Positions 1-64,000 of a stretch of DNA of 64,000 nt are shown here, one piece after another. The translations under genes and the position numbers were made by a program. The notes under the pieces were generated by a model, which was not told where the DNA came from, ran no database searches, and was given only the letters and a program-made list of their open reading frames with translations. Each line of letters begins with the position of its first letter. Position 1 is the first letter of the stretch. The DNA is from Candidatus Omnitrophota bacterium. GTDB lineage: Bacteria; Omnitrophota; Omnitrophia; Omnitrophales; Aquincolibacteriaceae. The stretch lies in contig CAIJHQ010000045.1 of NCBI GenBank assembly GCA_903820505.1, positions 79,625 to 143,624 of the forward strand, written 5' to 3'.

Positions 1-1787
1 CTGACACTTTTCGTAAAAATAAATTTGGAATATTCACGGCCTTCGATCGCCTGCCGCAAAAACACGATCAACTCTTCGGCCGTCACCTTGATCCCCTGCT
101 CCCGCAACAAGGCCCCCAGGACTTTCATCTGACCGGAGCTGAATGAAAATCCCTTACCCTTCTTCGGTGCATCCTGCGGCGGGACATCGGAAAAATAAAG
201 CTCATACCCCTCGCGGTAGCTCGGTGAAAGGATGTCGTAGGTCCCCGGCCGGAGATGACCGTATCGCTCGAGAAATGCCTCTTTGGAAAGCTCCCGGCGG
301 TCACTGGCCATCCGCTTGGTCACGGTGTCCAGAGATGCCATAAAATCGTCAAATTCGCCCGAACTGATCAATCCGGTCTTGACCATCGAACGCAGGAACT
401 GAACGGCAATAAAGCCCGCGCGCGCCAAACCGGCGAACGGCAGCGTCCCGTAACGGCAGCAATCCTCGACCAGCCAATAGATCTTCTCGATCGGGTTGAG
501 TCCCGAGCCCAAAACTTTCCGCTGCCGCTCCTTGAGCTCCTCGATCCTGCGCAGATCGTTCGTCATGATCCCGTTGTGCCGGGTCAAAATATTATTGGTC
601 AATTGGACCAACGCATCCTTGATCTTTTGGAGGTCCCGGTCCGAAAAACCATACCCTTTAAGCTTTTTCAGGTCCTCATCAAGCCCCAGGAAAAAACACG
701 AGAAAATAATGTCAAATTCGACCTTATCATGACTGCTGGGAGACGCATGGAGGCGCCCCAGGTAATAATCCGCTAAACGTGCCGCCAGATCTTCGTCGAT
801 ACCCTTCGGAATGAATGAATTAAAACTCACTCGGACATCGATATACGGGTGGCCGATCAAGGTGAGCAGCAGCGGGTAGGATCGCACATTGCGGTAACCA
901 TAGTCATCGCGCTGATAAGACCAGGTTTTATCCGTGATGAGCTCTTTATAGAGCGACAAGGCAAGCGGTCGCGGCTTAACGCCGATCATCTCGGCCGGGT
1001 TCCAATCCGGCATCACCCCCAGATACGTCCTGCTCCCGTGCAGATACGGGTGCGGCGCATTGATGTGATCGACCTTCATGTGGATCTTGTGCAGATAATG
1101 CCCCACCATGAAAGTCTTCGGGAGTTCCCGTCCCCCGCGAACGATGGCCCTGACCTGGAGAATATGGACCTGGCCGGACCCGTCGATCGCAAACTCGATA
1201 TCCAGGCAGTCGTTCTTGCAGACTTCCTCGACCTCCCGGATGGCCTCCATAAGTTTTTCGAATTTCCCGAATTTCGTTTTAAAATTGCGGAACTTGATGA
1301 AGGTCTTAAGTTTATTGGACCTTCCCGAAGTGACACTGTCGGTCCGGGCGGATTCCTCATCGTAATTGATGATGTAGTAAGGCGCCAGAGTATCCAGATC
1401 ACGGGTGAACACCACGCCGCTCATCCGGACATCCCGGACCATGGGCTGAAGGAAAACCTGGTTCCCCCCCGCCGCTTTCACACCGTAGGAACACACCACG
1501 GCATCGATCGAACGCCGCAGGGCGTCCCGGTCCGAGATCAAGACCCCGGCCACCGACATGAACTTGCCGGCATTCGAGCCCGTCAAAAGATCTTCGTCCA
1601 GCGAGGAAGATCGGACAATGAACGCCCCGTTGCTCCCCTTGAAAGAATCCTCAATGCAGCGAAGGCAGGCGTCTTCGCCGGCCGACCATTCGGCGACCGT
1701 AAATCTGCAAATAGGCAGCACGCGCGATTTCTTGAGCAGCGGCCGGATCTGTTCCAGCGTCTCCGCTTTGGTCCCTAATTCAATCAT
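1..1787 (-). CDS. PEP-utilising enzyme family protein (PPDK_N nucleotide-binding domain; PEP synthase/pyruvate,water dikinase-like). The 3' end is cut by the window edge.
   Basis: The minus-strand reading frame is open from the ATG at ~1787 to position 1. It is absent from the ORF track because there is no stop inside the window. The translation contains IVRSSSLDEDLLTGSNAGKFMSVAGV, which matches the VRSSA-x-EDlp-SFAGQ-x-T-x-LNV signature of the PPDK_N ATP-grasp domain. Plus-strand ORFs 255..776 and 849..1778 are antisense to it. Confidence 0.7.
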   Translation of the reverse strand, partial: MIELGTKAETLEQIRPLLKKSRVLPICRFTVAEWSAGEDACLRCIEDSFKGSNGAFIVRSSSLDEDLLTGSNAGKFMSVAGVLISDRDALRRSIDAVVCSYGVKAAGGNQVFLQPMVRDVRMSGVVFTRDLDTLAPYYIINYDEESARTDSVTSGRSNKLKTFIKFRNFKTKFGKFEKLMEAIREVEEVCKNDCLDIEFAIDGSGQVHILQVRAIVRGGRELPKTFMVGHYLHKIHMKVDHINAPHPYLHGSRTYLGVMPDWNPAEMIGVKPRPLALSLYKELITDKTWSYQRDDYGYRNVRSYPLLLTLIGHPYIDVRVSFNSFIPKGIDEDLAARLADYYLGRLHASPSSHDKVEFDIIFSCFFLGLDEDLKKLKGYGFSDRDLQKIKDALVQLTNNILTRHNGIMTNDLRRIEELKERQRKVLGSGLNPIEKIYWLVEDCCRYGTLPFAGLARAGFIAVQFLRSMVKTGLISSGEFDDFMASLDTVTKRMASDRRELSKEAFLERYGHLRPGTYDILSPSYREGYELYFSDVPPQDAPKKGKGFSFSSGQMKVLGALLREQGIKVTAEELIVFLRQAIEGREYSKFIFTKSV

Positions 1788-1877
1788 GTTTCATAGCCTT
1801 TGCCATAAAAAAGTATCATCAGGCGATTAGGTTAATCCCGACCGTCAGCAAAATCAAACAAAAACCCGCCTGTCAGA

Positions 1878-3659
1878 TCAAAGGATCGCGTAGATCGCGT
1901 ACTCGTATCGCGGATCCGCCGGGGCAACACCGCGATAGATCGCCTTGAAATATTTGGTATCGCGGACAAGATTGCGGATGTTACGGTCCGAAAGGGCGCC
2001 CTTTGGGTCCACGGGACCGGCAATCAGTACGTGCGTGACTCCCTGCAGTTTTATAAAGGCGATCGCGTCCGCCGCGGTCGTAAAACGCGTATCGTAACGG
2101 GTCTTCGCGCGAAACTCCGGCTCACGGATCAGGACACGATCAAAATAAAACCCTCGGACCTCATAGGCGTTCAGGATTATCGCTTTCCGCGGCAGGTTCG
2201 CGTTCACGAACCGGGACGCCGGATAAGACCTCTCCACGCGGGACAAATAGTCCGCCTCCGACTCAAGTCCCAACGCCGCTCCATACCCGTCCCTTCCATG
2301 ATAAAAGGCCGCTCCCAGATCAAGAAAAAGTGCCAAAAAGAACAGCCCTCTTACGAACCGGGACGCCCATTTCCCCAGCTCTGGCCGGGATATACAAAAA
2401 CCGATCGGCACCACCCAAAGAGCACACGCCGGAAAAAGAAACCGGAGGTTCTGCCGCGGTAGAAAAAGCCAGAGGACCAGGTAGATCGCAGAAAAAAAGA
2501 GCAGATTGTTAACAGTCTTCGGACGGTTCCGGATCAAAAAGACGCCCGGCAGGAACGCGAGATAAAGAACGCCGACCCGCGCCCACATACCCCCAAAATG
2601 CGCCGGATCCATGGTCATGAACCACGGAGTCAACCAAGGAACCATCCCCTGGATCTTCTTGGCCTGATAACCTTTTTCCCCGAAATAAAGAAAACTCCCC
2701 TCATACGCGTAGGACCGGAAATACCAGACACAGCCGATGAGGAACGCGACCAACGCAAAAACTGCCAAAGCCGAAACCGAACTTTTCAGTGAAATGCGCC
2801 TGCTGACCCATTCGAGGAATAAACCAAGTGATATTGCGATCGCCGCAAACGCGGCAAGATACTTGACCCCGAGAGCAAAACCCAGAAATGCGCCGGACAG
2901 CACGGCCCAACGGATCTCGTGATGTTCACTCCACCGGATCGCGGCAAAAAAACTGAAAAAGAGAAAAAAGGTAAGGGCAATATCGTTGTAGGCGATGGTC
3001 ATCTGATTGAAAACGCCGGGAGTCAGCCAAAAAACCAGCGAAGCGATCCCGACCCAGGACCTGGGCAAACACCTTTTCTCGATCGCCAGAATACCAAGGA
3101 CCGTCCCCAAGGCGGTCATGAGATGAAAAAGGTTCGCCATCCGGGTACCGTCCCACATGACCGAAAGGACATAGAACTGATTCAGCAATAAGGGAAAAAC
3201 CGAATTGACCCCGTACGGTACGTAATAGATGCAACCCGCCAGCGCGAACCGTTTGGGGATATCCAAGTGATACGCCAACGCATCATGGGCGGTAGAAGGG
3301 ATCAGGGCCTGGACCACGGCTAAAAGGAACAAGATCACCAGCGCCGTCGCATAAGGCGTAAACCAGGTGGCGCGGGCGATAACCCTCCTCACCAGGGAAA
3401 GCATCCTCGGAGAATAGAAAAAAACCGGCAGTGATAAGACGAGGAACGATCCGTAGAGAGCAAGGGTATGAAATCCGCCGCAATAGCCGACGGCAAAAAT
3501 GATCAGCCCGATCGTTCCGAAACCAAGACAGAACGCGAAGGCGAACCGTTCGGTCAAAGAATCAAAAAAGAATTCCGCGCGCGTAAGGATCCGGTCTCCC
3601 CAAAAAGCGGACACCAGCGAGACCCAGGCCACAAGCAGGAGAGAAACGATCTGCGCCAT
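1878..3659 (-). CDS. Polytopic membrane protein, putative GT-C-fold glycosyltransferase with a C-terminal soluble domain.
   Basis: 593 aa with more than 10 predicted TM helices, followed by a ~150 aa soluble C-terminus. It lacks the clear DE motif of GT39, so the family assignment is weak. Its position directly downstream of a GT2 polyprenyl-P-sugar synthase suggests a donor-acceptor pair. Confidence 0.45.
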   Translation of the reverse strand: MAQIVSLLLVAWVSLVSAFWGDRILTRAEFFFDSLTERFAFAFCLGFGTIGLIIFAVGYCGGFHTLALYGSFLVLSLPVFFYSPRMLSLVRRVIARATWFTPYATALVILFLLAVVQALIPSTAHDALAYHLDIPKRFALAGCIYYVPYGVNSVFPLLLNQFYVLSVMWDGTRMANLFHLMTALGTVLGILAIEKRCLPRSWVGIASLVFWLTPGVFNQMTIAYNDIALTFFLFFSFFAAIRWSEHHEIRWAVLSGAFLGFALGVKYLAAFAAIAISLGLFLEWVSRRISLKSSVSALAVFALVAFLIGCVWYFRSYAYEGSFLYFGEKGYQAKKIQGMVPWLTPWFMTMDPAHFGGMWARVGVLYLAFLPGVFLIRNRPKTVNNLLFFSAIYLVLWLFLPRQNLRFLFPACALWVVPIGFCISRPELGKWASRFVRGLFFLALFLDLGAAFYHGRDGYGAALGLESEADYLSRVERSYPASRFVNANLPRKAIILNAYEVRGFYFDRVLIREPEFRAKTRYDTRFTTAADAIAFIKLQGVTHVLIAGPVDPKGALSDRNIRNLVRDTKYFKAIYRGVAPADPRYEYAIYAIL

Positions 3660-3789
3660 GATGTCAACCCGCCCTATGCATTACGAGAGAAACAAAATAA
3701 GCTCCGAACACCGCCAAAACCCACAGAAACCAGAGCCCTTTGAGAACGGTTGCGATCAGCGAGGAGCGGTCAGGACTGGCCACGGTCCG

Positions 3790-4515
3790 TTATCCGGTCA
3801 TTCTGAAACGGTTTTTCTGAAAACGAAACCACCAAACCTTCAGGAGGGCCTCGAATACAATGTGGCGTGAGATCTTCGAGTCGCCGGCTTTGCGGTCCGT
3901 GAACAGGATGGGAGTTTCGATGATCTTGAAACCTTTTTGGAGAGCGCGGTATTTCATTTCGATCTGGAAGCAGTATCCGTCCGAATGAATGTTGTCCAGG
4001 TCGATCGTCTCCAGCACCTTGCGACGGTAGCAGATATACCCCGCGGTCATATCATTCACCGATACGCCGAGGATGATCTTGCTGTAAAGGCTCGCCATCT
4101 GGCTTAAGAGGACCCGGTAAACCGGCCAATTGACGATCTTCCCTCCCCGCATCCAACGGGAACCCACAACGATATCGCAATTTTTGATCTTTTCGAAAAA
4201 AACCGGCAAATAACGCGGACGATGCGATAGGTCGGCGTCCATTTCCATGAACAGATCGTAATCACGCGCAAGTCCCCATTGGAACCCTGCCAGATAGGCC
4301 GGCCCAAGCCCCTGCTTTCCAGGACGCCGGAGCAGGTGAATACGCGGATTCTTCCGTGCGAACGACCCAACAAGGTCCCCCGTGCCGTCAGGAGAATTAT
4401 CATCGACGACAAGCACCTCGATGCCCGGATCCACGTTCATCAGGCGCCCAAGCAGCCGTTCGACGTTATCTGCTTCATTGTAAGTCGGTATAACGATCAG
4501 CGTTTTCATGGTCAT
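3790..4515 (-). CDS. GT2 polyprenyl-phosphate sugar synthase (DPM1/ArnC-like).
   Basis: Begins MTMKTLIVIPTYNEADNV and contains VVDDNSPDGT and a DAD motif. This is the typical dolichol-P-mannose synthase-like GT-A architecture, ~240 aa with no TM tail. Its ATG overlaps the stop of the upstream GT-C gene (ATGA at 4512-4515). Confidence 0.8.
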   Translation of the reverse strand: MTMKTLIVIPTYNEADNVERLLGRLMNVDPGIEVLVVDDNSPDGTGDLVGSFARKNPRIHLLRRPGKQGLGPAYLAGFQWGLARDYDLFMEMDADLSHRPRYLPVFFEKIKNCDIVVGSRWMRGGKIVNWPVYRVLLSQMASLYSKIILGVSVNDMTAGYICYRRKVLETIDLDNIHSDGYCFQIEMKYRALQKGFKIIETPILFTDRKAGDSKISRHIVFEALLKVWWFRFQKNRFRMTG

Positions 4516-5993
4516 TTCTCTTCAAGGCGGAAGATCAGAAATGATCTGTCCGGGATCGCGACGGGTTTAAAATGCGAACGGACATAGTCCGAAAATTTTG
4601 TGGAGGCATAATACTCGGAGGGTCCGGAAATAACAAGAAATTTAGCCCCGTCCCTCCTTAACTTCTCAAGCCAGAAAATGGGATCGCCATAACCTTCCTG
4701 GAACAGCTGTTGGTGCCGCGCCTGCTTGATAAGATGCCGCCCCCCGGCTTTGGACATTCCAAGATCAAACGACCAGCCTTTCCTGTGACAATAATAAAGG
4801 AGCCCGGCACTGGGCCCGTATTGAACGATCACCACATCCTCCGGCCGTGATATCTGCTGGACAACGGAGCCGATGCGCGGCATATTGCGCTCCACCTCTG
4901 AAAACCGCGATGCCGGCGGAAGGTAATAACGCATCGCAAGCAAAATAAAGGCCCCGCAAAACAATAGTTTCACGGTGAGTCCCCAACGATCCCACAAAAG
5001 TCCCAGGAGTGACGTGATCAGGATGGCCACGGCCGGCGCCCCACAGAGTAGATAAAAAGGATGGTCCATGACCTTCTGAGGCAGAATAAGGATCAGGCTG
5101 AGGCTCCCCCACGCCCAGACCAGCAAAGCGACAGGTTCTTTCTTCAAACGGAACAAGCTGATCAACGCGAATGGAAAAAGAATCGGTGTGCACCAGTAAG
5201 TCCCGAGGATGCTTAAGATCCTCTTATAGAAATCAAAGGACTTGAACAGGGACGTGATCAAAAAGCGGCCCTCTCCGGACTGCGTAAAGAGACTTGTCTG
5301 GACATGCGCAGCGTCGTGAAATTGCAGCACATGCATCCAAAAAACCCACGCGGCGACAGGGATGGCAGCGCCGATCAAAAAAACAAACGTCGTACGAAAT
5401 GAAAATTTTTCACGGTTGATCCAGATCAAAAAAGCCGGCAGCGCGATCCCAAAATGGATGCGTGCCGTCAAGGCGAGCGAGAACACTAAGCCGCTCAGGA
5501 GGATCTTCGCCAACACGGCGGAATCCAGCAGCCAAAAGGAGAGCATTAAGAAAAAAAGAGCGGCCGCTTCATTCTGGAACGTGATCCCCGACAAAAGCAC
5601 CATCGGGAAAAAGGAAAAAAAGAATACGGTGAGGAGCGCTTTTTTTTCTGTCAAAAAACGCCGGGCGATCGGAAAGAGTAAGATCGTCGCCCCAAAGACA
5701 AAGATCCCGGCCTGGAACCTCCCCCACCACGGGATGCCGCCGCCCAGCAGGGTATTCGAAAGAAACGCGACCAGAGAACCGAACGGATAATACAGCAGGT
5801 GAAGCCCGGGAGCTCCATTGACCAGGATAAAGGTCCGCGGAATAAAAAGATCCGCGACAGAACCTCCGCCCATCATTTCCGCCATCATGGCATTAACGGC
5901 CTGATAACTCCCGAAATAACCTCCGAGCGGATTGGAAAAGGCCGGACACTTCATCATCAATGTAACGAGCGCGATTCCTAAGGAAATAAGCAT
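4512..5993 (-). CDS. GT-C glycosyltransferase, ArnT/PMT_2 (GT39/GT83)-like.
   Basis: 493 aa polytopic protein. The segment WGRFQAGIFVFGATILLFPIARRFL resembles the conserved ArnT/PMT_2 helix (aRlpsal-fg-l-vlllyllarrl). Stop overlaps the downstream GT2 start. Confidence 0.65.
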   Translation of the reverse strand: MLISLGIALVTLMMKCPAFSNPLGGYFGSYQAVNAMMAEMMGGGSVADLFIPRTFILVNGAPGLHLLYYPFGSLVAFLSNTLLGGGIPWWGRFQAGIFVFGATILLFPIARRFLTEKKALLTVFFFSFFPMVLLSGITFQNEAAALFFLMLSFWLLDSAVLAKILLSGLVFSLALTARIHFGIALPAFLIWINREKFSFRTTFVFLIGAAIPVAAWVFWMHVLQFHDAAHVQTSLFTQSGEGRFLITSLFKSFDFYKRILSILGTYWCTPILFPFALISLFRLKKEPVALLVWAWGSLSLILILPQKVMDHPFYLLCGAPAVAILITSLLGLLWDRWGLTVKLLFCGAFILLAMRYYLPPASRFSEVERNMPRIGSVVQQISRPEDVVIVQYGPSAGLLYYCHRKGWSFDLGMSKAGGRHLIKQARHQQLFQEGYGDPIFWLEKLRRDGAKFLVISGPSEYYASTKFSDYVRSHFKPVAIPDRSFLIFRLEEK

Positions 5994-5994
5994 C

Positions 5995-6876
5995 TTATAC
6001 TTTCTTGGCGACCATGATCGAACGGTTCTGAAGTCCCAATATCCGCGCGATCCCGAACAAAACCCGCAGGGCCAGGCGTGTCAGGAACGCGAATTTATAC
6101 CGCGCAAGATCGGTTTCTGTCTTCCAGTATTTAACGGCCGCAAAGCTGTTCCGCTCCAGAAGGCCTTTCAAGCCTCTTCCTGAAAAATAGCTCGTATGCT
6201 CAAGAACATACCACTGGGCTGCGGGTCCCCGAACTTTTCCGAAACTCAGCTTATAAAAAAGTGTCGCGAGGATCGATATCAGATTGGGATCGTACGGGAT
6301 GGCGACCAGAAGGCAGCCTCCCGGTTTTAGAAGCTCATGACATTTTGCGAGCAATTTCCCGGGGTCCTGAGGATGCTCGATCACGTCCCACAGCACAACA
6401 ACGTCAAAGCGACGCTGACTCGAATAGCGGAATACATTTTCCGCGATCCCCTCGATACCCCTTGACCGGGTTTTCTCGATGTTTTCCGTGCTGGAATCAA
6501 TACCAAAAACATTCCATCCTCGCGACTTTGCAAAAAATAAAAAATCCCCGGTACCACAGCCGATCTCGCATAAGTCACGCCCCGCGACACTTTTTCCCGC
6601 CTCGGTCAGAGCCCTGTCGTAATCCCGGGCCGTTTGGCTCGTGGATCTCAGCGGCTCATATTCATAGTATTGCTCGAGAGCCTTATTGATCTCACTGATC
6701 GAATCCGAGTTCTGATAGATCTCGATCTGAGATTTTTCATCCAGAGAAGGATCAAGATATTTGACCCCGCAGTCGCAAACGTAAACGGAAAAGCGCTCCA
6801 GTTTGATAAGCGGCTTCCCCATACGGCGCGTTTTGCATGCGGGACACTGGTTTTTCTCGGCAAACATTATGGCCAT
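5995..6876 (-). CDS. Class I SAM-dependent methyltransferase with an N-terminal zinc-ribbon.
   Basis: N-terminus has CPACK-x16-CDC (Cys4 ribbon). SAM motif I is LCEIGCGTGDF and the post-I acidic residue is in GIDSS. Sits 1 nt from the upstream GT-C gene. Confidence 0.75.
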   Translation of the reverse strand: MAIMFAEKNQCPACKTRRMGKPLIKLERFSVYVCDCGVKYLDPSLDEKSQIEIYQNSDSISEINKALEQYYEYEPLRSTSQTARDYDRALTEAGKSVAGRDLCEIGCGTGDFLFFAKSRGWNVFGIDSSTENIEKTRSRGIEGIAENVFRYSSQRRFDVVVLWDVIEHPQDPGKLLAKCHELLKPGGCLLVAIPYDPNLISILATLFYKLSFGKVRGPAAQWYVLEHTSYFSGRGLKGLLERNSFAAVKYWKTETDLARYKFAFLTRLALRVLFGIARILGLQNRSIMVAKKV

Positions 6877-6936
6877 GACAGAACCCCACGAAGACGAGCA
6901 TGGAACCTAGCTGCCCGGCAAAATGAAGACCCTGAT

Positions 6937-9315
6937 CTAGCTGTGTTCATTTGATCTTCCTCTTTTGATATCGTAAATGCTAAGCAAAAAAATCCCCGCA
7001 AAAAAGACAAGAGAGTAAGGGAGGACCGTCCGCCATAGCGGTTGAAAGCTAAAATCGACCCGGTAACTCCCCGCCCGGGGTATCAAGATCGCCCGAAAAC
7101 ACCCGTTCGCCCGGTAGATCGGGGTTGAGATCCCGTTGATCACAGCCTTCCAGCCCGGATAAAAAAGATCGCTCATCACAAGAAAGCCGGCCGCCGGCGC
7201 AGAAAGCGACAGCGCGACCCGGTCACCCGAATCTTCCGTGACTACGGCTTCCTTGAACAACGCGTGATTCCGCAGGTTCTGGAGCGTGGGATCTTCAAGA
7301 TAAACTTCCCTGCCAAGATCCGGCTCTCCGCGTTTCAAAGCCGAATTAAATTCGGCCCGGGATCTCGAGACGGCCCGGGAGACATAAAATGCCCGCGGAA
7401 GGGCTCGCGAATTCAATAAAAGCACGTGATCCGGAGCTTCTTCGAAGGTAGTCCACGCCGGCAAATCCAGTTTCCGGCTCGACAAAAGCCAACGTACCGA
7501 TAAAAAATCCAGGAGCGGTTTTTGCGCCCGCAAGGCCTGAAGGTCAGGAAGCACGGCTCGCTGGGAATCGTTGACATCGCCAAGACCCGCCATCAGATCG
7601 AAATAATCTTTCGGAAGAAGCGGCGAATATCCGCCCAGGACCGGCATGCCGTAGAGCATGTTATTGTGCGGCATAATAGGCAGCGCATCCGCGGAAGGCA
7701 GGTCAGAATAAAAACGGTGCAGACGTCCCTGGACGGGATCGTTCTTGATCGCGGCAATAATCGGAGAACCGGGCCGCAGGAACGATCTGGGTTCTAAATT
7801 ACCTTTGACCGTTGTAAAACCATAGGCATAAAGATTCGCAAAGATCAGGATACCGGCTGCCCAATAATAGCGTTGTTTCCAATTCCTCTCACCAAGGAAC
7901 AACCGTCGTACGACAAGGAGCGTGACCAGCATGAAAAGAATGAAGATCAGGTTGAACGGCTCACAGGGCTCGCTGATCCTCAGAGCCGCCGTAAAAAAAC
8001 CATGCACTTTCCCGGTGTAGACTTCGAACGAATGGGGGTGTATCGCGGAACCAATATAATGGCTCCGGACATATTCCAGCGCGATCCCCTTGATCGGCTT
8101 CTCGAACCAGAGCAGGCAGTGGCGAATCAGCGGCAATAAAAGAATGGCCAATGCGGTCAGAACACCCCATAGAGTCCAGGAACGGCGCGCTTCCGGTGAC
8201 GGTAATTTCCCGATCCCGAACGAGCACAGCACCGCGCCAAAACATCCGGCAAAGTACAGGAACTTCGACGGCGTCCGGAAACTGCCGAATCCGGTCCATT
8301 TGATCAGGTAATAATAGAGCGGATTGTACTTCCCAAGAGCGAGCAGCAAGCTGAGCACAAGAAGCGCCAGGATCACTTTTTCATGCCAGGATTTTTTTGT
8401 CAGAATGGCGTGGATCAAGAAGAAGAGCCCCAGGGCCGAGAAATACAGCTCCGCCTTGAGGACCCCGTCCCAATGCGGGAAAAAAAGGGTCCAAAGCGCA
8501 AGCGGATTGACCGAGCCCAAAAAAGCGAAGTCAACCGGGTAATAATAGCGGTTGGAAAGTTTTGCGAGTTCCCAGGTGGAACCCAGTTGCGGTAGCGCCA
8601 TCAGACCCGAAGCCAGCAGCACAAGACCGTAAGAAAATAAATTCTTCAAAACGAATGGGGCCCGCCTTGGCCCCTGGCCGTCCTTGAAAAGGCGAATCAA
8701 AAAATATACGGAAGAGAAAAGCACAGAATAAACTGCATACTGCAGGTATCCGGCCGTAAACTGAAAAGCATAAATGACCGCCAAAAATCCAAGGTAGCCC
8801 GGCCTGTTTTTTTTAAAGAACTTCTCGATCAGGAAAAGCGCCAGCGGGAACCAGACGAGAGTTTTCAGCGAAATGATATTGTAATAGTAGCCGCCTTCCG
8901 CCGTACCGAAAAGGTAGATGAGCGTACCAAGAATGGCCGCTTCCGTTTTTACACCGATCTCACGGACGAACAGATAAAAGAAACAGGCCGCGATGAAGAA
9001 ATGGAACAGAATGCCATAGGAATAGGCCACATCGAACGGCAGGAACTTATAAAAGACCCAGTTAACGATATAAAGGGCCCCCACCTGCCCTTCCGCCAGC
9101 AAAGGGAATCCTGTCGCAAAAAGGCTCGTCCACCATGGCAGCTGCCCGTGAGCGAGGGCCGCGCTGTAAAAAAAAGCCCATGGGTAATGCTGCTGCCGGT
9201 GGTCCCCGCTGTAAAAGCCGGTACTCAACGTCAGCGTCTCCGCGAAGAACAGCATAACCGCGGCGGCAAAGATCAGGAATGGCGCGTATTTTTTAAGCGC
9301 GTTCGACACCGGCAC
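6937..9315 (-). CDS. YfhO-family GT-C membrane glycosyltransferase.
   Basis: 792 aa with many TM helices. The N-terminal motif SGDHRQQHYPWAFFYSAALAHGQLPWWTSLFATGFPLLAEGQ matches the YfhO D-x3-Q-x2-P-W-GxxPxW signature. Apparent GTG start. Overlaps the upstream flippase-like gene by ~23 nt. Confidence 0.75.
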   Translation of the reverse strand: MPVSNALKKYAPFLIFAAAVMLFFAETLTLSTGFYSGDHRQQHYPWAFFYSAALAHGQLPWWTSLFATGFPLLAEGQVGALYIVNWVFYKFLPFDVAYSYGILFHFFIAACFFYLFVREIGVKTEAAILGTLIYLFGTAEGGYYYNIISLKTLVWFPLALFLIEKFFKKNRPGYLGFLAVIYAFQFTAGYLQYAVYSVLFSSVYFLIRLFKDGQGPRRAPFVLKNLFSYGLVLLASGLMALPQLGSTWELAKLSNRYYYPVDFAFLGSVNPLALWTLFFPHWDGVLKAELYFSALGLFFLIHAILTKKSWHEKVILALLVLSLLLALGKYNPLYYYLIKWTGFGSFRTPSKFLYFAGCFGAVLCSFGIGKLPSPEARRSWTLWGVLTALAILLLPLIRHCLLWFEKPIKGIALEYVRSHYIGSAIHPHSFEVYTGKVHGFFTAALRISEPCEPFNLIFILFMLVTLLVVRRLFLGERNWKQRYYWAAGILIFANLYAYGFTTVKGNLEPRSFLRPGSPIIAAIKNDPVQGRLHRFYSDLPSADALPIMPHNNMLYGMPVLGGYSPLLPKDYFDLMAGLGDVNDSQRAVLPDLQALRAQKPLLDFLSVRWLLSSRKLDLPAWTTFEEAPDHVLLLNSRALPRAFYVSRAVSRSRAEFNSALKRGEPDLGREVYLEDPTLQNLRNHALFKEAVVTEDSGDRVALSLSAPAAGFLVMSDLFYPGWKAVINGISTPIYRANGCFRAILIPRAGSYRVDFSFQPLWRTVLPYSLVFFAGIFLLSIYDIKRGRSNEHS

Positions 9316-10234
9316 GCCCCATCACAAGGTATTGGTTAAGAAATGGCAACCCGAGAATTCCGGGGACAAGATAGCGCAAGGTGGCAAAGAGCCCGATAAA
9401 AGCCATCTGTCCCGCCGGGGCATACGGAGCGAACAGAACGATCATGGCCGCATCCCGGGACCCGATCCCCGCGACCGTCATAGGGATCATCCCCACGAAG
9501 ATCGCCATGGGCACAAGCCCGAAAACATGGGCCCAGGCCACGTTCGCATGGATCGCCTGGAAAACAAGATAGAACTGAATGAGGTGCAGGAGCCAGAGAA
9601 AAAGCGAGACGCCCCAGATCGTCACCAGAAATTCCGGGTCGCGCTTGATCTCATTAAGATAATCCTGTGCATCGTGGAGAAAGCGCCGCAACTTTTCGGT
9701 GAATTTGTTGCCGCCCAGGGCGGTCAGCGCCCATTTTTGATCGAAATTCAAGAAATAGATCACGGGAAAGACCCCGATGACCAAGAGGGCGAACCCGGCA
9801 ATGATCAAAGCCGTCTTAGAAAAACTCGCGGCGCCCAGCGCCCCGATCAGGGCCATCGTGCTCAACGACGCGGTGTCCACGTAGCGCTCAAAGATCACCA
9901 CGTTCGTGGCCCGCTTGAGGTCGGTCCCCCATTTGCTCTTCAAAAAAACGGCCTTGCTCAGATCCCCCATTTTGGACGGGAGAAAAACATTCAGGGAAGA
10001 CGCCGCGAGGACAAGCTTGGTGGATTCCCAGAGCGTGATCCCGGCTTTTTTTTGGATCAAGAACTTCCATCGCCAAGCGGGGATCACGATCAGTGGAAAG
10101 AACATAGCGAGCGCGAGAAAGAATGTTCCTTTATCAAGGCGGACGACGTACTCGCGGAAGGCACGAAGATCGATCCGGGTGAAAATGACCGCCAAAATAA
10201 GAACCGTAAAAGCAAAGGCCAGAAGACGCTTCAT
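9293..10234 (-). CDS. UPF0104 / LPG_synthase_TM family membrane protein (flippase-like domain).
   Basis: The ORF track starts at 10378, but the likely start is the internal ATG at 10234 (MKRLLAFAF...). That ATG overlaps the stop of the upstream gene (ATGA). Signature RW-KFL ... NVFLPSKMGDLSKAVFLK is typical of the MprF-flippase-like UPF0104 family. About 8 TM helices. Confidence 0.7.
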   Translation of the reverse strand: MKRLLAFAFTVLILAVIFTRIDLRAFREYVVRLDKGTFFLALAMFFPLIVIPAWRWKFLIQKKAGITLWESTKLVLAASSLNVFLPSKMGDLSKAVFLKSKWGTDLKRATNVVIFERYVDTASLSTMALIGALGAASFSKTALIIAGFALLVIGVFPVIYFLNFDQKWALTALGGNKFTEKLRRFLHDAQDYLNEIKRDPEFLVTIWGVSLFLWLLHLIQFYLVFQAIHANVAWAHVFGLVPMAIFVGMIPMTVAGIGSRDAAMIVLFAPYAPAGQMAFIGLFATLRYLVPGILGLPFLNQYLVMGRAGVERA

Positions 10235-11862
10235 GGAAAGGTGTGCTCGAAGTGGACTTCGCGTTTCTCGTTGAGCTCCCGGAGGACAGGACCCAGCGAG
10301 ACCCAAGGAAGCAGGTTCCCCTGCTGAAAAGGCTGGCTGGTAGCAATATAAATAAAGGTCGGGTCGGAACCGATCCAAAGGTCCTCGACCCGCACGGAAT
10401 CGTCGGTAAGCCGGATCGAATACTTGACCTTATCAAGCGAGCGCAGGGGGATCTCTTTCCGTATCGAGACCGGTACCCGTTTTAACCGTTTCGTGATCGC
10501 TTTTTTCTGCAGTAACGTCCGCACGAAATTCGCCGGCAGGAACCGTGCGATCAGGACAAGAAAAGCGCGGAACAAAAGAAAAGACCCGGGTTTGAAAACA
10601 AGGTCGCGGTGTTCGTAGCACCCCCCCTCGATCACAAGCGTGTCACCGCGGACTTCGTGCTTCCAATCCGCGACGACCTGCGATATGAATTTCTGTCTTT
10701 TGTCCGTCGCGCCGACAAAACCGCAATCGCTGAATTTAAGCGTTCCGTTCCGGAAGTACTTGGCCGTCCCGCCTTTCCTTGTCGAGATCACGGCGTAATT
10801 TTTATCATCGGATACGACATAAAGTCCGGCTTGTTCGAAGAATTTTTTCAGGACGCGTCCGCCATCCTTTGACCGGACCTCCCGCGGCTCAAAAAAATCC
10901 CCGTGGGCTTGCAGGAAATTATACGTGTAGTGAATGAATATGCGGTCGTCATCGATGCAAGAACGTGTTTTTTTCTGAAGAGACAGAAGAAAAGCGTCCG
11001 CGGTCGGAACGGCCCAAGGGCTCAGTCCCCCCATGATCTCAAAACCGTGCGGCATGAAATGGAAGGTATTACGGCTTCCGTATTCGCCGCCGAAACTTCC
11101 GTCGGGGTGCATAAAATATGAGGCGAATTCGATCGCCCTGCAAAGCGGTTCCACGACAGCGGGATCGGATGACTTTTGATAATACTTGGCGAGAAAATCA
11201 ATGGTGAACGTCAGGTATCCGGGATCGCAGCCCTCGTATTCCGGGAACCAGCCTTCCTCGGTCTGCAGGGCGAGCAGCTTTGCCAAGCAGGCTTCCGCCT
11301 TCTCTTTGAATGCGGGGTCATTCGTCAAAAGGAAAACGTTGTAAAGGCCCAGGACGATCAATGCCTTGTGATTGGATAGCACGCCCGACTCTTTAATACC
11401 TTCAGTCGCCAGATAATTGGCGCGGCGTTTAAAAAAATCGAGGAATCCCGCCGCATCGGACTTTGTGACCAGCAGCGCTTCCGTGCAGGCGTAGAGGGAG
11501 AACGCCGTGGCGCCGGCCGCGCGTTCGAACGGGAAATAATCATCACAGGAACCGTCGGGGTGGGACGAGTGGCGGGCAAAATCGATCCCGGCCATGACAG
11601 TTTCCTGGATGCGCGCGTTCCCGTAATACGGGTTCGCCGGGTGTTTCAGGGAAAACACAAGGGCAAGCGGCAGGACGGATTCCTGATACATCCCGCTCGG
11701 AAAATCACTGCACCGGTAATGCCAGAAACCACGGTCGAAGCAACCATAGGTCGAACTCAAGCGGTTCCTGTCCGCGAGCTCCAGCAATTTCGGGATGTAC
11801 TGGATACCTTCGTTAAAATATAGATCTTTCAGGCGGGTGTCTGTCATAGGTTTTTGGATCAT
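10231..11862 (-). CDS. Hypothetical protein of 543 aa, soluble, with no family assigned.
   Basis: Clean ORF with an ATG start and codon usage like its neighbours. It has two related motifs, HPDGSCDDYFP and HPDGSFGGEYG, which suggests an internal repeat or toroid-like fold. No signal peptide is obvious. Confidence 0.5.
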   Translation of the reverse strand: MIQKPMTDTRLKDLYFNEGIQYIPKLLELADRNRLSSTYGCFDRGFWHYRCSDFPSGMYQESVLPLALVFSLKHPANPYYGNARIQETVMAGIDFARHSSHPDGSCDDYFPFERAAGATAFSLYACTEALLVTKSDAAGFLDFFKRRANYLATEGIKESGVLSNHKALIVLGLYNVFLLTNDPAFKEKAEACLAKLLALQTEEGWFPEYEGCDPGYLTFTIDFLAKYYQKSSDPAVVEPLCRAIEFASYFMHPDGSFGGEYGSRNTFHFMPHGFEIMGGLSPWAVPTADAFLLSLQKKTRSCIDDDRIFIHYTYNFLQAHGDFFEPREVRSKDGGRVLKKFFEQAGLYVVSDDKNYAVISTRKGGTAKYFRNGTLKFSDCGFVGATDKRQKFISQVVADWKHEVRGDTLVIEGGCYEHRDLVFKPGSFLLFRAFLVLIARFLPANFVRTLLQKKAITKRLKRVPVSIRKEIPLRSLDKVKYSIRLTDDSVRVEDLWIGSDPTFIYIATSQPFQQGNLLPWVSLGPVLRELNEKREVHFEHTFP

Positions 11863-11871
11863 CGGGAAAGG

Positions 11872-12735
11872 TCAGGAACGGTTGTTATAAGCCACGATCA
11901 GATCACTGATAAGTCCGAGGGACGCGAGCATGATCGCCGTCATAAAAATGATGATGTCGGACTCTTGAAGAGTATGCGTGAATTTGAAACTGAGGAACGC
12001 CTTTAGGACACCAGTAACAGCGATCAGTCCTGCCGCCGGGATAAATACGCGCAATGGATTGAAATACATGACCATGCGAACAACGGTTTTCAAATAAGCC
12101 GCCGTGTCTTTGACGGGATGGAATTTCGATATTCCGATACGCGGGTGATAGGCCGTCGGAATATATTTTACGGCATAGCCGTTCGCCAGAAAGGCGAGCG
12201 TCATGGTCGTCACACAGGAAAATCCGTCCGGGAGGACCCAAAGGTATTTTTTCATGACGTCCTTCTTGAAGGCCTTGAGTCCGGTATTCAGATCGGGGAT
12301 GTCGGTACTCGTCAGGTAACAAGCCAGCTTGCGAATGAGCCATTTAGCAGGGGTCCGAAGCAGTTTCAAGGTACCCTGTTCGCTCGTGCGCGCACCGTTG
12401 ACCTGGTCGTATTCCGGGAAGTATTTAAGCAAATTGGGAATATCCGAGGCTTCGTATGAGCCGTCGGCATCCAGCATAACAATGACCTGTCCCTCGGCGC
12501 TCATGATCCCAGTGCGGCGGGAAGCGCCCGAACCTCTTGTAAGCGGCCGGCGCACGACCCGGACCCCCTTTGATTCGGCGATCGCGGCCGTGCAGTCCGA
12601 AGAATGGTCATCAACGACAAGGATCTCGTAGGCCTGCTTGCTGCCTTTCATCGCGGCCTGAACGTCATCGATCACCTTTGCGATGGCAGCCTCTTCATTA
12701 AACGCGGGAAGAACAATGCTGACTTCGGGCTTCAT
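11872..12735 (-). CDS. GT2 polyprenyl-phosphate sugar synthase with C-terminal TM helices (GtrB/CsbB-like).
   Basis: Contains VSIVLPAFNEE, VVDDHSSD and a DAD motif. A C-terminal ~70 aa region has two hydrophobic helices, as in GtrB-type undecaprenyl-P-glycosyl synthases. Confidence 0.8.
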   Translation of the reverse strand: MKPEVSIVLPAFNEEAAIAKVIDDVQAAMKGSKQAYEILVVDDHSSDCTAAIAESKGVRVVRRPLTRGSGASRRTGIMSAEGQVIVMLDADGSYEASDIPNLLKYFPEYDQVNGARTSEQGTLKLLRTPAKWLIRKLACYLTSTDIPDLNTGLKAFKKDVMKKYLWVLPDGFSCVTTMTLAFLANGYAVKYIPTAYHPRIGISKFHPVKDTAAYLKTVVRMVMYFNPLRVFIPAAGLIAVTGVLKAFLSFKFTHTLQESDIIIFMTAIMLASLGLISDLIVAYNNRS

Positions 12736-12919
12736 ATCCCCTTCCTTTTCTTAGGGTTACAAACGGGCTCATTCTATCAACTTTCCCTACAACTCACAAC
12801 CTCGACCTGGCATGCCCGGCACCGCTTCACTAACCCGGAACAACGACAACGGGAGGGCTGGAGAACCGAAGCAAGCATTGTCCCGGAAAATCGCCGCAAA
12901 GAAGCGGCGCTCGAGCGAA

Positions 12920-14665
12920 TTAAATTTTCTCCAGGCCAGGCTGTCCTAGCTTCCGGTCATAGGTGCCGCGGTAAAAAGTCCGTCCCGGATAAGCGGCCAT
13001 GAGCTCTCTATTACGATCACCGAGGTCGTGGGCGTAAAGGATCCGGCCGTCAAGAAACGGGCTGTTGCGAACGGCATCTTCTTCGGCCATGACCAGCTTG
13101 TCGCCAAGGAACCCGTGAATGAAAACAATGGCGGGCTGTTCCACCGTTCGTTCGGCCAGATCATAAAGAGCCCGGCGCTGGCGGCTGGCTTCCCCGGTGA
13201 ATTCTGCGTGCTTGATAAATAGTAGGCCCGAGCTCGCTATAGATGTCGCGACAAATACGAAGAGAAATTTACGCCCGCGGACACTGCATGTCTTCCACCG
13301 GGTCACGATCCAGTCAGCGACGGAAATACAGAGGAATGGCAACCCCTCCCACCAATAGCGGGGCCCCCACTGGTTCCCACCCCAGGAGTAGTAAAGAAAA
13401 TAGGCAAGAGCGAGAAAAACCATGGAAAAACGGAAAAACGCCTTAATGCGGTCCATTCCTTTAATCTTAGATAGCAAAAAAAGATAGGCGGCAACAAACG
13501 CCGGAGCAAACCAATCCATGAGATAAAAAACGCGGGCGATCAGATAGAAAAATCCGTCGACCGGCGTGTAATGCCCCCTCTTGAAACCAAGACGCTCCCA
13601 GGATTGGTAGTATTTGAGCGGAGTTTTGAACAGCTTCCCTGTAACTGCAATGTTTAGGAGGAACATAAGCGCTACAAAGGACCCGACGATCGCAACAAAA
13701 ACCATCTCGGCTTTACGGAGCTGAGGACGTTTGAATCTAAAGGGGATCCAACCAAAACGCTCACTGCCCGTTGTCGCGCCACCGGGGCTCTTCCGGTCGA
13801 AAAAAAGCGGGAGATAATGAGAGAGGAGGAATGGAACTGCGATCGCGAACATGGTAAGCGGCCGGGTTATCAAACCGTAGCCGACCCCAATCCCGCACAG
13901 GATCGCCCAGCCGACCGGATCCTTCCCCTGTCCATAGGCTTCATGCCAACGCAAGAAGGCATACAAAAAGACCGCTATCGTGAGCAGGCAGGTTGCATGG
14001 GAAAAATAAGCCGCGGCCGTGAACATGAAAAAAGGGCTTAGACACGTCATGATCAGCCCCAGAACGGCGGCGGGACGGCCAAACAACCGTTCCCCCGAAA
14101 GATATAAGAAAAAGACCGCCGTTGCCGCCATGACAGGATTGAGCCAATCCACGATGTTGAACCGGAGACCGAAAGCCCATATCAGAGGCCATCCGGGAGG
14201 ATAAACGCTGAACCACTTCCCTCCCTTCATCCCGACATGGACGACCTGGAAAAAATCCGCGAACTGCGGAATGGGGACAAAAAGCTTTCCCTTCCGGAGG
14301 CACTCCGCAAGAAAATAGCAGGAGTGCTCGTCACCGGAGCTGAGAAACGAATGGAGAACGTGCCGGTTGATCCAGTAGAGAACAAGAACTAAAAAGCCTA
14401 AGGCGAAGAAGCCGAGCGCAAATCCAAGAGCTTTTGACGGGCCACGGCTGGGATCCGTAATTTTTGACGAAAATAGAAAATCCGGAAGAAGATAGTAGCC
14501 CAGGAAGGCAACGAGGATCGTGACGCCCAGGAGCAGGATAGAGTCCGCGGTCATGAAAAGATTGCGTCCCCACACTTGCTGGACATGCGGGACCCATAAG
14601 GAGGCCGCGCAACAAAAAGACCCGAGAAGCAAAAGCCCAGTCTGTTTTAGATATCCCTTGCCCAT
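12920..14665 (-). CDS. GT-C glycosyltransferase, GT39/PMT_2-like.
   Basis: 581 aa polytopic protein. It has the loop-1 acidic motif SGDEHSCYFLAE and the segment NPVMAATAVFFLYLSGERLFG (ArnT/PMT_2 signature). A 184-bp gap separates it from the downstream GT2. Confidence 0.65.
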   Translation of the reverse strand: MGKGYLKQTGLLLLGSFCCAASLWVPHVQQVWGRNLFMTADSILLLGVTILVAFLGYYLLPDFLFSSKITDPSRGPSKALGFALGFFALGFLVLVLYWINRHVLHSFLSSGDEHSCYFLAECLRKGKLFVPIPQFADFFQVVHVGMKGGKWFSVYPPGWPLIWAFGLRFNIVDWLNPVMAATAVFFLYLSGERLFGRPAAVLGLIMTCLSPFFMFTAAAYFSHATCLLTIAVFLYAFLRWHEAYGQGKDPVGWAILCGIGVGYGLITRPLTMFAIAVPFLLSHYLPLFFDRKSPGGATTGSERFGWIPFRFKRPQLRKAEMVFVAIVGSFVALMFLLNIAVTGKLFKTPLKYYQSWERLGFKRGHYTPVDGFFYLIARVFYLMDWFAPAFVAAYLFLLSKIKGMDRIKAFFRFSMVFLALAYFLYYSWGGNQWGPRYWWEGLPFLCISVADWIVTRWKTCSVRGRKFLFVFVATSIASSGLLFIKHAEFTGEASRQRRALYDLAERTVEQPAIVFIHGFLGDKLVMAEEDAVRNSPFLDGRILYAHDLGDRNRELMAAYPGRTFYRGTYDRKLGQPGLEKI

Positions 14666-14683
14666 AGCCTCCGCAATCCCCTG

Positions 14684-15757
14684 TTATTCATTCTCCCGGA
14701 TCACGTTCGCTGCCAGAAGATTTCCCTGCGAGGTCCAGTGCCAATCATTCTTGATGTAATAAACTTCGAGACCGTCCTTTGCGACGGCATCATTGAATTC
14801 CGGCCTAAGGTTGATAAGATCGACCTTTTCACGATCCGCGAAACGCCGGATCGACCTCTCCAGGGAAGTTCTTCGCGTACTTTCCGCCCAATCCTTGGGA
14901 GGCAATAAAACCAAAATAGGGGTTGCCTGATCGCGCCGGACTTCCAGGATGAGCTTCTGAAGAATGGCCCGCCCGATCATCCATTCTTCCGACGTATCGG
15001 GATCGATAAGGCGCATGTTTTTGGCAAGTTTGATCAATGGTTTCTTGGCCACCCGGTAGAGGACGCTCCTGTTAAGAACTTTTTGAAGATCACTCTGCTC
15101 CAACAACGGGGGAAATTGATCCGTAGTCAAAGAAAAGGGCGGAGGGACGGGCACGTTGTGCAGAATCAGATCTCCCTTCTCGGAAAGTGAAAAGTAGGGT
15201 TTGACGTGCCCGGAATCAGCGAACGAACGCGTGCATCGCCAGAAAGCTTCGGGAAAAACACCTATCAGAACGATGTCGGGATGATATTGTTTCGCGATCT
15301 CCCGGTAAGAAAGATATATCTGGTCGATCCCGTATCCCGGCACCCCGAGATTCAGGACTTCCCGGTTTCCGCCGTCGGCCTCCAGAACGGCAGGAAAGGT
15401 TTCCTGATCCTGGACGCCGAATCCAAATACAAAGCTGTCGCCAAGCGCCGCGATGCGGATGACTCCGGCCGGCTTTTTGATGGCATATTCCCGGGTCCCG
15501 CGAAAACCGGCGGAATTCGTGTGAACGGTCACCGAGGGGAAATTCGGGGATTCCAGTACGGCGGTCTTATTCTTCTGGGAGTACCAGCCAAGGACCGGAT
15601 GATGCTCGACCCAGGAATTCTCAGGCACATTCACCCATCCCATCCGGGGCTTTTCAGGAAACTTGATCCGGTCGATCTTGACAACACGCAGAACAACCTC
15701 CGCGAGGGTTAACGCAAGCAACAGCGCCAAGATCGACACAAACAGGTTCTTTTTCAT
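14684..15757 (-). CDS. SGNH-fold protein with a DxHW motif (AlgX/AlgJ-like periplasmic O-acyltransferase or esterase), signal-anchored.
   Basis: Block I is GDSFVFGFGV. The C-terminus has IKNDWHWTSQGN, a D-x-H-W-T motif as in the AlgJ/AlgX family. The N-terminus is a hydrophobic anchor, MKKNLFVSILALLLALTLA. The start was moved to the internal ATG at 15757; the ORF track begins at 15835. Confidence 0.65.
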   Translation of the reverse strand: MKKNLFVSILALLLALTLAEVVLRVVKIDRIKFPEKPRMGWVNVPENSWVEHHPVLGWYSQKNKTAVLESPNFPSVTVHTNSAGFRGTREYAIKKPAGVIRIAALGDSFVFGFGVQDQETFPAVLEADGGNREVLNLGVPGYGIDQIYLSYREIAKQYHPDIVLIGVFPEAFWRCTRSFADSGHVKPYFSLSEKGDLILHNVPVPPPFSLTTDQFPPLLEQSDLQKVLNRSVLYRVAKKPLIKLAKNMRLIDPDTSEEWMIGRAILQKLILEVRRDQATPILVLLPPKDWAESTRRTSLERSIRRFADREKVDLINLRPEFNDAVAKDGLEVYYIKNDWHWTSQGNLLAANVIRENE

Positions 15758-15835
15758 GGGACCCTTCGATAGCTTTTGAAGTGCAAGGAATATCGCATTG
15801 CCGCATAGGCTATCAGAAATCGATACAGCCGACAA

Positions 15836-16603
15836 TTGACATTACGCATTAAAAACATTAATCTTTCCCCTATGAATGCCGCGACTTTTATCAGTTTCAT
15901 CACCCCGATCTACAACGAAGAGTTGAACATCGCCGGGATGCTCAGAAACTTCTTTGCCGTCCTGAACGCCCATCCGGAATGGAACTGGGAAGTGATCTTG
16001 ATCGAGGACGGAAGTAAGGACAAGACCCGCGCTGTCCTTCAGAAAGAGATGTCCCAATACCCCAACGCAAAGCTGATCATCCATGAAAAGAACCAAGGAT
16101 ATACCCGCTCCCTCAAAGACGGGATCGCAGCCTCTCGCGGTAAGTACCTGATGTACATCGGAGCGGATGAGGAGTTCGATTCGTCCGAGATCCCCGCCTT
16201 TGTTGATATCCTGAAAAAGAACGAGACAGATGTCCTGCTGGGTGTACGCTGGCAACGCAACGCCTACCAGCTTTTCCGTTTCTTCCTGTCCGTGATCTAC
16301 ATTTTCCTGCTCAATTACCTGTTCAAGATCCGCATCAACGATTACAACTGGTCGCAGGCCTGGAGCCGAAAACTTCTTGATCATATCGACCTGACCTCCG
16401 CTTCTCTTTTTATACTTCCCGAGATCATCATCAAGGCCCATGACCTGGGTTACCGCATCAAAGAGATCCCCTCGAACCACCGCGGCCGCCAAGCCGGAAA
16501 ATCGTCGGTCAACATGAAGATCATGGGATCGGCGCTTTGCGAGGGGCTGAGATTCTGGTTCTACCGAAGATCAAAAAAATACCGCCCGGCAAAAAATCCC
16601 TGA
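15836..16603 (+). CDS. GT2 glycosyltransferase (GT-A fold).
   Basis: This is the only plus-strand gene in block 1. Motifs: ISFITPIYNEE, ILIEDGSKD, GADEEF (DxD). It has two C-terminal hydrophobic stretches. By eye its GC content is lower than that of its neighbours. The start may instead be the internal ATG at ~15872. Confidence 0.75.
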   Translation: MTLRIKNINLSPMNAATFISFITPIYNEELNIAGMLRNFFAVLNAHPEWNWEVILIEDGSKDKTRAVLQKEMSQYPNAKLIIHEKNQGYTRSLKDGIAASRGKYLMYIGADEEFDSSEIPAFVDILKKNETDVLLGVRWQRNAYQLFRFFLSVIYIFLLNYLFKIRINDYNWSQAWSRKLLDHIDLTSASLFILPEIIIKAHDLGYRIKEIPSNHRGRQAGKSSVNMKIMGSALCEGLRFWFYRRSKKYRPAKNP

Positions 16604-16663
16604 CAAGAGACCAGTAGCATTCCTCGGGCCGGTGAAGAAATTGGTCAGAAAACCATCACGGCG

Positions 16664-18364
16664 TTATTTAAGCTTATAAACCGTGATCGTGTAACCGTTC
16701 CGTTCTCTCGCGCGGATATCTTTCCACAGGAACGGTCCCCCGGTAAGAGGCAAGGTGTCGTAATCCTTCATTCCAAAGGACTTGCGGTAAGGTGAAAATT
16801 TCACGACAGGATCCGCGACCTTTTCAAGCCCCGCCGCGAAGGGATCCTTTGGATCACGGGGTTCGCTAACCATAACAACATAATCCACTTTCTTCCGTCG
16901 CAGCGTCTCGAGATCAAACGGGACCTTAGGCTCCGCGAATAAAAATTGCGGCCCTGACGGATCACGACTCAGGAAATATAGCTCGTATGAAGGTTGCCGC
17001 GATCTTGACAACAGGGCTTCCAGGCGTCTTTTTTGGGCGCCCGCTTGGGCTCCATCCGTCCGGTCCAGACCGCCCATTTTTTCTTTTAACTGGTCGGAAG
17101 AAAACGAAAGCCGCGGCGTGAAAATGGTCCCCTCCAGCGCGATCCGGCTCCCCGGCGGAATGTGACTTTCGATCCATGCTCTCGCCACTGTACGCACGTC
17201 AGGAGATGCCATCAGTCGGTCCCATTGAACTATCTTCCAAAACGCGGGAATAACAAGGATCAGGATGATAATTCCTTTGAGGATCACGCCTAAGAAAACT
17301 TTTCCTTTAGACAATACGTCCATGTAGGGAATGAGAAAATCGACCGCAAAAATACAAACGAACGGGACCAGCGGTAGAACGTAGCGATCATAAGGTTGCC
17401 CCCATCTGCAAAGGACCATGTAGTATCCCAGAACAAAAATAGCCATCGCCTCCCGCGCGGGTTTTCCGGAAAAAACCGCCCGAAGCCAGCCCCCAAACGC
17501 CACCGTAAGCAATGAAGCTCCTACCGCGCCGGAAAGCGAATATTTTATGTGGTGGAACCACGGCACTCCCTGATTCGATCGGGATTGATCAGTAACTTCC
17601 CTGAATAACAACGGCCAGTCGAGGACCGAAAAGGGATTGCACAGGATAAATACGAGCCCGGCCGTCGCACCCGCGAAACCCCAAAAAACCGGCCATCGCC
17701 GCCACGGGACCGTACGCAAGCAGACCCAGAGATAAGGCAGCGCCAGGAACACGCCGTTGTATTTCGTCGCAGCTGCCAGACCGATCGTGCCGCCGCACAG
17801 CAAATGCAGCTTCCATGACGAGGGTGCGTCGCTCAGACGCGCCATCAAGCAAAAACCCGTCAAAAGGACGCAAAGAAGCGGGATGTCGGCATAGATATAG
17901 TGGGAATCACGGGCGTGCAGAAAATTGACCGCTAAAAGCAGCGCTGCCCAAAGGGCCATTTCCGTGGTCCACAACCGCTTGACCAACCGGTAGACCCCGT
18001 AGACCGTCGCGGTACCGAGAAGTACCCCGAAAATAACGCGGGCGATCAGATAAAAAGATGTCGGGTCGGAATAGAACAACTGTTCGAGATCCCGTACTGA
18101 ATGAAAATACCCGGCAGTTCTCCCCAGAACATAAAAGATCCCATAACAGAAGAAAAGAAGATAACTGACAAGCGGCGGTATCTTGAAAAAATGAGGGTTC
18201 AGATCGCCCGTTCCGTAGGCCAGGGCATGATTGACCACGATGGGTTCATCAGCGTGATAAAGCTCCGGGAGACCGAAATTGACCGCGAAAACGCGGACCA
18301 GGAACGCCAGGGCCAGGATCCCGAGCAACAACACTGTCTCGCGGGAGAGGCGAAGCGCTTTCAT
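16664..18364 (-). CDS. GT-C glycosyltransferase, GT39 (PMT_2/ArnT-like).
   Basis: 566 aa. Loop-1 has LPELYHADEP (conserved DE). It has ~11 TM helices followed by a periplasmic C-terminal domain. Its start overlaps the stop of the upstream GT2 by 1 nt. Confidence 0.75.
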   Translation of the reverse strand: MKALRLSRETVLLLGILALAFLVRVFAVNFGLPELYHADEPIVVNHALAYGTGDLNPHFFKIPPLVSYLLFFCYGIFYVLGRTAGYFHSVRDLEQLFYSDPTSFYLIARVIFGVLLGTATVYGVYRLVKRLWTTEMALWAALLLAVNFLHARDSHYIYADIPLLCVLLTGFCLMARLSDAPSSWKLHLLCGGTIGLAAATKYNGVFLALPYLWVCLRTVPWRRWPVFWGFAGATAGLVFILCNPFSVLDWPLLFREVTDQSRSNQGVPWFHHIKYSLSGAVGASLLTVAFGGWLRAVFSGKPAREAMAIFVLGYYMVLCRWGQPYDRYVLPLVPFVCIFAVDFLIPYMDVLSKGKVFLGVILKGIIILILVIPAFWKIVQWDRLMASPDVRTVARAWIESHIPPGSRIALEGTIFTPRLSFSSDQLKEKMGGLDRTDGAQAGAQKRRLEALLSRSRQPSYELYFLSRDPSGPQFLFAEPKVPFDLETLRRKKVDYVVMVSEPRDPKDPFAAGLEKVADPVVKFSPYRKSFGMKDYDTLPLTGGPFLWKDIRARERNGYTITVYKLK

Positions 18365-19071
18365 CAGGGATGCAGCCGTCGGATCTTCAGAACGTCCCGG
18401 AACATCCTCAGCGGATCGCTCAGGACCTGAACGCGGCTTTGGGCGGAATTCCGCCAGATCACCGGGAGCTCAAGCACACGGTAGCCGCGTTTTTGCGCCA
18501 GGTACACGATCTCGACGTCAAAACTGAACCCGTCGAGTTTCTGTTCCCCGAAAAGTTTATGGGCCGCTTCCCTGCGGAAACACTTGAACCCGCATTGGGA
18601 ATCCCGTACGCCTTTGAACGCCCAGCGCTGCGCGATAAGGTTAAAGACCTTTCCCATCGTTTCTCGGAGGAAGCCCTGGTGGATCTCGATCTGGGAATCC
18701 GGAAGCGCCCGTGAACCGATCGCGACGTCGCAATCTATCCGGAGATAATCAAGAAAACGGGAAACTTCAGTGATCGGCGTGGAAAGGTCCGCGTCCGTAA
18801 AAAGGATGTACTGTCCGGTCGCCGCGAGCATCCCCTGCCGTACGGCGTACCCTTTGCCGCGGTTCCGGGGAGTGGTCAGGATCTTGTGCGGGAAATCCAC
18901 GAGTTTTTCCTCAGCGATCGCGACCGTTCGGTCCCGGCTCCCGTCATCTGAAACAAGAACTTCGGAATCGTAGGATTGCTTCTTCAAAAAATCAAGGACC
19001 GCATCCAAAGTGTGCGGTAACCGTAAATCTTCATTGTAGGCCGGAATGACCACCGAAAGGTAAGGCGCCAT
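18364..19071 (-). CDS. GT2 polyprenyl-phosphate sugar synthase (DPM1/ArnC-like).
   Basis: Motifs: LSVVIPAYNE, VSDDGSRD, TDAD. 235 aa and soluble. Lies immediately downstream of the UDP-xylose synthase gene. Confidence 0.8.
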   Translation of the reverse strand: MAPYLSVVIPAYNEDLRLPHTLDAVLDFLKKQSYDSEVLVSDDGSRDRTVAIAEEKLVDFPHKILTTPRNRGKGYAVRQGMLAATGQYILFTDADLSTPITEVSRFLDYLRIDCDVAIGSRALPDSQIEIHQGFLRETMGKVFNLIAQRWAFKGVRDSQCGFKCFRREAAHKLFGEQKLDGFSFDVEIVYLAQKRGYRVLELPVIWRNSAQSRVQVLSDPLRMFRDVLKIRRLHP

Positions 19072-19073
19072 CC

Positions 19074-20021
19074 TTATCCCCCCATAACCTGTCTAAAATA
19101 GGCAACCGTCCGTTTTAATCCTTCGTCGAGCGCGATCTCAGGGCTCCAGGAAAGATATTTTCGGGCTCTGCTAATGTCCGGTCGCCGGACCCTGGGATCA
19201 TCCACCGGTAGCGGCTGATGCTCGATCACGCTGGAACTCCCGGTCATCTGAATGATCTTCTGCGCGAGATCCAGCATGGACATCTCGTCCGGGTTCCCGA
19301 TGTTGACGGGATCGTTCAGATCCGAGAACAGGAGCTTCTCGATGCCGTTGACCATATCATCGATGTAACAAAGACTGCGCGTCTGGGACCCGTCCCCAAA
19401 AACCGTCAATGGCCGGCCCGTCAGCGCCTGCGAAAAGAATGCCGGGATCGCGCGGCCGTCGTTCAAACGCATGCGCGGCCCATAGGTATTGAAAATGCGC
19501 ACGATCTTCGTATTCATTTTGTGGGTCCTGTGATACGCCATGGTCATCGCCTCGGCGTACCGTTTCGCCTCGTCATAAACGCCGCGGGGACCGATCGGGT
19601 TCACGTTCCCCCAATAATCCTCAGGTTGGGGATGCACCAGCGGATCCCCGTACACTTCCGAGGTCGACGCCAGAAGAAAAACAGCCTTTTTTTCTTTAGC
19701 CAAACCCAACGCATTGTGCGTCCCCAAAGCGCCGACTTTCAGCGTCTGGATAGGATATTGTAGATAATCCAGCGGGCTTGCCGGCGACGCAAAGTGGAGT
19801 ATATAGTCCACCGGCCCCGGGAAAGAAATGTGTTTGCTGACATCGTGACGGATCAGATGGAAAGACGCGTTTTTCTTGAAGGCTTCGATATTCTTTTCAT
19901 TGCCGGTCAAAAAGTTATCAACGGCGTAAACCTGAAATCCCCGATCCAAAAACCGGGCGCAAAGATGGGAGCCGAGAAAACCGCCGCCGCCCGTGACCAC
20001 GCACGTCTGTTGAGAAGTCAT
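19074..20021 (-). CDS. UDP-glucuronate decarboxylase (UDP-xylose synthase; ArnA C-terminal-domain-like SDR).
   Basis: Contains [18 protein letters not shown]...[12 protein letters not shown], a YDEAK catalytic motif, and [10 protein letters not shown]. The true start is the internal ATG at 20021, which overlaps the rmlD stop (ATGA). The ORF track extends to 20126. Confidence 0.85.
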
Positions 20022-20995
20022 CACGCGATGTTCTCCTTTTCCGCCGCTTGCGCCTTCGCTTTCTGTTCCTCCACTTCTTTCACTTCTTTCCAGCGCGGCA
20101 GGAATTCCTTCACGGCTTCGTCCCACGGTCTCAACTGCAGTCCGAGGACCTCCCGAGCCTTATCCAGCGAGAGAACGGAATTCAAGGGCCGTGGCGCCGG
20201 CCGCTTGAGTTGAGAGGTCGGAATGTCTTTCACTTTGATACCGTTCAGATTCTCCGATTTGAGTATGAATCGCGCGAAATCGGCCCAATGGACCGTCCCC
20301 TCGTTCCCGAGGTTGAAGATCTCGCGACTCCTGGCCTCAACGCATTCCCTTTTATCGCGCAGCACCGTGAGCAGCGACTGCGCCACATCCCAGGTATAGG
20401 TCGGACGGCCGACCTGGTCGTTCACGACGGAAAGCGTCTTCAATTCAGCGGCCTGCCGGAGGATCGCCTTCGGGAACGAGCGTCCCCAGACACCGTAAAG
20501 CCATGTAATACGGAAAATGATCGCCCGTTGCGCGTGCGCCAAAATATATCTTTCCGCATCAAGTTTCGTTTGCCCATAGAAATTGATAGGACACGGAACG
20601 TCCGTCTCCGTGTAGGGTTCCTTCTTCGACCCGTCAAAAACATAGTCCGTGCTGAAAAAAATAACGGGAATATCAAGCTCATTGCACACGTCCACCACGT
20701 TCTTCGTGGCGCCGACATTGAGCTCTTCGGCCTCGTCGTGATGGTCTTCGCAGTAATCCACGTCCGTCAGGGCGGCGGTGTGGATCACGACATGCGGCCG
20801 ATGGCTCAGAATGGCATCGCGTGTTTTTCGGGGCTGGGTCAGGTCACAAATGTCGTAAGGAACGCATAAATGCACTACAGGCCGTTTTTCAAGACCCCCA
20901 ACTTCGAAGTGCGGGTTCAGTACCGTGACGAGATCCGTTCCGAGCATCCCGCCCGCCCCCGTGATCAGGACTTTCCGGGCATCAGGGTTCGTCAT
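20021..20995 (-). CDS. rmlD: dTDP-4-dehydrorhamnose reductase.
   Basis: Begins [15 protein letters not shown] and is ~320 aa with an RmlD-type SDR fold. Start is the internal ATG at 20995, directly after the rmlB stop. Confidence 0.8.
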
Positions 20996-20997
20996 TG

Positions 20998-21975
20998 TTA
21001 TTTCACCGTGTACTTGTCTTTTTTGAGCGGCCGCCACCATGCCGGGTTCTCTTGATACCAGCGGATCGTCGCCTCCAGGCCCTTTTGAAAGCTCCAACGC
21101 GGTTTGAACCCCAGCTTCCGCAATTTATTAAAATTAAGGGCGTAGCGCAGATCATGCCCGAGGCGGTCCGGGACATAGCGGATCATCTCCTTGCCCTTTT
21201 TGAAACGTCTGAGAATGGAATGCGTCAGTTCCAAATTACTCATCTCGTTGTGAGCGCCGACATTATAGATCTCCCCCGTCCTGCCTTTTTCAAGGACCAG
21301 CAGAACGGCGCGGCAAGCATCCTCCACAAAGATCCAGTCCCGGCGATTCCTGCCGTTCCCGTAAAGCGGAACGGTCTGACCGGCCAACAGGTTGGTGACG
21401 AAAAGCGGGATGACCTTTTCGGGAAATTGGTACGGCCCGAAATTGTTCGTACAGCGGACGATCATGGCCGGATGTTTGAACGTTTCCTGGAACGAACGCA
21501 CCAGAAGATCGGCGGCTGCCTTGGAGGCCGCGTACGGGCTGTTCGGCAAAAGCCGCGCCCGCTCGTCCGCGAACCCTTTTGCGACCGATCCATAGACCTC
21601 ATCCGTGGACATATGGACGAACCGTTTGATCCCGCAGGCAAGCGAGGATTCCAGCAGGGACGCCGTGCCCAAAATGTTGGTACGGAGAAACTCGTCCGCG
21701 CTCTCGATCGAACGATCGACATGCGTTTCCGCTGCAAAGTGGGCCACCGCTGCGGCCCGCTTCATCAGGGCATGAACAAGTTTTTTGTCTTCAATGGCCC
21801 CGCGAACGAACTCATAACGGGACGAATTCGCATAGTCTCTTGTGTTAGCAAGATTCCCGGAATAGCTCAGCTTGTCCAGGTTCATCACGCCCCAGCCGGA
21901 ACGGTTTTTCAGGAAATAACGGATGAAATTCGAACCGATGAACCCGCAACCTCCGGTGACCAGCAAGCGCTTCAT
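20998..21975 (-). CDS. rmlB: dTDP-glucose 4,6-dehydratase.
   Basis: Begins MKRLLVTGGCGFIGSNFIRY and contains YAASKAAADLLVRS (YxxxK) and TDEVYG. The internal ATG at 21975 overlaps the rmlA stop (ATGA). Confidence 0.9.
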   Translation of the reverse strand: MKRLLVTGGCGFIGSNFIRYFLKNRSGWGVMNLDKLSYSGNLANTRDYANSSRYEFVRGAIEDKKLVHALMKRAAAVAHFAAETHVDRSIESADEFLRTNILGTASLLESSLACGIKRFVHMSTDEVYGSVAKGFADERARLLPNSPYAASKAAADLLVRSFQETFKHPAMIVRCTNNFGPYQFPEKVIPLFVTNLLAGQTVPLYGNGRNRRDWIFVEDACRAVLLVLEKGRTGEIYNVGAHNEMSNLELTHSILRRFKKGKEMIRYVPDRLGHDLRYALNFNKLRKLGFKPRWSFQKGLEATIRWYQENPAWWRPLKKDKYTVK

Positions 21976-22703
21976 GATCCGCTTCCGCCTGCGTGCCTGG
22001 CCACCAGATTGCCGGCTCGATGAAGGGATTCGAAAGTCCCGGCATCGGTCCAAAACCCTTTAAGAAAATCGAATTCCAGAACGCCCCGCTTGAGATACCA
22101 ATTGTTCACGTCCGTGATCTCGAGCTCCCCGCGGCGGGATGGCTTCAAGGTCCGGATAAAATTAAAAACTTCCGCATCATAGAGGTAGATCCCGACCACA
22201 GCGTAGGGGCTGTCCGGTTTTTTGGGTTTCTCGGTGATCCTGACGATCTTATCGCCGCGCAGGGCCGCGACACCGAAGCGCTCCGGATCCGGGACTTTCT
22301 TCAAAAGCAGACGCGCTCCTTCGGCCTGCCTCTCGAAATGACGCACCTGGGGCGAAATATCTTCCTGAATGATATTGTCGCCGAGGATCACGACCATTTT
22401 CTCGCCGTTCACGAAATGTTCCGCGAGGCTCAGGGCGTGAGCGATGCCCCCCTCGCCTTCCTGGTACGTGTAATTAATGTGCTTCAGGCCGAACTGCTTA
22501 CCGTTCCCGAGCAATTTCAGGAAATCCCCGGAAGAATTTCCGCCCGTCACCACCAGAATATCCCGGATCCCGGCCTTCACCAGGGTCTCGATCGGATAAT
22601 AGATCATAGGCTTGTTGTAAACCGGCAAGAGATGCTTGTTCGTAACTTTGGTCAGCGGAAAAAGCCGGCTGCCAAGACCTCCGGCGAGAATGACACCCTT
22701 CAT
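21972..22703 (-). CDS. rmlA: Glucose-1-phosphate thymidylyltransferase-like sugar nucleotidyltransferase (short form).
   Basis: Begins MKGVILAGGLGSRLFPLT (G-x-G-T-R-L motif) and contains ILGDNI. 243 aa. Its position upstream of rmlB and rmlD supports the call. Confidence 0.75.
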   Translation of the reverse strand: MKGVILAGGLGSRLFPLTKVTNKHLLPVYNKPMIYYPIETLVKAGIRDILVVTGGNSSGDFLKLLGNGKQFGLKHINYTYQEGEGGIAHALSLAEHFVNGEKMVVILGDNIIQEDISPQVRHFERQAEGARLLLKKVPDPERFGVAALRGDKIVRITEKPKKPDSPYAVVGIYLYDAEVFNFIRTLKPSRRGELEITDVNNWYLKRGVLEFDFLKGFWTDAGTFESLHRAGNLVARHAGGSGS

Positions 22704-22758
22704 AGATTCACCCTGTTGGTGGTGGAAACATCCTTGGTTTTAACGTTCCCGATTCCCG

Positions 22759-24054
22759 TCAAGCCGGCCGGCCGACACTGACGTAACGGAAACCGTTCGC
22801 TTTCATTTCAGTCGGCTGGAACATATTACGGCCGTCAAAAAAGAAGTTGGACCTCATGAGACGGCGCAAACGCTTCCAATCCAGGTTCAGAAACTCTTTC
22901 CATTCCGTAAGGACCGCGACCGCATGGGCCCCTTTGGCCGCCTGATAAGGATCATCCGTAAAGGTAACCTCCCTGAAAAGCGCCCGGCACTTCGCCGTTG
23001 CCTGGCAGTCATAAGCCTGGATCCGCGCGCCTTCCTTTTGAAGCATCTGAACGATCGGGATCGACGGCGCCGAACGCATGTCGTCGGTGTCCGGCTTGAA
23101 GACCAGCCCCAGGATCCCGAGCGTCTTTCCCTTGAGGTTCCGCATTTCGCTCAGGATCTTTCGGACAAAATATTCGCGCTGCGTGTCATTGACCCGAAGG
23201 ACATCGGCCAGGATATCGAACCGGACACCCAATTGTTCGGAAATATGCAGGAAAGCGCTCAGGTCCTTGGGAAAGCACGAACCGCCGAACCCGATCCCCG
23301 CCTTGAGGAACTGCGGGCCGATCCGGGGGTCCAATCCCATCCCCAAAGTGACTTTCTCGACATCCGCCCCAACGGCGTCGCAGACACGCGATAACGCGTT
23401 CGCAAAAGATATCTTGGTCGAGAGAAAGGAATTCGACGCGTGCTTGATCAGCTCCGCGCTTTTGATGTCCGTCGCGATGATGGGCGCCTTCAGAGAACCG
23501 TAAAGTTTCCGCAGAAGTTTCTCCGCGCGCGCGCTTGAGACGCCGATCACGATCCGGTCAGGCTGAAGGAAATCGTGGATCGCGGAACCTTCTCTCAGAA
23601 ACTCCGGATTGGACGCCACATCGAAGTGGACGCCGCTCCGGACGTTGCGCTTGATGGTGCGGCGGACCCATTCACCGGTCTCCACCGGCACCGTGCTTTT
23701 TTCCACTACCAAGCAGTATTTGCGCAGATGCGTGGCGATCTGTTTGGCGACCTTTTCCACGAACCTCAGATCCGCCCCGCCGTTGGCCCTCGAAGGCGTG
23801 TGCACGCAAATGAACAGGACTTCACAACGATTGACGATCCGCGTAATGTCATGGGTGAAAGAAAGTCTTTTGGCCGCGACGTTCTCCAGGACCATTTCCA
23901 TAAGCCCCGGTTCGTAGAACGGGACCTTACCGTTCTTGAGGGTGCGGACCTTTTCGACGTCCTGATCCACGCAGGTCACGATATGCCCCAGATGGGCTAG
24001 ACAAGCACCCGTCACGAGACCCACATAGCCCGAACCGATTATACCGATCTTCAC
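22759..24054 (-). CDS. ugd: UDP-glucose 6-dehydrogenase.
   Basis: Begins IGIIGSGYVGLVTGACLA (Rossmann). Catalytic Cys motif GFGGSCFPKD. 431 aa. GTG start. Confidence 0.9.
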   Translation of the reverse strand: MKIGIIGSGYVGLVTGACLAHLGHIVTCVDQDVEKVRTLKNGKVPFYEPGLMEMVLENVAAKRLSFTHDITRIVNRCEVLFICVHTPSRANGGADLRFVEKVAKQIATHLRKYCLVVEKSTVPVETGEWVRRTIKRNVRSGVHFDVASNPEFLREGSAIHDFLQPDRIVIGVSSARAEKLLRKLYGSLKAPIIATDIKSAELIKHASNSFLSTKISFANALSRVCDAVGADVEKVTLGMGLDPRIGPQFLKAGIGFGGSCFPKDLSAFLHISEQLGVRFDILADVLRVNDTQREYFVRKILSEMRNLKGKTLGILGLVFKPDTDDMRSAPSIPIVQMLQKEGARIQAYDCQATAKCRALFREVTFTDDPYQAAKGAHAVAVLTEWKEFLNLDWKRLRRLMRSNFFFDGRNMFQPTEMKANGFRYVSVGRPA

Positions 24055-24078
24055 GCGAGGGTTTCCATGGGCAAAGGA

Positions 24079-26508
24079 CTATGTTTGCAGCGAGATCAAC
24101 TGGCTTTCCGCCGGGTTCATGAGACCGGTGGCGAATTCATTGGCTCCGGCCACTGTCTCGCCGATCCGCGGTTCCGAGAAGGAAGCCTTGCTGCCGTTTC
24201 GAAGCGCCAGGTCCGGGAACCCTTTCATCCGGAAATTGAAATAAAGCTGATTGTTATTGGAATCGATCAGCGAATTGCGGACGGTGTAACCGAACTCCAA
24301 AATGAAATCGTGCAGGTCCCTGGCCGCGGAGACCTGCCATTCCTGCAAACCATCGCCTCCCGTTTGCCAGCGGATGTAGCCTCCGACTTCCCACAGATGG
24401 TTGATCTGATAACGGGTATCAAAAACGAACTGCTCACTGCCCTCGATCCACTGGGCATCATACCAGTCATAATAATTATGGGTAAACCTCTGTCCGAAAA
24501 GAAAACGTAATTTTCCGCGCCGGATCATGATGTCCTGGTTCGCCACCTTCAGATAGTGATGAGCGAAATCATACTGGAGACGCGCCTGATACTGGAGCCA
24601 CTCGTAAGGCCGCAACGTCAGTTCCCCGCCGACGAACGTGAACCGGCTCCCCGAGATCGTCGGATCCAAAGGTTGCCCTTCATACTGCACGTAGGTATTG
24701 AGGCTTACGATATCGACCCGCTTCGTCCGTCCGCCGACCATGCGCTTGGTCTGAAGCCGGTTCTCCAGGCCCAGGGTGATGTTCTGGGTATCATCCAGCG
24801 CGTCCGCCGTATCGAAACGCGTCAGCCGGTCCATAGCAACGGTCGAGTAGGCCCCTTCGTACCGAACGCTCGGCTCGACAATATGCCGGAGCTGGTTGAC
24901 TTCAATCCCTAGTTTGTCGAATGAGACGTCATGCGTTTTATAAAAGTGCGTCCGGAGGTCCGCGCCGTATTCGAAAATATTGCGGTAAGTCGCGGAATTG
25001 GAATGCGCCTGATGGCTGTACTCGGTGCCGCGATAGCCGGCGAAGGGCGTCAGCTTGATCTCTTTCCACTTGAGAGGCAAATACCACCGGCTGTAGGCAT
25101 CCGTGCGGATCGAGTCCTGCTGCTCCGTACTGTGACTGTAAGTTTTATACAAATTATCGAACTGGACGCGGCTTTCGTTATAGACCCAGTCCTTGAGGAA
25201 CGGCTGGTTTTTCCAATCCAGACGCACTTCCGGCAACCGCTCGACGACCGATTCATAACTGTTCATCTTCTTTTCAAGAAAGACCATGGCACCATAACGT
25301 TCCGTATTGTGCGTTCCCGTCACGAATGAAAACGGCTGCATTTCGGCGCGATATTCCCTTTCAAAGAAATCCTGGAGAAAATATTCATCCGCCACGCGAT
25401 GGTAGCGCAGGATCACGTTGGTATTCTCTCCAAAATCCGAGCGGTGGCGCCAGGTGATCCGACCGCGGGTCCTGTCTTCACGTTTTGCGTAGGGATTGTC
25501 CTCATCGGAACCCACGTCCCTGTAACCCGGCGTCGGGGCTTCCTTATCCTGGGTCACATAAAGCTTCACGTTCCCGTGAGCATACTTTCCAAAATTATAA
25601 TACTGGTCCCACCCGCCACCGACACCGCGCTTGGCCCGCCAATCCAAATGGGCCTGGCCCCAAAGATACTTATTGAAAGCGATCCCCTTGGTAAGCTCGA
25701 TATAGCCCCCGAATTGTTTCGAATATCCCGGAGAGACCTGGAACGGAAGTGTCGGCATATCAAGCGGCACGGTAACGTAGGGCCACCAGAACACCGGCTT
25801 CCCGAGCACATAGATCGTCGCGTTGTACATGACCAGTTTCACGTTGGTATAGAGAGTGGCCTTCGTGCAACGAATCTCGTAATGCGGTTTATCATAACTG
25901 CAGGTAGTGACGCGACCCTTCTTGATCTTGTCGACACCTTCGCGAATCTGGTGAATCTCGGCACCCCGCGCGTACCACGTCCCTCCCATATCGCCCGGTT
26001 TCAGCCGCGGGTCCGGAGGCCCTTTTTGCGTCGTCAAAGCGCCGGGAGCGCTGATCGCGCGCGCGTTCGGAAAACTTCCCGTATGGTTCGAAAAATCGTA
26101 ATAAGCCTCTTCACCTTGAAGCCGCGGAGAGTCCCCCTCAAAGATCATGACGTGACCTTTGGCATAAGCCTTTTTGGTATCGGTCTCGACCTCCGCATAG
26201 TCCGCGAGCAATTTGGTCCGCTGGTAGGTGATGACCGCGTTGCCGCGGGCGATCATTTTTCCGGATTCCTTGTTGTACTCCAGGCTGTCGGCAACGGCCT
26301 CTACATTCGCCTGTTTTGCGTCATAGATCGTTTGAATGGGAAAATCACGCTTGGCAGGGGCGGAGGCCGCAGCGCCGGAAGCGGTTTTCTCCTCGGAGGA
26401 TTTGTCAGCAGCGAACACCGAGATCCCGGAAAGTAGAACAAGCGAGAGCAGGCCAACAAGGGGAACGATCACGGCCGCAGAGAATTTTGGATCAACCTTG
26501 CTTTTCAC
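24079..26508 (-). CDS. lptD: LPS-assembly outer-membrane protein LptD (OstA family).
   Basis: Has a signal peptide, an OstA-like N-terminal domain, a TTCSYDKPHYEI segment and a long beta-barrel region rich in aromatics. GTG start overlapping the stop of the upstream diguanylate cyclase (GTGA at 26505-26508). Confidence 0.7.
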   Translation of the reverse strand: MKSKVDPKFSAAVIVPLVGLLSLVLLSGISVFAADKSSEEKTASGAAASAPAKRDFPIQTIYDAKQANVEAVADSLEYNKESGKMIARGNAVITYQRTKLLADYAEVETDTKKAYAKGHVMIFEGDSPRLQGEEAYYDFSNHTGSFPNARAISAPGALTTQKGPPDPRLKPGDMGGTWYARGAEIHQIREGVDKIKKGRVTTCSYDKPHYEIRCTKATLYTNVKLVMYNATIYVLGKPVFWWPYVTVPLDMPTLPFQVSPGYSKQFGGYIELTKGIAFNKYLWGQAHLDWRAKRGVGGGWDQYYNFGKYAHGNVKLYVTQDKEAPTPGYRDVGSDEDNPYAKREDRTRGRITWRHRSDFGENTNVILRYHRVADEYFLQDFFEREYRAEMQPFSFVTGTHNTERYGAMVFLEKKMNSYESVVERLPEVRLDWKNQPFLKDWVYNESRVQFDNLYKTYSHSTEQQDSIRTDAYSRWYLPLKWKEIKLTPFAGYRGTEYSHQAHSNSATYRNIFEYGADLRTHFYKTHDVSFDKLGIEVNQLRHIVEPSVRYEGAYSTVAMDRLTRFDTADALDDTQNITLGLENRLQTKRMVGGRTKRVDIVSLNTYVQYEGQPLDPTISGSRFTFVGGELTLRPYEWLQYQARLQYDFAHHYLKVANQDIMIRRGKLRFLFGQRFTHNYYDWYDAQWIEGSEQFVFDTRYQINHLWEVGGYIRWQTGGDGLQEWQVSAARDLHDFILEFGYTVRNSLIDSNNNQLYFNFRMKGFPDLALRNGSKASFSEPRIGETVAGANEFATGLMNPAESQLISLQT

Positions 26509-27887
26509 GATCTCTTGATATCCTTATAAAGACAAACGCGGTTACGTCCTTCTTCCTTAGCCTTGTACATGGCCTCGTCGGCCATCCGGATCAGCTCCGA
26601 CACGATCGCTTTCGTATCCGCTGTTTCGGGATCGACCACCGACTCACCGTCAAACACCGCGATCCCCTGACTTACTGTGACCTTCGTTTTGTCATTATAG
26701 ACCTGAAAGTCATGTCGCGCGATATTGGAGCGGATACGCTCGGCCACTTCGGCAGCGTTCATCACCCGGGTCTCCGGCATGGCCACCACGAATTCCTCTC
26801 CGCCGTACCTTCCCACGAGATCGACCCGGCGGAGGTTCCTTTTCAGCAAATCCGCAACATCCTTCAGAGTGGCGTCACCCACTAGGTGTCCGAATTCGTC
26901 ATTATATCTTTTGAAAAGATCGATGTCTAACATTAATACGGTCAATGGGAGCTTGAACCGGATACTGCGCTTCAATTCCTCCTCAAGACGCTCCATAAAG
27001 TGATGCCGCACGAAAACCTGGGTCAATTCGTCCACGATCGCAAGCGCCCTGACGGTCTCGTAAAGCTTGATCTTCTTGATAAGGAGGACAAGGTACGCGC
27101 TCAAGACCTCTACGCGCGCAAGATCTTCCTCCTTGATGCCATGGATCGCGAAAACCGAGCTAAGTTCGTCGCCATCCAGGATCGGAAAGTACCAGCTGCT
27201 CCCCTGGCGCACCATCGTTTTGGTGTTCTTCATCGCGACAAAACTTTCCAATTCCAGGAGGGTCAGCTCGCGCTCTTCCTCTTTAACACCTTCCTGCAAC
27301 ATCTCATAGATCTTGATAAGCCCCGCGCCCTTTTCCAGGCCCGGCTTTATGCTCAGAAAGATCTGCATCCGCTGGAACGAAAGTTCGGAACGCAACTTTT
27401 TCAATAAGTAATCGGTCAGGGTCTCGAAGTCCATACATTCGCTGAAGTCGCGGGCGATCTCAAAGAGGTTCATCAGGCTGCTGACCTGAACTTCAAGGTG
27501 CCGCAGACTGTTCAGCCTCGTCTGGTACTTGCTTTGGAGCGACTCCAGCGTTTTCCGCACGTCCTCTTTCTTCGTCTGCGCCAGCGCGAAAAAACGTTTC
27601 AGTTCCGCGAAATAATAACAAAGAGCAAAAAAGAGGAACAGCTGGATGCCCCACAGGACCGACACACGCCAGCGCGGGACCCCAAGAAAAAAATCACCCT
27701 GGAGGGCGACGACCACGATCAATGCGCCCACAAAAAAAAGATAGGCTCTTTCCTTCAGGAAGTAAAAAAGCGGGAAGATCCAGAGCGTGGAGATCAAAAA
27801 ATGGACCAGAGGAAGGTCCCTCGATTGCCAGAAAACGAAAAAGACCAGCGCGCCGAGAACTGCGAGGATCAGGAGGCACTTACGCAT
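26505..27887 (-). CDS. Membrane-anchored diguanylate cyclase (GGDEF).
   Basis: N-terminal ~5 TM helices, then a coiled region, then RYGGEEF (GGDEF active site) with an RxxD I-site (RRVD) five residues upstream. Confidence 0.85.
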   Translation of the reverse strand: MRKCLLILAVLGALVFFVFWQSRDLPLVHFLISTLWIFPLFYFLKERAYLFFVGALIVVVALQGDFFLGVPRWRVSVLWGIQLFLFFALCYYFAELKRFFALAQTKKEDVRKTLESLQSKYQTRLNSLRHLEVQVSSLMNLFEIARDFSECMDFETLTDYLLKKLRSELSFQRMQIFLSIKPGLEKGAGLIKIYEMLQEGVKEEERELTLLELESFVAMKNTKTMVRQGSSWYFPILDGDELSSVFAIHGIKEEDLARVEVLSAYLVLLIKKIKLYETVRALAIVDELTQVFVRHHFMERLEEELKRSIRFKLPLTVLMLDIDLFKRYNDEFGHLVGDATLKDVADLLKRNLRRVDLVGRYGGEEFVVAMPETRVMNAAEVAERIRSNIARHDFQVYNDKTKVTVSQGIAVFDGESVVDPETADTKAIVSELIRMADEAMYKAKEEGRNRVCLYKDIKRS

Positions 27888-29314
27888 ACGCGGTTCCTCC
27901 CCTCACGTTTCGCCTGGTAAAGGGCTTTGTCCGCCTTCTGCACCAGCATTTCCGTGTCCAGAGTGTCTTCGGGAACGCTCGCGACCCCCACCGAAAGGGT
28001 CATTTGGACCTGCTCACGGCGGATGTAGAACAAAGACTTCTCGACCGCTTTTCGGGTCTGCTCCGCGATCCTGACTGCGTCCGCTTTCGATGTTTCGGGA
28101 AGCAGGATCGCGAACTCCTCACCGCCGTAACGCGCCAAAACCGCGTCCTTCAGCGACTTCGTCAGGATCTCTGCCAGCTGGATGAGCATCAGATCGCCGC
28201 CCTGGTGACCGAACCGGTCGTTACATTCCTTGAAATGATCCAGATCGATCATCAGAAGGGACATCTTTTTGTTATTCATGAGCGTCCGCCGATGCTCTTC
28301 CTTGAGGCGCTCGTAGAAATAGCGGCGCACGTAAAGTCCCGTCAGCGCGTCCTTGATCGCAAGTTCTTCCGTTTTCTCATAAAGCATGGCGTTGGAAATA
28401 GCGGAGGACGCCAAGGTCGCGATCGCGTCAAGGAGCCGGAGGTCGTCGTGGCTGAAAACGTTCGGCCGTGTCGCATGAATGGCCAGGGTCCCCGTCACGC
28501 GCCCTTCATGGAAAAGCGGCGCCACGATGAGACTCCGCACGTTCTCTTTTTTTTCCGTTTCACTGAGGACAAAACGGAAATCCTCCTGAGTGTCCATGAC
28601 GATGAGCCGCTTGCGGTTCTTGATACACCAAAAATCAAAAAGATCGCCCTGCTTGACCACCCAGTTCCCCACGGGCCGCATGCGGCGCCGCGCGACGACT
28701 GGAAGCGTTTTTTCTTCCCCGCGCGCGAGCGTGATCTTGGAGTAATCCCCCCGCGGGATAAAATCCATGGCGCGGTCCACGGCCTTCTGCGCCAACTCCC
28801 CCCAGGCGAGGCTGACAGTCAATTCTTCGGCGAGCTTTCGGAGGTTATAGTAAGTGGAGTATTTCTCAAAAAAAGTACTGATGCCCTCCCCTTTCGCCTT
28901 GAACGTCATTTCCAGGTTATTGGTCTCATCCTGGTATTTCTCCTCCTCGATCCCGATCATGCCGATCTGTCCTTCAAAATGCTGCTCCATTTGCGAGAGG
29001 ATCGCCATGAGGGTGCCGTAGACCAGGAAGATCCAGAGAAAAACAGGCAGCTTGGTGATCGAGACCACGAAGAGGATCAACGGGATGAGGAAGGTGAGCG
29101 TCAGAATGTTGACGCCGACCCATTTAAAACGCAACCACGTAGTGAACACGGGAATGCAAAACGCCACCAACACGACCGCGATCCGTTGAAGGTAGGTTTC
29201 CGGATAAAACGCGTGCCTCAACTGAACAAGGTAATGAATGGTGGCATAGACCAGCAGAAGGGCGGCGACCACGCCGACCACGAATGCGATCTGCCGTCGT
29301 GTCAGTGAACCCAT
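27869..29314 (-). CDS. Membrane-anchored GAF-GGDEF diguanylate cyclase.
   Basis: N-terminal TM bundle, a GAF-like middle domain, and the RYGGEEF active site. No RxxD I-site is present. Overlaps the downstream DGC gene by 19 nt. Confidence 0.85.
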   Translation of the reverse strand: MGSLTRRQIAFVVGVVAALLLVYATIHYLVQLRHAFYPETYLQRIAVVLVAFCIPVFTTWLRFKWVGVNILTLTFLIPLILFVVSITKLPVFLWIFLVYGTLMAILSQMEQHFEGQIGMIGIEEEKYQDETNNLEMTFKAKGEGISTFFEKYSTYYNLRKLAEELTVSLAWGELAQKAVDRAMDFIPRGDYSKITLARGEEKTLPVVARRRMRPVGNWVVKQGDLFDFWCIKNRKRLIVMDTQEDFRFVLSETEKKENVRSLIVAPLFHEGRVTGTLAIHATRPNVFSHDDLRLLDAIATLASSAISNAMLYEKTEELAIKDALTGLYVRRYFYERLKEEHRRTLMNNKKMSLLMIDLDHFKECNDRFGHQGGDLMLIQLAEILTKSLKDAVLARYGGEEFAILLPETSKADAVRIAEQTRKAVEKSLFYIRREQVQMTLSVGVASVPEDTLDTEMLVQKADKALYQAKREGRNRVCVSAS

Positions 29315-29331
29315 AACGAGGCCGGCACCAC

Positions 29332-30438
29332 TTACGAAACCGCGATGCCCGTTTGAGGATCGAAGAAAAGCGCCTTGCTCATGTCGAACACTACCTGAAG
29401 ATCCTGGTTCATAGCCGCCGTATCCTGGTTGGAAACGCGCACGACAAAATTATTAGTCCCGGAAGTGAGATAAAGATAGATCTCCGAGCCCATCGGCTCC
29501 ACCACATCGACCGTGGCCGTAATAGTGAACTCCGGGCGTGCGTCCTGCGCGAAAATTTTGTCGTAAATATCTTCGGGACGTATACCCATCGTTACTGTCT
29601 GTCCCTTATATTGAGCGACCCGCGAATAAAAATGCGGGAGGATACGGAGTTTGAAATTGCGCTCCACAAAAAAATAATCCCCGTCTTCGGCAAGGATCGT
29701 CCCTTTAAGGAAATTCATCGCCGGTGAACCTATGAAACCGGCAACGAACTTGTTCTGCGGCCGCTCATAAAGGTTCACGGGGTCCGCGACCTGCTGGACC
29801 ACCCCCTTATGCATGACCACGATACGGTCCCCCAGGGTCAAGGCCTCGACCTGGTCGTGCGTCACGTAGATCATGGTCGATTGGAGGCGGTTGTGGAGCT
29901 TCTGGAGCTCCATGCGCATTTGAACGCGCAATTTGGCGTCAAGATTGCTCAGAGGTTCGTCAAAAAGAAATACTTTGGGTTTACGGACGATCGCGCGGCC
30001 GACCGCGACACGCTGCCGCTCCCCGCCCGACAATTCCTTCGGGCGCCGTTTGAGCATCTCATGGGTCAATCCCAGGATATCCGCGGCCTCATGCACGCGC
30101 CGCTCGATCTCCTTGTGGGGATAACGCCGCAGTTTCAATCCGAAGGCGAGGTTCTCATAGACCGTCATATGCGGATAAAGAGCGTAATTCTGGAACACCA
30201 TCGCGATATCACGGTTTTTGGCGGGAACATCATTGACAAGAACGTCCTCGATATAGATCTCCCCCTCGGAGATACCCTCGAGACCGGCGATCATACGCAA
30301 CGTGGTGGATTTACCGCAACCCGACGGGCCGACCAGCACCATGAATTCGCGGTCCTGGATCTCAAGGCTGACATTGTTAACGGCGCGAATACCCTCCTTG
30401 AAGGTCTTCGAAAGGTTCCGCAGCGAAACTTTGGCCAC
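29332..30438 (-). CDS. ABC transporter ATP-binding protein, MalK/UgpC/MsmX type with a C-terminal TOBE domain.
   Basis: Walker A GPSGCGKST, signature LSGGERQRV, Walker B LFDEPLSNLD, plus a ~120 aa C-terminal TOBE-like region. No permease or binding protein is adjacent. Confidence 0.85.
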   Translation of the reverse strand: MAKVSLRNLSKTFKEGIRAVNNVSLEIQDREFMVLVGPSGCGKSTTLRMIAGLEGISEGEIYIEDVLVNDVPAKNRDIAMVFQNYALYPHMTVYENLAFGLKLRRYPHKEIERRVHEAADILGLTHEMLKRRPKELSGGERQRVAVGRAIVRKPKVFLFDEPLSNLDAKLRVQMRMELQKLHNRLQSTMIYVTHDQVEALTLGDRIVVMHKGVVQQVADPVNLYERPQNKFVAGFIGSPAMNFLKGTILAEDGDYFFVERNFKLRILPHFYSRVAQYKGQTVTMGIRPEDIYDKIFAQDARPEFTITATVDVVEPMGSEIYLYLTSGTNNFVVRVSNQDTAAMNQDLQVVFDMSKALFFDPQTGIAVS

Positions 30439-30534
30439 TCAATTTCTCCTTGGCTGAGGACCGCAATGATCCTCGATAACGAAATTAACGGCTTATCAGC
30501 AGTGCCCTGACCGCCCTCCGGTAAAGGATCGTGA

Positions 30535-31371
30535 TCAGGAAAGGTATTCCAGCAAAAGCCCGAGCTTTTGCTTCAGTTCGCTCCGGGCGATCACCATATC
30601 AACGAGCCCGTGATCGAGCAAAAATTCCGAGGTTTGAAAATCCTTCGGAAGTTTCTGGCGGATCGTCTGTTCGATCACGCGGGGGCCCGCAAAACCCAGG
30701 AGGGCCCGCGGTTCGGCGATGATCAGGTCCCCCAGCGACGCGAAACTGGCCATCACGCCGCCCATGGTAGGATTAGTCAGCACGGAAATAAAGGACTTTC
30801 TTTCCTTTTGATAGCGATTGAGCGCGAGCGAGGTTTTGGCCATCTGCATCAAGCTTAGCGCGCCTTCGTACATCCGCGCTCCGCCTCCGGAACCGGATAC
30901 GACGATGAGAGACAGTTTATGTTCCAGGGCGTGTTCGATCAGCCGCGTGATCTTTTCTCCCACCACCGAACCCATAGAACCCATGATGAAACGGGAATCC
31001 GTTACGCCCAAAGCGCAGCTCTTGCCGTGAATCTTCGCCTCCCCGGTCACACACGCTTCCTTGAGCCCCGTTTTTTTCTGGTCCTGCTTGATCTTGTCCG
31101 TGTAAGCCTTAACGGCCGTGAATTTGAGAGGATCTTCCGAATGGAGGTTTGGATCTATTTCTTTGAAGGAATTTTCGTCGGCGAGATGGCGGATGCGCTC
31201 CCAAGCTCCCATGATAAAGTGGTACGAACACTTCGCGCAAACCAGCAAATTCTCTCTGAGGGTTTTGTTGAAAATGACCGTCTGACAGCTCGGGCACTTT
31301 GTCCAGAGACCGGCCGGAATGCTTTTCTTCCTCAGTCCCTTGGTTACAAGAAGTGCCGGCGCGTGCGTCAT
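30535..31371 (-). CDS. accD: Acetyl-CoA carboxylase carboxyltransferase subunit beta.
   Basis: Zn-ribbon CPSCQ...CAKC at the N-terminus followed by a carboxyltransferase domain. The start was placed at the internal ATG (MTHAPALL...). The ORF track begins at a TTG at 31512, which I take to be leader sequence. Confidence 0.9.
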   Translation of the reverse strand: MTHAPALLVTKGLRKKSIPAGLWTKCPSCQTVIFNKTLRENLLVCAKCSYHFIMGAWERIRHLADENSFKEIDPNLHSEDPLKFTAVKAYTDKIKQDQKKTGLKEACVTGEAKIHGKSCALGVTDSRFIMGSMGSVVGEKITRLIEHALEHKLSLIVVSGSGGGARMYEGALSLMQMAKTSLALNRYQKERKSFISVLTNPTMGGVMASFASLGDLIIAEPRALLGFAGPRVIEQTIRQKLPKDFQTSEFLLDHGLVDMVIARSELKQKLGLLLEYLS

Positions 31372-31521
31372 ATGGATAGACGTCCTCTCAAAGGTTGCTG
31401 ATAGGGCTCTACGCCCGTCGTACAAAAAAACCACGAGAGAGCGCTGTTCCCATATCCCTTCCCGTGGCAAGGACCCACTTCGCTTGAGCTCCCCAGTAGC
31501 CGGACGAGTCAAGGTGGAACC

Positions 31522-31549
31522 ATTATAAAAAATTAGGAAGCTGTGTCAA
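31522..31549 (-). promoter_or_regulatory. Near-consensus sigma70 promoter, TTGACA-N16-TATAAT, driving accD.
   Basis: On the minus strand, TTGACA (plus ~31544-31549) and TATAAT (plus ~31522-31527) are separated by a 16-nt spacer. The predicted transcript start near 31514 leaves a ~140-nt leader before the accD ATG. Confidence 0.45.
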
Positions 31550-31620
31550 TTTCTTTCTTCCCCGTAAGTCCAGAAATCTGCTGGCTTTACAACTTTTTTT
31601 TTGCGTGATATGTTTGTTTC

Positions 31621-33042
31621 ATGGAACACGGCCTTCGACAATCCCAGACCCAAAAAATGGTTCTCTCCCCCCAGATGCGGGAGTATCTCCGTCTGCTCCA
31701 TCTTCCTATCGCCGAGCTTTGTCAGGCCGTCGAGGAGGCAGTAGAAACGAACCCCCTGCTAGAAGAAGTGTCCCGTCCCGCGGAGGAGACGCCCCCGGAA
31801 CCCGTTGGGGCTGAAACTTCCGACGAAGCGGAGGAAGATCCCGTTCCGGATAATTGGGCCGCCAAAGATCCGCTTGTTTTCACCAAAAACCCTCCGGACC
31901 TCTCGCGCCGCCGTGCCGCGGAGGTTCAAAAGATCAGGGATTTTCAGGAAACCCTGATCACACGGCCGGAAAGCCTTCTGGATTATCTCCAGTGGCAGGT
32001 CCACTTCCTGGAACTCGATGAAAAGCAAAAAGCGATCGCCGAGCAGATCATCGGAAACATCAACCACGACGGCTATCTGACCGCTTCCCCCGAGGAAGTA
32101 GCGACCGCCGCGGCAGCATCACCGGACCAGGTCCTGGAGATCCTTCAAAAGATCCAACAGCTGGATCCTCCCGGGATCGGCGCACGGAACTTGCGCGAGG
32201 CCCTTCTGATCCAGTTGGAAAGAAAAGGCCCGGAGGCCGCCCTGGCAAAGGAGATCGTCCGTGATCATCTGGACCTCCTGAGCAAAAGGGACCTCAGGAT
32301 GCTCGGCAAGATCTTCAACGCAAGCGAGCCGGATATCAAGAAAGCGGCGGAACAGATCTCCCGGCTGGAGCCCAAGCCGGGCCGCAGCTTTTATGTGGAG
32401 GAAACCCTCGCGATCACTCCCGACGCCACGGTCGCGATCAAGGACGGCACCGAGAACGACCTTGAGATCGAGGTCCATAATGAGATGATCCCCGAACTCC
32501 GCATCAACCCGGAGTACCGCGGAATGATCCGCGATAAAGACATCGACCCAAAAACCAAAGAGTTCCTCTCGACCCGTCTGACGAACGGCCTGGAATTCCT
32601 GAAAGCCCTGGAGCTCCGGAAATCGACCCTGCGGGCGATCACCGAAGAACTCGTCCGCGCCCAGCCTCTTTTCTTCACACGCGGGTTCGCGCACCTTCGC
32701 CCGCTGCGTCTTAAAGATATCGCGGAACGGCTGAACCTTCATGAATCCACGATCAGCCGCGCGATCCACGGAAAGTATCTCAAGACCCCGCAAGGAACAA
32801 TTCCCTATAAAAGTTTTTTTTCGCAAAAGGTGGAAACGGCCGACGGCGAGGGCGAATCACAAAAAAGCATCACGGAGCGGATCCGGAACCTGATCGAAAA
32901 AGAGGACCCGAAAAAACCTTCAAGCGATCAGGCTCTTGTCAGAATGCTCGAGGCGGAGGGGATCAGGATCGCCCGCCGCACGGTCGCAAAGTACCGGGAG
33001 CTTCTAAAGATCCTACCCACTCACTTGCGACGCCGACGTTAA
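31621..33042 (+). CDS. rpoN: RNA polymerase sigma-54 factor.
   Basis: N-terminal Gln/Leu-rich region (LRQSQTQKMVLSPQMREYLRLL). The C-terminal RpoN box is ARRTVAKYRE. 473 aa. Confidence 0.9.
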   Translation: MEHGLRQSQTQKMVLSPQMREYLRLLHLPIAELCQAVEEAVETNPLLEEVSRPAEETPPEPVGAETSDEAEEDPVPDNWAAKDPLVFTKNPPDLSRRRAAEVQKIRDFQETLITRPESLLDYLQWQVHFLELDEKQKAIAEQIIGNINHDGYLTASPEEVATAAAASPDQVLEILQKIQQLDPPGIGARNLREALLIQLERKGPEAALAKEIVRDHLDLLSKRDLRMLGKIFNASEPDIKKAAEQISRLEPKPGRSFYVEETLAITPDATVAIKDGTENDLEIEVHNEMIPELRINPEYRGMIRDKDIDPKTKEFLSTRLTNGLEFLKALELRKSTLRAITEELVRAQPLFFTRGFAHLRPLRLKDIAERLNLHESTISRAIHGKYLKTPQGTIPYKSFFSQKVETADGEGESQKSITERIRNLIEKEDPKKPSSDQALVRMLEAEGIRIARRTVAKYRELLKILPTHLRRRR

Positions 33043-33091
33043 GGACCCGCGATCTGGACGACTGGTTTGGAAATGGCCCGGAGGAAAAGAA

Positions 33092-33164
<73 letters not shown>

Positions 33165-33211
33165 GTGTGACAGCGGACGGCGATTATAACAAAACGTTAC
33201 GACAAATCGAG

Positions 33212-34642
33212 CTAAGACTTAAGGTAAGAATGGATCGCCTGCGCCACCTGCCGCCCCTGGCTGATCGCCCACACGACTAGAGAGGCCCCGCGCGCCGTAT
33301 CCCCCGCCGCGAAAACACCCGGAACCGAGCTCATGCCGTTCGCGTCCGTGGCGACATTGCCGCGCGCGTCATACTGCACGCCAAGGTCACCCAGGAATTT
33401 TGAATGTTCGACGTGAACGAATCCCATCGCCAGGAGCACCAGGTCTGCTTTCAAGGAAAACTCCGTGCCCGGTAATTCGGTCATCACGAACTGCCCGGTC
33501 TTCTGATCGGCCCGCCATTCCACGCGCTGGCAGTGGACTTCACGGACCCCGCCTTCCGGCCCGCCCGTGATCTTCTTCGTCGTGATCGCCCAATCGCGTT
33601 CGCAGCCCTCTTCGTGGGACGTCGAGGAACGAAGGATCTGCGGCCAATAGGGCCATGAGGGATTCCAGGGTTCGTTCCATTCCCTGGGCTTGGGCAGGAT
33701 CTCAAATTGATACACTTTTTTCGCACCCTGCCGGTTCGAAGTCCCGACACAATCCGAACCGGTGTCGCCGCCTCCGATCACCAGAACGGTCTTGTCCTTC
33801 GCTGAAATGATCCCGTCAGCTCCGATCTCGGCGGAAACCGCCTTGTTCGAAAGGGTCAAAAAATCCATCGCGAAATGAACGCCCTGGAGCTCACGGCCCG
33901 ACACCTTAAGATCCCGCGGCGCGCCGGCGCCCATGGTCAGCAAAATCACATCAAACTGCTTCCTGAGATCCGCGGCGGACACCGTTTCCCCGGCATCGAC
34001 TTTCGTTTCGAACCGGACGCCTTCGGCTTTCATTTGTTCGATGCGGCGGTCCAGCACCTTTTTCTCGAGTTTAAAATCCGGAATGCCGTAGCGGAGAATG
34101 CCTCCTATCTTGGGCGCCTTTTCAAAAAGAGTGACTTGATGCCCCAGACGGCGCAGTTGTTGCGCTGCGGCTAGTCCCGCCGGTCCCGAACCAATGATCG
34201 CGATCTTTTTGCCAGTTTCTCTGACCGGCTTTTGGGGCGTGACCCATCCTTCCGCAAAAGCTTTTTCGATGATCGCCAACTCGATCTGTTCGATGGTCAC
34301 TGGAGCCGCATTGATCGACAATGTGCAGGCCGTCTCGCAAGGGGCCGGACAGATCCGTCCGGTCAATTCGGGGAAATTATTCGTCATGGAAAGACGCTCG
34401 TACGCGTCTTTCCACTGACCGCGGTAGACCGCGTCATTCCACTCGGGGATCAAATTGTAAACGGGACATCCCATAGCGTGACAGAACGGAACGCCGCAAT
34501 CCATGCAGCGCGCGCCCTGCTTGTGGATCTCCTCCGTCAAAAGCGGTCCCGTGATCTCCCGATAGTCTTTGAGACGCTCGGAGACCGGGCGCTTCGGAGC
34601 GAGATCGCGTTGATATTCCAAAAATCCGTTGGATTTTCCCAT
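33212..34642 (-). CDS. gltD: Glutamate synthase (NADPH) small subunit.
   Basis: Two Cys clusters (CMDCGVPFC, CPAPCETAC) and a dinucleotide-binding motif IAIIGSGPAGLAAA. Its start overlaps the gltB stop (TAATG). Confidence 0.9.
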   Translation of the reverse strand: MGKSNGFLEYQRDLAPKRPVSERLKDYREITGPLLTEEIHKQGARCMDCGVPFCHAMGCPVYNLIPEWNDAVYRGQWKDAYERLSMTNNFPELTGRICPAPCETACTLSINAAPVTIEQIELAIIEKAFAEGWVTPQKPVRETGKKIAIIGSGPAGLAAAQQLRRLGHQVTLFEKAPKIGGILRYGIPDFKLEKKVLDRRIEQMKAEGVRFETKVDAGETVSAADLRKQFDVILLTMGAGAPRDLKVSGRELQGVHFAMDFLTLSNKAVSAEIGADGIISAKDKTVLVIGGGDTGSDCVGTSNRQGAKKVYQFEILPKPREWNEPWNPSWPYWPQILRSSTSHEEGCERDWAITTKKITGGPEGGVREVHCQRVEWRADQKTGQFVMTELPGTEFSLKADLVLLAMGFVHVEHSKFLGDLGVQYDARGNVATDANGMSSVPGVFAAGDTARGASLVVWAISQGRQVAQAIHSYLKS

Positions 34643-37600
34643 TACGAAAAAACCTCCTCGGTCATGTCGGCGATCTCGGAAGTCCGGATCTGGCGTTCCT
34701 TCAGTTTGCTCAACGCCTTTTTGTAATCCATCGGCATGACCTTCACGAACCGGGGCAGCATTTCGTCCCAGCTTGCGAGAATGGCCGCCGCGTATTTGCT
34801 GCCGGTGAATTTAACGTGCCGCTCAATGCAGGTTTTGAGGAATTTCGCGCTTTCCGTGCCCACCACCGGTTCGATGTCCACCATTTCCAGATTACAACGT
34901 GTGTCAAAAAGCTGACTTTCATCGAGAACGTAAGCGATGCCACCGCTCATCCCGGCCGCGAAATTGACGCCCGTCTCCCCCAAAATGATTACCCGCCCGC
35001 CCGTCATGTATTCGCACCCGTGATCCCCCACTCCCTCGACGACCGCCAAAGCGCCGCTGTTCCTCACGCAGAACCGTTCTCCCGCGCGACCATGGATGTA
35101 AACCTCTCCGCCCGTCGCGCCGAACAAATTCACGTTGCCGGTAATGATGTTGTCCTGCGGCCTGAACGTCGCGGATCGCGGCGGGTACACGATGATCCGG
35201 CCGCCGGAAAGCCCCTTGCCGAAATAGTCATTCGCGTCGCCTTCGAGTTCAAACGTGATCCCGTGCGCCAAGAACGCTCCGAAGCTCTGCCCCGCCGAAC
35301 CTTCAAATTTAATGTGCAGGGTATCGTCCGGCAATCCCTGAAGGCCGTAGCGTTTCGCGACCTCGTAACTCAGGGTCGTCCCCACCGTGCGGTTAAAATT
35401 CCGGATCTTCTGCTCAAGAACAACGGGCTGCTTGAAATCGAGCGCGGCCTTCGCCTTTTTGATAAGGTCCGGATCCAGCGACAGCGAAAAATCGCGCTCT
35501 TGGCCCCTCACGCAGCGGAGAGAGCCTCCCGGCGGGACCTCGGGCTTCATGAGTACCCTGGAAAAATCGAGCCCCTTGGTCTTGTAATGTTCGATCGCGT
35601 CATTCACTTCAAGCAGGTCCACGCGTCCCACCATGTCCTCGAACTTCCTGAAACCCAGTTCCGCCATGAGTTCGCGGACTTCCTGCGCCACGAAGCGCAT
35701 GAAATTCATGAGGTGCTCGGGTTTTCCCGTGAACCGCTTCCGGAGCTCCGGGTCCTGCGTCGCTACCCCGACGGGACACGTATTTAAATGACACTTCCTC
35801 ATCATGACGCAGCCGAGCGCCACCACCGAGGTGGTACCAAAGCCGAATTCCTCCGCGCCGAGCAGCGCGCCGATGACCACGTCGCGGCCCGTCTTGAGTT
35901 GCCCGTCCGTCTGGACGCGGATCCGGTCGCGCAGTTTATTCATGACGAGCACCTGCTGGGTCTCGGCTAACCCGATCTCCCAGGGGGAACCGGCATATTT
36001 GATCGACGAAATGGGCGACGCCCCCGTCCCGCCGTCATGCCCGCTGATGAGCACCATGTCCGCCCTTCCCTTGGCGACCCCCGCGGCCACGGTCCCGACA
36101 CCGACCTCCGAAACCAGTTTCACCGAAATACGGGCCTCGGGATTGGCATTTTTGAGGTCAAAGATGAGCTGCGCCAGATCCTCGATGGAATAAATATCAT
36201 GGTGCGGCGGCGGAGAGATCAGCATCACCCCCGGGGTCGAATGACGGACCCTCGCGATCATCTCATCGACTTTATGACCGGGCAGTTGTCCTCCCTCACC
36301 GGGTTTGGCGCCCTGAGCCATTTTGATCTGGAGTTCGCGCGAGTGCGCCAGATAATTGATCGTCACGCCGAAACGCGCCGAAGCGACCTGTTTGATCATA
36401 CTTTTGCTGGAATCCCCGTTGGGCAACGGCTCATAACGGGCTTCATCCTCACCGCCTTCGCCCGAATTGCTCGCGGCACCCAGACGGTTCATCGCGATGG
36501 CAATGGTCTCGTGGGCCTCCTTGCTGATGGACCCGAACGACATCGCCGAGGAAACGAACCGTTTGAGTATCGAATCAACGGCCTCGACCTCCTCCAAAGG
36601 CACCGCCGGTTGCGAATTCTTGAATTTAAAGAGTCCCCGGAGAGTGCAAAGGTTCTTTGCGATGTCGTTGACGTCCCGGGAGTAGGCCTTGAAGGCCGGA
36701 TAGCTCTCCTCTCGGACCGCTTTCTGAAGATTGACGATCGCTTGCGGCGAGAACAGGTGCTTTTCGGAAAACAGACGGTAATGGTAATTGCCTCCCGGCC
36801 CGAGATTTTCAGCGCCCGGAGCAACATCTTCGAATGCCTTCGCGAAGCGTTCGCGCGCCTCTCTCTCGACAATATCGATCCCGATCCCTTTGATCCGGGA
36901 TGAGGTCCCCGGAAAATATTTTTCGATGAATCCGTCGTTCAATCCGACCGCTTCAAAGATCTGCGCCCCCCGGTAACTCCGGATCGTGGAGATCCCCATC
37001 TTGGACATTACTTTGAGCAATCCCTTTTTCATGGCCGTAATATAATTCTCGATCGCGCCCTCCGTGGTCAGGCCGGCCGACAAATGACCGCGCCGTTTAA
37101 GATCGGCCAGGGTCTCAAAGACAAGGTAAGGATTGATCGCGTTGATGCCATAAGCGATCAGACACGCAAAATGCTGCACTTCACGCGCCTCGCCGGTCTC
37201 CAGCACCAGACCCGCAAGATACCGCTTCCCCTTCCGGATCAAATGTTGATGGACGGCGGAAGCCGCGAGAAGCGCCGGGATCGGAACCTTGTCAGGCCCG
37301 ACGCCACGGTCGCTGAGGATCACCAGCGAATGCCCTTCATCAAGTTTCTTCTCAACCTGTTCGCAAAGGTCATGCACGGCCTTTTCCAGATTCCCTTCCC
37401 GCGGTTCGAAGACCATCGGCACGAGACCGACGCGAAAGCTGTCAAGGTTCGACACCTTCAGCCGCTCGATGTCGTCATTGGTCAGGACCGGATGCGACAG
37501 TTTGAGCTGATGACAGTGCCCCGGCGTTTCATCCAGAAGGTTCCCCTGCCGCCCCACAAAACTCATCAGGGACATCACCAGGTTCTCGCGATAGGGATCG

Positions 37601-39168
37601 ATCGGCGGGTTCGTCACCTGCGCGAACAGCTGCCGGAAATAATTGTAAAGAAGCTGGGGCCGGACCGAAAGCACCGCGAGGGCCGCGTCATTCCCCATGG
37701 ATCCGACCGGCTCCTGGGCGTTCTCGGCCATGGGGATGAGGATCATTTTTTCATCCTCCAGGCTGTAGCCAAAGATCCGCTGCCGGAGGGCCAGCGTCTT
37801 CTCGTCACCTTCGACCGGACCGGGGACCTGAAGAAGTCCCCGCAATTCGATCTTTTTTTCTTCAAGCCATTGCCGGTAAGGCCTGCTATGGGCGATCGCG
37901 GACTTCGTTTCATTATCTTTAATGACCCGCTTTGCGGCCGTATCGATGACGAGCATTTTCCCCGGCGCAAGCCGCCCTTTTTCGAGAACATCGGGAGAGT
38001 TCACTTCCAGGACGCCGACTTCAGAGGCCATGATCACAAGACCGCTCTTCGTGATCACATACCGCGCCGGACGCAGGCCGTTCCGGTCAAGCGTCGCGCC
38101 GACCTTGACACCGTCCGTAAAAGCGATGGCCGCGGGACCGTCCCACGGCTCCATAACGGCCGCGTGATATTCGAAGAAAGCCCGTTTGGCCTCGCTGATA
38201 TGGTATTTCACGCCGAAGGCCTCGGGCACCATCATCATCATCGAGTGCTCGATCGAACGTCCCCCAAGCGCAAGAAGCTCGAAAACATTGTCGAAGATCG
38301 CCGAGTCGCTCAGGTTGGGATTGATGATCGGCAGCAGTTTTTTGATCTCCGGACCAAAGAGGCCGGACTCCATGCGCCCCTCGCGCGCCATCATTTTGTT
38401 GATATTGCCGCGAAGCGTGTTGATCTCACCGTTGTGCGCCATGAACCGGAACGGATGCGCGAGCGGCCAGGACGGGAACGTGTTCGTCGAATAACGCTGA
38501 TGAACGACCGCCAGGGCGCTGATAAAATCGGGGTCCAGCAGGTCCGGGTAGAAATTGACGAACTGGGGTGCGGCGAACATACCCTTGTAGACGATCGTGC
38601 GGCATGAAAGTGACGGAATGTAAAAATCCTCGACGGCCCACCCAAGACTGATCGCTTCGTTCTCCAGGACTTTCCGGAGAATATAAAGCCTGCGCTCGAG
38701 ATCAACGCTTTCGAGCCCATCAAAAGCGAGAAAAACCTGCCAAATGGACGGCATGGCGTCACGCGCCATTTCACCCAAACATTCGGGATGCGTGGGAACC
38801 TGGCGCCACCCGAGAACCTTCCCGCCTTCCTTCTCCGCGCGGGCAACGATCATTTTCCGGGCGCGATCCGCCTCCTGCTCCTTTTGGGGCAGGAAAAGCA
38901 TGCCAACACCGTACTTGCATTCTTCGGGAAGTTTGAAATTGACGCTTTTGCAGAAAAATTTATGCGGCATTTGGACGATCATGCCGGCGCCGTCCCCGGT
39001 CTTCTGATCGCCGCCGACCGCGCCGCGGTGCACCAGATTGCACAGGATCTGGACGCCGTCGCTGACGATCCGGTGGGAACGCGTCCCGTCGACCTTGACG
39101 ACGAACCCGACGCCGCAGGCGTCATGCTCGAGGCCCGGATGATACAATCCCTGTTCTTTCATTCTCAT
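34642..39168 (-). CDS. gltB: Glutamate synthase large subunit.
   Basis: The Ntn amidotransferase Cys is in HDACGVGFV. FMN and 3Fe-4S regions and a GXXDGG-type C-terminal domain are present. About 1500 aa. The start is probably the internal ATG at ~39168; the ORF track extends to 39216. Confidence 0.9.
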   Translation of the reverse strand: MRMKEQGLYHPGLEHDACGVGFVVKVDGTRSHRIVSDGVQILCNLVHRGAVGGDQKTGDGAGMIVQMPHKFFCKSVNFKLPEECKYGVGMLFLPQKEQEADRARKMIVARAEKEGGKVLGWRQVPTHPECLGEMARDAMPSIWQVFLAFDGLESVDLERRLYILRKVLENEAISLGWAVEDFYIPSLSCRTIVYKGMFAAPQFVNFYPDLLDPDFISALAVVHQRYSTNTFPSWPLAHPFRFMAHNGEINTLRGNINKMMAREGRMESGLFGPEIKKLLPIINPNLSDSAIFDNVFELLALGGRSIEHSMMMMVPEAFGVKYHISEAKRAFFEYHAAVMEPWDGPAAIAFTDGVKVGATLDRNGLRPARYVITKSGLVIMASEVGVLEVNSPDVLEKGRLAPGKMLVIDTAAKRVIKDNETKSAIAHSRPYRQWLEEKKIELRGLLQVPGPVEGDEKTLALRQRIFGYSLEDEKMILIPMAENAQEPVGSMGNDAALAVLSVRPQLLYNYFRQLFAQVTNPPIDPYRENLVMSLMSFVGRQGNLLDETPGHCHQLKLSHPVLTNDDIERLKVSNLDSFRVGLVPMVFEPREGNLEKAVHDLCEQVEKKLDEGHSLVILSDRGVGPDKVPIPALLAASAVHQHLIRKGKRYLAGLVLETGEAREVQHFACLIAYGINAINPYLVFETLADLKRRGHLSAGLTTEGAIENYITAMKKGLLKVMSKMGISTIRSYRGAQIFEAVGLNDGFIEKYFPGTSSRIKGIGIDIVEREARERFAKAFEDVAPGAENLGPGGNYHYRLFSEKHLFSPQAIVNLQKAVREESYPAFKAYSRDVNDIAKNLCTLRGLFKFKNSQPAVPLEEVEAVDSILKRFVSSAMSFGSISKEAHETIAIAMNRLGAASNSGEGGEDEARYEPLPNGDSSKSMIKQVASARFGVTINYLAHSRELQIKMAQGAKPGEGGQLPGHKVDEMIARVRHSTPGVMLISPPPHHDIYSIEDLAQLIFDLKNANPEARISVKLVSEVGVGTVAAGVAKGRADMVLISGHDGGTGASPISSIKYAGSPWEIGLAETQQVLVMNKLRDRIRVQTDGQLKTGRDVVIGALLGAEEFGFGTTSVVALGCVMMRKCHLNTCPVGVATQDPELRKRFTGKPEHLMNFMRFVAQEVRELMAELGFRKFEDMVGRVDLLEVNDAIEHYKTKGLDFSRVLMKPEVPPGGSLRCVRGQERDFSLSLDPDLIKKAKAALDFKQPVVLEQKIRNFNRTVGTTLSYEVAKRYGLQGLPDDTLHIKFEGSAGQSFGAFLAHGITFELEGDANDYFGKGLSGGRIIVYPPRSATFRPQDNIITGNVNLFGATGGEVYIHGRAGERFCVRNSGALAVVEGVGDHGCEYMTGGRVIILGETGVNFAAGMSGGIAYVLDESQLFDTRCNLEMVDIEPVVGTESAKFLKTCIERHVKFTGSKYAAAILASWDEMLPRFVKVMPMDYKKALSKLKERQIRTSEIADMTEEVFS

Positions 39169-39318
39169 TCTATTTCCTTCATCGCTCGGTGCCGCCTTCA
39201 AACGGAATTCCTCCACTGGAAGTCGCTGCGAGAGTGGAACACCCGAGGCGCTTGGGCAGCAGAATACCCCTCATACTACAAATTTATACATAAAGGGCAA
39301 AGGCAGGCGGTCGGTATT

Positions 39319-39858
39319 CTACCGTTTCCGGGGATTTTTTAAATAAAAATAACCGATCACTGTTTTTCCGTCCTGGATCTTCCCCCGGCGGATCATACGG
39401 CCGATCTCGGACAGGCTGAATTCCCGCAACTCGAATTCCTCATCTTCATCCTTCGGCGCCGATGCCGGCCTGAGACTGGACGCGAGATAGAGGTGCATCT
39501 TCTCCCCCGAAACCCCCGGGGTCGGGAAAAAAGCGATGATCTTCTGAAGCCGGCCCGGTCTCATTCCGATCTCTTCCATCAACTCGCGTCTGGCCGCCGC
39601 GGAGAACGATTCCCCGGGTTCGCGCCCACCGGCGGGAAATTCCCAAAGGTGTTTCGCGAGGGGGAACCGGTATTGGCGCACCAGGATGTACTTTCCGGAG
39701 GCCGTCCGGGGAATGATCGCCACGCAACCGGGATGTTCCAGGACCTGCCTTGAGAGGACCTTCCCGTGCGGCGTCCGCACCCGGTAATTGACGAGGTGGA
39801 TCGGACCCTTCTTGAACAATACCTTTTTCCTGAGGATCTTATAATTTTTTTTCGTCAT
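39319..39858 (-). CDS. NUDIX hydrolase.
   Basis: Nudix box GGREPGESFSAAARRELMEEIG (GX5EX7REUXEEXGU). Confidence 0.8.
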   Translation of the reverse strand: MTKKNYKILRKKVLFKKGPIHLVNYRVRTPHGKVLSRQVLEHPGCVAIIPRTASGKYILVRQYRFPLAKHLWEFPAGGREPGESFSAAARRELMEEIGMRPGRLQKIIAFFPTPGVSGEKMHLYLASSLRPASAPKDEDEEFELREFSLSEIGRMIRRGKIQDGKTVIGYFYLKNPRKR

Positions 39859-39919
39859 CAGCGCATATCCGGCACTCTAGAAAGATCATCATCGGATGCA
39901 TCCCGGCCGCGTGAAATGG

Positions 39920-41215
39920 TCAGGACAGGTCCGAAGGCTGACCGGTGGTGGAGAGCACCGCTTTCCACAACCAGCCGTTGGGATCTATGTTGCGGCGTTG
40001 GGAGGTCGCGAGCGGGATCGGAATATGCGTCGCTTCGCCTTTCCAGGCACCCACCAACATATCCGTCCGTCCGGACATCCCGGCGTGGACCGCCGAATGG
40101 CCCAAAAGCAGGCAGTACGCGGAATCATGCGCGATAGCCGGCATGCTCCGTATGGTGTAGCTCGGATCGATATATTTGACGCTCGCTTCCATGCCGGCGT
40201 TCTTGAAATAAGACTTGATCTCGTCACGCAAAAAAACGCCGATGTCCTCATGAAGAACGTTCCCCGAACGGTCCTGAACAGGTCCTCCGGCCTTTTTCAG
40301 CAGGTCCTGTCCCGCCCCTTCCGCCACCACGATCACCGCATGTGACTTGGTCTTCAAACGCTTTTCAAGGGCCCTCATGAGAGCATCGAGGCTGAAAGGG
40401 ACCTCGGGTATCAGGCAAAAATTGACCTGACTGTCCGCGAGCGTCGTAAAGGCTGCGATAAAACCGGAATCCCGTCCCATCAGCTTGACGAGCCCGATCC
40501 CGTTACGGGCGCCGGTCGCCTCGCTGTGAGCCGCGTACGTGAACCGCCGCGCTTCGCTGACCGCCGTCTCGATCCCGAATGTTTTCTGCACGAACGAAAT
40601 GTCATTGTCGATCGTTTTGGGAATGCCGACCACCGCGATCTTCAGCCCGCGCCGCGTGATCTCCTGGTAAATTTCATGAGCGCCGCGTAAGGTGCCGTCC
40701 CCGCCGAGCGTGAACAGGATCCCGATCTTGAGAGCTTCAAGCGTGTCCACCATCTCCGCCGGGTCCTGGTTCCCGCGGGAAGAACCCAGGATCGTGCCGC
40801 CCATCTCATGGATCCGGCTGACGCTTTTCGGATCGAGGTCCATCGGTTCGTTCCCGTATTTCTTCACCAGCCCTTCATAGCCGTACCGGAATCCATAAAC
40901 TTTTTTAACGCCGTATCCGTAATACAGTTCCAGCACGACGGCGCGCACCACGTCATTCAGTCCGGGACAAAGCCCCCCGCAGGACACGATCCCGCACCTC
41001 AGCTCCTTCGGATCAAAGAAGATCTTTTCCCTCGGCCCGGCCAGCTCCATGGCAGGCGGCTCCAGGCGGGCGTCCAGGTAGGGCTTGAGATCTTTCAGGC
41101 TGGAGTGATAAAGCAGGACATCGTCATCCCGGACGAATTGCCTGTTCTCAATGGGCGACGAAAAGCGGCATTCCCCGAGTTTTTTAACGCTGAAATCAAC
41201 ATTCGGTTCGTTCAT
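39920..41215 (-). CDS. 6-phosphofructokinase, long (~430 aa) form.
   Basis: Contains GGLCPGLNDVVRAVV, LGGDGTL and GIPKTIDNDI. The Gly in GGDG suggests ATP-dependence, while the Lys in PKTIDND is more typical of PPi-type enzymes. Confidence 0.8.
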   Translation of the reverse strand: MNEPNVDFSVKKLGECRFSSPIENRQFVRDDDVLLYHSSLKDLKPYLDARLEPPAMELAGPREKIFFDPKELRCGIVSCGGLCPGLNDVVRAVVLELYYGYGVKKVYGFRYGYEGLVKKYGNEPMDLDPKSVSRIHEMGGTILGSSRGNQDPAEMVDTLEALKIGILFTLGGDGTLRGAHEIYQEITRRGLKIAVVGIPKTIDNDISFVQKTFGIETAVSEARRFTYAAHSEATGARNGIGLVKLMGRDSGFIAAFTTLADSQVNFCLIPEVPFSLDALMRALEKRLKTKSHAVIVVAEGAGQDLLKKAGGPVQDRSGNVLHEDIGVFLRDEIKSYFKNAGMEASVKYIDPSYTIRSMPAIAHDSAYCLLLGHSAVHAGMSGRTDMLVGAWKGEATHIPIPLATSQRRNIDPNGWLWKAVLSTTGQPSDLS

Positions 41216-41323
41216 ATGGAAGAATGGGCACTCATCTCTTACGCGATCCGAACACAGTGTCCGGGAAAACGCGAAAGCCGCTTTGTTGGGGGCAGATTAT
41301 AGCAAGCACCGCATCGAAAAGCC

Positions 41324-41341
41324 ATAAGACCTTAGTCTTAT
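41324..41341. promoter_or_regulatory. Perfect 7-bp inverted repeat ATAAGAC-N4-GTCTTAT in a divergent intergenic region.
   Basis: Read directly from the sequence. It lies between the pfk gene (minus, start 41215) and the DUF4136 gene (plus, start 41409). A TATAAT-like box sits at ~41374-41379. Operator-like. Confidence 0.3.
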
Positions 41342-41408
41342 AGCATTCCAAAGACGCTCGCGCTATAATCCCCCCGTCTTGAACCACCCCAACGCGAAGG
41401 AGCGCACC

Positions 41409-42002
41409 ATGAACTCGCAAAAAGTCCGGATTCTTTCCGTCTTGATCACGATCACATCGCTTCTTGTTTTCACGGGTTGTGCGACCGTGACCTCGCACTC
41501 CGACTGGGACACGTCCGCGAATTTCAGCGCCCTTCAAACCTACTCCTGGGTCCCGGGCCAGCAACCGCTCACGGGGGACGCCCGGATCGACAACAACACC
41601 CTCCTCGACCAGCGCGTCCGGCAAGCCGTTAACACCGTGCTCACGTCCAAAGGTTATATAAAGACGGACACCAATCCGGATTTCTGGGTAAGCTATTCGG
41701 CCGCGATCGAGGCAAAGATCGACGCCGTCACCATGCCTTCCTACGGCTACGCGACACCTTATGTCGGCCCCTACGGAGAAGCGCGCTATGATTACTCGGG
41801 AATGTGGAGCGGCAGCACCACATCCGTCATGCAATATGATGAAGGGTCACTGATCCTGGACGTTGCGGACGCGAAAACCCGTCGACTGATCTGGCGCGGG
41901 ACGGTCAGCGACGTTGTGGACCCGTCACGATCCCCGGAAAAGAAACAACAGATCATCGAACAGGCGATCTCGAAAGCATTCTCGGAGTTCCCGCCGCAAT
42001 AA
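41409..42002 (+). CDS. DUF4136 family lipoprotein.
   Basis: AAGGAG lies 8 nt upstream of the ATG at 41409. Signal peptide with lipobox LLVFTGC. Mature protein is ~175 aa. Confidence 0.7.
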   Translation: MNSQKVRILSVLITITSLLVFTGCATVTSHSDWDTSANFSALQTYSWVPGQQPLTGDARIDNNTLLDQRVRQAVNTVLTSKGYIKTDTNPDFWVSYSAAIEAKIDAVTMPSYGYATPYVGPYGEARYDYSGMWSGSTTSVMQYDEGSLILDVADAKTRRLIWRGTVSDVVDPSRSPEKKQQIIEQAISKAFSEFPPQ

Positions 42003-42020
42003 AGGAACGCGGGATTTTCG

Positions 42021-42055
42021 CGACGCTTCAGCTCTTCGCGTCGTGGAATTTTTTT
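42021..42055 (+). terminator. Candidate intrinsic terminator for the DUF4136 gene. It overlaps the 3' end of the convergent ppk1 gene.
   Basis: Hairpin CGACGC-(11 nt)-GCGTCG followed by TGGAATTTTTTTGG on the plus strand. On the minus strand it reads as an A-run, so it terminates only plus-strand transcription. Confidence 0.35.
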
Positions 42056-44100
42056 GGCTTTTGGGGGATCACTTCGATGGAAATCTTTTTTTTGGAGAGA
42101 GATTCGCTATCCAGCGCTTTCTGGCAGAGATACTCCTGGACCCGGAATTTCTTATCAGGACCGGCTTCTTTTTTCTGATATTCTCCGTCCGGAGATAACG
42201 TCCAGGCCTTGTTGTTATCTTTAAAGTAGAGTGACAGCAGCTGAAGAAGTTCCTTTTTATTTTTCCTGTCCTCCACGGGGAACATGAGCTCCAGTCGCCT
42301 GTCGAGGTTCCTGGGCATCCAGTCTGCGCTGGAAAGATAGACTTCTTCTTCCCCGCCGTTGAAAAAATAAAAAAGCCGGCTGTGCTCCAGGAACATATCC
42401 ACGACGCTGACCACTTCGATATTCTCGCTGAGGCCCTTGATCCCGGGCCGGAGACAGCAGATCCCGCGGACATTGAGTTTGATCCGGACCCCTTTTTGCG
42501 AGGCACGGTAAAGAGCTTCGATGATCTCCTTATCCACCAGGGAGTTCATCTTCGCCATAATGAGGCCCGGACGTTCCGGAGCGCTCTGAACGGATTCCCT
42601 CAGGATCAGCCGCAAAAGCCTGCGGCGTAATCCGTGGGGCGCCATCTCGAGTTTGGAGAAATGACCGGGACTCGAAAATCCCGTCATGACATTGAAGAAC
42701 GAACCCGCGTCCCGCGTGAATTCATCGTTGCTTGTGAAAAGATTGAGGTCCGAATAGACCTGCGCGGTTTTTTCGTTGTAGTTGCCGGTCCCGAGATGCA
42801 GATAACGCTTGATCCCCTCTGCTTCGCGGCGTATGACCAGACAAGCTTTGGCGTGCGTCTTGAGGCCGACCACTCCGTAAAGGACCGTGGCACCCGCTCT
42901 TTCAAGCCGTCTTGCCTCCTCGATGTTCAGTTCCTCATCAAATCGCGCCTTCAATTCAAGAAGTACCGTGACCTGTTTGCCTTTTTCCACCGCCTTTTCG
43001 AGTATGTTAATGACGGCGGAATTCCGTCCTATTCGATAAAGCGTCTGCTTGATGGCCAAAACATCGGGGTCTTCCGCGGCGGTCGTCAGAAAACGCAAAA
43101 AGGCTCCGAAAGAATCGTAGGGATAATGCACCAGCAGGTCTTTTTCCTTGAGAAGACCCCAAAGGTCACGGGCCTCTTCCACTTCCGCGACGGGCCTCGG
43201 CGTCCAAGCGGGACGTTTGAATTTTTCAAAGCCGGGCTGGAATGCGAGCTGGGAAATGCTTTTAAGATCGAGCTCCCCCTCGCCCCTGAAGATCATGTGT
43301 TCTTCCAGGCCCATCTTTTTCTTGAACCGCTCCGCCACATCCTTGGGAGCATCGATCTCGAGACGCACGACCGGACTTTCTCTCCGGGACCGTAACGCCT
43401 CGCTCATGATCTTCGCGAGATCCTCATCTCTTTCCTCATCGATCGTGAATTCCGCGCAACGCGTCACCCGTAACAACCCCTGCTGCCCGACCATGAAACC
43501 GGAAAAAAGCTCCCTAGCGAAAAGGCCGATCACATCTTCGATAAGAATGAACGCGTGAGCGGACCCCGAAGGGAGCGAGATCATCCGAGGATAATTTTTC
43601 GGGATCTCAACCAACGCATGGTGGAGGATCGCGGGGTTGGAGGACTCCCCGACCTCAAAGACACGGTAGAGAGTGAGGTTTGAGAGGTTCGGAAACGGCT
43701 GTTCGTCATGGATCGCCAGCGGGGTCAGGAGCGGGAGAAGTTCTTTGGTAAAAAGATTTTTCACATACGCGAACTGCTTTTCGTCCAGATTCGGGGGAAG
43801 AACCCTCACAATACCCGCTTCCGCAAGACCGGAAGCCAAAAGCTCCTTGAAAGAAAGATGCTGTTTGCGGATCAGATCGAACGCCTGCCGGTAGATCTCG
43901 GGAAGCCGCGGATCCGTTTCGGGAAGGCTGGCGACCCGGACCATGAAGAATTCGTCGAAATTGGAGCTGACGATCCCGAGAAACTTCAGACGCTCCAGGG
44001 CGGGGTTCGAAGGGTCCATGCCCTCGGCCAACACGCGGGCGTTGAAACGGATCCAGGATAGTTCGCGGTCAAAATATTTTTCCTGAGAGGGAGTGTCCAT
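42028..44100 (-). CDS. ppk1: Polyphosphate kinase 1.
   Basis: 690 aa. Begins YFDRELSWIRFNARVLAEG (PPK N-terminus). Two PLD-like HKD-type C-terminal domains. ATG start. Confidence 0.9.
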   Translation of the reverse strand: MDTPSQEKYFDRELSWIRFNARVLAEGMDPSNPALERLKFLGIVSSNFDEFFMVRVASLPETDPRLPEIYRQAFDLIRKQHLSFKELLASGLAEAGIVRVLPPNLDEKQFAYVKNLFTKELLPLLTPLAIHDEQPFPNLSNLTLYRVFEVGESSNPAILHHALVEIPKNYPRMISLPSGSAHAFILIEDVIGLFARELFSGFMVGQQGLLRVTRCAEFTIDEERDEDLAKIMSEALRSRRESPVVRLEIDAPKDVAERFKKKMGLEEHMIFRGEGELDLKSISQLAFQPGFEKFKRPAWTPRPVAEVEEARDLWGLLKEKDLLVHYPYDSFGAFLRFLTTAAEDPDVLAIKQTLYRIGRNSAVINILEKAVEKGKQVTVLLELKARFDEELNIEEARRLERAGATVLYGVVGLKTHAKACLVIRREAEGIKRYLHLGTGNYNEKTAQVYSDLNLFTSNDEFTRDAGSFFNVMTGFSSPGHFSKLEMAPHGLRRRLLRLILRESVQSAPERPGLIMAKMNSLVDKEIIEALYRASQKGVRIKLNVRGICCLRPGIKGLSENIEVVSVVDMFLEHSRLFYFFNGGEEEVYLSSADWMPRNLDRRLELMFPVEDRKNKKELLQLLSLYFKDNNKAWTLSPDGEYQKKEAGPDKKFRVQEYLCQKALDSESLSKKKISIEVIPQKPKKFHDAKS

Positions 44101-44106
44101 AAGGTC

Positions 44107-45669
44107 TTAGGGTGAAGGGGCCGCGCCTTGCTTCAGGTCGATGGACGCTCCGAAAACATCGGCGAACATGTCCCCCTTGTTGTGAAGACTTTCCCGTTCC
44201 AGGGAAATGTCCCCGATCTCTTTGGGGACCCAGATGGCATAGGCGGCCTCGGCACGCTCAAGAGTGAACGTCCTGACCTTTTGCTGGTGGCTTGTGTCCA
44301 AAGCGTCCGCGACCCTTAAAATGGCGGCGAGTTTGGAGACCACGGCACGGTCCGATTTTGTGAGCGACATGTAGGGAAGATGGGTCTCCCGCGGAGGCAC
44401 GCGCCGGTGGTACCGGGCGACGTTGGCGACGATGTTCTTGTCGGTTCGCCGTAATCCGAAGATCTCGGCGGCGTCCACAAGATAAAATGAATGCTTATGA
44501 TGCCCCGCCGGAGAAATATAAGTGCCGATATCATGAAGGACCCCCGAGACCTCGAGCAGCAACCGCTCGCGCGGCCCCATGCCGTGATCCTGCTGAAGCA
44601 GATCAAAAAGTTTGACGGCAAGGGACGCCACGTTCGACGCGTGACTTTTTTCGAACATATATTTCGCGCCGAGATGATACGCGGAATTCAGCACCTGACG
44701 CGAAACATCGGTCCTGCGATATCCGGAAAAAAACTGCGCCAGTTCGAGCAGGAGGCCGTCCCGGATGCTCAGCATCGGAATGATGATCTCTTCCGCTTTT
44801 GTCTCCGCCAGGAAATTCGAATAAAAAAGGACCGACGGATAAACGGATTCGGCCTGTCCATAATCCAGGTTGTAGTGGCTCACGATCTCTTCCGGCGTCA
44901 TCTTCCCGATCTTGGCCAAAAAATTCAGGAACTCTTTCTTGCCGAGGATCGTAAAACGCTCCTGCGTCTCCGGAAGCAATTGCTGGGACACAAAGCGCAT
45001 ATCCCCGCCCAAAGCGATGAACGTGTCGATCTGGTCCATCCGGACTTCGCGCGCCGCGTGCTGGGCGATCTCGCGAATGCTTCGTTTCAGGACGCGCTGC
45101 ACCAACGCGGCATCCGCCTTTCCGCTCAACGCCTGTTCCGGAAGGCGCACCGAACCTATCGGCAGGGTCCGCGTCACCCCCACCTCGCCCTGGTTCATAA
45201 TGATCATCTCGGTGCTCCCGGAACCGACTTCCACGATCAAACAGTTCCGTTTCTGGAGGTCGATCTTTCCTTCCAGTGCATGTTCCACCGCGATTAATTC
45301 CAGCCGGTTCTCTTCGGCGCCTTCCAGGACCTCGACATCGATCCCCGTACGCACATACACCTGGTCGATGAAATTGTCGCGGTTCTGCGCTTCCCGGACC
45401 GCGCTCGTGGCGATCGCCTGGATCTTCTTGATCCCGTACGTATCGATCACGGACCTGAAGCCTTTCAGGATATTCACGCCCTGGCGCATGACGGTATTAC
45501 TGAGACGGCCCGTTTTGAAAACATCCTTGCCGAAACTCACGGGCTTCTGAAGATGCTCCAGATACCGGATCTCGTTCCTGGGGCCCACCTCCGCGATCAC
45601 CATGCGAATCGCGATCGTACCGATATCGATCACCGCCACCGTGTTTTTTTGGATCTCCGCGTCCGGCAT
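44107..45669 (-). CDS. ppx: Exopolyphosphatase / guanosine pentaphosphate phosphohydrolase (Ppx/GppA) with a C-terminal HD domain.
   Basis: Begins AVIDIGTIAIRMVIAEV (ASKHA fold). The C-terminal region has the HD motif in VLHDIG. The start is taken as the ATG at 45669 (MPDAEIQ...), which overlaps the upstream stop by 1 nt. Confidence 0.85.
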   Translation of the reverse strand: MPDAEIQKNTVAVIDIGTIAIRMVIAEVGPRNEIRYLEHLQKPVSFGKDVFKTGRLSNTVMRQGVNILKGFRSVIDTYGIKKIQAIATSAVREAQNRDNFIDQVYVRTGIDVEVLEGAEENRLELIAVEHALEGKIDLQKRNCLIVEVGSGSTEMIIMNQGEVGVTRTLPIGSVRLPEQALSGKADAALVQRVLKRSIREIAQHAAREVRMDQIDTFIALGGDMRFVSQQLLPETQERFTILGKKEFLNFLAKIGKMTPEEIVSHYNLDYGQAESVYPSVLFYSNFLAETKAEEIIIPMLSIRDGLLLELAQFFSGYRRTDVSRQVLNSAYHLGAKYMFEKSHASNVASLAVKLFDLLQQDHGMGPRERLLLEVSGVLHDIGTYISPAGHHKHSFYLVDAAEIFGLRRTDKNIVANVARYHRRVPPRETHLPYMSLTKSDRAVVSKLAAILRVADALDTSHQQKVRTFTLERAEAAYAIWVPKEIGDISLERESLHNKGDMFADVFGASIDLKQGAAPSP

Positions 45670-46670
45670 TACCAAAAGGTCCTTTCTTTTTTGAAATAAA
45701 AATCACGGGCGAGCCTCGCCGCGCCCTTCACGACCGCATAATCCTTCAGCTTCGACGGAACGACTTTCACCGATCCCACCAGGGGCTTCAGAAGACATTC
45801 TTCCATGACTCGGCGCGCTTCAGGAAGGATCAAATGCTCCATCGCTTCGATCATCCCGCCCCCCAGCACGATCATCTCGGGATTCAGGATGTTCGCGAGA
45901 TTCGCCATGACGATCCCGAGCATTTTCCCTTTGTCCAGGACCAACCCTTTGACCGCTTTATCCCCGCCCTCGATCGCGCGGAGCAAAGTCCGGCTTTTGA
46001 TCTTTTTGATATTGTAACCGACCTCGTCGAACAGATGCGGGGCTTTTTGTTTCAATAGCAGCAGTGCGGCTTCTGCGGTCACTCCGAGGCGCCCCAGAGA
46101 CGCCCCCACGGTTTCAAAAATACCGTGCCCCTGAAGAAAGGACGGCATCGACACAAGCGTATGCCCGATCTCTCCGGCACTTCCCGTAGCTCCCCGGTAA
46201 AGCTTCCCGTCCATGATCAGCGCTCCCCCGACGCCCGTCCCGAGAAAGATCCCGATCACATGCTGCCTTTTTCTTGCGACGCCCAATTTGTATTCCCCAT
46301 AAAGCCCCGCGTTCGCGTCATTTTCGAGCAGGACGGGAGCCTTGAGATATTTTGAAAGTTTTGCCTGCAGGGGATAGTTCTTCAGAAAAGAGATGTTGTT
46401 GGATAACTTCACGATACCCTTGGGACACCTGATAATACCGGGGCATCCTACGCCGGCCACCAGGACATTCTTGGAAGTAATGCGTCCTTCTTCCAAAAGA
46501 ACCTCGATCCCGCCGAAAAGGGTCCTCAGAAAGGCCTTTTCGCCCTGGTTCCCGTCGACCTCGGCCTTGTATTCCCGGCAAACCCGGAAATTCTTGTCCA
46601 AAAGCCCCATCAGGACTTTTGTCCCGCCGAGATCGATCCCGATCATGTATTTCTTTTTTTTACCCGCCAT
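45669..46670 (-). CDS. ROK-family sugar kinase (glucokinase-like), a candidate polyphosphate/ATP glucokinase.
   Basis: Begins MIGIDLGGTKV and contains LENDANAGLYGEY and GTGVGGALI, with the Zn-binding CPG...C...H region typical of ROK kinases. GGAGG sits 5 nt upstream of the ATG at 46670. The ORF track starts at 46724. Confidence 0.8.
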   Translation of the reverse strand: MAGKKKKYMIGIDLGGTKVLMGLLDKNFRVCREYKAEVDGNQGEKAFLRTLFGGIEVLLEEGRITSKNVLVAGVGCPGIIRCPKGIVKLSNNISFLKNYPLQAKLSKYLKAPVLLENDANAGLYGEYKLGVARKRQHVIGIFLGTGVGGALIMDGKLYRGATGSAGEIGHTLVSMPSFLQGHGIFETVGASLGRLGVTAEAALLLLKQKAPHLFDEVGYNIKKIKSRTLLRAIEGGDKAVKGLVLDKGKMLGIVMANLANILNPEMIVLGGGMIEAMEHLILPEARRVMEECLLKPLVGSVKVVPSKLKDYAVVKGAARLARDFYFKKERTFW

Positions 46671-46813
46671 ACCGCCTCCGCGAGAATCCGGACCCGAAAA
46701 AAGACCGGAGAAAATGAACGACAACCGGACCGGAACCAGTACCGTGTCTTATTAATTTTAAGGGTACACGGCATAGTACTGCGAACCCGTAAAATTTACT
46801 GTAACGCAGTCTA

Positions 46814-47671
46814 TTAGTAAACCGCCGGTATGAATCTTTGTTTGCTCAAGGGCGGCCTCTTATACCCCTTGTCCTTCTGCCGCTTCGGGATCACGAGTTT
46901 CTTTTGAGTCACATCCTTATAGGGGATGCGGGACAAAAGATGCGCCATGCAATTGAGCCGCGCGCGTTTTTTATCGTTCGCGTCCACCACGTACCAGGGA
47001 GAATGCTTGGTGTCTGTGTATTCGAACATCACGTCCTTGGCCTTGGAGTACTCCACCCAGCGCGCCCGGGCTTCGAGGTCCATCGGGCTGAGCTTCCAGC
47101 GGCGTGCCGGATCCTTGAACCTCTCCTGGAACCGCGCTTCCTGAACATCGTCACTGACCGAGAACCAGTATTTGATGAGGATGACCCCGGCATGGATCAG
47201 CGCCTTCTCGAATTCGGGACAGAAATGCAGAAATTCCATGTATTCCTCGTCCGTGCAAAAGCCCATCACGTGCTCGACGCCCGCACGGTTGTACCAGCTG
47301 CGGTCGAAAAGCACCATCTCGCCGGCCGCCGGAAGATACGCGGCGTAACGCTGAAAATACCACTGCGTTTTTTCCCGCTCGGTGGGAGTCCCCAAGGCCG
47401 CGATCCTGACAATACGGGGATTCGTACGGGTTGACAGCCGCTTGATCACGCCCCCCTTGCCGGCCGCGTCGCGCCCTTCAAAAAGCACCACCACTTTCAG
47501 ACCCTTAAGCTTGATCCATTCCTGCAACTTGACCATTTCGGTCTGCAGCCGCTCGATCTCTTTGTTGTAGACCTTGTTTTTGAGTTTCTTGGGCAGGCCA
47601 TCGAGTTTCCCGGATCTTTTTTTCAGGACCTTTTTCATTGTCTCTTTCATTCGTTTTTCCTTCTTGCTCAT
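46814..47671 (-). CDS. ppk2: Polyphosphate kinase 2.
   Basis: Walker A-like FEGRDAAGKGG, plus DRSWYNR and a lid region. About 285 aa, single-domain PPK2. Confidence 0.9.
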   Translation of the reverse strand: MSKKEKRMKETMKKVLKKRSGKLDGLPKKLKNKVYNKEIERLQTEMVKLQEWIKLKGLKVVVLFEGRDAAGKGGVIKRLSTRTNPRIVRIAALGTPTEREKTQWYFQRYAAYLPAAGEMVLFDRSWYNRAGVEHVMGFCTDEEYMEFLHFCPEFEKALIHAGVILIKYWFSVSDDVQEARFQERFKDPARRWKLSPMDLEARARWVEYSKAKDVMFEYTDTKHSPWYVVDANDKKRARLNCMAHLLSRIPYKDVTQKKLVIPKRQKDKGYKRPPLSKQRFIPAVY

Positions 47672-47775
47672 GGGAGCCCTCCTGCAGCTTGCACCTTTTA
47701 TTCGTTCCGGACCGGATCATCCAGGCCCGTATCAGAAATACTTCTTCCCCACCCCTAAAATGCGGCTGCGGAACC

Positions 47776-48342
47776 CTAATTCCCGAGAAGCCCTTTGGCG
47801 AACTCCTTGTTGGGCGGATATTTCAGCCAGACCATAAAAAGGGCCTCGGTGAAATCCTGCCCTTTGATCACGGCCTTGGATTCGCCCCGGACGATGATCT
47901 CGACCTGCTCGTCCGTGAAGGAATAGACCATCTCCTCCCCTTTTTTCATATCGTTCATTGCGGCCATCAACTGCGGGATCCGGTCCTTGATCACGGGATA
48001 TTCCCTGGAAACCTTTGCCAGACCCTTCTGCCACGCTTCCCGGGATTGTTCCGCGCTGACGTCCCGCTGGAATTTCATCACCAGCTTCTTCGTCCCCTTC
48101 GACTGGATCAGCTGGTCCGCATCGTTGGTTTTCACCGGAACATAAAGCCCCGCAACGTAGACCCGGACCTTCGCGATCGTTGCAAATCTCGGACCGAGCC
48201 CGTTCAACACCAGGACCTCCTGCCCCGACGCCTGGATCGAATCCGGGAATTCCACACCCTCGAAATCGGCCGCCATCCCATGGCCGGCCGCCAGACACTG
48301 GATCGCCACCGCCAACGAAATCCCCATGATCTTCTTCAGCAT
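47776..48342 (-). CDS. Chalcone-isomerase-like (CHI-fold) secreted protein.
   Basis: Signal peptide MLKKIMGISLAVAIQCLAAGHG. The remainder resembles the bacterial Chalcone_3/CHI-like fold (VLVLNGLGPRFATIAKVRVYVAGLY). The start is placed at the internal ATG at 48342. Confidence 0.55.
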   Translation of the reverse strand: MLKKIMGISLAVAIQCLAAGHGMAADFEGVEFPDSIQASGQEVLVLNGLGPRFATIAKVRVYVAGLYVPVKTNDADQLIQSKGTKKLVMKFQRDVSAEQSREAWQKGLAKVSREYPVIKDRIPQLMAAMNDMKKGEEMVYSFTDEQVEIIVRGESKAVIKGQDFTEALFMVWLKYPPNKEFAKGLLGN

Positions 48343-48391
48343 ATTTCCTCCCGAAATCGGGGCGTCGCAAACTCCGAACGCTCCCGGCACG

Positions 48392-49852
48392 TTATTTTTT
48401 CCATCCCAACAATTGGCGCAACGGACCCGATTTCTGCTGCGGGAGCGGCGCGGGATCGTACTCCTCAAAAATAAGATGGAGAATATTATCCAAAAACGTC
48501 ATGTCCTTGGGCATGTCCACATGGTTCGAGAAAAAAAAGACTGAATGCGAGAGAGGCAACTGCTGCCGCACGTTCTCTCCGTTGACCACGACAGCGTGAC
48601 GGCCCAAAACGCTTTCCTTCGTGACGCTCATGTCGCCGTAGCCGAAAAGGGCGTCCTTGGCTTCGGGACGGTCCGTCTTGAACGTGGTCCTCCATGTTCC
48701 TTTCTCATCACGGCCCAGGATCGCCGCCTGCAGGGTTCGCGCGCGGTCCCCTCCGAAGACGATATAGCGGACATTCTTTTTTTCTTCCACCGGATCACCG
48801 GCCCACAAAGCCGCCTGGAATTTTCTGGCGCGGTCCAATACCATTGCGAGATAGCGCCGTTGGGTCGCGAGCTTTTCCTGGAATTTCTTCTGCCCCTCTA
48901 CTTCACCGTTCGCTTTTTTCAGATTTTCAAACGCCTTCGCCTGCGCTTCCGGATTGAAGACGGACCATCCGTAAGTCTCCCAGTTGGCGGGATCATATAG
49001 ATCGATGTCCAAAGGTTTCCCGTCGGGATCGACGAACACTTTCTTCCCTTCGAGCGGCATAAGTTCGTAAAGGGCCGGCATGGAAAAGATCATCTCGGCC
49101 GTGGCGCGACCGACGCTGGGCAGCCAAAGTCCGTTGTGAACGGTCATAAAAGATTCGACGGAACCCGTGTTCGGCGTCCCGAGCATGATGATCTTATTGA
49201 TGTTCCGGGCCCCGGCATAGGTCGGGATCGGCCGGGGATCATCCGAAACATCCGCGCCCCCGTATTTCGCGTAATAGCGCGCCACGAGACCGCCGGCGCT
49301 GTGGCACAACAGAGTGATCTTAAGATCCGGCCGTCCGGTCCTTGTTTTGAAATCTTTGATGGCGCGGTCAAGCACCTGGGCCGCCTCGACAATGTCGCGG
49401 CGCCAGTCCCAGGAATAACCGAACCCGTCCTGACCCTGTCTAAACCCCCCGATCTTGTTAGCCACTTGCGCGATCCGGTCGTTGAGATCCAGTTCCAGGA
49501 CCCCGGGAATATACTTGAATGTCCTGACAACTCCTCCGGCAATGACCTCGTCCTGATCGTCGCGGAGCGTTTTGCCGTCGATCGGAAGCTCCAGTTCCTT
49601 GATCAATCCCTGCAGGACATTCCCGTAGATCACCCTCCCTGTCGTGCGGTCCTTCAGGACCGAAGCCATCATGCCGGGAATGAACACCGTGGCCGGTTTT
49701 TGCGGAAGGGCGCGGTAGCCGGCGTAAAGGTGGTCCAGGGCGGTCTCATTGGCCTGTTGTCTAAGGATACTGGACGAAATACGAACGGCCGCGTAAAGCA
49801 CAAAGAACAGGATCGTGTACTTGACCAGTTTTCTAAAGAATTTGAAGATCAT
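48392..49852 (-). CDS. Alpha/beta-hydrolase lipase/acyltransferase, LCAT/PGAP1-like.
   Basis: N-terminal TM anchor. Nucleophile elbow LLCHSAGGLVARYY (GHSxG variant). 486 aa. Confidence 0.6.
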   Translation of the reverse strand: MIFKFFRKLVKYTILFFVLYAAVRISSSILRQQANETALDHLYAGYRALPQKPATVFIPGMMASVLKDRTTGRVIYGNVLQGLIKELELPIDGKTLRDDQDEVIAGGVVRTFKYIPGVLELDLNDRIAQVANKIGGFRQGQDGFGYSWDWRRDIVEAAQVLDRAIKDFKTRTGRPDLKITLLCHSAGGLVARYYAKYGGADVSDDPRPIPTYAGARNINKIIMLGTPNTGSVESFMTVHNGLWLPSVGRATAEMIFSMPALYELMPLEGKKVFVDPDGKPLDIDLYDPANWETYGWSVFNPEAQAKAFENLKKANGEVEGQKKFQEKLATQRRYLAMVLDRARKFQAALWAGDPVEEKKNVRYIVFGGDRARTLQAAILGRDEKGTWRTTFKTDRPEAKDALFGYGDMSVTKESVLGRHAVVVNGENVRQQLPLSHSVFFFSNHVDMPKDMTFLDNILHLIFEEYDPAPLPQQKSGPLRQLLGWKK

Positions 49853-50016
49853 ACGGAATCCCCTGTTGGTTTACGAAACAAGATCTCACGCACGGTCCCC
49901 ATTGCCGTTCGCTCAGATACGGTCCCCACTTTTTCCGGGGAATCTTCCGTTCACGCGCTTCGGTCAATCGTTTGGATTCTGCAGTATCTTGCGTCGTCAC
50001 AGAACTATTCCTCTCA

Positions 50017-51018
50017 TCATGCCCGCTTGATAAATAAAGCTCTGATCTTGTTCGAAAAATCGGGGTCTTGATCGGCCGTGTGAGCTTTGGCGTTGATCTT
50101 GCTCTGAACACGCAATTCCGGGAACGGTCTTCCCCAGGTCTCCAGGAGCCGGCTTTCATACAGGCGGCGGTCCACCGATCCGGTGAGGATCCGGCGTTTC
50201 CAGAACGGAATGTCAAAAACCTTCGCCCTGATAATGTGATCCCCGAGGGTGTTCGTGCAACTCTGCGTCACGGTATTATAAAATTCCGGTCTTTCGTGGA
50301 GGGCATTGGTCCGCTCAAGCATGCTCAGCAGGAACTTCCGGACCTGGGACGGCTGCAGGATCGACCGGTAAAGATAAACGTCTTCCTTCCTGTAATTGGT
50401 CCGGAGTCGCACAATGTCGCGTTCATCCGCCCACACATAAATGAGCTCGTATTGTTTGAAGAGCCCTTTAAACGCGCCGTAGCTTTCGCCGACTTCAGGC
50501 CGGTATTCGACGGACACCGAGAGATACCGTCCGTCCGAAAAACCGAAGCTGAGGAACACGTGCGCGATCGCGTCCATGCCCCAGTAATTCGCGAAAACGT
50601 CCAGTGTCCGGAGAGCGTTCAGATCGTACTCGCGTGTTTCCCATCGCACGTCGAGATCCTTGAGCGTCCGGTAATCCGCGTTCCGGATATTGTAAAGAGT
50701 GACCTTTTCGCCGCTGAATTCCGCATAGGCGGTCTTTTCTACCTCGGGAGGATAATGGGCGTTCGTCTTTGGCTGGATCTGCCATTCGTAAGCCAGGACA
50801 CACACAAAACCCGCGAGCGGCAGGATCACGGCCCATTTCCTTGACCGCAGGAGCAAGAAGGCGAGAGGAATGCCGGCCGCGTATGAGAAAGCGATAACGT
50901 TCCGGAGCGTCTCAGGTTGGATCGGCGAATAGTAGAGGGCTCCGAAGCTCCAGAGATGAAGAACGATCAAAACAAGCGGCAGACAGACCCAGCGAAAAAT
51001 GAATAAAAATAATCTCAT
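50017..51018 (-). CDS. DUF4105 (Lnb N-terminal-like) domain membrane protein.
   Basis: Two N-terminal TM helices. The soluble part resembles the DUF4105 family (assignment by recollection). Confidence 0.5.
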   Translation of the reverse strand: MRLFLFIFRWVCLPLVLIVLHLWSFGALYYSPIQPETLRNVIAFSYAAGIPLAFLLLRSRKWAVILPLAGFVCVLAYEWQIQPKTNAHYPPEVEKTAYAEFSGEKVTLYNIRNADYRTLKDLDVRWETREYDLNALRTLDVFANYWGMDAIAHVFLSFGFSDGRYLSVSVEYRPEVGESYGAFKGLFKQYELIYVWADERDIVRLRTNYRKEDVYLYRSILQPSQVRKFLLSMLERTNALHERPEFYNTVTQSCTNTLGDHIIRAKVFDIPFWKRRILTGSVDRRLYESRLLETWGRPFPELRVQSKINAKAHTADQDPDFSNKIRALFIKRA

Positions 51019-51197
51019 AAAATCCGCTCTGGAGAGAAAACAGCCGTCAAAATCACTGTCGAATACCTCTTATTTTACAGCATTGATATAAGTCGTCAGG
51101 CCCTATAACCCGGGAGGAAGGAGGATTATAGGGAATTCATGCAGTCCCCGCAATGAAGTAAATATCGGCCGAAAAACTAGCCCGAAAGGGAAAATAG

Positions 51198-52337
51198 CTA
51201 TGACTTTCTTATGCTGATATCCAGCATCGTGAAGTCGTCTTTGAACCGTATCAGGTTCGAGAACAACAGCAGCTGTTTCTCGATCTCGCTGAAAGGAACG
51301 GCCGCATTCGGCCAGTCATTCTTCTTAAAAATGGCGATAAGCTCGTCCACACCGAGCATCTTGCCGTCCGCGCCCGCGATCTCATAAAGCGCGTCCGAAA
51401 ACAGCACGACATGGTCCCCCGGAGACAGCTCCACGGAAACTTCCCCGAATTCCGCTTGTTCGATGCAGCCAAGCAGCATCCCCTTCAGCGGCACCTTTTC
51501 ATAGGTCCCGGAATTCGCACGATAAATAACAGGAGGCGGCCCGCCCGCGCTGACCATCCGCAAGTTTCCTTTTTTAACGTCGAGAAAGCCGCAAACCACG
51601 GCCGCAAACGTGCCTCCTCCCTGGATCAGGCGGTACAAGCGTTTGTTCAAGGCCTGCACCACCGTTTGAGGGTCCGCATCCAGACGCCTCCGTTCCTGCC
51701 AAAGGGAGTTAAGGTACATCGTGTAAAGCGCCGACGGGATCCCGTGACCGACGATATCGGCCAGGATGAACGCGTAACGGTCCTTGCTCAAGCGGCTCAC
51801 GGTGTAATAATCGCCCCCGATGATGTCGCAGGGAGCGTAATGCACGGCAACAGCAAGCCGGGGATCATCCGAAGCCTCGTTCACAAGGCATTGTTCCTGG
51901 ATCTGCTTCACCCTTTGAATATCACGATGCTCGAGCGACAGGTCCTGAAACGTCTCCACGCCTCCGATGACCTCCCCTTTGTCGTCATAAACGGGCGCGA
52001 CGCTGACCCTCATCGGGATCCGCCTTCCGTTCTTTGAATTGGCGAACACCATCACGGGGACCGTACTTCCCTGACGGGTGACCATGGCCCGGTGGAGCGG
52101 ACAGAATTCTTCCCCGCAAAGCTGCCGGCCGTCCTTATCAATATGGGACAAAAACTCGTCGAAACAGCCCTTGCCGAGAGCCTCTTCCCGGGACCAACCC
52201 GTGATCTGCTCGGCGGCCTTGTTCCAATAAATGATCTTCCGGTCCTTGTCGGTCACGTAAAGACCCGCGTTGATCGAGTCAATAACGTGTTGAGCGTCCA
52301 ATTCCGCGTGAGATCCCATCTTTTCTTCCTTTTTCAT
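51198..52337 (-). CDS. PAS-domain protein phosphatase, PP2C/SpoIIE type (RsbU/RsbP-like).
   Basis: N-terminal PAS (VIDSINAGLYVTDKDRKIIYWNKAAEQITGW). C-terminal PP2C motifs: GGDYY, ILADIVGHG and FSDALYE. Confidence 0.8.
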   Translation of the reverse strand: MKKEEKMGSHAELDAQHVIDSINAGLYVTDKDRKIIYWNKAAEQITGWSREEALGKGCFDEFLSHIDKDGRQLCGEEFCPLHRAMVTRQGSTVPVMVFANSKNGRRIPMRVSVAPVYDDKGEVIGGVETFQDLSLEHRDIQRVKQIQEQCLVNEASDDPRLAVAVHYAPCDIIGGDYYTVSRLSKDRYAFILADIVGHGIPSALYTMYLNSLWQERRRLDADPQTVVQALNKRLYRLIQGGGTFAAVVCGFLDVKKGNLRMVSAGGPPPVIYRANSGTYEKVPLKGMLLGCIEQAEFGEVSVELSPGDHVVLFSDALYEIAGADGKMLGVDELIAIFKKNDWPNAAVPFSEIEKQLLLFSNLIRFKDDFTMLDISIRKS

Positions 52338-52429
52338 ATTCTAAATAAGAAACAATGATCGCAATTGAGATCGCAGCGTGCGCCAATGGGTTCGGCGAGC
52401 ACGTGGATCCCTGGCATTGCCGGAACCAT

Positions 52430-54589
52430 CTACGCTTCTTTTTTCTTCAGCTCAAGATCTGAGGATTTCAAATGCAGGTCCCTTTGAGGGAACGGTATCG
52501 AGATCCCCTTTTCATTGAACCGGTTATGGATCGCAAAGTTGATCTCACTTTTAACGATCATCCGGTCGTCCACATCGACCCAGTAAAGAAGCCGGAAAAG
52601 AAGCGCGCTGTCCGCGAATTCCTCGAAAACAACCATCGGCTCCGGCCGGGACATGATCTTTTTATTGGCCCGGGCGATCTCAAGGAGGGTTTCCTTGACC
52701 AGCCCGGCATCCGAACCGTAGGCCACGCCTACGCGGGATTCCGTGCGGACAATGCGGTCGGAATGGCTCCAGTTCACGACGCGGTTCGTCAGGAATTCGG
52801 AATTCGGCACCACGATCGAAATGTTATCGAACGTGTTCACGATGGTGCTGCGTGTTCTTATGGATTTCACGACGCCGGGAACCCCTCCGACCTCCACGAC
52901 GTCCCCCATCCGGATCGGGCGTTCGAAAAAGATGACGAACCCGCTGAAGACATTCTTCACGATCTCCTGCAAACCGAACCCGATCCCGATCCCGAGAGTC
53001 CCGGTAAAAACCGTCAAGACGCCCAGGTCGATCCCGAGCATCTGAATGCCCGCCATGGCCCCGATCACGAGACACGCGAACTGGACCACCGTCTTGATCG
53101 CATGCTGGCTGTTCTTATCGAGCGAACTTTTGGGATAGACGCGTCCCTTGAGGATCCCGTTCAGAAAACGGGCGGCCACATAGAAAAGCCAAAAGACCAG
53201 GACCGACCGGGTCAGGACCCAAACCGAGATCTTGATCTTTTCGGATTGGAAAAGAGGCGTGTTGACGATCCCGAGTATCCATCCGACCACTTCCGGCCTC
53301 AGCGCCCAATAGTCCAGGATCTGATAAAAAATAGCGCAGAAGATCAGCCACATCAGGACGGTGCGTACGAGCAGAAATACGGACGAGGTTTGTTTGATCT
53401 CGGTTTGGGTCGCCTTCGCGATCTTCTGGAGGAGGCTCATGACAAGCGACTCCACAAGCCCTTTGACGATCACAAAAAGAACCAGTCCGAACGCAATGTT
53501 CATGTAAACAAGCCCCAGAACGATCGCAGCCGCACGGAATCCGAAAAGGTTGAGAATTCCCCAACCCAAGAAGGCTACGAATCCCAGACACCAAAGGAAC
53601 CTCGCCCAAGCCAGGAACCCTTCCCGGTTCAGGTAGGAAGGGAGCGAACGGATCGCGGTCTCCAAGCGCCGACGCGACAGCAGGCCTCCCGCTAAAAGGA
53701 CCGAACCGAACAATGCGAATGCGGTCTCCCTGGGACCATAAGGATGAGGCTTCCGGTCCATGACCTTTTCTCTGGCGACATCCCTTCGACGCAATCTTAT
53801 CAGCCGGTCGAATTCCTGAAGCGCGGCAAGCCTGAACTCCAGATAATTCAGGCGTTCCTCAAGAAGCGACTTTATGCCCTGGAACACTTTTAAACGCTCC
53901 TCCGCGAGCGTCACTGTTTCCTGAATGCTCGCCCGCTCGTCGTCGTGTGCAGCCGCTAAAAGGACTTTCTTCGCGGAAAGATACTTCTCCTCGATCTGGA
54001 TCCTGGAAGATACGGTATCGATCTCATTATTCACGGCCCCTTTCTCGGCAAGCCGTGCCGTCCTTCTCCGTTCCATCTCTCTAAGCTGTCCCGTGATGAC
54101 AAAAAAAGAAGCGTCTTCGGAAAATACGTTCATAAGAAGGAACTGGATCTTGGCATGGGACGCGTTTTCGGCCTGGATCTTTTCCTGAAGAAAAGCCGAC
54201 CTTTTTTCGATAAGTTCTTTTTTCCTCGCAGCCAGTCCGATCTTGGTCTTCAGGATGAACTCCGGATCGTAGAAACCGGCAACCGTCCCTTCCACCGCCG
54301 AGGATTCTTGGGTCAGCGCCTTTTGTTCCGCGTCGATCTTCTGGAGATCCTTGGCGATTTGGCTGGCCTGGGTGTCATAACTGACCTTTTTCCCCGCGAG
54401 GAGCTTTTCGGTGACTTGTTCGAGGATGACGGGCTGCGGTTCTTTATCCTTTTCACTGCCGGCCGTGCCCTGCGGGGCCGCGCCACTGTCGCCGGCCGGC
54501 GCATCGTCTTTTGCGCATATGGGAAACGCGAAGATCGTCATAAAATAAAAAAACGAAAGACAAGTCAGGGCGCAAGCGGTTTTCTTCAT
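52430..54589 (-). CDS. Mechanosensitive channel, MscK/KefA-like (MscS family with a long periplasmic N-terminal domain).
   Basis: Signal peptide, then a ~300 aa coiled-coil-rich region, then ~8 TM helices, then the MscS core (IRMGDVVEVGGVPGVVKSIRTRSTIVNTFDNISIVVPNSEF). The start is placed at ATG 54589, which overlaps the upstream lipoprotein stop (ATGA). Confidence 0.8.
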   Translation of the reverse strand: MKKTACALTCLSFFYFMTIFAFPICAKDDAPAGDSGAAPQGTAGSEKDKEPQPVILEQVTEKLLAGKKVSYDTQASQIAKDLQKIDAEQKALTQESSAVEGTVAGFYDPEFILKTKIGLAARKKELIEKRSAFLQEKIQAENASHAKIQFLLMNVFSEDASFFVITGQLREMERRRTARLAEKGAVNNEIDTVSSRIQIEEKYLSAKKVLLAAAHDDERASIQETVTLAEERLKVFQGIKSLLEERLNYLEFRLAALQEFDRLIRLRRRDVAREKVMDRKPHPYGPRETAFALFGSVLLAGGLLSRRRLETAIRSLPSYLNREGFLAWARFLWCLGFVAFLGWGILNLFGFRAAAIVLGLVYMNIAFGLVLFVIVKGLVESLVMSLLQKIAKATQTEIKQTSSVFLLVRTVLMWLIFCAIFYQILDYWALRPEVVGWILGIVNTPLFQSEKIKISVWVLTRSVLVFWLFYVAARFLNGILKGRVYPKSSLDKNSQHAIKTVVQFACLVIGAMAGIQMLGIDLGVLTVFTGTLGIGIGFGLQEIVKNVFSGFVIFFERPIRMGDVVEVGGVPGVVKSIRTRSTIVNTFDNISIVVPNSEFLTNRVVNWSHSDRIVRTESRVGVAYGSDAGLVKETLLEIARANKKIMSRPEPMVVFEEFADSALLFRLLYWVDVDDRMIVKSEINFAIHNRFNEKGISIPFPQRDLHLKSSDLELKKKEA

Positions 54590-55824
54590 GTAAAACTTCT
54601 CTCTGATGCGCATTGTTTAAGTTTCACTTCGACATCCTCCAACTGCGTCCGCATGTATCCGCAGTATGCCTTCCGGAACGGGTCTCGGGCCCCCTCACCG
54701 GCACAAGCGCCGGTCAAGGCGTTATTATACCGTTCCCCAAAATATCGCAAATTACTTTCGATGTCCGTGAAACGTTTATCGGTGACCATGCCGCGGACCC
54801 GCTCCCACTTATTTCCCGTGAACGGCTGGTCCAATAAATAAGTGGTGAACTGTTTTTCATAAAGCTCGTTCGTCTCATGGACCGGGATCACGCTTAAAAG
54901 CGCTCCGTGACGTGCGGGCAGCCAGCCGTCCTCCAAAAGCGACTTCTTCATGACCTTGTCCCGTTTGATCTTCCCTTCATTTTCCAGGGGATACGCCCCC
55001 GTCAGGAAAGCGAGGTCCGCGAACTCATTGGCCGGCACCGCGAGATTCGAGAAAAAATCCAGAGGGACCTTTTTCACCTGTTTTGTCTTCCAGACCCCCG
55101 CCGCGGCAAGGGCGTTGTGCGCGGTATGGGCGCAATTATCGAAATACCCGCTCCATTCATAGGGGGTTTTTCCCGTCGCGTACTTGCGGTTGAGGTCGTT
55201 GAGGAAAGAAACGGTCCTTTCAAGCATCGGACGCGTCACGGGAAGTTTCACGCAAAAAAAAGAGCGGCCGAACGTAAGGGCGTAATCCGTGGAAACCGTT
55301 TCCCTCGCGATGAATTCACTCTCGGACATCCCGGAGGGCTTTTTCTTCAAATATTCCGCGTGAAATCTGATCCCTTTGAAAAGCCCGAGCTTTTCCGCTT
55401 TCCGGACGGCCGAATCCAGATGGGGCTGGTCAAGAGCCTGATCCCGCTCCAGATCGCCGTAGAAGAAAAATTTCCTCCCGGGCACGGCGACCCAATTGGC
55501 CGTCTCGAACATCTTATCCACGCTGATCCCAACGCCGGCCTCGGGATCCTTAAGATCGACGGACCCTTCCTCGCAAACCTTGATCTGAGGATAAGGCGCT
55601 GACTCATCCCGGCAAACGCCCTTCAGATAGAGGACGGCATGCCCGTGTCTCCCGCCCGCTTCCTTCCCGAACGGCACGACCCGGCTTGCCCCGCAGAACT
55701 CGATAGAGTAGGGATAAACCGAGTCGTAAGCCGGTCCTTGTTCGACCCGGACATTCAGGGTGGGCCGTGTGATCGTACAGCTCGCAAAGACCAGGAGCAA
55801 CAGAACACAAAAAAACTTCCTCAA
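54586..55824 (-). CDS. Hypothetical lipoprotein of 412 aa.
   Basis: Lipobox LLLVFASC. No family recognised. Translationally coupled to the MscK-like gene. Confidence 0.5.
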   Translation of the reverse strand: MRKFFCVLLLLVFASCTITRPTLNVRVEQGPAYDSVYPYSIEFCGASRVVPFGKEAGGRHGHAVLYLKGVCRDESAPYPQIKVCEEGSVDLKDPEAGVGISVDKMFETANWVAVPGRKFFFYGDLERDQALDQPHLDSAVRKAEKLGLFKGIRFHAEYLKKKPSGMSESEFIARETVSTDYALTFGRSFFCVKLPVTRPMLERTVSFLNDLNRKYATGKTPYEWSGYFDNCAHTAHNALAAAGVWKTKQVKKVPLDFFSNLAVPANEFADLAFLTGAYPLENEGKIKRDKVMKKSLLEDGWLPARHGALLSVIPVHETNELYEKQFTTYLLDQPFTGNKWERVRGMVTDKRFTDIESNLRYFGERYNNALTGACAGEGARDPFRKAYCGYMRTQLEDVEVKLKQCASERSFT

Positions 55825-55983
55825 AAAGCCCCCTCTTTCGATCTTTCAAAGAATATTTCGTAACGTTCTTTTTTCATGGCCTGGCAGTAGATCCCTCGCA
55901 GTTGGTCCCCGGACGGATCATAGGTCAATGTATAATTCGAACGCGGATAATTGACGTCCTGTAGTCCGACAAACATTTTCATG
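55821..55983 (-). CDS. Small ORF (~53 aa). It may be the C-terminal part of a frameshifted gene.
   Basis: ATG at ~55983 (MKMFVGLQDVNYP...). Its reading frame is +1 relative to the upstream small ORF that ends at 56065. Confidence 0.2.
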
Positions 55984-56064
55984 ATCCTACCTTTTTGTGA
56001 ATCTTTTGCTTTTTCTTCGCGGCTCGGACCGGGGCTGAAGTATCCCGCTTCCGGTTTACCGTCG

Positions 56065-56274
56065 TTATTCACCAACTTGATCCGGATAAAGCAGGATCCC
56101 CTGAAAGGACCCTTTTGCCTCTGCACGAAGCTCGCCGAACTTTTCCGCCGAAGCCTGGTTAAGATAGAATTGCTCGGGACTCATCGCCGGCTTTTGTGCG
56201 GCAAGCAGGGGCTGGTTCGCGATACCGAAAACGAACACAACCCCAGCGGCCAGTAATTTCCCAATCCTCATCAT
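56065..56274 (-). CDS. Small secreted protein (~69 aa).
   Basis: MMRIGKLLAAGVVFVFGIANQPLLAAQ is a signal peptide. The ORF track extends upstream to 56421, which I consider unlikely. Confidence 0.35.
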   Translation of the reverse strand: MMRIGKLLAAGVVFVFGIANQPLLAAQKPAMSPEQFYLNQASAEKFGELRAEAKGSFQGILLYPDQVGE

Positions 56275-56377
56275 GCAGAAGGACCCTTCTGTTGTCTGCG
56301 GTCGGTTTTGGCAGGGCGCGCTATATAAACGGCACATCACTCTGTCGTTTTCAAAATACTGCCGGTAACCTGCTGCT

Positions 56378-56839
56378 CTAGGCGCCCGGTTTCTGCCCGG
56401 AAAGGTTCTCACTGCCCGCACTCTCCACCATCTTTTGGCAGGTCTCGGAGACCTGAGTCTTGTTCTGCTTCAGGCACGCGAGAATACGCCCCTCACCGAT
56501 CGCAACCGTAGAACACAGTTTTTCAATATCGGCTTGGCAGGCCCCGGCAAATTCATCCAGCTTTTCACCGGCCTTCCGGAACTCATCGGCGGAATCATAG
56601 AGCGCGTTCTCACACGGCCGGGAAAGTTTGTCGTTATGTGCGTAAATACAGGCCAGCCCGCGTCCCTCGCCCGGCGTCACCGTCTGGCAGTAAGTCTCGA
56701 GCTCCGTCTTGCACGCCGTTTCAAACTGGTTGATCTGCTTTTCAACGAATTTTTCAACCGGGCCTTCTGCCGCGAACACGGAATATCCCGCGAAAATGAC
56801 AAACACAAGAACTCCGACGAACGCCATTGTCTTTTTCAT
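56378..56839 (-). CDS. Secreted protein with two tandem Cys-rich repeats.
   Basis: Signal peptide MKKTMAFVGVLVFVIFAGYSVFA. Two ~45-aa repeats each follow the pattern C-x7-C-x8-GEGR-x-LAC-x11/12-C. Confidence 0.55.
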   Translation of the reverse strand: MKKTMAFVGVLVFVIFAGYSVFAAEGPVEKFVEKQINQFETACKTELETYCQTVTPGEGRGLACIYAHNDKLSRPCENALYDSADEFRKAGEKLDEFAGACQADIEKLCSTVAIGEGRILACLKQNKTQVSETCQKMVESAGSENLSGQKPGA

Positions 56840-56868
56840 GATCCTCTCCTTGTTTGATCGTTGATGAA

Positions 56869-57507
56869 TTACCTCTTGGAGACCAACTCTTTCAGGTCAT
56901 TCTCGAACTCCGCCAGGATCCCGCACAATTCCTTGTTCCAGCTCTCCGCAAGGCTCTGGGGAGAAATGCGGTCCATAGGCATCTCCCGGCTGTAGACCTT
57001 CTGAAAAACCACTTCCGACGAGTCCTGCCCGGCCTCACTGACCGTCAGTTTCATACGCAAGACCGCTTTCGGGGCGTTCGGGTCGCGGTAATCGCCGTAG
57101 AGGTCCGTCAAAGTCCCGTCCACACAATAGCATGGGCTGGCCGTCTCGCCGGGTTTCAACACGAACCGGACAAGCGGCGAGCCCTTGAGCCACGCAGCCG
57201 CCTGATCGCGGATCAGCTCCGCCGGAGCCGCCACGAACTGGTTATAAAAATCGGATTCATAGACTGCTTCTCCGGTCCGGTAAGCCAGGTAGCGGTCCGC
57301 GGACTGCGGTGCCGCGGAAAAAGCGTTCATCCTCAGCGAAACAGGCGTTCCGGAGTAATCCCCGTGGGCTTGAGAACTCACGTCCAGGGAGTAGGTCCTG
57401 ACATCCGGGTAACTCCGGTTGAGCCGGACGCAGCCGGCGGTCAAAGAGCAGATGCCCGCGATCGCAAGGAACGCGGAAAGTAGTTTGAAGGGATCGTTCT
57501 TTTTCAT
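56869..57507 (-). CDS. ABC-transport auxiliary lipoprotein (PqiC/YmbA-like, DUF330).
   Basis: Lipobox LTAGC. About 190 aa mature. Sits immediately downstream of MCE, ATPase and permease genes. Confidence 0.6.
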   Translation of the reverse strand: MKKNDPFKLLSAFLAIAGICSLTAGCVRLNRSYPDVRTYSLDVSSQAHGDYSGTPVSLRMNAFSAAPQSADRYLAYRTGEAVYESDFYNQFVAAPAELIRDQAAAWLKGSPLVRFVLKPGETASPCYCVDGTLTDLYGDYRDPNAPKAVLRMKLTVSEAGQDSSEVVFQKVYSREMPMDRISPQSLAESWNKELCGILAEFENDLKELVSKR

Positions 57508-58274
57508 CGGTCAAACCTCGATTTGGGTGGCGCCTCGCCAAGGATCATTTGCGAAGGATATTTTTTTCCCGTTGAAGTGATGTCTTCGATATTTTTGGCA
57601 ATGACCTCCACGCGCGGCAGGACGGCGTCCAGTTTAATCACAAGCGACGGCATTTCCCGCGAGGCTTTGTTCATGTTCTCGATCATGGGATAGATATCGC
57701 TGTCCATTTTGTTCAACAACTTATCCATCGAGTCATTGAACCGGCTGGCCACGCTCGGCGCGGACGGGATATAAAGGTCCTTGGGGTCCCACGAGATCTT
57801 CATCGGCGGCGGGACCTCTTTGGGGTCCGCGAACCCGAGTTCCAGATAAACAAGCCCCGTGATCCCGATCCCGATCATCTTCGCCCTGAGGGTGTACTTC
57901 GCGACCATGATATCCAGTAGCTCCTGGGCCTCGTCCACGCTTTTGTCCTTAAATCGCGGAAAATATTTCTTTTCGACCTCGAACTTGACCCCGATCATGT
58001 TGTAATGCGCCGCCGTGTTCTCGAGCGACTGGTCTTTGCCGTACTCATCCTTGATGAATACGATCTCGCGCACCTTGCCGATCTTGACGCCGTTGAACTT
58101 CACGGGCGCCCCGACGTCCAACCCCTGGACCGACTGCGCGAAATAAGTCTCGCAGAGCAGCGGCGGCGCCTGAAAAGCGGAGCCCGCACCGAACAGGATC
58201 AGCCCGGCGCACAAAAGTACCAGGGAGATCAGGGTAAAGAGACCAATCTTAAAATACCGCGTTTTCTCGCTCAT
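57504..58274 (-). CDS. MCE-domain protein (MlaD-like).
   Basis: N-terminal TM anchor followed by an MCE domain (VKFNGVKIGKVREI). The start is taken at the internal ATG (MSEKTRYF). Confidence 0.8.
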   Translation of the reverse strand: MSEKTRYFKIGLFTLISLVLLCAGLILFGAGSAFQAPPLLCETYFAQSVQGLDVGAPVKFNGVKIGKVREIVFIKDEYGKDQSLENTAAHYNMIGVKFEVEKKYFPRFKDKSVDEAQELLDIMVAKYTLRAKMIGIGITGLVYLELGFADPKEVPPPMKISWDPKDLYIPSAPSVASRFNDSMDKLLNKMDSDIYPMIENMNKASREMPSLVIKLDAVLPRVEVIAKNIEDITSTGKKYPSQMILGEAPPKSRFDR

Positions 58275-58327
58275 GTTTATTCTCCCTAGGGACAAGTCTT
58301 TACTGAAACCCTGTCTATGATCATGGT

Positions 58328-59101
58328 TTAAAGTTCATCCTTGGAAACCTGCCGGTTGAAGAATTTTCTCACATTCTCATTTTCTGCGTGCTCTTTCAGA
58401 TATTTGGGGTCGCCCTCGGCAATGATCTTCTTCGTCTTCTTGTCGAGCATGATGATCCGGTCGGCGATCGAATAAATACTGTCCAGTTCGTGCGTGACGA
58501 TCACGAAAGTGATGCCGAGGTTTTTGGCCAGGTTCAGGATCAATTGATCAAGCTCCGCGGACGTAATGGGGTCCAGACCCGCCGAAGGCTCGTCCAGAAA
58601 GAGGATCTTGGGGTCAAGCGCCATCGCCCGCGCGATCGCCGCGCGTTTCTGCATCCCGCCGGAGATCTCGGAAGGCATGTGGTGTTCAAATCCCTGGAGG
58701 CCGACCAGCATCAGTTTCAAGGCGGCCACGGATTCCCGCGCGGCCTCGGGAAGCTCCGTGAATTCCTCGAGGGGAAGCATCACGTTCTCCAGAAGGTTCA
58801 TGGAACCGAACAGGGCGCCGCTTTGATACATCACGCCGATGCGGTTGAGGATCTCGAGCCTCTTCGTCCCGTCGGCCGACGCAATGTCATCTTGCTCGAT
58901 CAGGATCTTTCCGGCTTTTGGCTTATAAAGCCCGATCATGTGTTTCAAAAGAGTGCTCTTCCCGCAACCCGATCCGCCGAGGATCACGAACACTTCCCCT
59001 CTTTTGATATTGAATGAAATGTCGTCAAAAATGAGGTCCGTGCCGTAACTCGCCGTCAGGTTCGTGACTTCGATGATCTCTTCCGTTTGAGTCCGGACCA
59101 T
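58328..59101 (-). CDS. ABC transporter ATP-binding protein, MlaF-like.
   Basis: Walker A GGSGCGKST, signature ISGGMQKRAAIARA, Walker B LFLDEPSAGLD. Confidence 0.85.
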   Translation of the reverse strand: MVRTQTEEIIEVTNLTASYGTDLIFDDISFNIKRGEVFVILGGSGCGKSTLLKHMIGLYKPKAGKILIEQDDIASADGTKRLEILNRIGVMYQSGALFGSMNLLENVMLPLEEFTELPEAARESVAALKLMLVGLQGFEHHMPSEISGGMQKRAAIARAMALDPKILFLDEPSAGLDPITSAELDQLILNLAKNLGITFVIVTHELDSIYSIADRIIMLDKKTKKIIAEGDPKYLKEHAENENVRKFFNRQVSKDEL

Positions 59102-59104
59102 GCC

Positions 59105-60244
59105 TTAGATCCCCAACGCGTAATAGATGGCCGAAATGACGCCGTCCAGAATTATGATCATGACCATGCCGGTAACGACCGAGGAGGTCGTGGATTCGCC
59201 CACCGCGGAAGCGCCCGTTTTGGTTTGAAGCCCGCGCAAGCACCCGATCCCCCCGATCGCGATCGCGAACGGGATCGCCTTGAAGATCCCGCCCAACACA
59301 TCGCCCAGGTCCACGGTGGACGTGATCTGATTCAGATAGGTCGCCGAAGAATACCCGAACGACTGGAACACGATCGCGCCCCCGAGCATCCCGAAGAAAT
59401 CGGAAACGACCGTCAGAAGCGGCGCCAGAAAAACGATCCCGAGCATGCGGCTGATCACAAGGAACCTCACCGGCTCCAGTCCCATGGTCGTCAGGGCGTT
59501 GACCTCCTCGTTGATCTTCATGGTCCCGATCTCGGCGGCGATGGCCGAACCGGTCCGCCCCGCGAGAATGATCGCCGTGATGAGAGGCCCGAGTTCCCGC
59601 AGGACCGCGAAGGCGACCACGTTCGCCACAAAAACATCCGAACCCATCTGCTTCAGAGGAAGCGCGGACTGGAACGCCATGATGACCCCGATCAGGAACC
59701 CGGCCATCATGATGAGCGGCATCGCGTTCGCGCCGCCCTTCTCGATAAATACCCAGACGTCTTTCCACCGGACGGTCCCCGGATGCAGGATGGCGTTGAA
59801 CATTTGGCTGACCACCTCACCGACAAAGGTGATCTGCCCGAAAAAATCGTCACGGAGCTGGACAACGGATTTTCCAAAACTCTCGAAGAACCCGACCCTC
59901 GCCGGCGGCTTGGAGGACACCTCCTGCGCGCTGCGGCGGTTTACAAAGTCGAACAGGGTCTGCAGATCGGGACGGAGTCCAAGTACTTGAAAGGCGGCCC
60001 TCGCGGATTCCTGGGACGCTTTGAGGTCCCGAATCAGCCCGATGCCTGCCATATCGCAATAAGTCAGGCCTGAAACATCCAGGACCAATTCTCGTGGCTT
60101 GGCGGTCTGAAGCAGCGTCATGGACTCCTGCCAGACATCGCCGGAGGTCTTTGCGCTGAAAATCCCTGAAAGCAGAAGAAGTAACTTTTCGCCCTTGGGG
60201 TCTTTCCTGATCTCGAGTTTTAGAGCCGGATCCGTCTTCGTCAT
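59105..60244 (-). CDS. MlaE-type ABC permease with an N-terminal STAS domain.
   Basis: The N-terminal ~100 aa are STAS-like (LVLDVSGLTYCDMAGIGLI). The C-terminal ~260 aa form an MlaE/Ttg2B-like permease with 5-6 TM helices. Confidence 0.8.
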   Translation of the reverse strand: MTKTDPALKLEIRKDPKGEKLLLLLSGIFSAKTSGDVWQESMTLLQTAKPRELVLDVSGLTYCDMAGIGLIRDLKASQESARAAFQVLGLRPDLQTLFDFVNRRSAQEVSSKPPARVGFFESFGKSVVQLRDDFFGQITFVGEVVSQMFNAILHPGTVRWKDVWVFIEKGGANAMPLIMMAGFLIGVIMAFQSALPLKQMGSDVFVANVVAFAVLRELGPLITAIILAGRTGSAIAAEIGTMKINEEVNALTTMGLEPVRFLVISRMLGIVFLAPLLTVVSDFFGMLGGAIVFQSFGYSSATYLNQITSTVDLGDVLGGIFKAIPFAIAIGGIGCLRGLQTKTGASAVGESTTSSVVTGMVMIIILDGVISAIYYALGI

Positions 60245-60367
60245 ATTAGTTCCCTGGAAAAAAGCGGTGAATAGGACCGATCCATGCTAATTCCGTGAAA
60301 GGTTTCTGTAAAAATTCAAGAACGCCGGTTTTTGCGACCGTTGCCGGACCCGTGTATTGAAAAAAAA

Positions 60368-60441
60368 TGGAGCGGGATACGGGAATCGAACCCGTCTGAC
60401 CAGCTTGGGAAGCTGGGACATTACCACTATGCTAATCCCGC
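60368..60441 (-). tRNA. tRNA-Gly (anticodon CCC), with CCA encoded.
   Basis: Hand-folded. Acceptor GCGGGAT/ATCCCGC, T-arm ACGGGTTCGATTCCCGT, anticodon loop TTCCCAA, discriminator U followed by CCA. Confidence 0.85.
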
Positions 60442-60450
60442 CCGGTGAAT

Positions 60451-61365
60451 TTAGATTTTACAGATTTTTTTCAAAACTTCCAGCCGTTTGTCGAAATGCT
60501 CACGCTTCACTTCGCGCAGTCTCTCGAGGCCGAATTTCTCGACCGTGAATGACGCCACGATCGTACCGTATGCGATCGCCGTCTTCATCGTCTTGAGGTT
60601 CACGTTGCGCGCCGCCGTCAAATACCCCATCACGCCGCCCGCGAAACTGTCCCCGGCCCCCGTCGGATCATAGACCGAGTCGAGAGGATAAGCCGGATAA
60701 ATAAAAACGCCTTCATGACTGTACAGGAGCGCGCCGTGCTCGCCTTTCTTGATGATCACATATTCCGGCCCCATGTTATGGATATGCTGGGCCGCCTTGA
60801 TCAAATTCACTTCTTCGGTCAACTGCCGCGCCTCTCCGTCGTTCATGAAAACCGCGTGGACGCGGCTGAGGACCTTTTGCACCGCGTCGCGCTTGTTCTG
60901 GATCCAGAAGTTCATGGTGTCGCAGGCCACGAATTTGAGCGAGGAACCGTGGACCTGGTCCAGCACGCTGAGCTGAAGGTCCGGATCGACGTTCGCCAGG
61001 AACACATATTCCGGGACCTTTTCATAGAGGATCTTGGGTTTGAAATCCAGCAGGACGTTCAGGTCCGTCTGGAGCGTGATGGCCGCGTTCATGTCGGCCT
61101 CGTACTTCCCTTTCCAGTGGAACGTCTTGCCCGGCAAAACTTCCAGATGGCTCAGATCGATCCCTTTTTCCTCGAGGACTTTGCGGTACTCCTCCGGAAA
61201 ATCCTTGCCGACCACCGCCACCACGCCGACGCGGGTAAAAAAACTGGCGGCATACGAAAAAAAGGACGCGGAACCGCCGAACACGGTTTGTTTGGACCCG
61301 AAAGGCGTGGAGAGTTCGTCGATCGCGACAGTTCCAATAACGATCAGAGAGGGCGGCTTTGACAT
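60451..61365 (-). CDS. PfkB-family carbohydrate kinase (ribokinase fold), possibly a heptose-7-phosphate kinase (HldE domain I-like).
   Basis: Contains GAGDSFAGGVMGY (PfkB GAGD motif) and an N-terminal LIVIGTVAIDE region. The heptose-pathway gene context supports the assignment. Confidence 0.7.
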   Translation of the reverse strand: MSKPPSLIVIGTVAIDELSTPFGSKQTVFGGSASFFSYAASFFTRVGVVAVVGKDFPEEYRKVLEEKGIDLSHLEVLPGKTFHWKGKYEADMNAAITLQTDLNVLLDFKPKILYEKVPEYVFLANVDPDLQLSVLDQVHGSSLKFVACDTMNFWIQNKRDAVQKVLSRVHAVFMNDGEARQLTEEVNLIKAAQHIHNMGPEYVIIKKGEHGALLYSHEGVFIYPAYPLDSVYDPTGAGDSFAGGVMGYLTAARNVNLKTMKTAIAYGTIVASFTVEKFGLERLREVKREHFDKRLEVLKKICKI

Positions 61366-61369
61366 GGTG

Positions 61370-62014
61370 TTATCCTTCAAGTAGTTTTTTCAATTGATAA
61401 GCGGCTTTTTCAGGGTCTTTCGCGGCAAAGATCGCGCGCACCACGGCGACCCTTGTCGCGCCGGCCGCGAGCAACCGCGGCAAATTCTCGGGGCCGATCC
61501 CGCCGATCGCGACCCACGGGATGCGGATCCTTTCTTTCGCTTCCTTTATGAAATCAAGACCTAGCGCCCGCACCTGCGGTTTTACCGGCGTCGCGAACAC
61601 CGGGCCGACACCCAGAAGATCGGCACCTTCCTTGACCGCTTTCACGGCTTGCGCGATATCGTGGACCGACTTTCCGATCCACAGCCGGTGTCCCGTCCTT
61701 TTGGCAAGCGCCCGCGCCCTCGCGACCGGCATATCTTCCTGCCCGAGATGGACACCGTCCGCCGAGGTCACCAAGGCGACATCGACCCGGTCGTTCACTA
61801 CGAACAATTTCCGCAGACTCGTCGCGATCTTCCGGACCTTTGTCCCGAGCCGGATCAGCGCGGCGTCCGGAAGACATTTGGCGCGCAGCTGAACGACATC
61901 CGCCCCGCCCCGGTACGCCTGCTCGATCTTCTTCAGGAACGTTTCGTCCCCGGTCGCAAGATCGGTCACCGCGTAAAGCCGGAAATCCCTGCGAGCCCTT
62001 TCTTTCCAGTCCAT
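61370..62014 (-). CDS. thiE: Thiamine-phosphate synthase.
   Basis: Motifs LYAVTD, VVQLRAK, VNDRVDVAL and DGVHLGQED, as in the TMP-TENI family. Confidence 0.85.
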   Translation of the reverse strand: MDWKERARRDFRLYAVTDLATGDETFLKKIEQAYRGGADVVQLRAKCLPDAALIRLGTKVRKIATSLRKLFVVNDRVDVALVTSADGVHLGQEDMPVARARALAKRTGHRLWIGKSVHDIAQAVKAVKEGADLLGVGPVFATPVKPQVRALGLDFIKEAKERIRIPWVAIGGIGPENLPRLLAAGATRVAVVRAIFAAKDPEKAAYQLKKLLEG

Positions 62015-62020
62015 GGAACT

Positions 62021-62494
62021 TCAGGCCAGCTTCAAAAGCTTGATGACCCGGGTCGAGGACCTCCCGCGAACGAACGGTATCCGCTTGACGCGGCCGCCCC
62101 AGGAAAGAACTTCCTTCGCCCCCACGATATCTTTCATCGCCCAATCCGCGCCCTTGACAATAACGTCGGGCCTCACCTTCAGGATCAATTTCAGAGGCGT
62201 TGTGTCCCCGAAAAGCACCGCGTAGTCGACACACTCAAGCGCCGTCAGCACCTTGATGCGGTCTTGCTCGGGATTGATGGGGCGGCTGGGCCCCTTATAG
62301 GCCCTGACGGACCGGTCGGTATTCATGCCGACCAGAAGGACATCCCCGAAGGATCTTGCTTTTTGAAGGTAACTCACGTGGCCGAGATGGAGGATATCGA
62401 AAGTCCCGTTGGTGAAAACGATCCGCTTACCCCGCGCCTTGAGGCGACGGACCGCTTGGGACAACTTTTTTTGAGTCAGGATCTTCGAGGACAT
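62021..62494 (-). CDS. D-glycero-beta-D-manno-heptose 1-phosphate adenylyltransferase (RfaE domain II / HldC-like cytidylyltransferase fold).
   Basis: Begins IVFTNGTFDILHLGHVSYL (HxGH nucleotidyltransferase). About 157 aa. Confidence 0.8.
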   Translation of the reverse strand: MSSKILTQKKLSQAVRRLKARGKRIVFTNGTFDILHLGHVSYLQKARSFGDVLLVGMNTDRSVRAYKGPSRPINPEQDRIKVLTALECVDYAVLFGDTTPLKLILKVRPDVIVKGADWAMKDIVGAKEVLSWGGRVKRIPFVRGRSSTRVIKLLKLA

Positions 62495-62521
62495 GGTTCC
62501 GGCCTTTTCAGGGTCCCGCGA

Positions 62522-63094
62522 TCAACCGAAGAGGAGCGTTTCCACGACTTCGCAAACCGCGTGCAAGGCCGTGATGTGCATCTCCTGGATGTGCGTGGTC
62601 TTGTTGGACTTCGCGATGAAACAGATATCCGCGGCGTCTTTCATGATGCCGCCGTCTTTCCCCGTGAAGCCGATCACGCGGATCCCCTGCTGCTTGGCCT
62701 GGCTGATCGCTTCCAGGATGTTCGGCGAACGCCCGCTTGTGGAGAGGACAATGAGAATGTCTCCCCGCTTGCCGAGCCCCTCGACCTGCCTGGAAAAAAT
62801 ACGGTCAAATCCGAAATCATTGCCGATGGCGGTCAGGGAAGCCGTGTCCGCCGTCAACGCGATCGCCGGAAGACTGATACGCTCCATCACGAACCGGCCC
62901 ACGAATTCGGCAGCGATGTGCTGGGCGTCCGATGCCGAACCGCCGTTCCCGCACAGAAGGATCTTGTTACCCGCCCGCAACGCCCCGATGATCTCGTGGG
63001 AGATCTTGCTTAGCACCTCAAATTGCGCCGCGGTGAACGTTTTCTGAAAGGTGTCCTGATGCGCCTGAGCGATCGTTTCAAAATGATTTTTCAT
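62522..63094 (-). CDS. gmhA: D-sedoheptulose 7-phosphate isomerase (SIS domain).
   Basis: Contains KILLCGNGGSASDAQH and the SIS motif ILIVLSTSGRSPN. The start is placed at the internal ATG at 63094. Confidence 0.85.
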   Translation of the reverse strand: MKNHFETIAQAHQDTFQKTFTAAQFEVLSKISHEIIGALRAGNKILLCGNGGSASDAQHIAAEFVGRFVMERISLPAIALTADTASLTAIGNDFGFDRIFSRQVEGLGKRGDILIVLSTSGRSPNILEAISQAKQQGIRVIGFTGKDGGIMKDAADICFIAKSNKTTHIQEMHITALHAVCEVVETLLFG

Positions 63095-63098
63095 GGGT

Positions 63099-64000
63099 TC
63101 ACCCGAAGAAGATCTTGGCAAGATCGTACAGCGCCACCGGCACGGTTTTAAGTTCTCCGACGGCATCCCGCAGGGGAACCGCCACGATCTCACGGCCGCG
63201 AAGGCTGACCATGTGACCGAATTTCCCTTCCTTGATAAGCTGAACGGCCTTCACACCGAACCGGGTCCCGAGCACACGGTCAAAACCCGTGGGCGCGCCG
63301 CCGCGCTGAATATGACCGAGCACGGTCGCACGCGTCTCATACCCCGTCTTCGCCTCGATAAGGTCCGCGAGCCGGTCCGCCACGCCGCCGAGACGGACAT
63401 GACCGAAGGCATCGAGTTCTTTCTCGACGGTCGTAAGATCTTCGCCCTTGATCGTAAATCCTTCGGACACGGCGACGATGCTGAAATTCTTGCCGCGCTC
63501 GCGTTGCTTCACGATATAACCGCAGATCTCGTCCACCGTCATCGGAACTTCGGGAATGAGGACCACGTCCGCGCCCCCAGCGATGCCGGCCTCCAGGGCG
63601 ATCCAACCCGCGTGACGGCCCATGATCTCGACCACCATCACGCGATCATGCGATTCCGCGGTCGTCCGGATGCGGTCAAGGCATTCGGTCGCGATATTGA
63701 GCGCCGTATCGTACCCGAAGGTGTAATCGGTCGCGTTGAGGTCGTTGTCGATCGTTTTCGGAACGCCGACGATCGGTAAACCGTCGACGGATAACTTGTG
63801 GGCCGCGCCGAGCGTGTCTTCACCGCCGATCGCGACGACACCGTCCAGGTGGTTCTTTTTGATCGTGTCACGGACTTTTTGGGCGTCCCCTTCTTTCTTG
63901 TACGGATTGGTGCGGGAAGTCCCGAGGATCGTGCCTCCGCGCGGCAGGATGTCGGCGACCGTGTTGAGATCAAGCTCCATGAATTCGTTCTGGATGATCC
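63099..64000 (-). CDS. pfkA: 6-phosphofructokinase (PfkA family, probably PPi-dependent). The 5' end lies beyond the window.
   Basis: Contains AIGGEDTLGAA (GGDD-type, with Asp at the Gly104 position) and GVPKTIDNDL (Lys124). The first ~60 residues expected for a PfkA are absent, so the gene continues past position 64000. Confidence 0.8.
   Translation of the reverse strand, partial: IIQNEFMELDLNTVADILPRGGTILGTSRTNPYKKEGDAQKVRDTIKKNHLDGVVAIGGEDTLGAAHKLSVDGLPIVGVPKTIDNDLNATDYTFGYDTALNIATECLDRIRTTAESHDRVMVVEIMGRHAGWIALEAGIAGGADVVLIPEVPMTVDEICGYIVKQRERGKNFSIVAVSEGFTIKGEDLTTVEKELDAFGHVRLGGVADRLADLIEAKTGYETRATVLGHIQRGGAPTGFDRVLGTRFGVKAVQLIKEGKFGHMVSLRGREIVAVPLRDAVGELKTVPVALYDLAKIFFG

Follow-up and report, generated by a model that had tools for sequence, protein, structure and literature searches.

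The locus considered here raises the question of which sugar, if any, a bacterium would load onto polyprenyl phosphate when the gene for making UDP-xylose stands immediately before those of a carrier-type glycosyltransferase and a GT-C enzyme. It lies in a 64 kb stretch of DNA (the window) from an uncultured Candidatus Omnitrophota bacterium, where a minus-strand row of genes runs from lptD-like through ugd, rmlA, rmlB, rmlD, and the UDP-xylose synthase gene (UXS) to a GT2 (GT2a) and a GT-C (GTC1). The best explanation of this arrangement is a lipid-carrier-dependent extracytoplasmic glycosylation module, of the three-component type, placed last in an envelope operon (Table 1). In such a module, Ugd would convert UDP-Glc into UDP-GlcA, UXS would decarboxylate the latter to UDP-xylose, and GT2a, as a membrane-peripheral enzyme, would work on the cytoplasmic side, where it would charge polyprenyl phosphate with the sugar of a UDP-sugar; UDP-xylose is favoured as this donor and would yield polyprenyl-P-xylopyranose. 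The lipid-linked sugar would then be flipped, likely by an MprF-flippase-like membrane protein of the same island, and GTC1 would transfer the sugar, by means of the Asp-Glu motif in its first loop, to a putative acceptor on the periplasmic side. Of this scheme, the identities, folds, and motifs of the enzymes, the structure of the operon, and its conserved synteny are shown, and the donor sugar, the flippase, and the acceptor are inferred.

Table 1. Features of the gene row and of the surrounding island, with positions in the window.
Feature	Description	Coordinates	Strand	Matches and remarks
lptD-like	LptD-like outer-membrane protein, 809 aa	24079..26508	-	PF04453 E 1.5e-11; first envelope gene in the row
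ugd	UDP-glucose 6-dehydrogenase, 431 aa; makes UDP-GlcA	22759..24054	-	all three UDPG_MGDP_dh domains; TIGR03026 458.6 bits (cut-off 189.8); TuaD model E 1.6e-156
rmlA	Glucose-1-phosphate thymidylyltransferase, short form, 243 aa	21972..22703	-	PF00483 E 2.4e-57; TIGR01207 E 1.2e-73, under the cut-off of that model
rmlB	dTDP-glucose 4,6-dehydratase, 325 aa	20998..21975	-	TIGR01181 420.8 bits (cut-off 365.1)
rmlD	dTDP-4-dehydrorhamnose reductase, 339 aa as called	20021..21040	-	TIGR01214 254.7 bits (cut-off 224)
UXS	UDP-glucuronate decarboxylase / UDP-xylose synthase, 316 aa	19074..20024	-	true start M36 of ORF 19074-20126
GT2a	Soluble polyprenyl-phosphate glycosyltransferase-type GT2, 235 aa, no TM helix	18364..19071	-	PF00535 E 1.9e-30
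GTC1	GT-C_A fold glycosyltransferase, 566 aa, C-terminal periplasmic alpha/beta domain	16664..18364	-	Pfam PMT E 6.6e-11, PMT_2 E 2.4e-10
GT2b	Second soluble GT2, 243 aa, no TM helix	15872..16603	+	PF00535
SGNH/GDSL	SGNH/GDSL-type esterase or acyltransferase, 357 aa, N-terminal hydrophobic segment	14684..15757	-	PF13472; LA_2490 family E 4.9e-16
GTC2	Second PMT_2-type GT-C, 581 aa, multi-TM	12920..14665	-	PF13231; LA_3751/3752 family E 5.6e-13
GT2c	AglJ/GtrB-like GT2, 287 aa	11872..12735	-	TIGR04182 E 2.5e-35
U543	543 aa	10231..11862	-	no Pfam or NCBIfam match; accompanies GT2c and the flippase-like gene
Flippase-like	Flippase-like membrane protein, 313 aa	9293..10234	-	PF03706; TIGR00374 flippase-like domain E 1.7e-23
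U792	Multi-TM protein, 792 aa	6937..9315	-	32% identity (tblastn) to a protein of locus L045; no direct Pfam match
Methyltransferase	SAM-dependent methyltransferase, 293 aa	5995..6876	-	Methyltransf_23/11/25
GTC3	PMT_2-like GT-C, 493 aa, multi-TM	4512..5993	-	PF13231, weak
GT2d	Fourth polyprenyl-P-type GT2, 239 aa, soluble, no TM helix	3790..4509	-	PF00535; PpgS model E 5.2e-14
GTC4	PMT_2-type GT-C, 593 aa, multi-TM	1878..3659	-	PF13231

The genes of the row are translationally coupled. From lptD to the GT-C gene, the intergenic gaps are, in order, 24, 55, -4, -43, -4, 2, and -1 nt, with a 2 nt spacer between the UXS stop and the GT2a start, and an ATGA overlap of the GT2a stop with the GTC1 start. 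Terminator-like sites are not enriched (23 seen against 19.4 expected), and none falls between the genes of the lptD-to-GT-C row. These findings agree with a sequence-only reading of the same DNA, which had placed the genes at or very near the positions of Table 1, described GT2 and GT-C as directly following UXS with overlapping stop/start codons, and put lptD on the same strand with no evident intervening terminators. Its report that an ArnB-type aminotransferase and a formyltransferase are absent also holds: no DegT/ArnB aminotransferase or formyltransferase domains occur in the precomputed Pfam lists of called genes or, outside the small ORFs at ∼55.9-57.5 kb, among the larger ORFs of the window when these are scanned with Pfam. 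As a correction to its gene set, rmlC was not found. Beyond the GT2s, no Leloir-type GT domain is present among the called genes in the 64 kb.

Regarding the individual enzymes, the decarboxylase is, judging by its sequence, a stand-alone and true UXS, as had been proposed, since it aligns with human UXS1 (2b69) at E 6.7e-102, with ∼50% identity over 309 columns, and with ArnA only at ∼1e-20. A true UXS, such as UXS1, releases UDP-xylose, whereas ArnA releases the 4-keto pentose, and for this reason the latter, initially offered as an alternative product, is dropped. GT2a carries the motifs DDGS, DAD, and DSQCGFK, and its AF2 model (pLDDT 90) finds ArnC, DPMS, and GtrB as the top 16 Foldseek PDB matches (TM 0.73-0.80). 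The alignment with DPMS spans residues 5-210 and takes in both the DAD motif and, within D-S-Q-C-G-F-K, the catalytic Asp. The residues of GtrB for Und-P binding and transfer catalysis have been described (PMC12698845), and their counterparts are invariant across 35 GT2a homologs. The model and the motifs support the assignment of GT2a to the fold of the ArnC, DPMS, and GtrB polyprenyl-phosphate glycosyltransferases, in line with its initial description as DPM1/ArnC-like, and within this group it belongs to the ALG5-like (Dol-P-glucose synthase) subfamily. GTC1, in which the DE motif of the first loop is invariant, is instead a generic GT-C_A enzyme, not specifically ArnT or PMT: it has no match to the ArnT model, and in structure ArnT is no closer to it than several other relatives, ALG12, STT3, and PMT. 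The ArnT/GT39-like designation is thus abandoned, and nothing links the module to lipid A as the acceptor.

The sugar that GT2a uses is read from the gene context, on which polyprenyl-P-xylose is a plausible, if tentative, product. This reading is partly supported by the genes kept beside the GT2a/GTC1 pair, whose two members are neighbours in nearly all of 80 loci. UXS is upstream of the pair in 34 of the 37 orthologous Omnitrophota loci (11/11 where GTC1 identity is at least 50%, and 23/26 at 38-49%), and no other nucleotide-sugar gene is retained as constantly; ugd is also a conserved member of the operon, and the lptD-like gene is also found at the operon head in related loci. In L036 and L040, the operon is reduced to lptD, ugd, UXS, GT2a, GTC1, and more GT-Cs, without rml or any other Leloir glycosyltransferase, and in L040 the single GT2 precedes five GT-C-type proteins (four PMT_2-type and the YfhO-like U792), the last of which is cut by the locus end. 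Other loci weaken the xylose donor: a gmd-rmd (GDP-D-rhamnose) cassette splits UXS from GT2a in 13 of the 26 mid-distance loci (GTC1 38-49%), L042 and L045 have no UXS within 7 kb of the pair, and only 5/19 distant homolog loci have one. Accordingly, the proposal that UDP-xylose is transferred to polyprenyl-P and then to an envelope acceptor keeps its UXS, polyprenyl-P-type GT2, GT-C, and synteny, but the adjacency of UXS is not universal, several GT2 and GT-C candidates are present, and the ALG5-like subfamily is not linked to UXS.

This last point leads to a serious alternative, only slightly less likely than the xylose reading, namely that GT2a is a polyprenyl-phosphate glucose synthase (ALG5-, GtrB-like) acting on housekeeping UDP-glucose, with GTC1 glucosylating an envelope acceptor and ugd, UXS, and rml feeding transferases elsewhere. 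The JGI and NCBI pipelines do label GT2a homologs as dolichyl-phosphate beta-glucosyltransferase, but these names are automatic. The D(S/T)QCGFK motif is common to a wider family, in which UXS is a neighbour in 1/43 metagenome loci, that one resembling the Omnitrophota operon, and only a few lineage-specific positions, with no evident pocket remodelling, set the Omnitrophota clade apart. Moreover, the donors of most characterised three-component systems are housekeeping UDP-sugars that are not encoded nearby (Gtr systems; discussion in PMC11127046), and in cultured bacteria UXS often adjoins rml in O-antigen or EPS clusters of the ordinary kind, with cytoplasmic transferases, so that the operon could be a general nucleotide-sugar supply unit. 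However, UXS and ugd stay by the pair in L036 and L040, where the other sugar genes are all missing, and UDP-xylose needs a transferase, while no other Leloir-type GT is present in the 64 kb here or in the 17.6 kb of L040.

The gmd-rmd cassette, directly upstream of GT2a in those 13 loci, favours instead the unlikely option that GT2a acts on GDP-D-rhamnose, or else on dTDP-rhamnose, UDP-GlcNAc, or GDP-mannose, or that it is a conventional Leloir enzyme extending a lipid-PP-linked or other acceptor, with GTC1 being independent; indeed, small soluble GT2s can be glycan-elongating, such as the rhamnosyltransferase WbbL. Nevertheless, GT2a orthologs adjoining UXS and those adjoining gmd-rmd have identical conserved motifs and no fixed differences, which implies the same donor, and because the window lacks gmd-rmd this donor cannot depend on it. 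In addition, polyprenyl-P GTs make up all of the best structural matches and align at full length with the juxtamembrane helices included, and GT2a is both coupled and adjacent to GTC1. Finally, loading of glucuronic acid, or of an epimer, from the Ugd product is very unlikely, despite the conserved ugd, the LPS link hinted at by lptD at the operon head, and the precedent of RgtE, the source of the dodecaprenyl-P-GalA with which the Rgt GT-Cs (RgtA-D) modify rhizobial lipid A and core, since UXS stands between ugd and GT2a and would use up UDP-GlcA, ugd is four genes upstream of GT2a in the window clade with UXS nearest or second nearest, and the window has no UDP-GlcA 4-epimerase, TviC-like epimerases occurring in some relatives only.

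Returning to polyprenyl-P-xylose, the UXS-GT2a-GTC1 trio is part of a ∼25 kb island with three further GT2s and four further GT-C-type proteins. With four polyprenyl-P-type GT2s and five GT-C-type proteins in the window, position alone cannot assign the donor, and the three other GT2s could equally be the users of UDP-xylose. GT2b, on the strand opposite to the operon, belongs to the best-conserved genes in this region (63-83% identity across loci). GT2c, which has two C-terminal TM helices (228-250 and 258-283), is followed by U543, the flippase-like gene, and U792 in L008, L029, and L041, and by the same genes without a detected U792 in L026. The 313-aa flippase-like protein is a candidate flippase for polyprenyl-P-sugars, and in L018 its ortholog separates GT2a from GTC1, the reading frames overlapping. 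The L045 protein matched by U792 itself matches YfhO (PF09586, 1.2e-19), and U792 is probably a YfhO-type GT-C. Taken together, the clustered GT2/GT-C modules suggest that, instead of lipid A being modified once, an envelope glycan is assembled or decorated step by step in the periplasm.

Among known systems, the Arn pathway uses Ugd, ArnA, ArnB, ArnC, ArnD, ArnE/F, and ArnT to put L-Ara4N on lipid A. Both start from Ugd-made UDP-GlcA, proceed to a UDP-pentose through an SDR decarboxylase, and have an ArnC-fold GT2 to load polyprenyl-P (Foldseek TM 0.75-0.79 for GT2a). They differ because decarboxylation in Arn is carried out by the C-terminal domain of ArnA, giving the 4-keto pentose, and here by a stand-alone UXS predicted to give UDP-xylose; the window lacks ArnB, the formyltransferase, and the ArnD deformylase; ArnC has TM helices and GT2a none; GTC1 is as distant from ArnT, whose model it does not match, as from ALG12, STT3, and PMT; the candidate flippase is MprF-flippase-like and not ArnE/F; and lipid A is not supported as the acceptor.

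A second comparison is with the three-component systems, either GtrA/GtrB/Gtr-type GT-C or the pentofuranose systems of Kelly et al. 2024, which combine a polyprenyl phosphoribose synthase, a MATE flippase, and a GT136 GT-C (PMC11127046). They share the logic of the proposed module, in which the cell produces a lipid-P-monosaccharide in the cytoplasm and flips it to serve a GT-C as donor, and in L018 GT2a, the flippase-like gene, and GTC1 even stand side by side. Some polyprenyl-P-pentose donors are already known, such as Und-P-Ara4N, decaprenyl-P-arabinose, Und-P-ribofuranose, Und-P-xylofuranose, and Dec-P-methylthioxylose (PMC11127046), and the earlier statement that no such route is established was too broad in this respect; it stands, as far as the literature found goes, for a xylopyranose donor that a GT2 would make from UDP-xylose. 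Xylose is known as a furanose donor, which arises from PRPP via Und-P-ribofuranose and an epimerase (PMC11127046), whereas a pyranose from UDP-xylose is proposed here. Further differences are the lack of a TM helix in GT2a, the other flippase family, and the clustering of several GT2 and GT-C genes, as opposed to one set modifying the O antigen. If true, a polyprenyl-P-xylose module would be a variation on this known scheme.

As for the ALG5, DPM1, Ppm1, and PpgS-type synthases, GT2a resembles them as a short soluble GT-A enzyme with DAD and D(S/T)QCGFK motifs, carries the ALG5-like label of two pipelines through its homologs, and matches the PpgS model from end to end (E 4.9e-16). It departs from them in scoring far under all curated model cut-offs, in its genomic tie to ugd and UXS in Omnitrophota, and in having a donor that is predicted only.

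The assembly of mycobacterial arabinan and mannan relies on many GT-Cs fed by decaprenyl-P-arabinose or polyprenyl-P-mannose, and Dec-P-methylthioxylose serves for capping by Rv0539 and Rv0541c. The phylum is different, the envelope here is diderm with LptD, the GT-Cs have no sequence-level similarity to Emb or Aft enzymes, and the donor would come from a UDP-sugar instead of PRPP or a methylthio-pentose. What the two would share is a polyprenyl-P-pentose donor and a design in which one or few lipid-P-sugar synthases supply several clustered GT-Cs, as in L040.

Very probably, the locus works by a general mechanism in which a GT2 enzyme loads polyprenyl-phosphate and, after flipping of the lipid-linked sugar, a GT-C protein transfers this sugar outside the cytoplasm. 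The genes of the candidate pair, i.e., the GT2 glycosyltransferase GT2a and the GT-C protein GTC1, close a minus-strand row whose order agrees with that proposed in the sequence-only reading (see the table). The row is tight, with spacings, gene by gene from lptD to GTC1, of 24, 55, −4, −43, −4, 2, and −1 nt, the GT2a stop and the GTC1 start overlap in an ATGA, and scans of the window for promoters and terminators gave no enrichment, with terminator-like sites at background level and none of them intergenic. Directly upstream of lptD, and on the same strand, are two diguanylate cyclase genes (26505–29314), an arrangement kept in the related loci L040, L070, and L071, and a possible sign that c-di-GMP controls the envelope operon. 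Elsewhere in the window, a minus-strand polyphosphate cluster at ∼42000–47700 contains ppk1, ppx/GppA, a ROK kinase gene, and ppk2, and is adjoined by genes for PFK and NUDIX proteins at ∼39.3–41.2 kb.

Features of the envelope operon and of the adjoining island (positions in the window)
Feature	Position	Strand	Size	Remarks
GAF-GGDEF	27869–29314	−	481 aa	
GGDEF	26505–27887	−	460 aa	
LptD-like	24079–26508	−	809 aa	
ugd	22759–24054	−	431 aa	
rmlA	21972–22703	−	243 aa	
rmlB	20998–21975	−	325 aa	
rmlD	20021–21040	−	339 aa	
UXS	19074–20024	−	316 aa	
GT2a	18364–19071	−	235 aa	
GTC1	16664–18364	−	566 aa	
GT2b	15872–16603	+	243 aa	soluble GT2; 63–83% identity across loci
GT2c	downstream of GTC1			AglJ/GtrB-like, two TM helices
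U543	10231–11862			no Pfam/NCBIfam match; single hydrophobic segment near residue 430
Flippase-like protein	9293–10234			PF03706 (LPG_synthase_TM), TIGR00374; MprF-flippase-like
U792	6937–9315		792 aa	multi-TM; no Pfam/NCBIfam match of its own; relative in L045 matches YfhO family

The row includes three contiguous rml genes (20021–22703), namely rmlA, rmlB, and rmlD, while a tblastn search with the Azospirillum RfbC as query returned no rmlC match in the window, nor in any of the 80 related loci of the comparison set. Two explanations offer themselves, an rmlC at another place in the genome or a pathway that leads to a different dTDP-6-deoxyhexose.

As judged by sequence comparison, the short-chain dehydrogenase/reductase (SDR) encoded next to GT2a is, as had been anticipated, a genuine UDP-xylose synthase (UXS), and not an enzyme of the ArnA C-terminal-domain type. 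It matches human UXS1 with 344 bits (E 6.7e-102, ∼50% identity over 309 columns), versus only ∼75–79 bits for ArnA, and its score with the model of the bifunctional 4-keto-pentose/xylose synthase, PRK11908, is 76.8 bits for a cut-off of 294. The extended-SDR motifs GxxGxxG, STSE (the catalytic S/T-x-E), and YDEAKR (YxxxK) are all present and align with 2b69. On the strength of this orthology the product is predicted to be UDP-xylose, the 4-keto intermediate being reduced and not released. The 4-keto pentose, also considered earlier as the transferred sugar, was rejected because the enzyme is orthologous to the reducing UXS and not to ArnA.

Regarding GT2a, its AlphaFold2 model (pLDDT 90) displays a GT-A fold with juxtamembrane helices, and its best 16 PDB matches are all ArnC, DPMS, or GtrB, with TM scores of 0.73–0.80 over ∼230 columns. 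The protein carries the motifs DDGS, DAD, and DSQCGFK, and its alignment with DPMS spans residues 5–210. Residues D93-A-D95, D157, and R121/R136 show no variation across 35 homologs and match the motifs of DPMS and ArnC in the alignment; the roles of the DXD metal/diphosphate motif, of the catalytic Asp, and of the basic residues for the lipid phosphate are taken from GtrB (PMC12698845). GT2a has no TM helix or hydrophobic segment, hence no C-terminal TM helices like those of ArnC and GtrB, and in this it is like the family's soluble members, i.e., DPM1, Ppm1, and PpgS. It passes no curated equivalog model.

As for GTC1, whose homologs with a source name come nearly all from Omnitrophota MAGs, it has the two marks of GT-C class A (the PMT/PMT_2 Pfam clan), a multi-TM core and, within its first extracytoplasmic loop, an acidic residue of the catalytic kind. 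The more specific labels once attached to it, ArnT-like and GT39-like, do not hold: GTC1 has neither a match to the ArnT (GT83) model nor any specific closeness to ArnT, and the features of the protein O-mannosyltransferases of GT39, i.e., a PMT architecture over the full length, MIR domains included, and a protein as acceptor, were not found. Lipid A as the acceptor is likewise unsupported, given the missing ArnT model match. The earlier statement that no ArnB-like aminotransferase or formyltransferase is present was borne out, as neither a DegT/ArnB-type aminotransferase nor a formyltransferase appears in the Pfam lists for the genes called in the 64 kb or in scans of the larger ORFs, and the usual genomic company of ArnT (arnA, arnB, arnC, arnD; aminotransferase, formyltransferase, deformylase) is not found in this stretch. 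Membership in the Arn pathway was ruled out on these grounds, namely the lack of an ArnA C-terminal-domain-type enzyme, ArnB, formyltransferase, ArnD, and an ArnT model match.

The conservation of this arrangement was assessed in the 80 related loci, scored where the sequence upstream reached 3.5 kb or more. GT2a adjoins GTC1 in 35 of the 37 loci with a GTC1 identity of at least 38%, versus 8 of 19 more distant ones. Similarly, UXS is found upstream in all 11 loci with a GTC1 identity of at least 50%, always directly adjoining GT2a, in 23/26 at 38–49%, and in 5/19 below 38%, which makes it the most constantly kept nucleotide-sugar gene. Two loci, L036 and L040, have a minimal operon (lptD-ugd-UXS-GT2a-GTC1-GTC2-U792-GTC4-MT-GTC3) with no rml genes and a single GT2. 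In L018, GT2a is followed by a flippase-like gene (952–1893) and then by GTC1, with overlapping reading frames, a textbook three-component layout.

Other loci have different neighbors. In 13 mid-distance loci, the direct neighbor of GT2a is a reductase that follows gmd; this intervening SDR is of the GDP-6-deoxy-D-lyxo-4-hexulose reductase (Rmd) type, i.e., of the GDP-D-rhamnose pathway, and its match to Rmd (2pk3, E 1.8e-38) and its position after gmd led us to reject a UDP-xylose 4-epimerase. TviB/TviC-like genes also occur in some of the loci. A larger nucleotide-sugar block precedes GT2a in the mid-distance relatives L016–L026, L034, and L043 (e.g., L020, 2075–7276), with genes for a TviB-like dehydrogenase and a TviC-like epimerase as well as UXS, gmd, and the Rmd-type reductase, which implies sugars of the UDP-GalNAcA type and GDP-D-rhamnose in those envelopes. 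No sugar-nucleotide genes lie within 7 kb in L042 and L045, and in the latter a GT-C whose C-terminal part is a TPR array, an architecture like that of TMTC, is encoded directly upstream of the GT2a/GTC1 pair (5083–7101).

These contexts bear on the donor of GT2a, for which xylose, though less likely than not, is our tentative assignment. In its favor, the shared element is UXS plus ugd, and the minimal operons keep both; against it stand the 13 loci with gmd-rmd, those with TviB/TviC-like genes, L042 and L045, and the wider GT2 family, which almost never has UXS as a neighbor. The polyprenyl-phosphate-xylose proposal of the sequence-only reading is upheld in part. The gmd-rmd pair is not essential, since the window does without it, and no fixed residue differences separate the GT2a orthologs adjacent to UXS from those adjacent to gmd-rmd, which should therefore share one donor. 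Glucose (from UDP-glucose), only slightly less likely than xylose, stays a serious rival. Annotation pipelines name the GT2a homologs dolichyl-phosphate beta-glucosyltransferase, and among 80 more distant metagenome relatives (37–53% identity, with a D(T/S)QCGFK motif), whose gene contexts are heterogeneous, UXS is a neighbor in only one of the 43 loci of 5 kb or more, a locus that itself resembles the Omnitrophota operon. Few positions distinguish the Omnitrophota clade from this wider family, only F152, Q193, S209, and H234, the last merely reflecting out-group sequences that end before that alignment column. The GtrB paper (PMC12698845) yielded no residue contacting glucose C6 that could be used for donor prediction. 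Other options are unlikely, and glucuronate is improbable.

The island that follows GTC1 (1878–16603) encodes, in order, GT2b, an SGNH/GDSL enzyme, GTC2, GT2c, U543, the flippase-like protein, U792, a methyltransferase, GTC3, GT2d, and GTC4, which brings the totals, with GT2a and GTC1, to four lipid-carrier-type GT2s and five GT-C-type proteins. GTC2, GTC3, and GTC4 are of the PMT_2 type. GT2b is among the best-conserved genes of the neighborhood and almost always comes just after GTC1, and the large proteins U543 (543 aa) and U792 are both conserved. Synthase, candidate flippase, and GT-C occur together, with GT2a and GTC1 coupled and the flippase-like gene 6.4 kb downstream of GTC1; its product, which in the window travels with GT2c and U543, may be the flippase of the glycosylation system. 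Because the UXS-GT2a-GTC1 trio is accompanied by several other modules, the donor cannot be assigned from position alone. The genes called in the 64 kb show no further Leloir-type glycosyltransferase domain, with no conventional GT4 or GT1 gene nearby, and this, with the clustering of GT2s and GT-Cs, suggests that an envelope glycan is built mainly from lipid-monophosphate sugars. Of greater interest, probably, is this larger island with its several GT-Cs.

The scheme that we put forward, on balance a somewhat unlikely one in its entirety, is that Omnitrophota would make polyprenyl-phosphate-xylopyranose straight from UDP-xylose by an ALG5-like soluble GT2, and that a battery of clustered GT-Cs would then use it in building or decorating a periplasmic or outer-envelope glycan that contains xylose, with the MprF-type flippase-like protein, the SGNH enzyme, and the methyltransferase as accessory enzymes. 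The Omnitrophota, whose very small cells may depend on hosts, are a widespread phylum with almost no cultured members, and this locus offers a first handle on their envelope glycobiology; the island shares a gene row with lptD and is conserved across the phylum, which points to a major surface structure. If GT2a uses UDP-xylose, polyprenyl-phosphate-xylopyranose would join the short list of donors for extracytoplasmic glycosylation, as the first neutral pentopyranose lipid-carrier donor made from a nucleotide sugar in bacteria, and by a route unlike that of the PRPP-derived pentofuranose donors described in 2024. The scheme as a whole would also mean that a diderm phylum assembles an envelope polymer solely from lipid-monophosphate sugars. 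Whatever the sugar, GT2a and GTC1 are short, well modeled, and translationally coupled, hence a tractable target for heterologous expression.

Among known systems, polyprenyl-phosphate-pentose donors are established: Und-P-Ara4N, decaprenyl-P-arabinose, Und-P-ribofuranose, Und-P-xylofuranose, and Dec-P-methylthioxylose (PMC11127046). Our literature search found nothing relevant on a polyprenyl-, undecaprenyl-, or dolichyl-phosphate xylose donor from UDP-xylose, and no GT2 reported to make a xylopyranose lipid donor out of UDP-xylose; one of the two nearest precedents is the PRPP-derived Und-P-Xylf (PMC11127046). The other, in Xanthomonas pisi, is a non-lipid GT2 xylosyltransferase adjoining a UDP-apiose/xylose synthase (PMC6193724), and it belongs to a GT2 subfamily other than that of GT2a. 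The setting of UXS in cultured proteobacteria is an ordinary O-antigen or EPS cluster, e.g., rfbCBDA-UXS in Azospirillum, and the Rhizobium, Azospirillum, and Sinorhizobium loci reached when a cultured analogue was sought via UXS in plasmids are clusters of this kind or uxs-uxe clusters and have no relatives of GT2a or GTC1. In its logic, the Omnitrophota locus follows the three-component or Arn-type pathways.

Follow-up and report, generated by a model that had tools for sequence, protein, structure and literature searches.

In Escherichia coli, the essential lptD (imp) gene belongs to the lptD-surA-pdxA-rsmA-apaGH operon, a long, functionally mixed and co-directional array served by more than one promoter. 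The known examples of I-site and GAF-GGDEF diguanylate cyclases work as homodimers, and the ugd/ArnA-ArnC-ArnT pathway is responsible for the modification of lipid A. Orphan ATPases of the MalK type are also already known, namely the multitask proteins MsmX of Bacillus subtilis, MsiK of Streptomyces, and MsmK (PMC7658222). A precedent for membrane-anchored envelope sensing that acts on a GGDEF cyclase with an I-site exists in the Wsp system of Pseudomonas aeruginosa (PMC9170161).

The locus described here, from a Candidatus Omnitrophota bacterium, shares with the E. coli lptD operon the LptD fold and family and the placement of lptD in a long, mixed, co-directional array. It differs in that surA and pdxA are absent, lptD is preceded by genes for a MalK-like ATPase and a pair of GGDEF cyclases and followed by ugd and rml genes, and the putative promoter of lptD is embedded in the reading frame of the cyclase gene before it. 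The Omnitrophota are a little-known phylum, and in every genome sampled a pair of c-di-GMP enzymes is encoded just upstream of the LPS exporter gene.

Gene Content of the lptD Array

The window, meaning the whole 64-kb stretch of DNA that was analysed, contains the following genes. The four from the ATPase to lptD, whose positions had been given correctly in a preliminary description, all lie on the minus strand.

31657-33042, plus strand: rpoN (sigma-54), divergent from accD (TIGR02395, 414 bits)
30535-31371, minus strand: accD (acetyl-CoA carboxylase carboxyltransferase beta), first gene of the array, 278 aa (TIGR00515, 389 bits against a cut-off of 317)
29332-30438, minus strand: MalK/UgpC/MsmX-type ABC ATPase, 368 aa, GTG start, AAGGAG Shine-Dalgarno
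27869-29314, minus strand: G1, 4TM-GAF-GGDEF diguanylate cyclase, 481 aa; GGEEF at 28112-28126; LKDA, without an RxxD I-site
26505-27887, minus strand: G2, 4TM-long helix-GAF-like-GGDEF diguanylate cyclase, 460 aa; RRVD at 26820-26831; GGEEF at 26790-26804
24079-26508, minus strand: lptD, 809 aa, GTG start; signal peptide, N-terminal beta-jellyroll and large beta-barrel
22759-24054, minus strand: ugd (UDP-glucose 6-dehydrogenase), 24 nt after lptD (Pfam and NCBIfam domains)
16664-22703, minus strand: rmlA, rmlB, rmlD, uxs-like (UDP-glucuronate decarboxylase), ArnC/DPM1-like GT2 and ArnT-like PMT_2 (GT-C) genes (gene calls and Pfam)
16664-18364, minus strand: the PMT_2 glycosyltransferase gene within that group (Pfam)

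LptD matches the C-terminal domain family PF04453 over residues 347-706 (44.7 bits against a cut-off of 22.4), and a profile search of PDB sequences returned the LptD entries 7omm, 5iv9 and 8h1r with E of 1e-14 to 1e-12. The score against the NCBIfam equivalog for enterobacterial LptD is far under its cut-off, as expected given the distant phylum. An N-terminal beta-jellyroll of the OstA/LptA type is indicated by a profile match to 7omm (residues 91-253) and by strands at 70-220 in the AlphaFold2 (AF2) model, and orthologues carry PF03968. That model has a pLDDT of 79, and its top 37 Foldseek matches in the PDB are all LptD; one of these, 5iv9 (E 6.5e-32, 796 columns, TM 0.53-0.56), shows that the barrel can be superposed on solved LptD. 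The signal peptide, read directly from the sequence, follows immediately on the lptD GTG as MKSKVDPKF, a hydrophobic stretch and VFA/AD. No lptE, lptA, lptB, lptC, lptF or lptG gene was recognised within the window.

As had been noted, lptD shares its strand with sugar-nucleotide and glycosylation genes; these form one co-directional array that includes ArnC/ArnT-like genes. The order of the downstream genes is conserved by tblastn, and in the major clade to which the window belongs the array continues into uxs and the ArnC/ArnT-like genes. The resemblance to the Arn pathway lies in ugd, the uxs-like gene, the small ArnC/DPM1-like GT2 and the ArnT-like PMT_2/GT-C protein, all encoded downstream of lptD. 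The ArnB aminotransferase and ArnD of that pathway, however, were not seen here, and the transferred sugar is therefore probably not L-Ara4N.

The lptD start overlaps the stop of G2 by 4 nt (GTGA, 26505-26508; ...AAG AGA TCG TGA / GTG AAA AGC...), and an in-frame GTG or ATG occurs at the equivalent overlapping lptD start in 28 distinct related loci. The G1/G2 overlap measures 19 nt (27869-27887); a GGAGG Shine-Dalgarno lies 8 nt 5′ of the G2 ATG, and 17 nt separate the malK stop from the G1 start. Both overlaps had been reported in the preliminary description and are confirmed. No terminator-like site was found in the intergenic gaps, and the total count of such sites is not above chance. The features of an operon, namely a common strand, overlapping stop and start codons and no intervening terminator, are thus all present at the lptD/cyclase junctions. 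Along the co-directional run that begins with accD and ends with the PMT_2 gene, 6 of 11 junctions overlap, and so do gltB and gltD; overlaps of 4 nt are routine in this genome, and the junction overlaps are by themselves unremarkable. Because overlaps are so common in the array, the new result is the conservation of gene order.

Conservation of Gene Order

The synteny sample comprised 81 distinct related loci, retrieved with peptide patterns of LptD and with word matches, with very divergent Omnitrophota and other phyla lying outside it; counts were restricted to loci with enough flanking sequence. The order accD-malK-G1-G2-(ROK/tal)-lptD-ugd-rml is invariant. G1 and G2 are found upstream of lptD in 55 of 55 loci, the order accD-malK-G1-G2 in 47 of 47, and ugd as the next gene downstream of lptD in 65 of 66. 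The core order is kept also in four loci of a second, deeper (L090-like) clade, and lptD is indeed linked to a MalK-like ATPase gene and to a tandem pair of genes for membrane GGDEF proteins, as had been proposed from the single locus; this linkage persists as identity among the LptD proteins of syntenic loci drops to 28%. With 100% of the examined relatives in agreement, the order is far from what chance would give. The array is ancient and looks phylum-wide in the Omnitrophota, with accD, the MalK-like ATPase gene, G1, G2, (ROK/transaldolase), lptD, ugd and rml as its members.

The junctions within this order vary. The G1 and G2 genes overlap in 56 of 58 loci. Between G2 and lptD, a 4-nt overlap is present in 28 distinct loci, small spacers or other arrangements in 13, and an inserted transaldolase gene (tal), sometimes accompanied by a ROK kinase gene, in a further class of 28 distinct loci. 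The flanks of the array rearrange, with gltBD, NUDIX, PfkB, TPR or asnB/B12-binding genes upstream depending on the lineage. In the window's major clade the block is bounded upstream by rpoN, which the L090-like clade does not have at this place.

The Paired Diguanylate Cyclases

The tandem genes G1 and G2 encode full-length paralogues with 35% identity over 224 aa. Each protein has four transmembrane helices with hardly any periplasmic loop between them, then a signalling helix, a GAF (G1) or GAF-like (G2) domain and finally GGDEF. Pfam recognises GGDEF in G2 (144 bits) and GAF plus GGDEF (157 bits) in G1. Both retain the catalytic GGEEF and the residues that bind GTP and metal (D-x-D, N-D, G-D and the K/R of YxAKxxGRN), the invariant columns being D321, D323, K326, N329, D330, D338, R360, G362-F366, K444 and R448, and GGEEF is present in all orthologues of both cyclases in the major clade. 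In these respects, and in the GAF-helix-GGDEF connection, they resemble PleD, WspR, DgcR and Dcsbis/PA2771 (4zmu). The AF2 model of G2 (pLDDT 83.8) matches the phytochrome-linked cyclase 5llw and the GAF-GGDEF protein 4zmu in Foldseek, and in this single-chain model the N-terminal helix is long, of the kind seen in dimeric cyclases.

The two proteins are distinguished by the I-site (RxxD), the allosteric site of product inhibition. The cyclase that adjoins lptD, G2, carries RRVD five residues before GGEEF, the spacing found in the I-site cyclases PleD, WspR and DgcR, and G1 has LKDA at this position, in agreement with the preliminary description, which had assigned an I-site to only one of the pair. 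The motif R-x-[VI]-D is found in every G2 orthologue examined, and all of about 55 G1 orthologues from the window's major clade have GGEEF without RxxD; the asymmetry extends over about 58 loci. In the deepest clade G1 occasionally has RxxD (REGD) and GGEEI; the asymmetry is therefore not universal. Further differences from known cyclases are that G1 and G2 are almost always encoded by overlapping paralogous genes, and that their 4-TM sensor is lineage-specific, with homologues only in Omnitrophota-labelled proteins (for the N-terminal sensor of G2, the source names of homologues, where given, are almost all Omnitrophota or Omnitrophica). G1 and G2 are predicted to be membrane-embedded sensors that make c-di-GMP and to act as a pair, probably a heteromer.

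The preliminary description had proposed that outer-membrane and LPS assembly is controlled in coordination with c-di-GMP signalling. No c-di-GMP receptor domain was found among the cluster proteins scanned, and none of the observations ties c-di-GMP mechanistically to LptD; such control is consequently something we infer from the neighbourhood. A functional connection between c-di-GMP and LPS is plausible. The Wsp system is a chemosensory pathway unlinked to lptD, whereas the cyclases here are themselves membrane proteins and genetically linked to it.

The MalK-like ATPase

The assignment of this protein to the MalK/UgpC type with a TOBE domain was upheld by Pfam (ABC_tran, PF00005; OB_MalK, PF17912; TOBE_2, PF08402) and by the NCBIfam UgpC subfamily, for which it scores 483.7 against a cut-off of 432; it misses the MalK equivalog (407 against 568). 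It contains the motifs GPSGCGKST, LSGGERQR, FLFDEPLS and VTHD, and its PDB relatives 7x0q, 1g29, 2d62 and 6yir (MsmX) match over the full length with E of at most 1e-119 (6yir is listed also with E 5e-119). No ABC sugar permease or binding protein (BPD_transp, SBP) was found among 37 window ORFs scanned by Pfam, about 10 smaller ORFs lying outside the scan, and the genes called between about 14 and 36 kb include none either. The earlier claim that the ATPase lacks these partners thus holds as far as the 64 kb were scanned. Instead of the cognate permeases and binding protein of a classical operon, its neighbours are accD and G1 in 47 of 47 loci.

An orphan of this kind fits the standalone multitask sub-type, and the protein would then be an ordinary shared ATPase of the MsmX/MsiK type for sugar ABC importers encoded elsewhere. 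It resembles MsmX, MsiK and MsmK (PMC7658222) in its MalK-type nucleotide-binding domain, its C-terminal OB/TOBE regulatory domain and its location away from permeases, and differs from them in its fixed place between accD and the cyclase pair across the phylum. Binding-protein-dependent transporters are encoded elsewhere in Omnitrophota genomes (10.1101/2023.11.21.568195).

Promoter-like Elements

Four further features, all on the minus strand, bear on the transcription of the array.

31522-31549, minus strand: putative sigma-70-type promoter TTGACA-16-TATAAT directed toward accD, 12/12, in the rpoN/accD divergent intergenic region
31424-31468, minus strand: terminator-like hairpin GCCACGGGA...UCUCUCGUGG with a U7 run, in the accD leader of roughly 145 nt; present in the MFE fold
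26892-26939, minus strand: conserved nucleotide block in G2, codons 317-332 (VLMLDIDxFKRYNDxF)
26924-26929 and 26901-26906, minus strand: TAGACA-17 nt-TATAAT inside the G2 block, 11/12 of the sigma-70 consensus, a putative internal promoter

The site before accD is conserved in 39 of 40 distinct related loci (12/12 in 28, 11/12 in 11 and 8/12 in one). Only two sigma-70 sites of at least 11/12 exist in the window, this one and the element in G2, against 0.4 +/- 0.6 in shuffles. The hairpin downstream of it has a 9-bp consensus stem and a variable loop by RNAalifold (13 loci of the window's clade and L074), with a compensatory change in one locus (L015). It has no match in Rfam and is possibly an attenuator. 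Transcription of the array would accordingly start at a conserved consensus promoter before accD and, in the window's clade, meet this terminator-like leader hairpin.

The element in G2 lies about 0.4 kb upstream of lptD and occupies the equivalent position in most related loci. Where the amino acid is the same, codon identity is 0.877 within the block and 0.452 in the rest of G2, an excess of synonymous conservation of 0.363 compared with a maximum of 0.146 in any other window across six genes. Rare codons are fixed in the block (TTA, 13%; AGA, 9%; GTA, 11%), as is the spacer (TTC AAA AGA), which a promoter alone would not need. Deep lineages keep the amino acids of the block but not the nucleotides. 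These data suggest that in the window's lineage lptD is probably served by a separate promoter within the active-site codons of G2, and a near-consensus promoter within the LDIDxFKxYN codons could provide a second start for (tal-)lptD-ugd and the genes beyond. Because the element is near consensus and conserved at synonymous sites, read-through from the cyclases is probably not the sole source of lptD mRNA. The preliminary description had named an internal promoter or terminator between the cyclases and lptD as one of the observations that would speak against it. Such a site is now indicated, at the level of sequence, by the 11/12 match and its synonymous-site conservation. Since the gene order is preserved in the L006/L007-like and L090-like clades, where the element is absent, the element can account for the linkage in part at most.

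Interpretation of the Array

The explanation that we favour, with moderate confidence and on sequence evidence, is that of an ancient array with paired sensor cyclases, a promoter before accD and another for lptD within G2, and a shared ATPase. Given the two promoters, lptD is co-oriented and probably co-transcribed with the cyclases, yet has a promoter of its own. The array may be a supply line for an envelope glycolipid, providing acyl precursors, energy for sugar uptake, sugar phosphates, nucleotide sugars, LPS export and periplasmic glycosylation, with the cyclase pair as its resident signalling module. Counting against this explanation is the finding that lptD depletion in P. aeruginosa raises Wsp-dependent c-di-GMP only slightly (PMC9170161).

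Two alternatives concern single components. The ATPase could dock on the G1/G2 pair, which would resemble MalF/MalG in being two membrane paralogues beside an ABC ATPase, forming an ATP-driven or transport-sensing signalling complex rather than a transporter subunit, a proposal to which the invariant and tight malK-G1-G2 adjacency (47/47, 17-nt gap) and the lack of a permease among the window ORFs scanned lend some substance. We regard it as highly improbable, however, given that the four transmembrane helices and very short loops of each cyclase, judged from the sequences and the G2 model, leave no room for an EAA coupling helix, that the ATPase is over its full length a highly conserved, canonical CUT1 sugar-importer ATPase, that standalone multitask ATPases are well known (PMC7658222), and that Omnitrophota have binding-protein-dependent transporters elsewhere (10.1101/2023.11.21.568195). 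Similarly, the 48-nt block in G2 could be some nucleic-acid element other than a promoter, for instance one that binds a regulator, acts as a signal in the RNA or makes the ribosome pause deliberately at rare codons, as its fixed spacer and rare codons might suggest. This too is unlikely: the match to consensus is 11/12 with an optimal 17-nt spacing, the only other such site in 64 kb is a conserved intergenic promoter with the same consensus, a rare-codon pause needs no identical codons, and Rfam gave no match at E <= 1 over the stretch.

The other two alternatives concern the linkage itself. The preliminary description held that lptD is translationally coupled to the cyclases; in its strict form, lptD would be obligatorily co-translated with them and LPS export tied to c-di-GMP synthesis in both stoichiometry and regulation. 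The invariant neighbourhood, the lack of an intergenic terminator and the 4-nt overlaps, of the type found here, in 28 distinct loci agree with coupling at such junctions, but the arrangement appears to be lineage-specific, tal, sometimes with ROK, intervening in 28 loci and other junctions occurring in 13. The GTGA overlap may reflect lineage-specific compaction of a junction that holds the transaldolase gene in deeper lineages. Since overlaps are the default in the array, a conserved promoter-like element lies inside G2, and LptD in the outer membrane is out of reach of cytoplasmic c-di-GMP, obligatory co-translation appears decidedly unlikely. Somewhat less doubtful, and still rather improbable, is the absence of any functional relation, the cyclases and lptD being mere neighbours in an order fixed by compaction of the genome and by entangled regulation, with promoters and ribosome-binding sites of one gene placed within the coding sequence of the preceding gene. 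The element embedded in G2, the overlap of start and stop codons through much of the array and its functionally mixed content (accD, malK, tal, ROK) are all compatible with such freezing. Nevertheless, the order persists in clades without the embedded promoter, the flanks of the block do rearrange among lineages, and the G2/lptD junction tolerates insertions, yet the genes never separate.

Organization of the lptD array

The genes around lptD form a run on the minus strand that begins at accD and extends through nucleotide-sugar synthesis and glycosylation genes.

Genes of the lptD array in the window, in transcription order
30535-31371, minus strand: accD, first in transcription order (gene calls and families)
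29332-30438, minus strand: MalK-like ATPase, GTG start with AAGGAG ahead of it
27869-29314, minus strand: G1, GAF-GGDEF cyclase, 481 aa
26505-27887, minus strand: G2, GGDEF cyclase, 460 aa
24079-26508, minus strand: lptD, 809 aa
22759-24054, minus strand: ugd (gene calls and families)
16664-22703, minus strand: rmlA, rmlB, rmlD, a UDP-glucuronate decarboxylase-like gene, a small GT2 and a PMT_2/GT-C glycosyltransferase

Upstream of accD lies the divergent rpoN gene, and 17 nt separate the MalK stop from the G1 start. The junctions reported in the preliminary description were borne out: the two cyclase genes share 19 nt, and the lptD GTG start overlaps the stop of the second cyclase in a GTGA common to both genes. 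A GGAGG is found 8 nt ahead of the G2 ATG. The I-site is likewise confined to one cyclase, G2 having RRVD five residues before GGEEF and G1 having LKDA at that place. Such overlaps are routine in this array (-1, -19, -4, -4, -43, -4 and -1 by gene calls). A downstream lptD start was rejected, since a start at the one remaining in-frame GTG (codon 13) would cost the signal peptide its charged n-region, and orthologues retain a start at the overlapping position. Two plus-strand ORFs, 27722-29308 (528 aa, antisense to G1) and 25399-26436 (345 aa, antisense to lptD), are arginine-rich and of low complexity, and are most likely frame shadows rather than genes.

The LptD of the window scores above the Pfam LptD model cut-off, and a profile built from it and its relatives matches solved LptD structures by sequence (E 1e-14 to 1e-12). 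Its AlphaFold model (pLDDT 79) has a signal helix, an N-terminal beta-sandwich and a large barrel, and the best 37 PDB structural matches to this model are all LptD. Some Omnitrophota LptD homologues are longer (900-990 aa), with N-terminal TPR repeats fused (P0245, P0246, P0281, P0283, P0292 and P0302; L095:3135-5918).

The ATPase aligns over its full length with Thermococcus litoralis MalK, the Pyrococcus horikoshii multiple-sugar ATPase and Bacillus subtilis MsmX (E <= 1e-119), and is a canonical CUT1 sugar-importer ATPase. The earlier statement that it lacks a permease and a binding protein holds among the window ORFs scanned. Standalone multitask ATPases are a known situation (PMC7658222), which the orphan ATPase fits; it is ordinary rather than anomalous. 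G1 and G2 were considered as permease-like partners of MalK and rejected, because each has just four TM helices, all N-terminal and joined by very short loops.

Conservation of gene order

By its LptD relatives the window belongs to Candidatus Omnitrophota, a phylum of bacteria that have not been cultivated, are often ultra-small and have an envelope about which next to nothing is known. The comparison drew on 8 genome loci, 79 metagenome loci and 4 annotated contigs centred on LptD relatives with 28-100% identity, onto which the window proteins were mapped; counts are from 81 distinct loci. Both cyclases lie upstream of lptD in all 55 loci with at least 3.2 kb of upstream sequence, and the order accD-malK-G1-G2 is found in 47 of the 47 with at least 5.8 kb. 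Downstream, ugd is the next gene in 65/66 loci, the single exception being a split alignment. Searching with a profile built from the most divergent LptDs led to a second large Omnitrophota clade (423 matches), in which four long contigs carry accD-malK-G1-G2-(ROK)-(tal)-lptD-ugd-rmlC-rmlA-rmlB-rmlD, where ROK is a kinase gene and tal a transaldolase gene. There, asparagine synthase and a B12-binding protein stand upstream in place of rpoN.

The core is thus kept while the flanks rearrange. Within the loci sampled, the association is a conserved trait of the phylum and not an accident of one genome. Gene order stays the same even where LptD identity has fallen to 28%, which marks the block as a core module of the phylum. 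A gltBD indel shows how plastic the flanks are: in the window gltB-gltD (~6 kb) separates rpoN from a NUDIX hydrolase gene (33212-39858, minus strand), gltB-gltD is also ahead of rpoN in L002, and in L004, L005, L009 and L011 NUDIX is near rpoN without gltBD. A tRNA-Thr(CGT) gene lies between rpoN and gltD (33092-33164, minus strand).

A literature search returned no paper on a link between lptD and GGDEF genes in Omnitrophota and nothing specific on Omnitrophota LPS. The phylum-wide arrangement is new, as is a promoter-like element in catalytic codons; each of the components joins an already known family as a new member.

The paired cyclases

G1 and G2 are paralogues (35% identity over the end of the GAF domain and the GGDEF domain), and tblastn alignments in other loci are near full length. 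In the G2 model (pLDDT 83.8), TM4 is prolonged as a helix of ~50 residues into an alpha/beta domain that is not caught by Pfam and that Foldseek aligns with the GAF/PHY-GGDEF proteins 5llw and 4zmu. The N-terminal sensor of G2 has homologues only in a set of proteins that, where a source is named, come almost entirely from Omnitrophota/Omnitrophica. Both cyclases retain the catalytic residues.

The I-site asymmetry is constant over ~58 loci of the window's own major clade, where G2 always has R-x-[VI]-D and G1 never does, and the two genes overlap in 56/58 loci, usually by 19 or 16 nt. Together, this constant asymmetry and constant overlap suggest that G1 and G2 work together, possibly as a heterodimer with product inhibition from one subunit. 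REGD and GGEEI are sometimes present in G1 of the deepest clade. In the second Omnitrophota clade (L092-L095 and L090), G1 often has GGEEI rather than GGEEF and sometimes an RxxD sequence (REGD), and G2 is shorter (378-443 aa).

A promoter-like element in the catalytic codons of G2

Both strands of the whole 64-kb window were scanned for TTGACA-16..18-TATAAT at 11/12 or better. Only two such sites were found (0.4 +/- 0.6 in shuffled sequence), and both are inside the lptD cluster and oriented along it. One is a 12/12 match in the rpoN-accD spacer (31549-31522), where 39 of 40 distinct loci match at 12/12 or 11/12; the comparison thereby gives strong evidence that the predicted accD promoter is real and that the array starts at accD. 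Since rpoN is adjacent, sigma-54 promoters were also examined: sites matching TGGCAC-N5-TTGCW with up to 2 mismatches numbered 15 against 21.6 expected, and none is well placed.

The other site, TAGACA-17-TATAAT at 26929-26901, is inside G2, whose codons there specify L-D-I-D-x-F-K-x-Y-N, the motif with which the GGDEF domain binds metal and guanine. The hexamers occur at the matching position in most relatives. Codons 317-332 are fixed and partly rare (TTA in 88% of sequences vs 13% gene-wide; AGA in 95% vs 9%), with TAT, AAT, GAC and TTC also fixed, whereas flanking codons vary freely. Across 40 distinct genes, the same codon is used for a shared amino acid in 87.7% of cases in the block and 45.2% in the rest of G2. 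Excess codon homozygosity reaches 0.363 in the block and at most 0.146 in other 12-codon windows of G2, G1, malK, lptD, ugd and accD. Lineages such as L006, L007, L063 and those of the L090-like clade retain these amino acids or near equivalents, but their nucleotides have drifted (CTC GAT...TAC AAC). These sister lineages, which keep the protein motif and lose the DNA motif, provide an internal control. As judged from codon usage, the codon choice is not forced by the protein motif.

We consider it rather probable that the element is an internal promoter some 0.4 kb ahead of lptD or, in loci that have tal, ahead of tal-lptD. Its spacer is fully conserved, which leaves room for another kind of element. 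The clades that lack the embedded element keep the gene order, and so the promoter alone cannot explain the linkage. In the second Omnitrophota clade, promoter-like sites are found in the lptD-ugd spacer instead (L092:10167, L093:10121). The element offers a clean natural case of a promoter-like signal laid over catalytic-site codons, useful for dual-coding studies and for transcription-unit annotation in candidate phyla.

The cyclase/lptD junction

G2 and lptD overlap by 4 nt in 28 distinct loci (17 GTGA, 11 ATGA), and small spacers or other overlaps are found in 13. In 28 loci a transaldolase gene of ~220 aa stands between them, joined in the deepest lineages by a ROK kinase gene. The inserted transaldolase is of the TalC/Fsa type (216-228 aa; for example L006:3181-3840, L007:9123-9782, L093:7271-7921 and L094:6319-7910), and the 64-kb window has no transaldolase gene at all. 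As the deeper branches have tal, the simplest reading of the direct overlap in the window is a secondary compaction. A scan for intrinsic terminators gave 16 against 19.1 expected, with none in an intergenic gap.

The preliminary description had taken lptD to be translationally coupled to the cyclases, with a mapped internal promoter among the findings that would speak against this. The link itself is real and deeply conserved, but the transaldolase insertions argue against obligatory translational coupling. There is also sequence evidence for a conserved candidate promoter inside G2, which makes a strict dependence of lptD on cyclase transcription and translation unlikely.

The accD leader

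Inside the accD leader (31372-31516), after the consensus promoter and ahead of accD itself, is a terminator-like hairpin, GCCACGGGA...UCUCUCGUGG, followed by a U7 run (31424-31468, minus strand); its loop is above the size limit of the terminator scan, which therefore missed it. The stem is kept and the loop variable in 13 related loci of the window's clade and in L074, with a compensatory change in L015. L054, L072, L078 and L087 have differing hairpin-plus-U-run sequences at the corresponding place. The hairpin could act as an attenuator, or it could be a riboswitch of a kind not yet described. Rfam at gathering score returned two tRNAs only for the whole window, with no riboswitch, the c-di-GMP type included, and at E <= 1 gave no match over 23900-31700.

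A possible envelope supply line and c-di-GMP

The array combines malonyl-CoA supply (accD), a sugar-import energiser (the MalK-like ATPase), sugar-phosphate enzymes (ROK and tal), nucleotide-sugar synthesis (ugd, rml and uxs), the LPS exporter (lptD) and ArnC/ArnT-like periplasmic glycosylation pairs. By association, this content is suggestive of a supply line for envelope glycolipids with a resident c-di-GMP module. It yields a testable hypothesis in which c-di-GMP from a paired membrane sensor is tied to LPS supply and export. No c-di-GMP receptor or riboswitch was found by Pfam on the scanned ORFs or by Rfam; PilZ and GGDEF signalling elements have been noted elsewhere in Omnitrophota genomes (10.1101/2023.11.21.568195). 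In Pseudomonas aeruginosa, Wsp-dependent c-di-GMP is barely affected by lptD depletion (PMC9170161).

A more specific proposal is that G1 and G2 form an obligate heteromeric membrane cyclase with one I-site subunit, which would sense the load of lipid or LPS precursor in the inner membrane and set LPS and envelope-glycan output through c-di-GMP, the linkage being held by an lptD promoter in the active-site codons. We regard this full scheme as improbable; if true, it would tie outer-membrane biogenesis to a second messenger across the whole phylum. If the linkage is only structural, it would still be a good case of regulatory entanglement freezing gene order.

Other features of the window

An extended glycosylation region (1878-19071, minus strand) contains repeated pairs in which a small GT2 (ArnC/DPM1-like) accompanies a PMT_2/GT-C (ArnT-like) enzyme, together with a GDSL-like protein and a methyltransferase. 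Two large ORFs in this region (6937-9315 and 10231-11862, minus strand) have no Pfam match.

Pairs of GT2 and PMT_2/GT-C genes in the glycosylation region
18364-19071 with 16664-18364, minus strand
11872-12735 with 12920-14665, minus strand
3790-4515 with 4512-5993 and 1878-3659, minus strand

An apparent polyphosphate cluster (42028-47671, minus strand) was recognized by ORF size and N-terminal sequence only, its apparent members, all on the minus strand, being ppk1 (690 aa), a ppx/GppA-like gene (522 aa), a ROK kinase (351 aa) and a PPK2-like gene (285 aa). This ROK kinase shares 31% identity with the kinase of the insertion near lptD in L088/L089. An Mla-like lipid transport set (56869-60244, minus strand) comprises a STAS-MlaE fusion permease (N-terminal STAS, 379 aa), an ABC ATPase, an MlaD-domain protein and a small lipoprotein, with a tRNA-Gly(CCC) gene downstream (60368-60441, minus strand). 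A PAS-SpoIIE (PP2C) phosphatase adjoins a 727-aa MscS-family channel (51198-54613, minus strand), possibly as another envelope or osmotic signalling pair.

Follow-up and report, generated by a model that had tools for sequence, protein, structure and literature searches.

Enzymes that spend polyphosphate (polyP) on hexose phosphorylation (PPGK/PPGMK; EC 2.7.1.63) include Arthrobacter 1WOQ, M. tuberculosis Rv2702, Anabaena All1371 and the Methylomonas polyP-Glk. They are short chains of about 26-30 kDa that lack the motif CXCGXXGCXE (PMC6406325, PMC4252912). The initial annotation of the locus described here proposed such an enzyme in an apparent diderm; with polyP glucokinases already known from Methylomonas (PMC6406325) and Anabaena (PMC4252912), a diderm enzyme of this kind is, as such, nothing new. 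Donor use is plastic in the ROK family, which also contains an ADP-dependent glucokinase (PMC3766608). The ROK protein encoded in the window (the whole 64,000-nt stretch of DNA that was analysed) resembles the PPGKs in its ROK/ASKHA superfamily, its catalytic Asp and ExGH motif, its lack of an HTH and of CXCGXXGCXE and, if the role proposed below holds, its use of polyP to phosphorylate hexoses. It differs from them in belonging to a separate clade, in being about 70-90 residues longer, and in having lost the zinc motif secondarily, within that clade.

ROK-type ATP glucokinases of the B. subtilis GlcK type (E. faecalis 2QM1, S. griseus 3VGK, T. thermophilus 3VOV) share with the window protein 27-29% identity, a TM-score of 0.81, length, domain order, and catalytic and sugar-binding residues. 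Unlike them, the window protein scores below the TIGR00744 cut-off, has no zinc site, is strongly basic with a clade-specific basic helix region (LKQKAP...KKIKS), and is obligately linked to ppx-ppk1, as none of 70 other GlcK loci is. Microlunatus phosphovorus, one of the polyphosphate-accumulating Actinobacteria, reportedly combines polyP, glycogen and a polyP glucokinase. Here, too, a glucose kinase accompanies polyP genes and, in relatives L084 and L088, glycogen genes that adjoin the module, but the kinase family and the phylum are different, and the coupling is hard-wired as a single operon. We know of no report, and found none, of a characterised PPGK gene fused into a ppx-ppk1 operon. 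In the Pho regulon, the ppk-ppx operon of the E. coli type likewise packs ppk1 tightly together with a gene for a long Ppx (ASKHA domains and an HD-like domain), with probable phosphate-responsive control through direct repeats of 11-bp periodicity. Here, however, ppx precedes ppk1, a sugar kinase gene heads the operon, and the putative PHO box follows the Bacillus pattern TT(A/T/C)ACA, not CTGTCAT (PMC11870197).

Genes and junctions of the locus

The host of the locus is an Omnitrophota-like diderm. All four ORFs were confirmed on the minus strand, and profile scores bore out the identities that the initial annotation had given them:

46814..47671, minus strand: ppk2, single-domain (class I type) polyphosphate kinase 2, 285 aa
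46788..46805, minus strand: degenerate direct repeat resembling a PHO box, GTTACA-N6-TTTACG, between ppk2 and ROK
45669..46670, minus strand: ROK-family hexose kinase, 333 aa, glucokinase-type, with a polybasic N-terminus and without HTH or zinc motif
44107..45669, minus strand: ppx, long exopolyphosphatase, 520 aa, with Ppx/GppA ASKHA domains and an HD-like domain III
42028..44100, minus strand: ppk1, polyphosphate kinase 1, 690 aa

The ROK gene most likely starts at the ATG at 46670 (MAGKKKKYMIGIDLGGTK), which has GGAGG upstream; its 333-aa product is 100% identical to database protein P0001. The ROK stop codon and the ppx ATG at 45669 overlap by 1 nt (TAATG), and ppx is translationally coupled to ROK via this overlap. 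Between ppx and ppk1 lie 6 nt (GACCTT), so that both junctions are as had been claimed. The proposal of a four-gene operon is not supported: ROK, ppx and ppk1 form a conserved unit, and ppk2 is lineage-specific and separated from ROK by a 143-nt gap containing the PHO-box-like repeat.

PPK2 has one PPK2 domain (residues 30-256 of 285; Pfam PPK2, 331.9 bits) and scores above the TIGR03707 cut-off (360.3 bits versus 301.8). PPK1 exceeds the TIGR03705 cut-off (766.7 bits versus 465.85) and contains four of four Pfam domains (PP_kinase_N, PP_kinase, C_1 and C). Ppx passes the gathering scores of Pfam Ppx-GppA (134.4 bits) and Ppx-GppA_III (HD; 92.8 bits), and its residues 10-508 match the exopolyphosphatase structure 8JGO full-length (6.4e-47). 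It falls below the NCBIfam exopolyphosphatase cut-off (TIGR03706, 173 bits versus 307), and its phosphate-1 loop reads DIGTIA (DIG(T/S)SA in relatives), with the canonical DxG(S/T)NS absent.

Family assignment of the ROK protein

Pfam ROK (PF00480) matches the protein at 164.9 bits (gathering score 22.9) over residues 28-341 of a 351-aa ORF, that is, residues 10-323 of the 333-aa protein, with 9 residues ahead of the phosphate-1 strand. No HTH was found in the ROK protein, as the initial annotation had said: the domain fills most of the chain, and the NagC and Mlc models align only from their positions 77 and 89. A NagC/Mlc-type repressor was rejected on the absence of an N-terminal winged-helix DNA-binding domain. 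The ASKHA motifs DxGGT (phosphate-1), GTGxGG (phosphate-2) and LGGG (adenosine) are intact, as are ExGH and the catalytic Asp in xNDAN. In a 23-sequence alignment, D13, G15, G16, T17, K18, N117, D118, G144, T145, G146, E167, H170 and G270-272 are invariant. With catalytic and sugar-binding roles as mapped in NagK (PMC10031466), the residues invariant across the clade include two aspartates (one catalytic, one binding the metal), the Thr/Lys that bind phosphate, and the N/D/E/H ligands of the sugar. Judged by its sequence, the protein is a catalytically intact, glucokinase-type hexose kinase without an HTH, and since all nucleotide motifs are intact, nothing speaks against the use of an NTP.

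By sequence and by modelled fold, the ROK protein groups with the ATP glucokinases 2QM1 and 3VGK. The top-scoring NCBIfam model was TIGR00744 (GlcK type; 157.1 bits, under the cut-off of 260.35), and the best sequence matches in the PDB were 2QM1 (117 bits) and 3VGK (100 bits). A Foldseek comparison of the AlphaFold model (pLDDT 89.9, lower at 65-69 for residues 161-190) placed ATP glucokinases (2QM1, 3VGK) in ranks 1-5, with a TM-score of 0.81. Profile, PDB and fold matches agree on a grouping that the initial annotation had named as speaking against a polyP-dependent kinase.

Kinship with the actinobacterial PPGKs, also suggested initially, did not survive comparison. The PPGK model NF045942 reached 41.6 bits (cut-off 250), over no more than profile positions 3-148 of 242, and the PPGMK structure 1WOQ gave 40 bits (versus 117 for 2QM1), aligned over the N-terminal half only, and came 49th by fold. 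When ROK is set against the PPGKs, the PPGK-specific region is unalignable: nothing aligns past phosphate-2, in the phosphate-3 motif or the Trp193/Trp198 region described for PPGKs (PMC4252912), and ROK has no Trp pair at the corresponding place. CXCGXXGCXE is absent from ROK, and the chain is 333 aa (about 36 kDa) versus roughly 240-270 aa in PPGKs. The tree places the protein well inside the GlcK-type ROKs. Membership of the PPGK family (EC 2.7.1.63) was rejected by HMM, fold and tree, though an enzyme outside that family may still use polyP.

The ROK zinc motif GHx(9-11)CxCGxxGCxE has been lost; the corresponding window sequence, GEIGHTLVSMPSFLQGHGIFETV, contains no Cys, and a Glu is retained at or near the GCxE position. 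The motif is present in 7/23 ppx-linked lineages, so its loss is not tied to ppx linkage. It is also kept by the basal clade members P0099 and P0113, which makes the loss convergent with that in PPGKs. In positive charge density, ROK comes second among the 37 window ORFs, behind PPK2 only, and its N-terminus is polybasic in 23/23 lineages. Window ORFs have a median pI of 8.6, so this basic charge is partly background, and the solved PPGMK is an acidic protein, which weakens basic charge as an argument for polyP. We know of no sequence signature for polyP use outside the PPGK clade.

An ancient ROK-ppx-ppk1 unit and its phosphate context

All 7 Omnitrophota relatives that were inspected have the order ROK, Ppx, PPK1. 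In a set of 23 distinct lineages of Omnitrophota type, ppx lies immediately downstream of ROK in all 22 that could be evaluated, and ppk1 is present in 16/16 with sufficient flank. Full triads were likewise seen at loci of Fibrobacterota, Planctomycetota and Kiritimatiellia (L003, L005, L008, L009, L011); ROK followed by a short Ppx is found in Verrucomicrobiota and Armatimonadota (L017, L024, L029, L030, L051) and in 19 more metagenome loci, the Verrucomicrobiota pair being without any ppk1. Junctions in relatives are tight or overlapping, the order is kept down to 44% identity while flanking genes differ everywhere, and full-triad loci all fall within one clade of a neighbor-joining (NJ) tree. 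No Ppx or PPK1 was found in the flanks of 70 other ROK glucokinase loci. The tie between ROK and polyP genes, first claimed from this locus alone, therefore extends from Omnitrophota to at least five other phyla. One Planctomycetota ROK sub-clade (L002, L004, L006, L050) has lost the linkage.

The distinct clade to which the ROK protein belongs takes in Omnitrophota, PVC phyla and Fibrobacterota, and its members show physical linkage to ppx. The conserved unit is ROK-ppx-ppk1, ancient and tightly packed, and not four genes: no ppk2 adjoins ROK in the other Omnitrophota-type lineages compared, including L090, whose ROK is 88% identical. ppk2 is a recent, lineage-specific upstream neighbour that lies outside the unit.

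In relatives, the module is flanked by genes for phosphate or polyP functions (CHAD, CYTH-CHAD, pstSCAB-phoU, porin O/P), and many relatives have either a Bacillus-type PHO box ahead of the module or pstSCAB-phoU immediately before it. In 11/23 lineages, the repeat TTTACA-N5-TTTACA precedes ROK by 50-93 nt, versus 0.25 expected from shuffles, the motif having been initially noticed by eye in the very upstream regions later tested. It fits the PHO box of B. subtilis and L. paracasei (PMC11870197), and phosphate-porin genes of L088, L089 and L095 are preceded by an identical repeat. The window repeat GTTACA-N6-TTTACG has two mismatches and a 6-nt spacer, and with 4 window matches versus 1.75 expected it is not significant alone; it is possibly a remnant of the operon's phosphate-responsive promoter. 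We infer that the ROK-ppx-ppk1 module is phosphate-regulated. Given the conserved linkage and the phosphate context, a functional link between ROK and polyP is well supported, and the recurring arrangement suggests an unrecognised route from stored polyP to sugar phosphate.

Phosphoryl donor and role of the ROK kinase

The best explanation, which we hold tentatively, is a phosphate-regulated module in which ROK moves polyP phosphoryl groups onto a hexose, directly from polyP. ROK would be the sugar-phosphorylating arm, passing stored phosphoryl groups to glucose or a close hexose; it would take polyP itself as donor, possibly alongside NTP, and so be a functional counterpart of PPGK that evolved independently. 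Ppx would free Pi from the same polymer, and PPK1 would build polyP or reverse its synthesis. Counting in favour of this reading are the conserved synteny, the phosphate-related neighbours and repeats, the invariant catalytic and sugar-binding residues, the basic charge, the donor plasticity of the ROK family, and the absence of CXCGXXGCXE, common to ROK and every characterised polyP-Glk (PMC6406325). This reading is weakened because the nearest characterised enzymes by sequence and fold are ATP-dependent glucokinases, and the Planctomycetota sub-clade that lost the linkage also counts against it.

It is just as conceivable, at likewise short of an even chance, that ROK is instead an ordinary NTP-dependent (ATP/GTP) glucokinase, perhaps the sole hexokinase, co-regulated with ppx and ppk1. 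PolyP energy would then reach glucose indirectly, through NTP regenerated by reverse PPK1 or by PPK2; alternatively, glycolytic ATP would feed PPK1. This account agrees with the top HMM, PDB and fold matches and the intact nucleotide motifs, and ppk1 together with a class I-type ppk2 would be able to make NTP from polyP. The glycogen genes by the module (L084, L088) and a nearby window PFK fit plain glycolysis. An initial remark on PPi-type PFK applies to the incomplete PFK at the window end, which carries a D104/K124 PPi-type signature, and not to the 431-aa PFK adjoining ppk1, which scores above the cut-off of an ATP-PFK equivalog. NTP dependence leaves unexplained the conserved, often overlapping linkage to ppx, whose product destroys polyP and makes no NTP, the Verrucomicrobiota pairing of ROK and Ppx where ppk1 is absent, and the lack of such linkage at 70 other glucokinase loci; membership of a Pho-type regulon would also be unusual for a housekeeping glucokinase.

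It is unlikely that ROK acts on another hexose or an amino sugar, or mainly partners or modulates Ppx, both proteins having the ASKHA fold. ROK lies under every NCBIfam equivalog cut-off, the glucokinase subfamily included (157 versus 260), and no longer has the zinc loop, which gives the sugar site its shape; this is the region of lower model confidence. The deepest conserved pairing is ROK-Ppx, with a frequent stop/start overlap that suggests matched expression. Against a changed substrate or a partner role stand the clade-wide invariance of catalytic, metal, phosphate and sugar-ligand residues (roles from PMC10031466), the Glu retained at or near the GCxE position, and the lack of a DNA-binding domain. 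A divergent PPGK, as in Actinobacteria, Anabaena and Methylomonas, is effectively refuted: the ROK superfamily, the absent CXCGXXGCXE (PMC6406325) and the polyP gene context would suit it, but the profile and structure scores, the chain length, the position among GlcK-type ROKs and the zinc motif of basal clade members do not. Chance or recent, functionally meaningless adjacency stands for ppk2 only and is scarcely credible for ROK-ppx-ppk1, since the order recurs in every evaluable relative.

ROKs encoded at the front of ppx(-ppk1) operons of Omnitrophota, PVC phyla, Fibrobacterota and Armatimonadota might, though this is somewhat doubtful, form a second, independently evolved lineage of polyP-dependent hexokinases, one derived from GlcK-type ATP glucokinases and not from the PPGK clade, under Pho control and possibly complexed with Ppx. 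Direct phosphoryl transfer from polyP to sugar would then be far commoner among diderms than is now thought.

Gene order of the ROK-ppx-ppk1 module

The stretch from 42028 to 47671 contains four co-directional ORFs, all on the minus strand, and Pfam and NCBIfam profiles bear out the identities given to them in the initial annotation. All four proteins are members of known families.

Genes of the cluster
47671-46814, minus strand: ppk2, 285 aa, single-domain; TIGR03707 score 360.3 (cut-off 301.8)
46670-45669, minus strand: ROK, a ROK-family kinase of 333 aa, read from the ATG at 46670; product identical to the database protein P0001
45669-44107, minus strand: ppx, 520 aa, read from the ATG at 45669; Ppx-GppA ASKHA part and HD-like domain III
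44100-42028, minus strand: ppk1, 690 aa, four Pfam domains; TIGR03705 score 766.7 (against 465.85)

The start of ROK is most plausibly the ATG at 46670, which has GGAGG ahead of it. The junctions are also as first described, with one base common to the ROK stop and the ppx start (TAATG) and a gap of 6 nt between ppx and ppk1; the gap between ppk2 and ROK is 143 nt. Over its full length, Ppx can be aligned with 8JGO, an exopolyphosphatase of solved structure. Its phosphate-1 loop reads DIGTIA (45610-45640, Ppx residues 13-20), whereas the PPX proteins of E. coli and D. radiodurans have the canonical DxG(S/T)NS loop; the loop in Omnitrophota relatives is DIG(T/S)SA.

Homologues of ROK at 50-58% identity are named Candidatus Omnitrophica or Omnitrophota, and on these names the assignment of the window to Omnitrophota is based. 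ROK, Ppx and PPK1 are encoded in this order in all seven Omnitrophota relatives that were looked up (47-100% identity), often with overlapping junctions and with variable flanking genes. Scanning metagenomes with a sub-alignment specific to the clade brought the sample to 23 lineages with less than 90% identity to one another. Among these, ppx lies directly downstream of ROK in 22 of 22 evaluable lineages, and ppk1 follows ppx in all 16 for which 2.5 kb of flank or more is available. The full triad extends beyond Omnitrophota to Fibrobacterota (L003), Planctomycetota (L005, L008, L011) and Kiritimatiellia (L009). Loci from Verrucomicrobiota and Armatimonadota (L017, L024, L029, L030, L051), together with 19 metagenome loci (e.g. 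L112, L143, L151), have a GlcK-type ROK gene with that of a short Ppx/GppA immediately behind it and no ppk1. The short protein is about 315-350 aa long; its loop is the canonical DxGTNS, an HD domain is lacking, and in L029 its gene overlaps ROK by 4 nt.

Loci with ROK and a short Ppx (locus positions)
L017, 3882-4928
L029, 5954-6955
L030, 11005-11952
L051, about 2324-3202

The background set of ROK genes came from a genome-contig scan with the full ROK alignment, with no Omnitrophota among the matches listed. Among those matches, no Ppx or PPK1 homologue occurs anywhere in the flanks of 70 other ROK glucokinase loci, which belong to Actinomycetota, Bacillota, Chloroflexota, Gastranaerophilales, Muribaculaceae and other groups. 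Across six or more phyla, whose bacteria are mostly uncultured diderms, a distinct ROK clade is linked to exopolyphosphatase and PPK1. Given that Verrucomicrobiota and Armatimonadota keep ROK-Ppx without ppk1, ROK-Ppx is the oldest conserved pair, and ROK-ppx-ppk1 is its Omnitrophota/PVC form.

The cluster had been read as a four-gene operon that includes ppk2. A three-gene module describes it better, with ppk2 as a polyphosphate (polyP)-using neighbour of recent acquisition: within the fetched flanks, ppk2 is absent from every other lineage, including L090, where ROK is 88% identical to that of the window and the neighbours are otherwise unrelated. RNA folding in the ppk2-ROK gap is not unusual (z = -1.5), and a scan of 41800-48000 for sigma-70 promoters and intrinsic terminators gave nothing above shuffles.

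Family placement and active site of ROK

Phosphorylation of glucose from polyphosphate is at present credited to a single small subfamily of ROK proteins, PPGK, whose members come mostly from Actinobacteria, with a few other groups besides. Kinship of ROK with the actinobacterial enzymes, named initially as fellow ROK kinases, is not supported. The PPGK model scores 41.6 bits against a cut-off of 250 and matches the N-terminal half only, while the top NCBIfam model is that of the GlcK-type glucokinase subfamily, which also falls short of its cut-off (157 bits against 260). Sequence matches in the PDB are led by the ATP glucokinases 2QM1, 3VGK and 3VOV (117-97 bits), against 40 bits for the polyP/ATP glucomannokinase 1WOQ. 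Comparison of the predicted fold gives the same order, with 2QM1 and 3VGK at ranks 1-5 (TM 0.81) and 1WOQ at rank 49. Membership of the PPGK family is ruled out by these scores and ranks. In a neighbour-joining tree without support values, all full-triad loci fall in one clade, which does not include the enzymes of S. griseus and E. faecalis and is distant from 1WOQ; the Verrucomicrobiota ROK-Ppx pairs are in a clade next to it, and L051 is placed in another part of the tree.

The alternative of a NagC/Mlc-type repressor finds no support: ROK has no room for an HTH, whose absence had been noted from the start, and what the NagC and Mlc models match is confined to their sugar-binding parts. Residues invariant in the alignment of 23 relatives include D13, G15, G16, T17 and K18, which make up the metal-binding Asp and the phosphate-1 loop. 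G144-T145-G146 of the phosphate-2 loop and the LGGG motif for adenosine do not vary either, nor do the catalytic N117-D118 and the two residues that bind the sugar, E167 and H170. Because the corresponding residues are essential in the ROK kinase NagK by structure and mutagenesis (PMC10031466), ROK is almost certainly an active sugar kinase, judged from its sequence.

What the protein lacks is the zinc motif of the ROK family: it reads GEIGHTLVSMPSFLQGHGIFETV where glucokinases carry GHx..CxCGxxGCxE (46100-46170, minus strand; ROK residues about 168-190). Overall confidence in the AlphaFold model is high (pLDDT 89.9, pTM 0.89); it is lowest at residues 161-190, the former zinc loop (pLDDT 65-69). 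Of the 23 Omnitrophota-type lineages, 16 have lost the CxCGxxGC motif, and a separate loss is seen in several relatives from Planctomycetota (L002, L004, L005, L006, L008, L050). The sequence of 1WOQ likewise lacks it, as do all characterized polyP glucokinases (PMC6406325). Since basal members of the ROK clade keep the motif, its loss in this clade is convergent with that in the polyP glucokinases.

Phosphate context and neighbouring metabolism

In relatives, the genes next to the module concern phosphate: CHAD, CYTH-CHAD, pstSCAB-phoU, porin O/P family and histidine phosphatase genes. CHAD or CYTH-CHAD genes lie beside the module at L086 7175-7921, L087 7059-7856 and L088 12597-14060, and a small His_Phos_1 gene (about 165-169 aa) recurs in L084 and L086-L089; both are absent from the window locus. 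Glycogen genes, encoding glycogen phosphorylase, GH57 branching enzymes and DUF4912, directly flank the module at L084 480-8760 and L088 14727-16996, which hints that such relatives may couple the handling of glycogen and polyphosphate stores.

In 11 of 23 lineages, the coding strand carries a direct repeat, TTTACA-N5-TTTACA, at 50-93 nt ahead of ROK, counting sites with at least 10/12 matches (dinucleotide shuffles: mean 0.25, maximum 4 in 1000). There is some circularity in this test, the motif having been derived from the very sequences tested. Independently, the repeat lies 110-121 nt upstream of phosphate-porin (Porin_5) genes in all three loci that have one.

Occurrences of the repeat in relatives (locus positions)
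Upstream of ROK: L090, 5376-5392; also L091, L093, L094, L096, L098, L099, L104, L105, L084 and L086
Upstream of the porin gene: L088, 1926-1953
Upstream of the porin gene: L089, 915-931
Upstream of the porin gene: L095, 10628 and 10760

The PHO box of Bacillus and Lacticaseibacillus consists of TT(A/T/C)ACA units with 11-bp periodicity, as in the pstS site tttacacaatctttaca (PMC11870197). The repeat of the relatives matches this phosphate-responsive promoter element and may serve Omnitrophota as their Pho box. The best equivalent in the window is GTTACA-N6-TTTACG at 46788-46805, just past the ppk2 stop, with a 6-nt spacer and two mismatches; PHO-like matches in the window are no more frequent than chance on their own. 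A second match to TTTACA-N5-TTTACA with two mismatches, at 60296-60312, ahead of the MlaE gene, is probably due to chance. The operon there encodes MlaE (with an N-terminal STAS domain), MlaF and MlaD (57504-60244, minus strand), proteins of outer-membrane lipid asymmetry; it is consistent with a diderm envelope and fits the earlier view of the host.

The window had also been said to encode a PPi-type pfkA and a long PFK, both hinting at metabolism tuned to PPi and polyP. The PFK adjoining the module (39920-41215, 431 aa) has G104 (GGDGT) and K124 (PKTIDND). Because it passes the ATP-PFK equivalog NF005301 (635 against 400), this long PFK is probably ATP-dependent despite the PPi-like residue 124. 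It is followed by a NUDIX hydrolase gene (about 39319-39858). A combination of D104 and K124 (GGEDT and PKTIDND) is linked to PPi use by established studies of donor specificity in PFKs. This signature is found in the second PFK (63099 to beyond 64000, minus strand, cut by the window end), which makes a PPi-type enzyme plausible; its best match is the mixed TIGR02483 'PFK_mixed' subfamily. A PfkB-family carbohydrate kinase gene lies beside it (60451-61380).

Phosphoryl donor of ROK and its implications

Two readings of the donor stand at a little under an even chance each. The first is that ROK would use polyP directly, alone or alongside nucleotide. The linkage to a polyP hydrolase is obligate, even without any PPK, the context is of Pho type, and the N-terminus is polybasic in 23 of 23 lineages. 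ROK also has a pI of 9.7 and a net charge of +20, and its +6.0 per 100 aa is second among the 37 long window ORFs to the +9.5 of PPK2; the remaining enzymes of central metabolism (PFK, GltB, PPK1, Ppx) are near neutral. Charge is a weak argument, however, since the window proteome is itself markedly basic (median pI 8.6 over the same ORFs) and the solved PPGMK is acidic. Also against direct polyP use, the nearest characterized enzymes use ATP, every nucleotide motif of ROK is intact, and we know of no polyP signature outside the PPGK clade. Donor plasticity is established in the ROK family (PMC3766608), which favours direct use.

The second reading, held just as tentatively, is that ROK is a glucokinase using NTP only and co-regulated with polyP turnover. 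The conserved glucokinase-Ppx pairing would then still need explaining, as it would imply an unrecognized regulatory coupling of carbon and phosphate. A GTP-dependent glucokinase was reportedly found in Fibrobacter succinogenes by Glass and Sherwood in 1994; no link to the ROK clade is drawn here. That ROK acts on another substrate, or as a partner of Ppx, is unlikely. The interpretation first placed on the cluster is, as a whole, supported in part only.

A polyP glucokinase in a diderm would not be new, since those of Methylomonas (PMC6406325) and Anabaena (PMC4252912) have been characterized. In the literature, which was incompletely covered, we came across no account of a GlcK-type ROK kinase at the head of a ppx(-ppk1) operon, or of its PHO-type control. 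What is new is the conserved operon architecture, a distinct ROK clade with recurrent loss of the zinc site, and a testable hypothesis of a second origin for polyP-linked hexose phosphorylation. If ROK uses polyP, the activity would have arisen convergently and within a new operon logic, and the clade would be a source of new enzymes that phosphorylate sugars without ATP. Should ROK use NTP only, the pairing would point to a regulatory coupling of carbon entry with phosphate storage.
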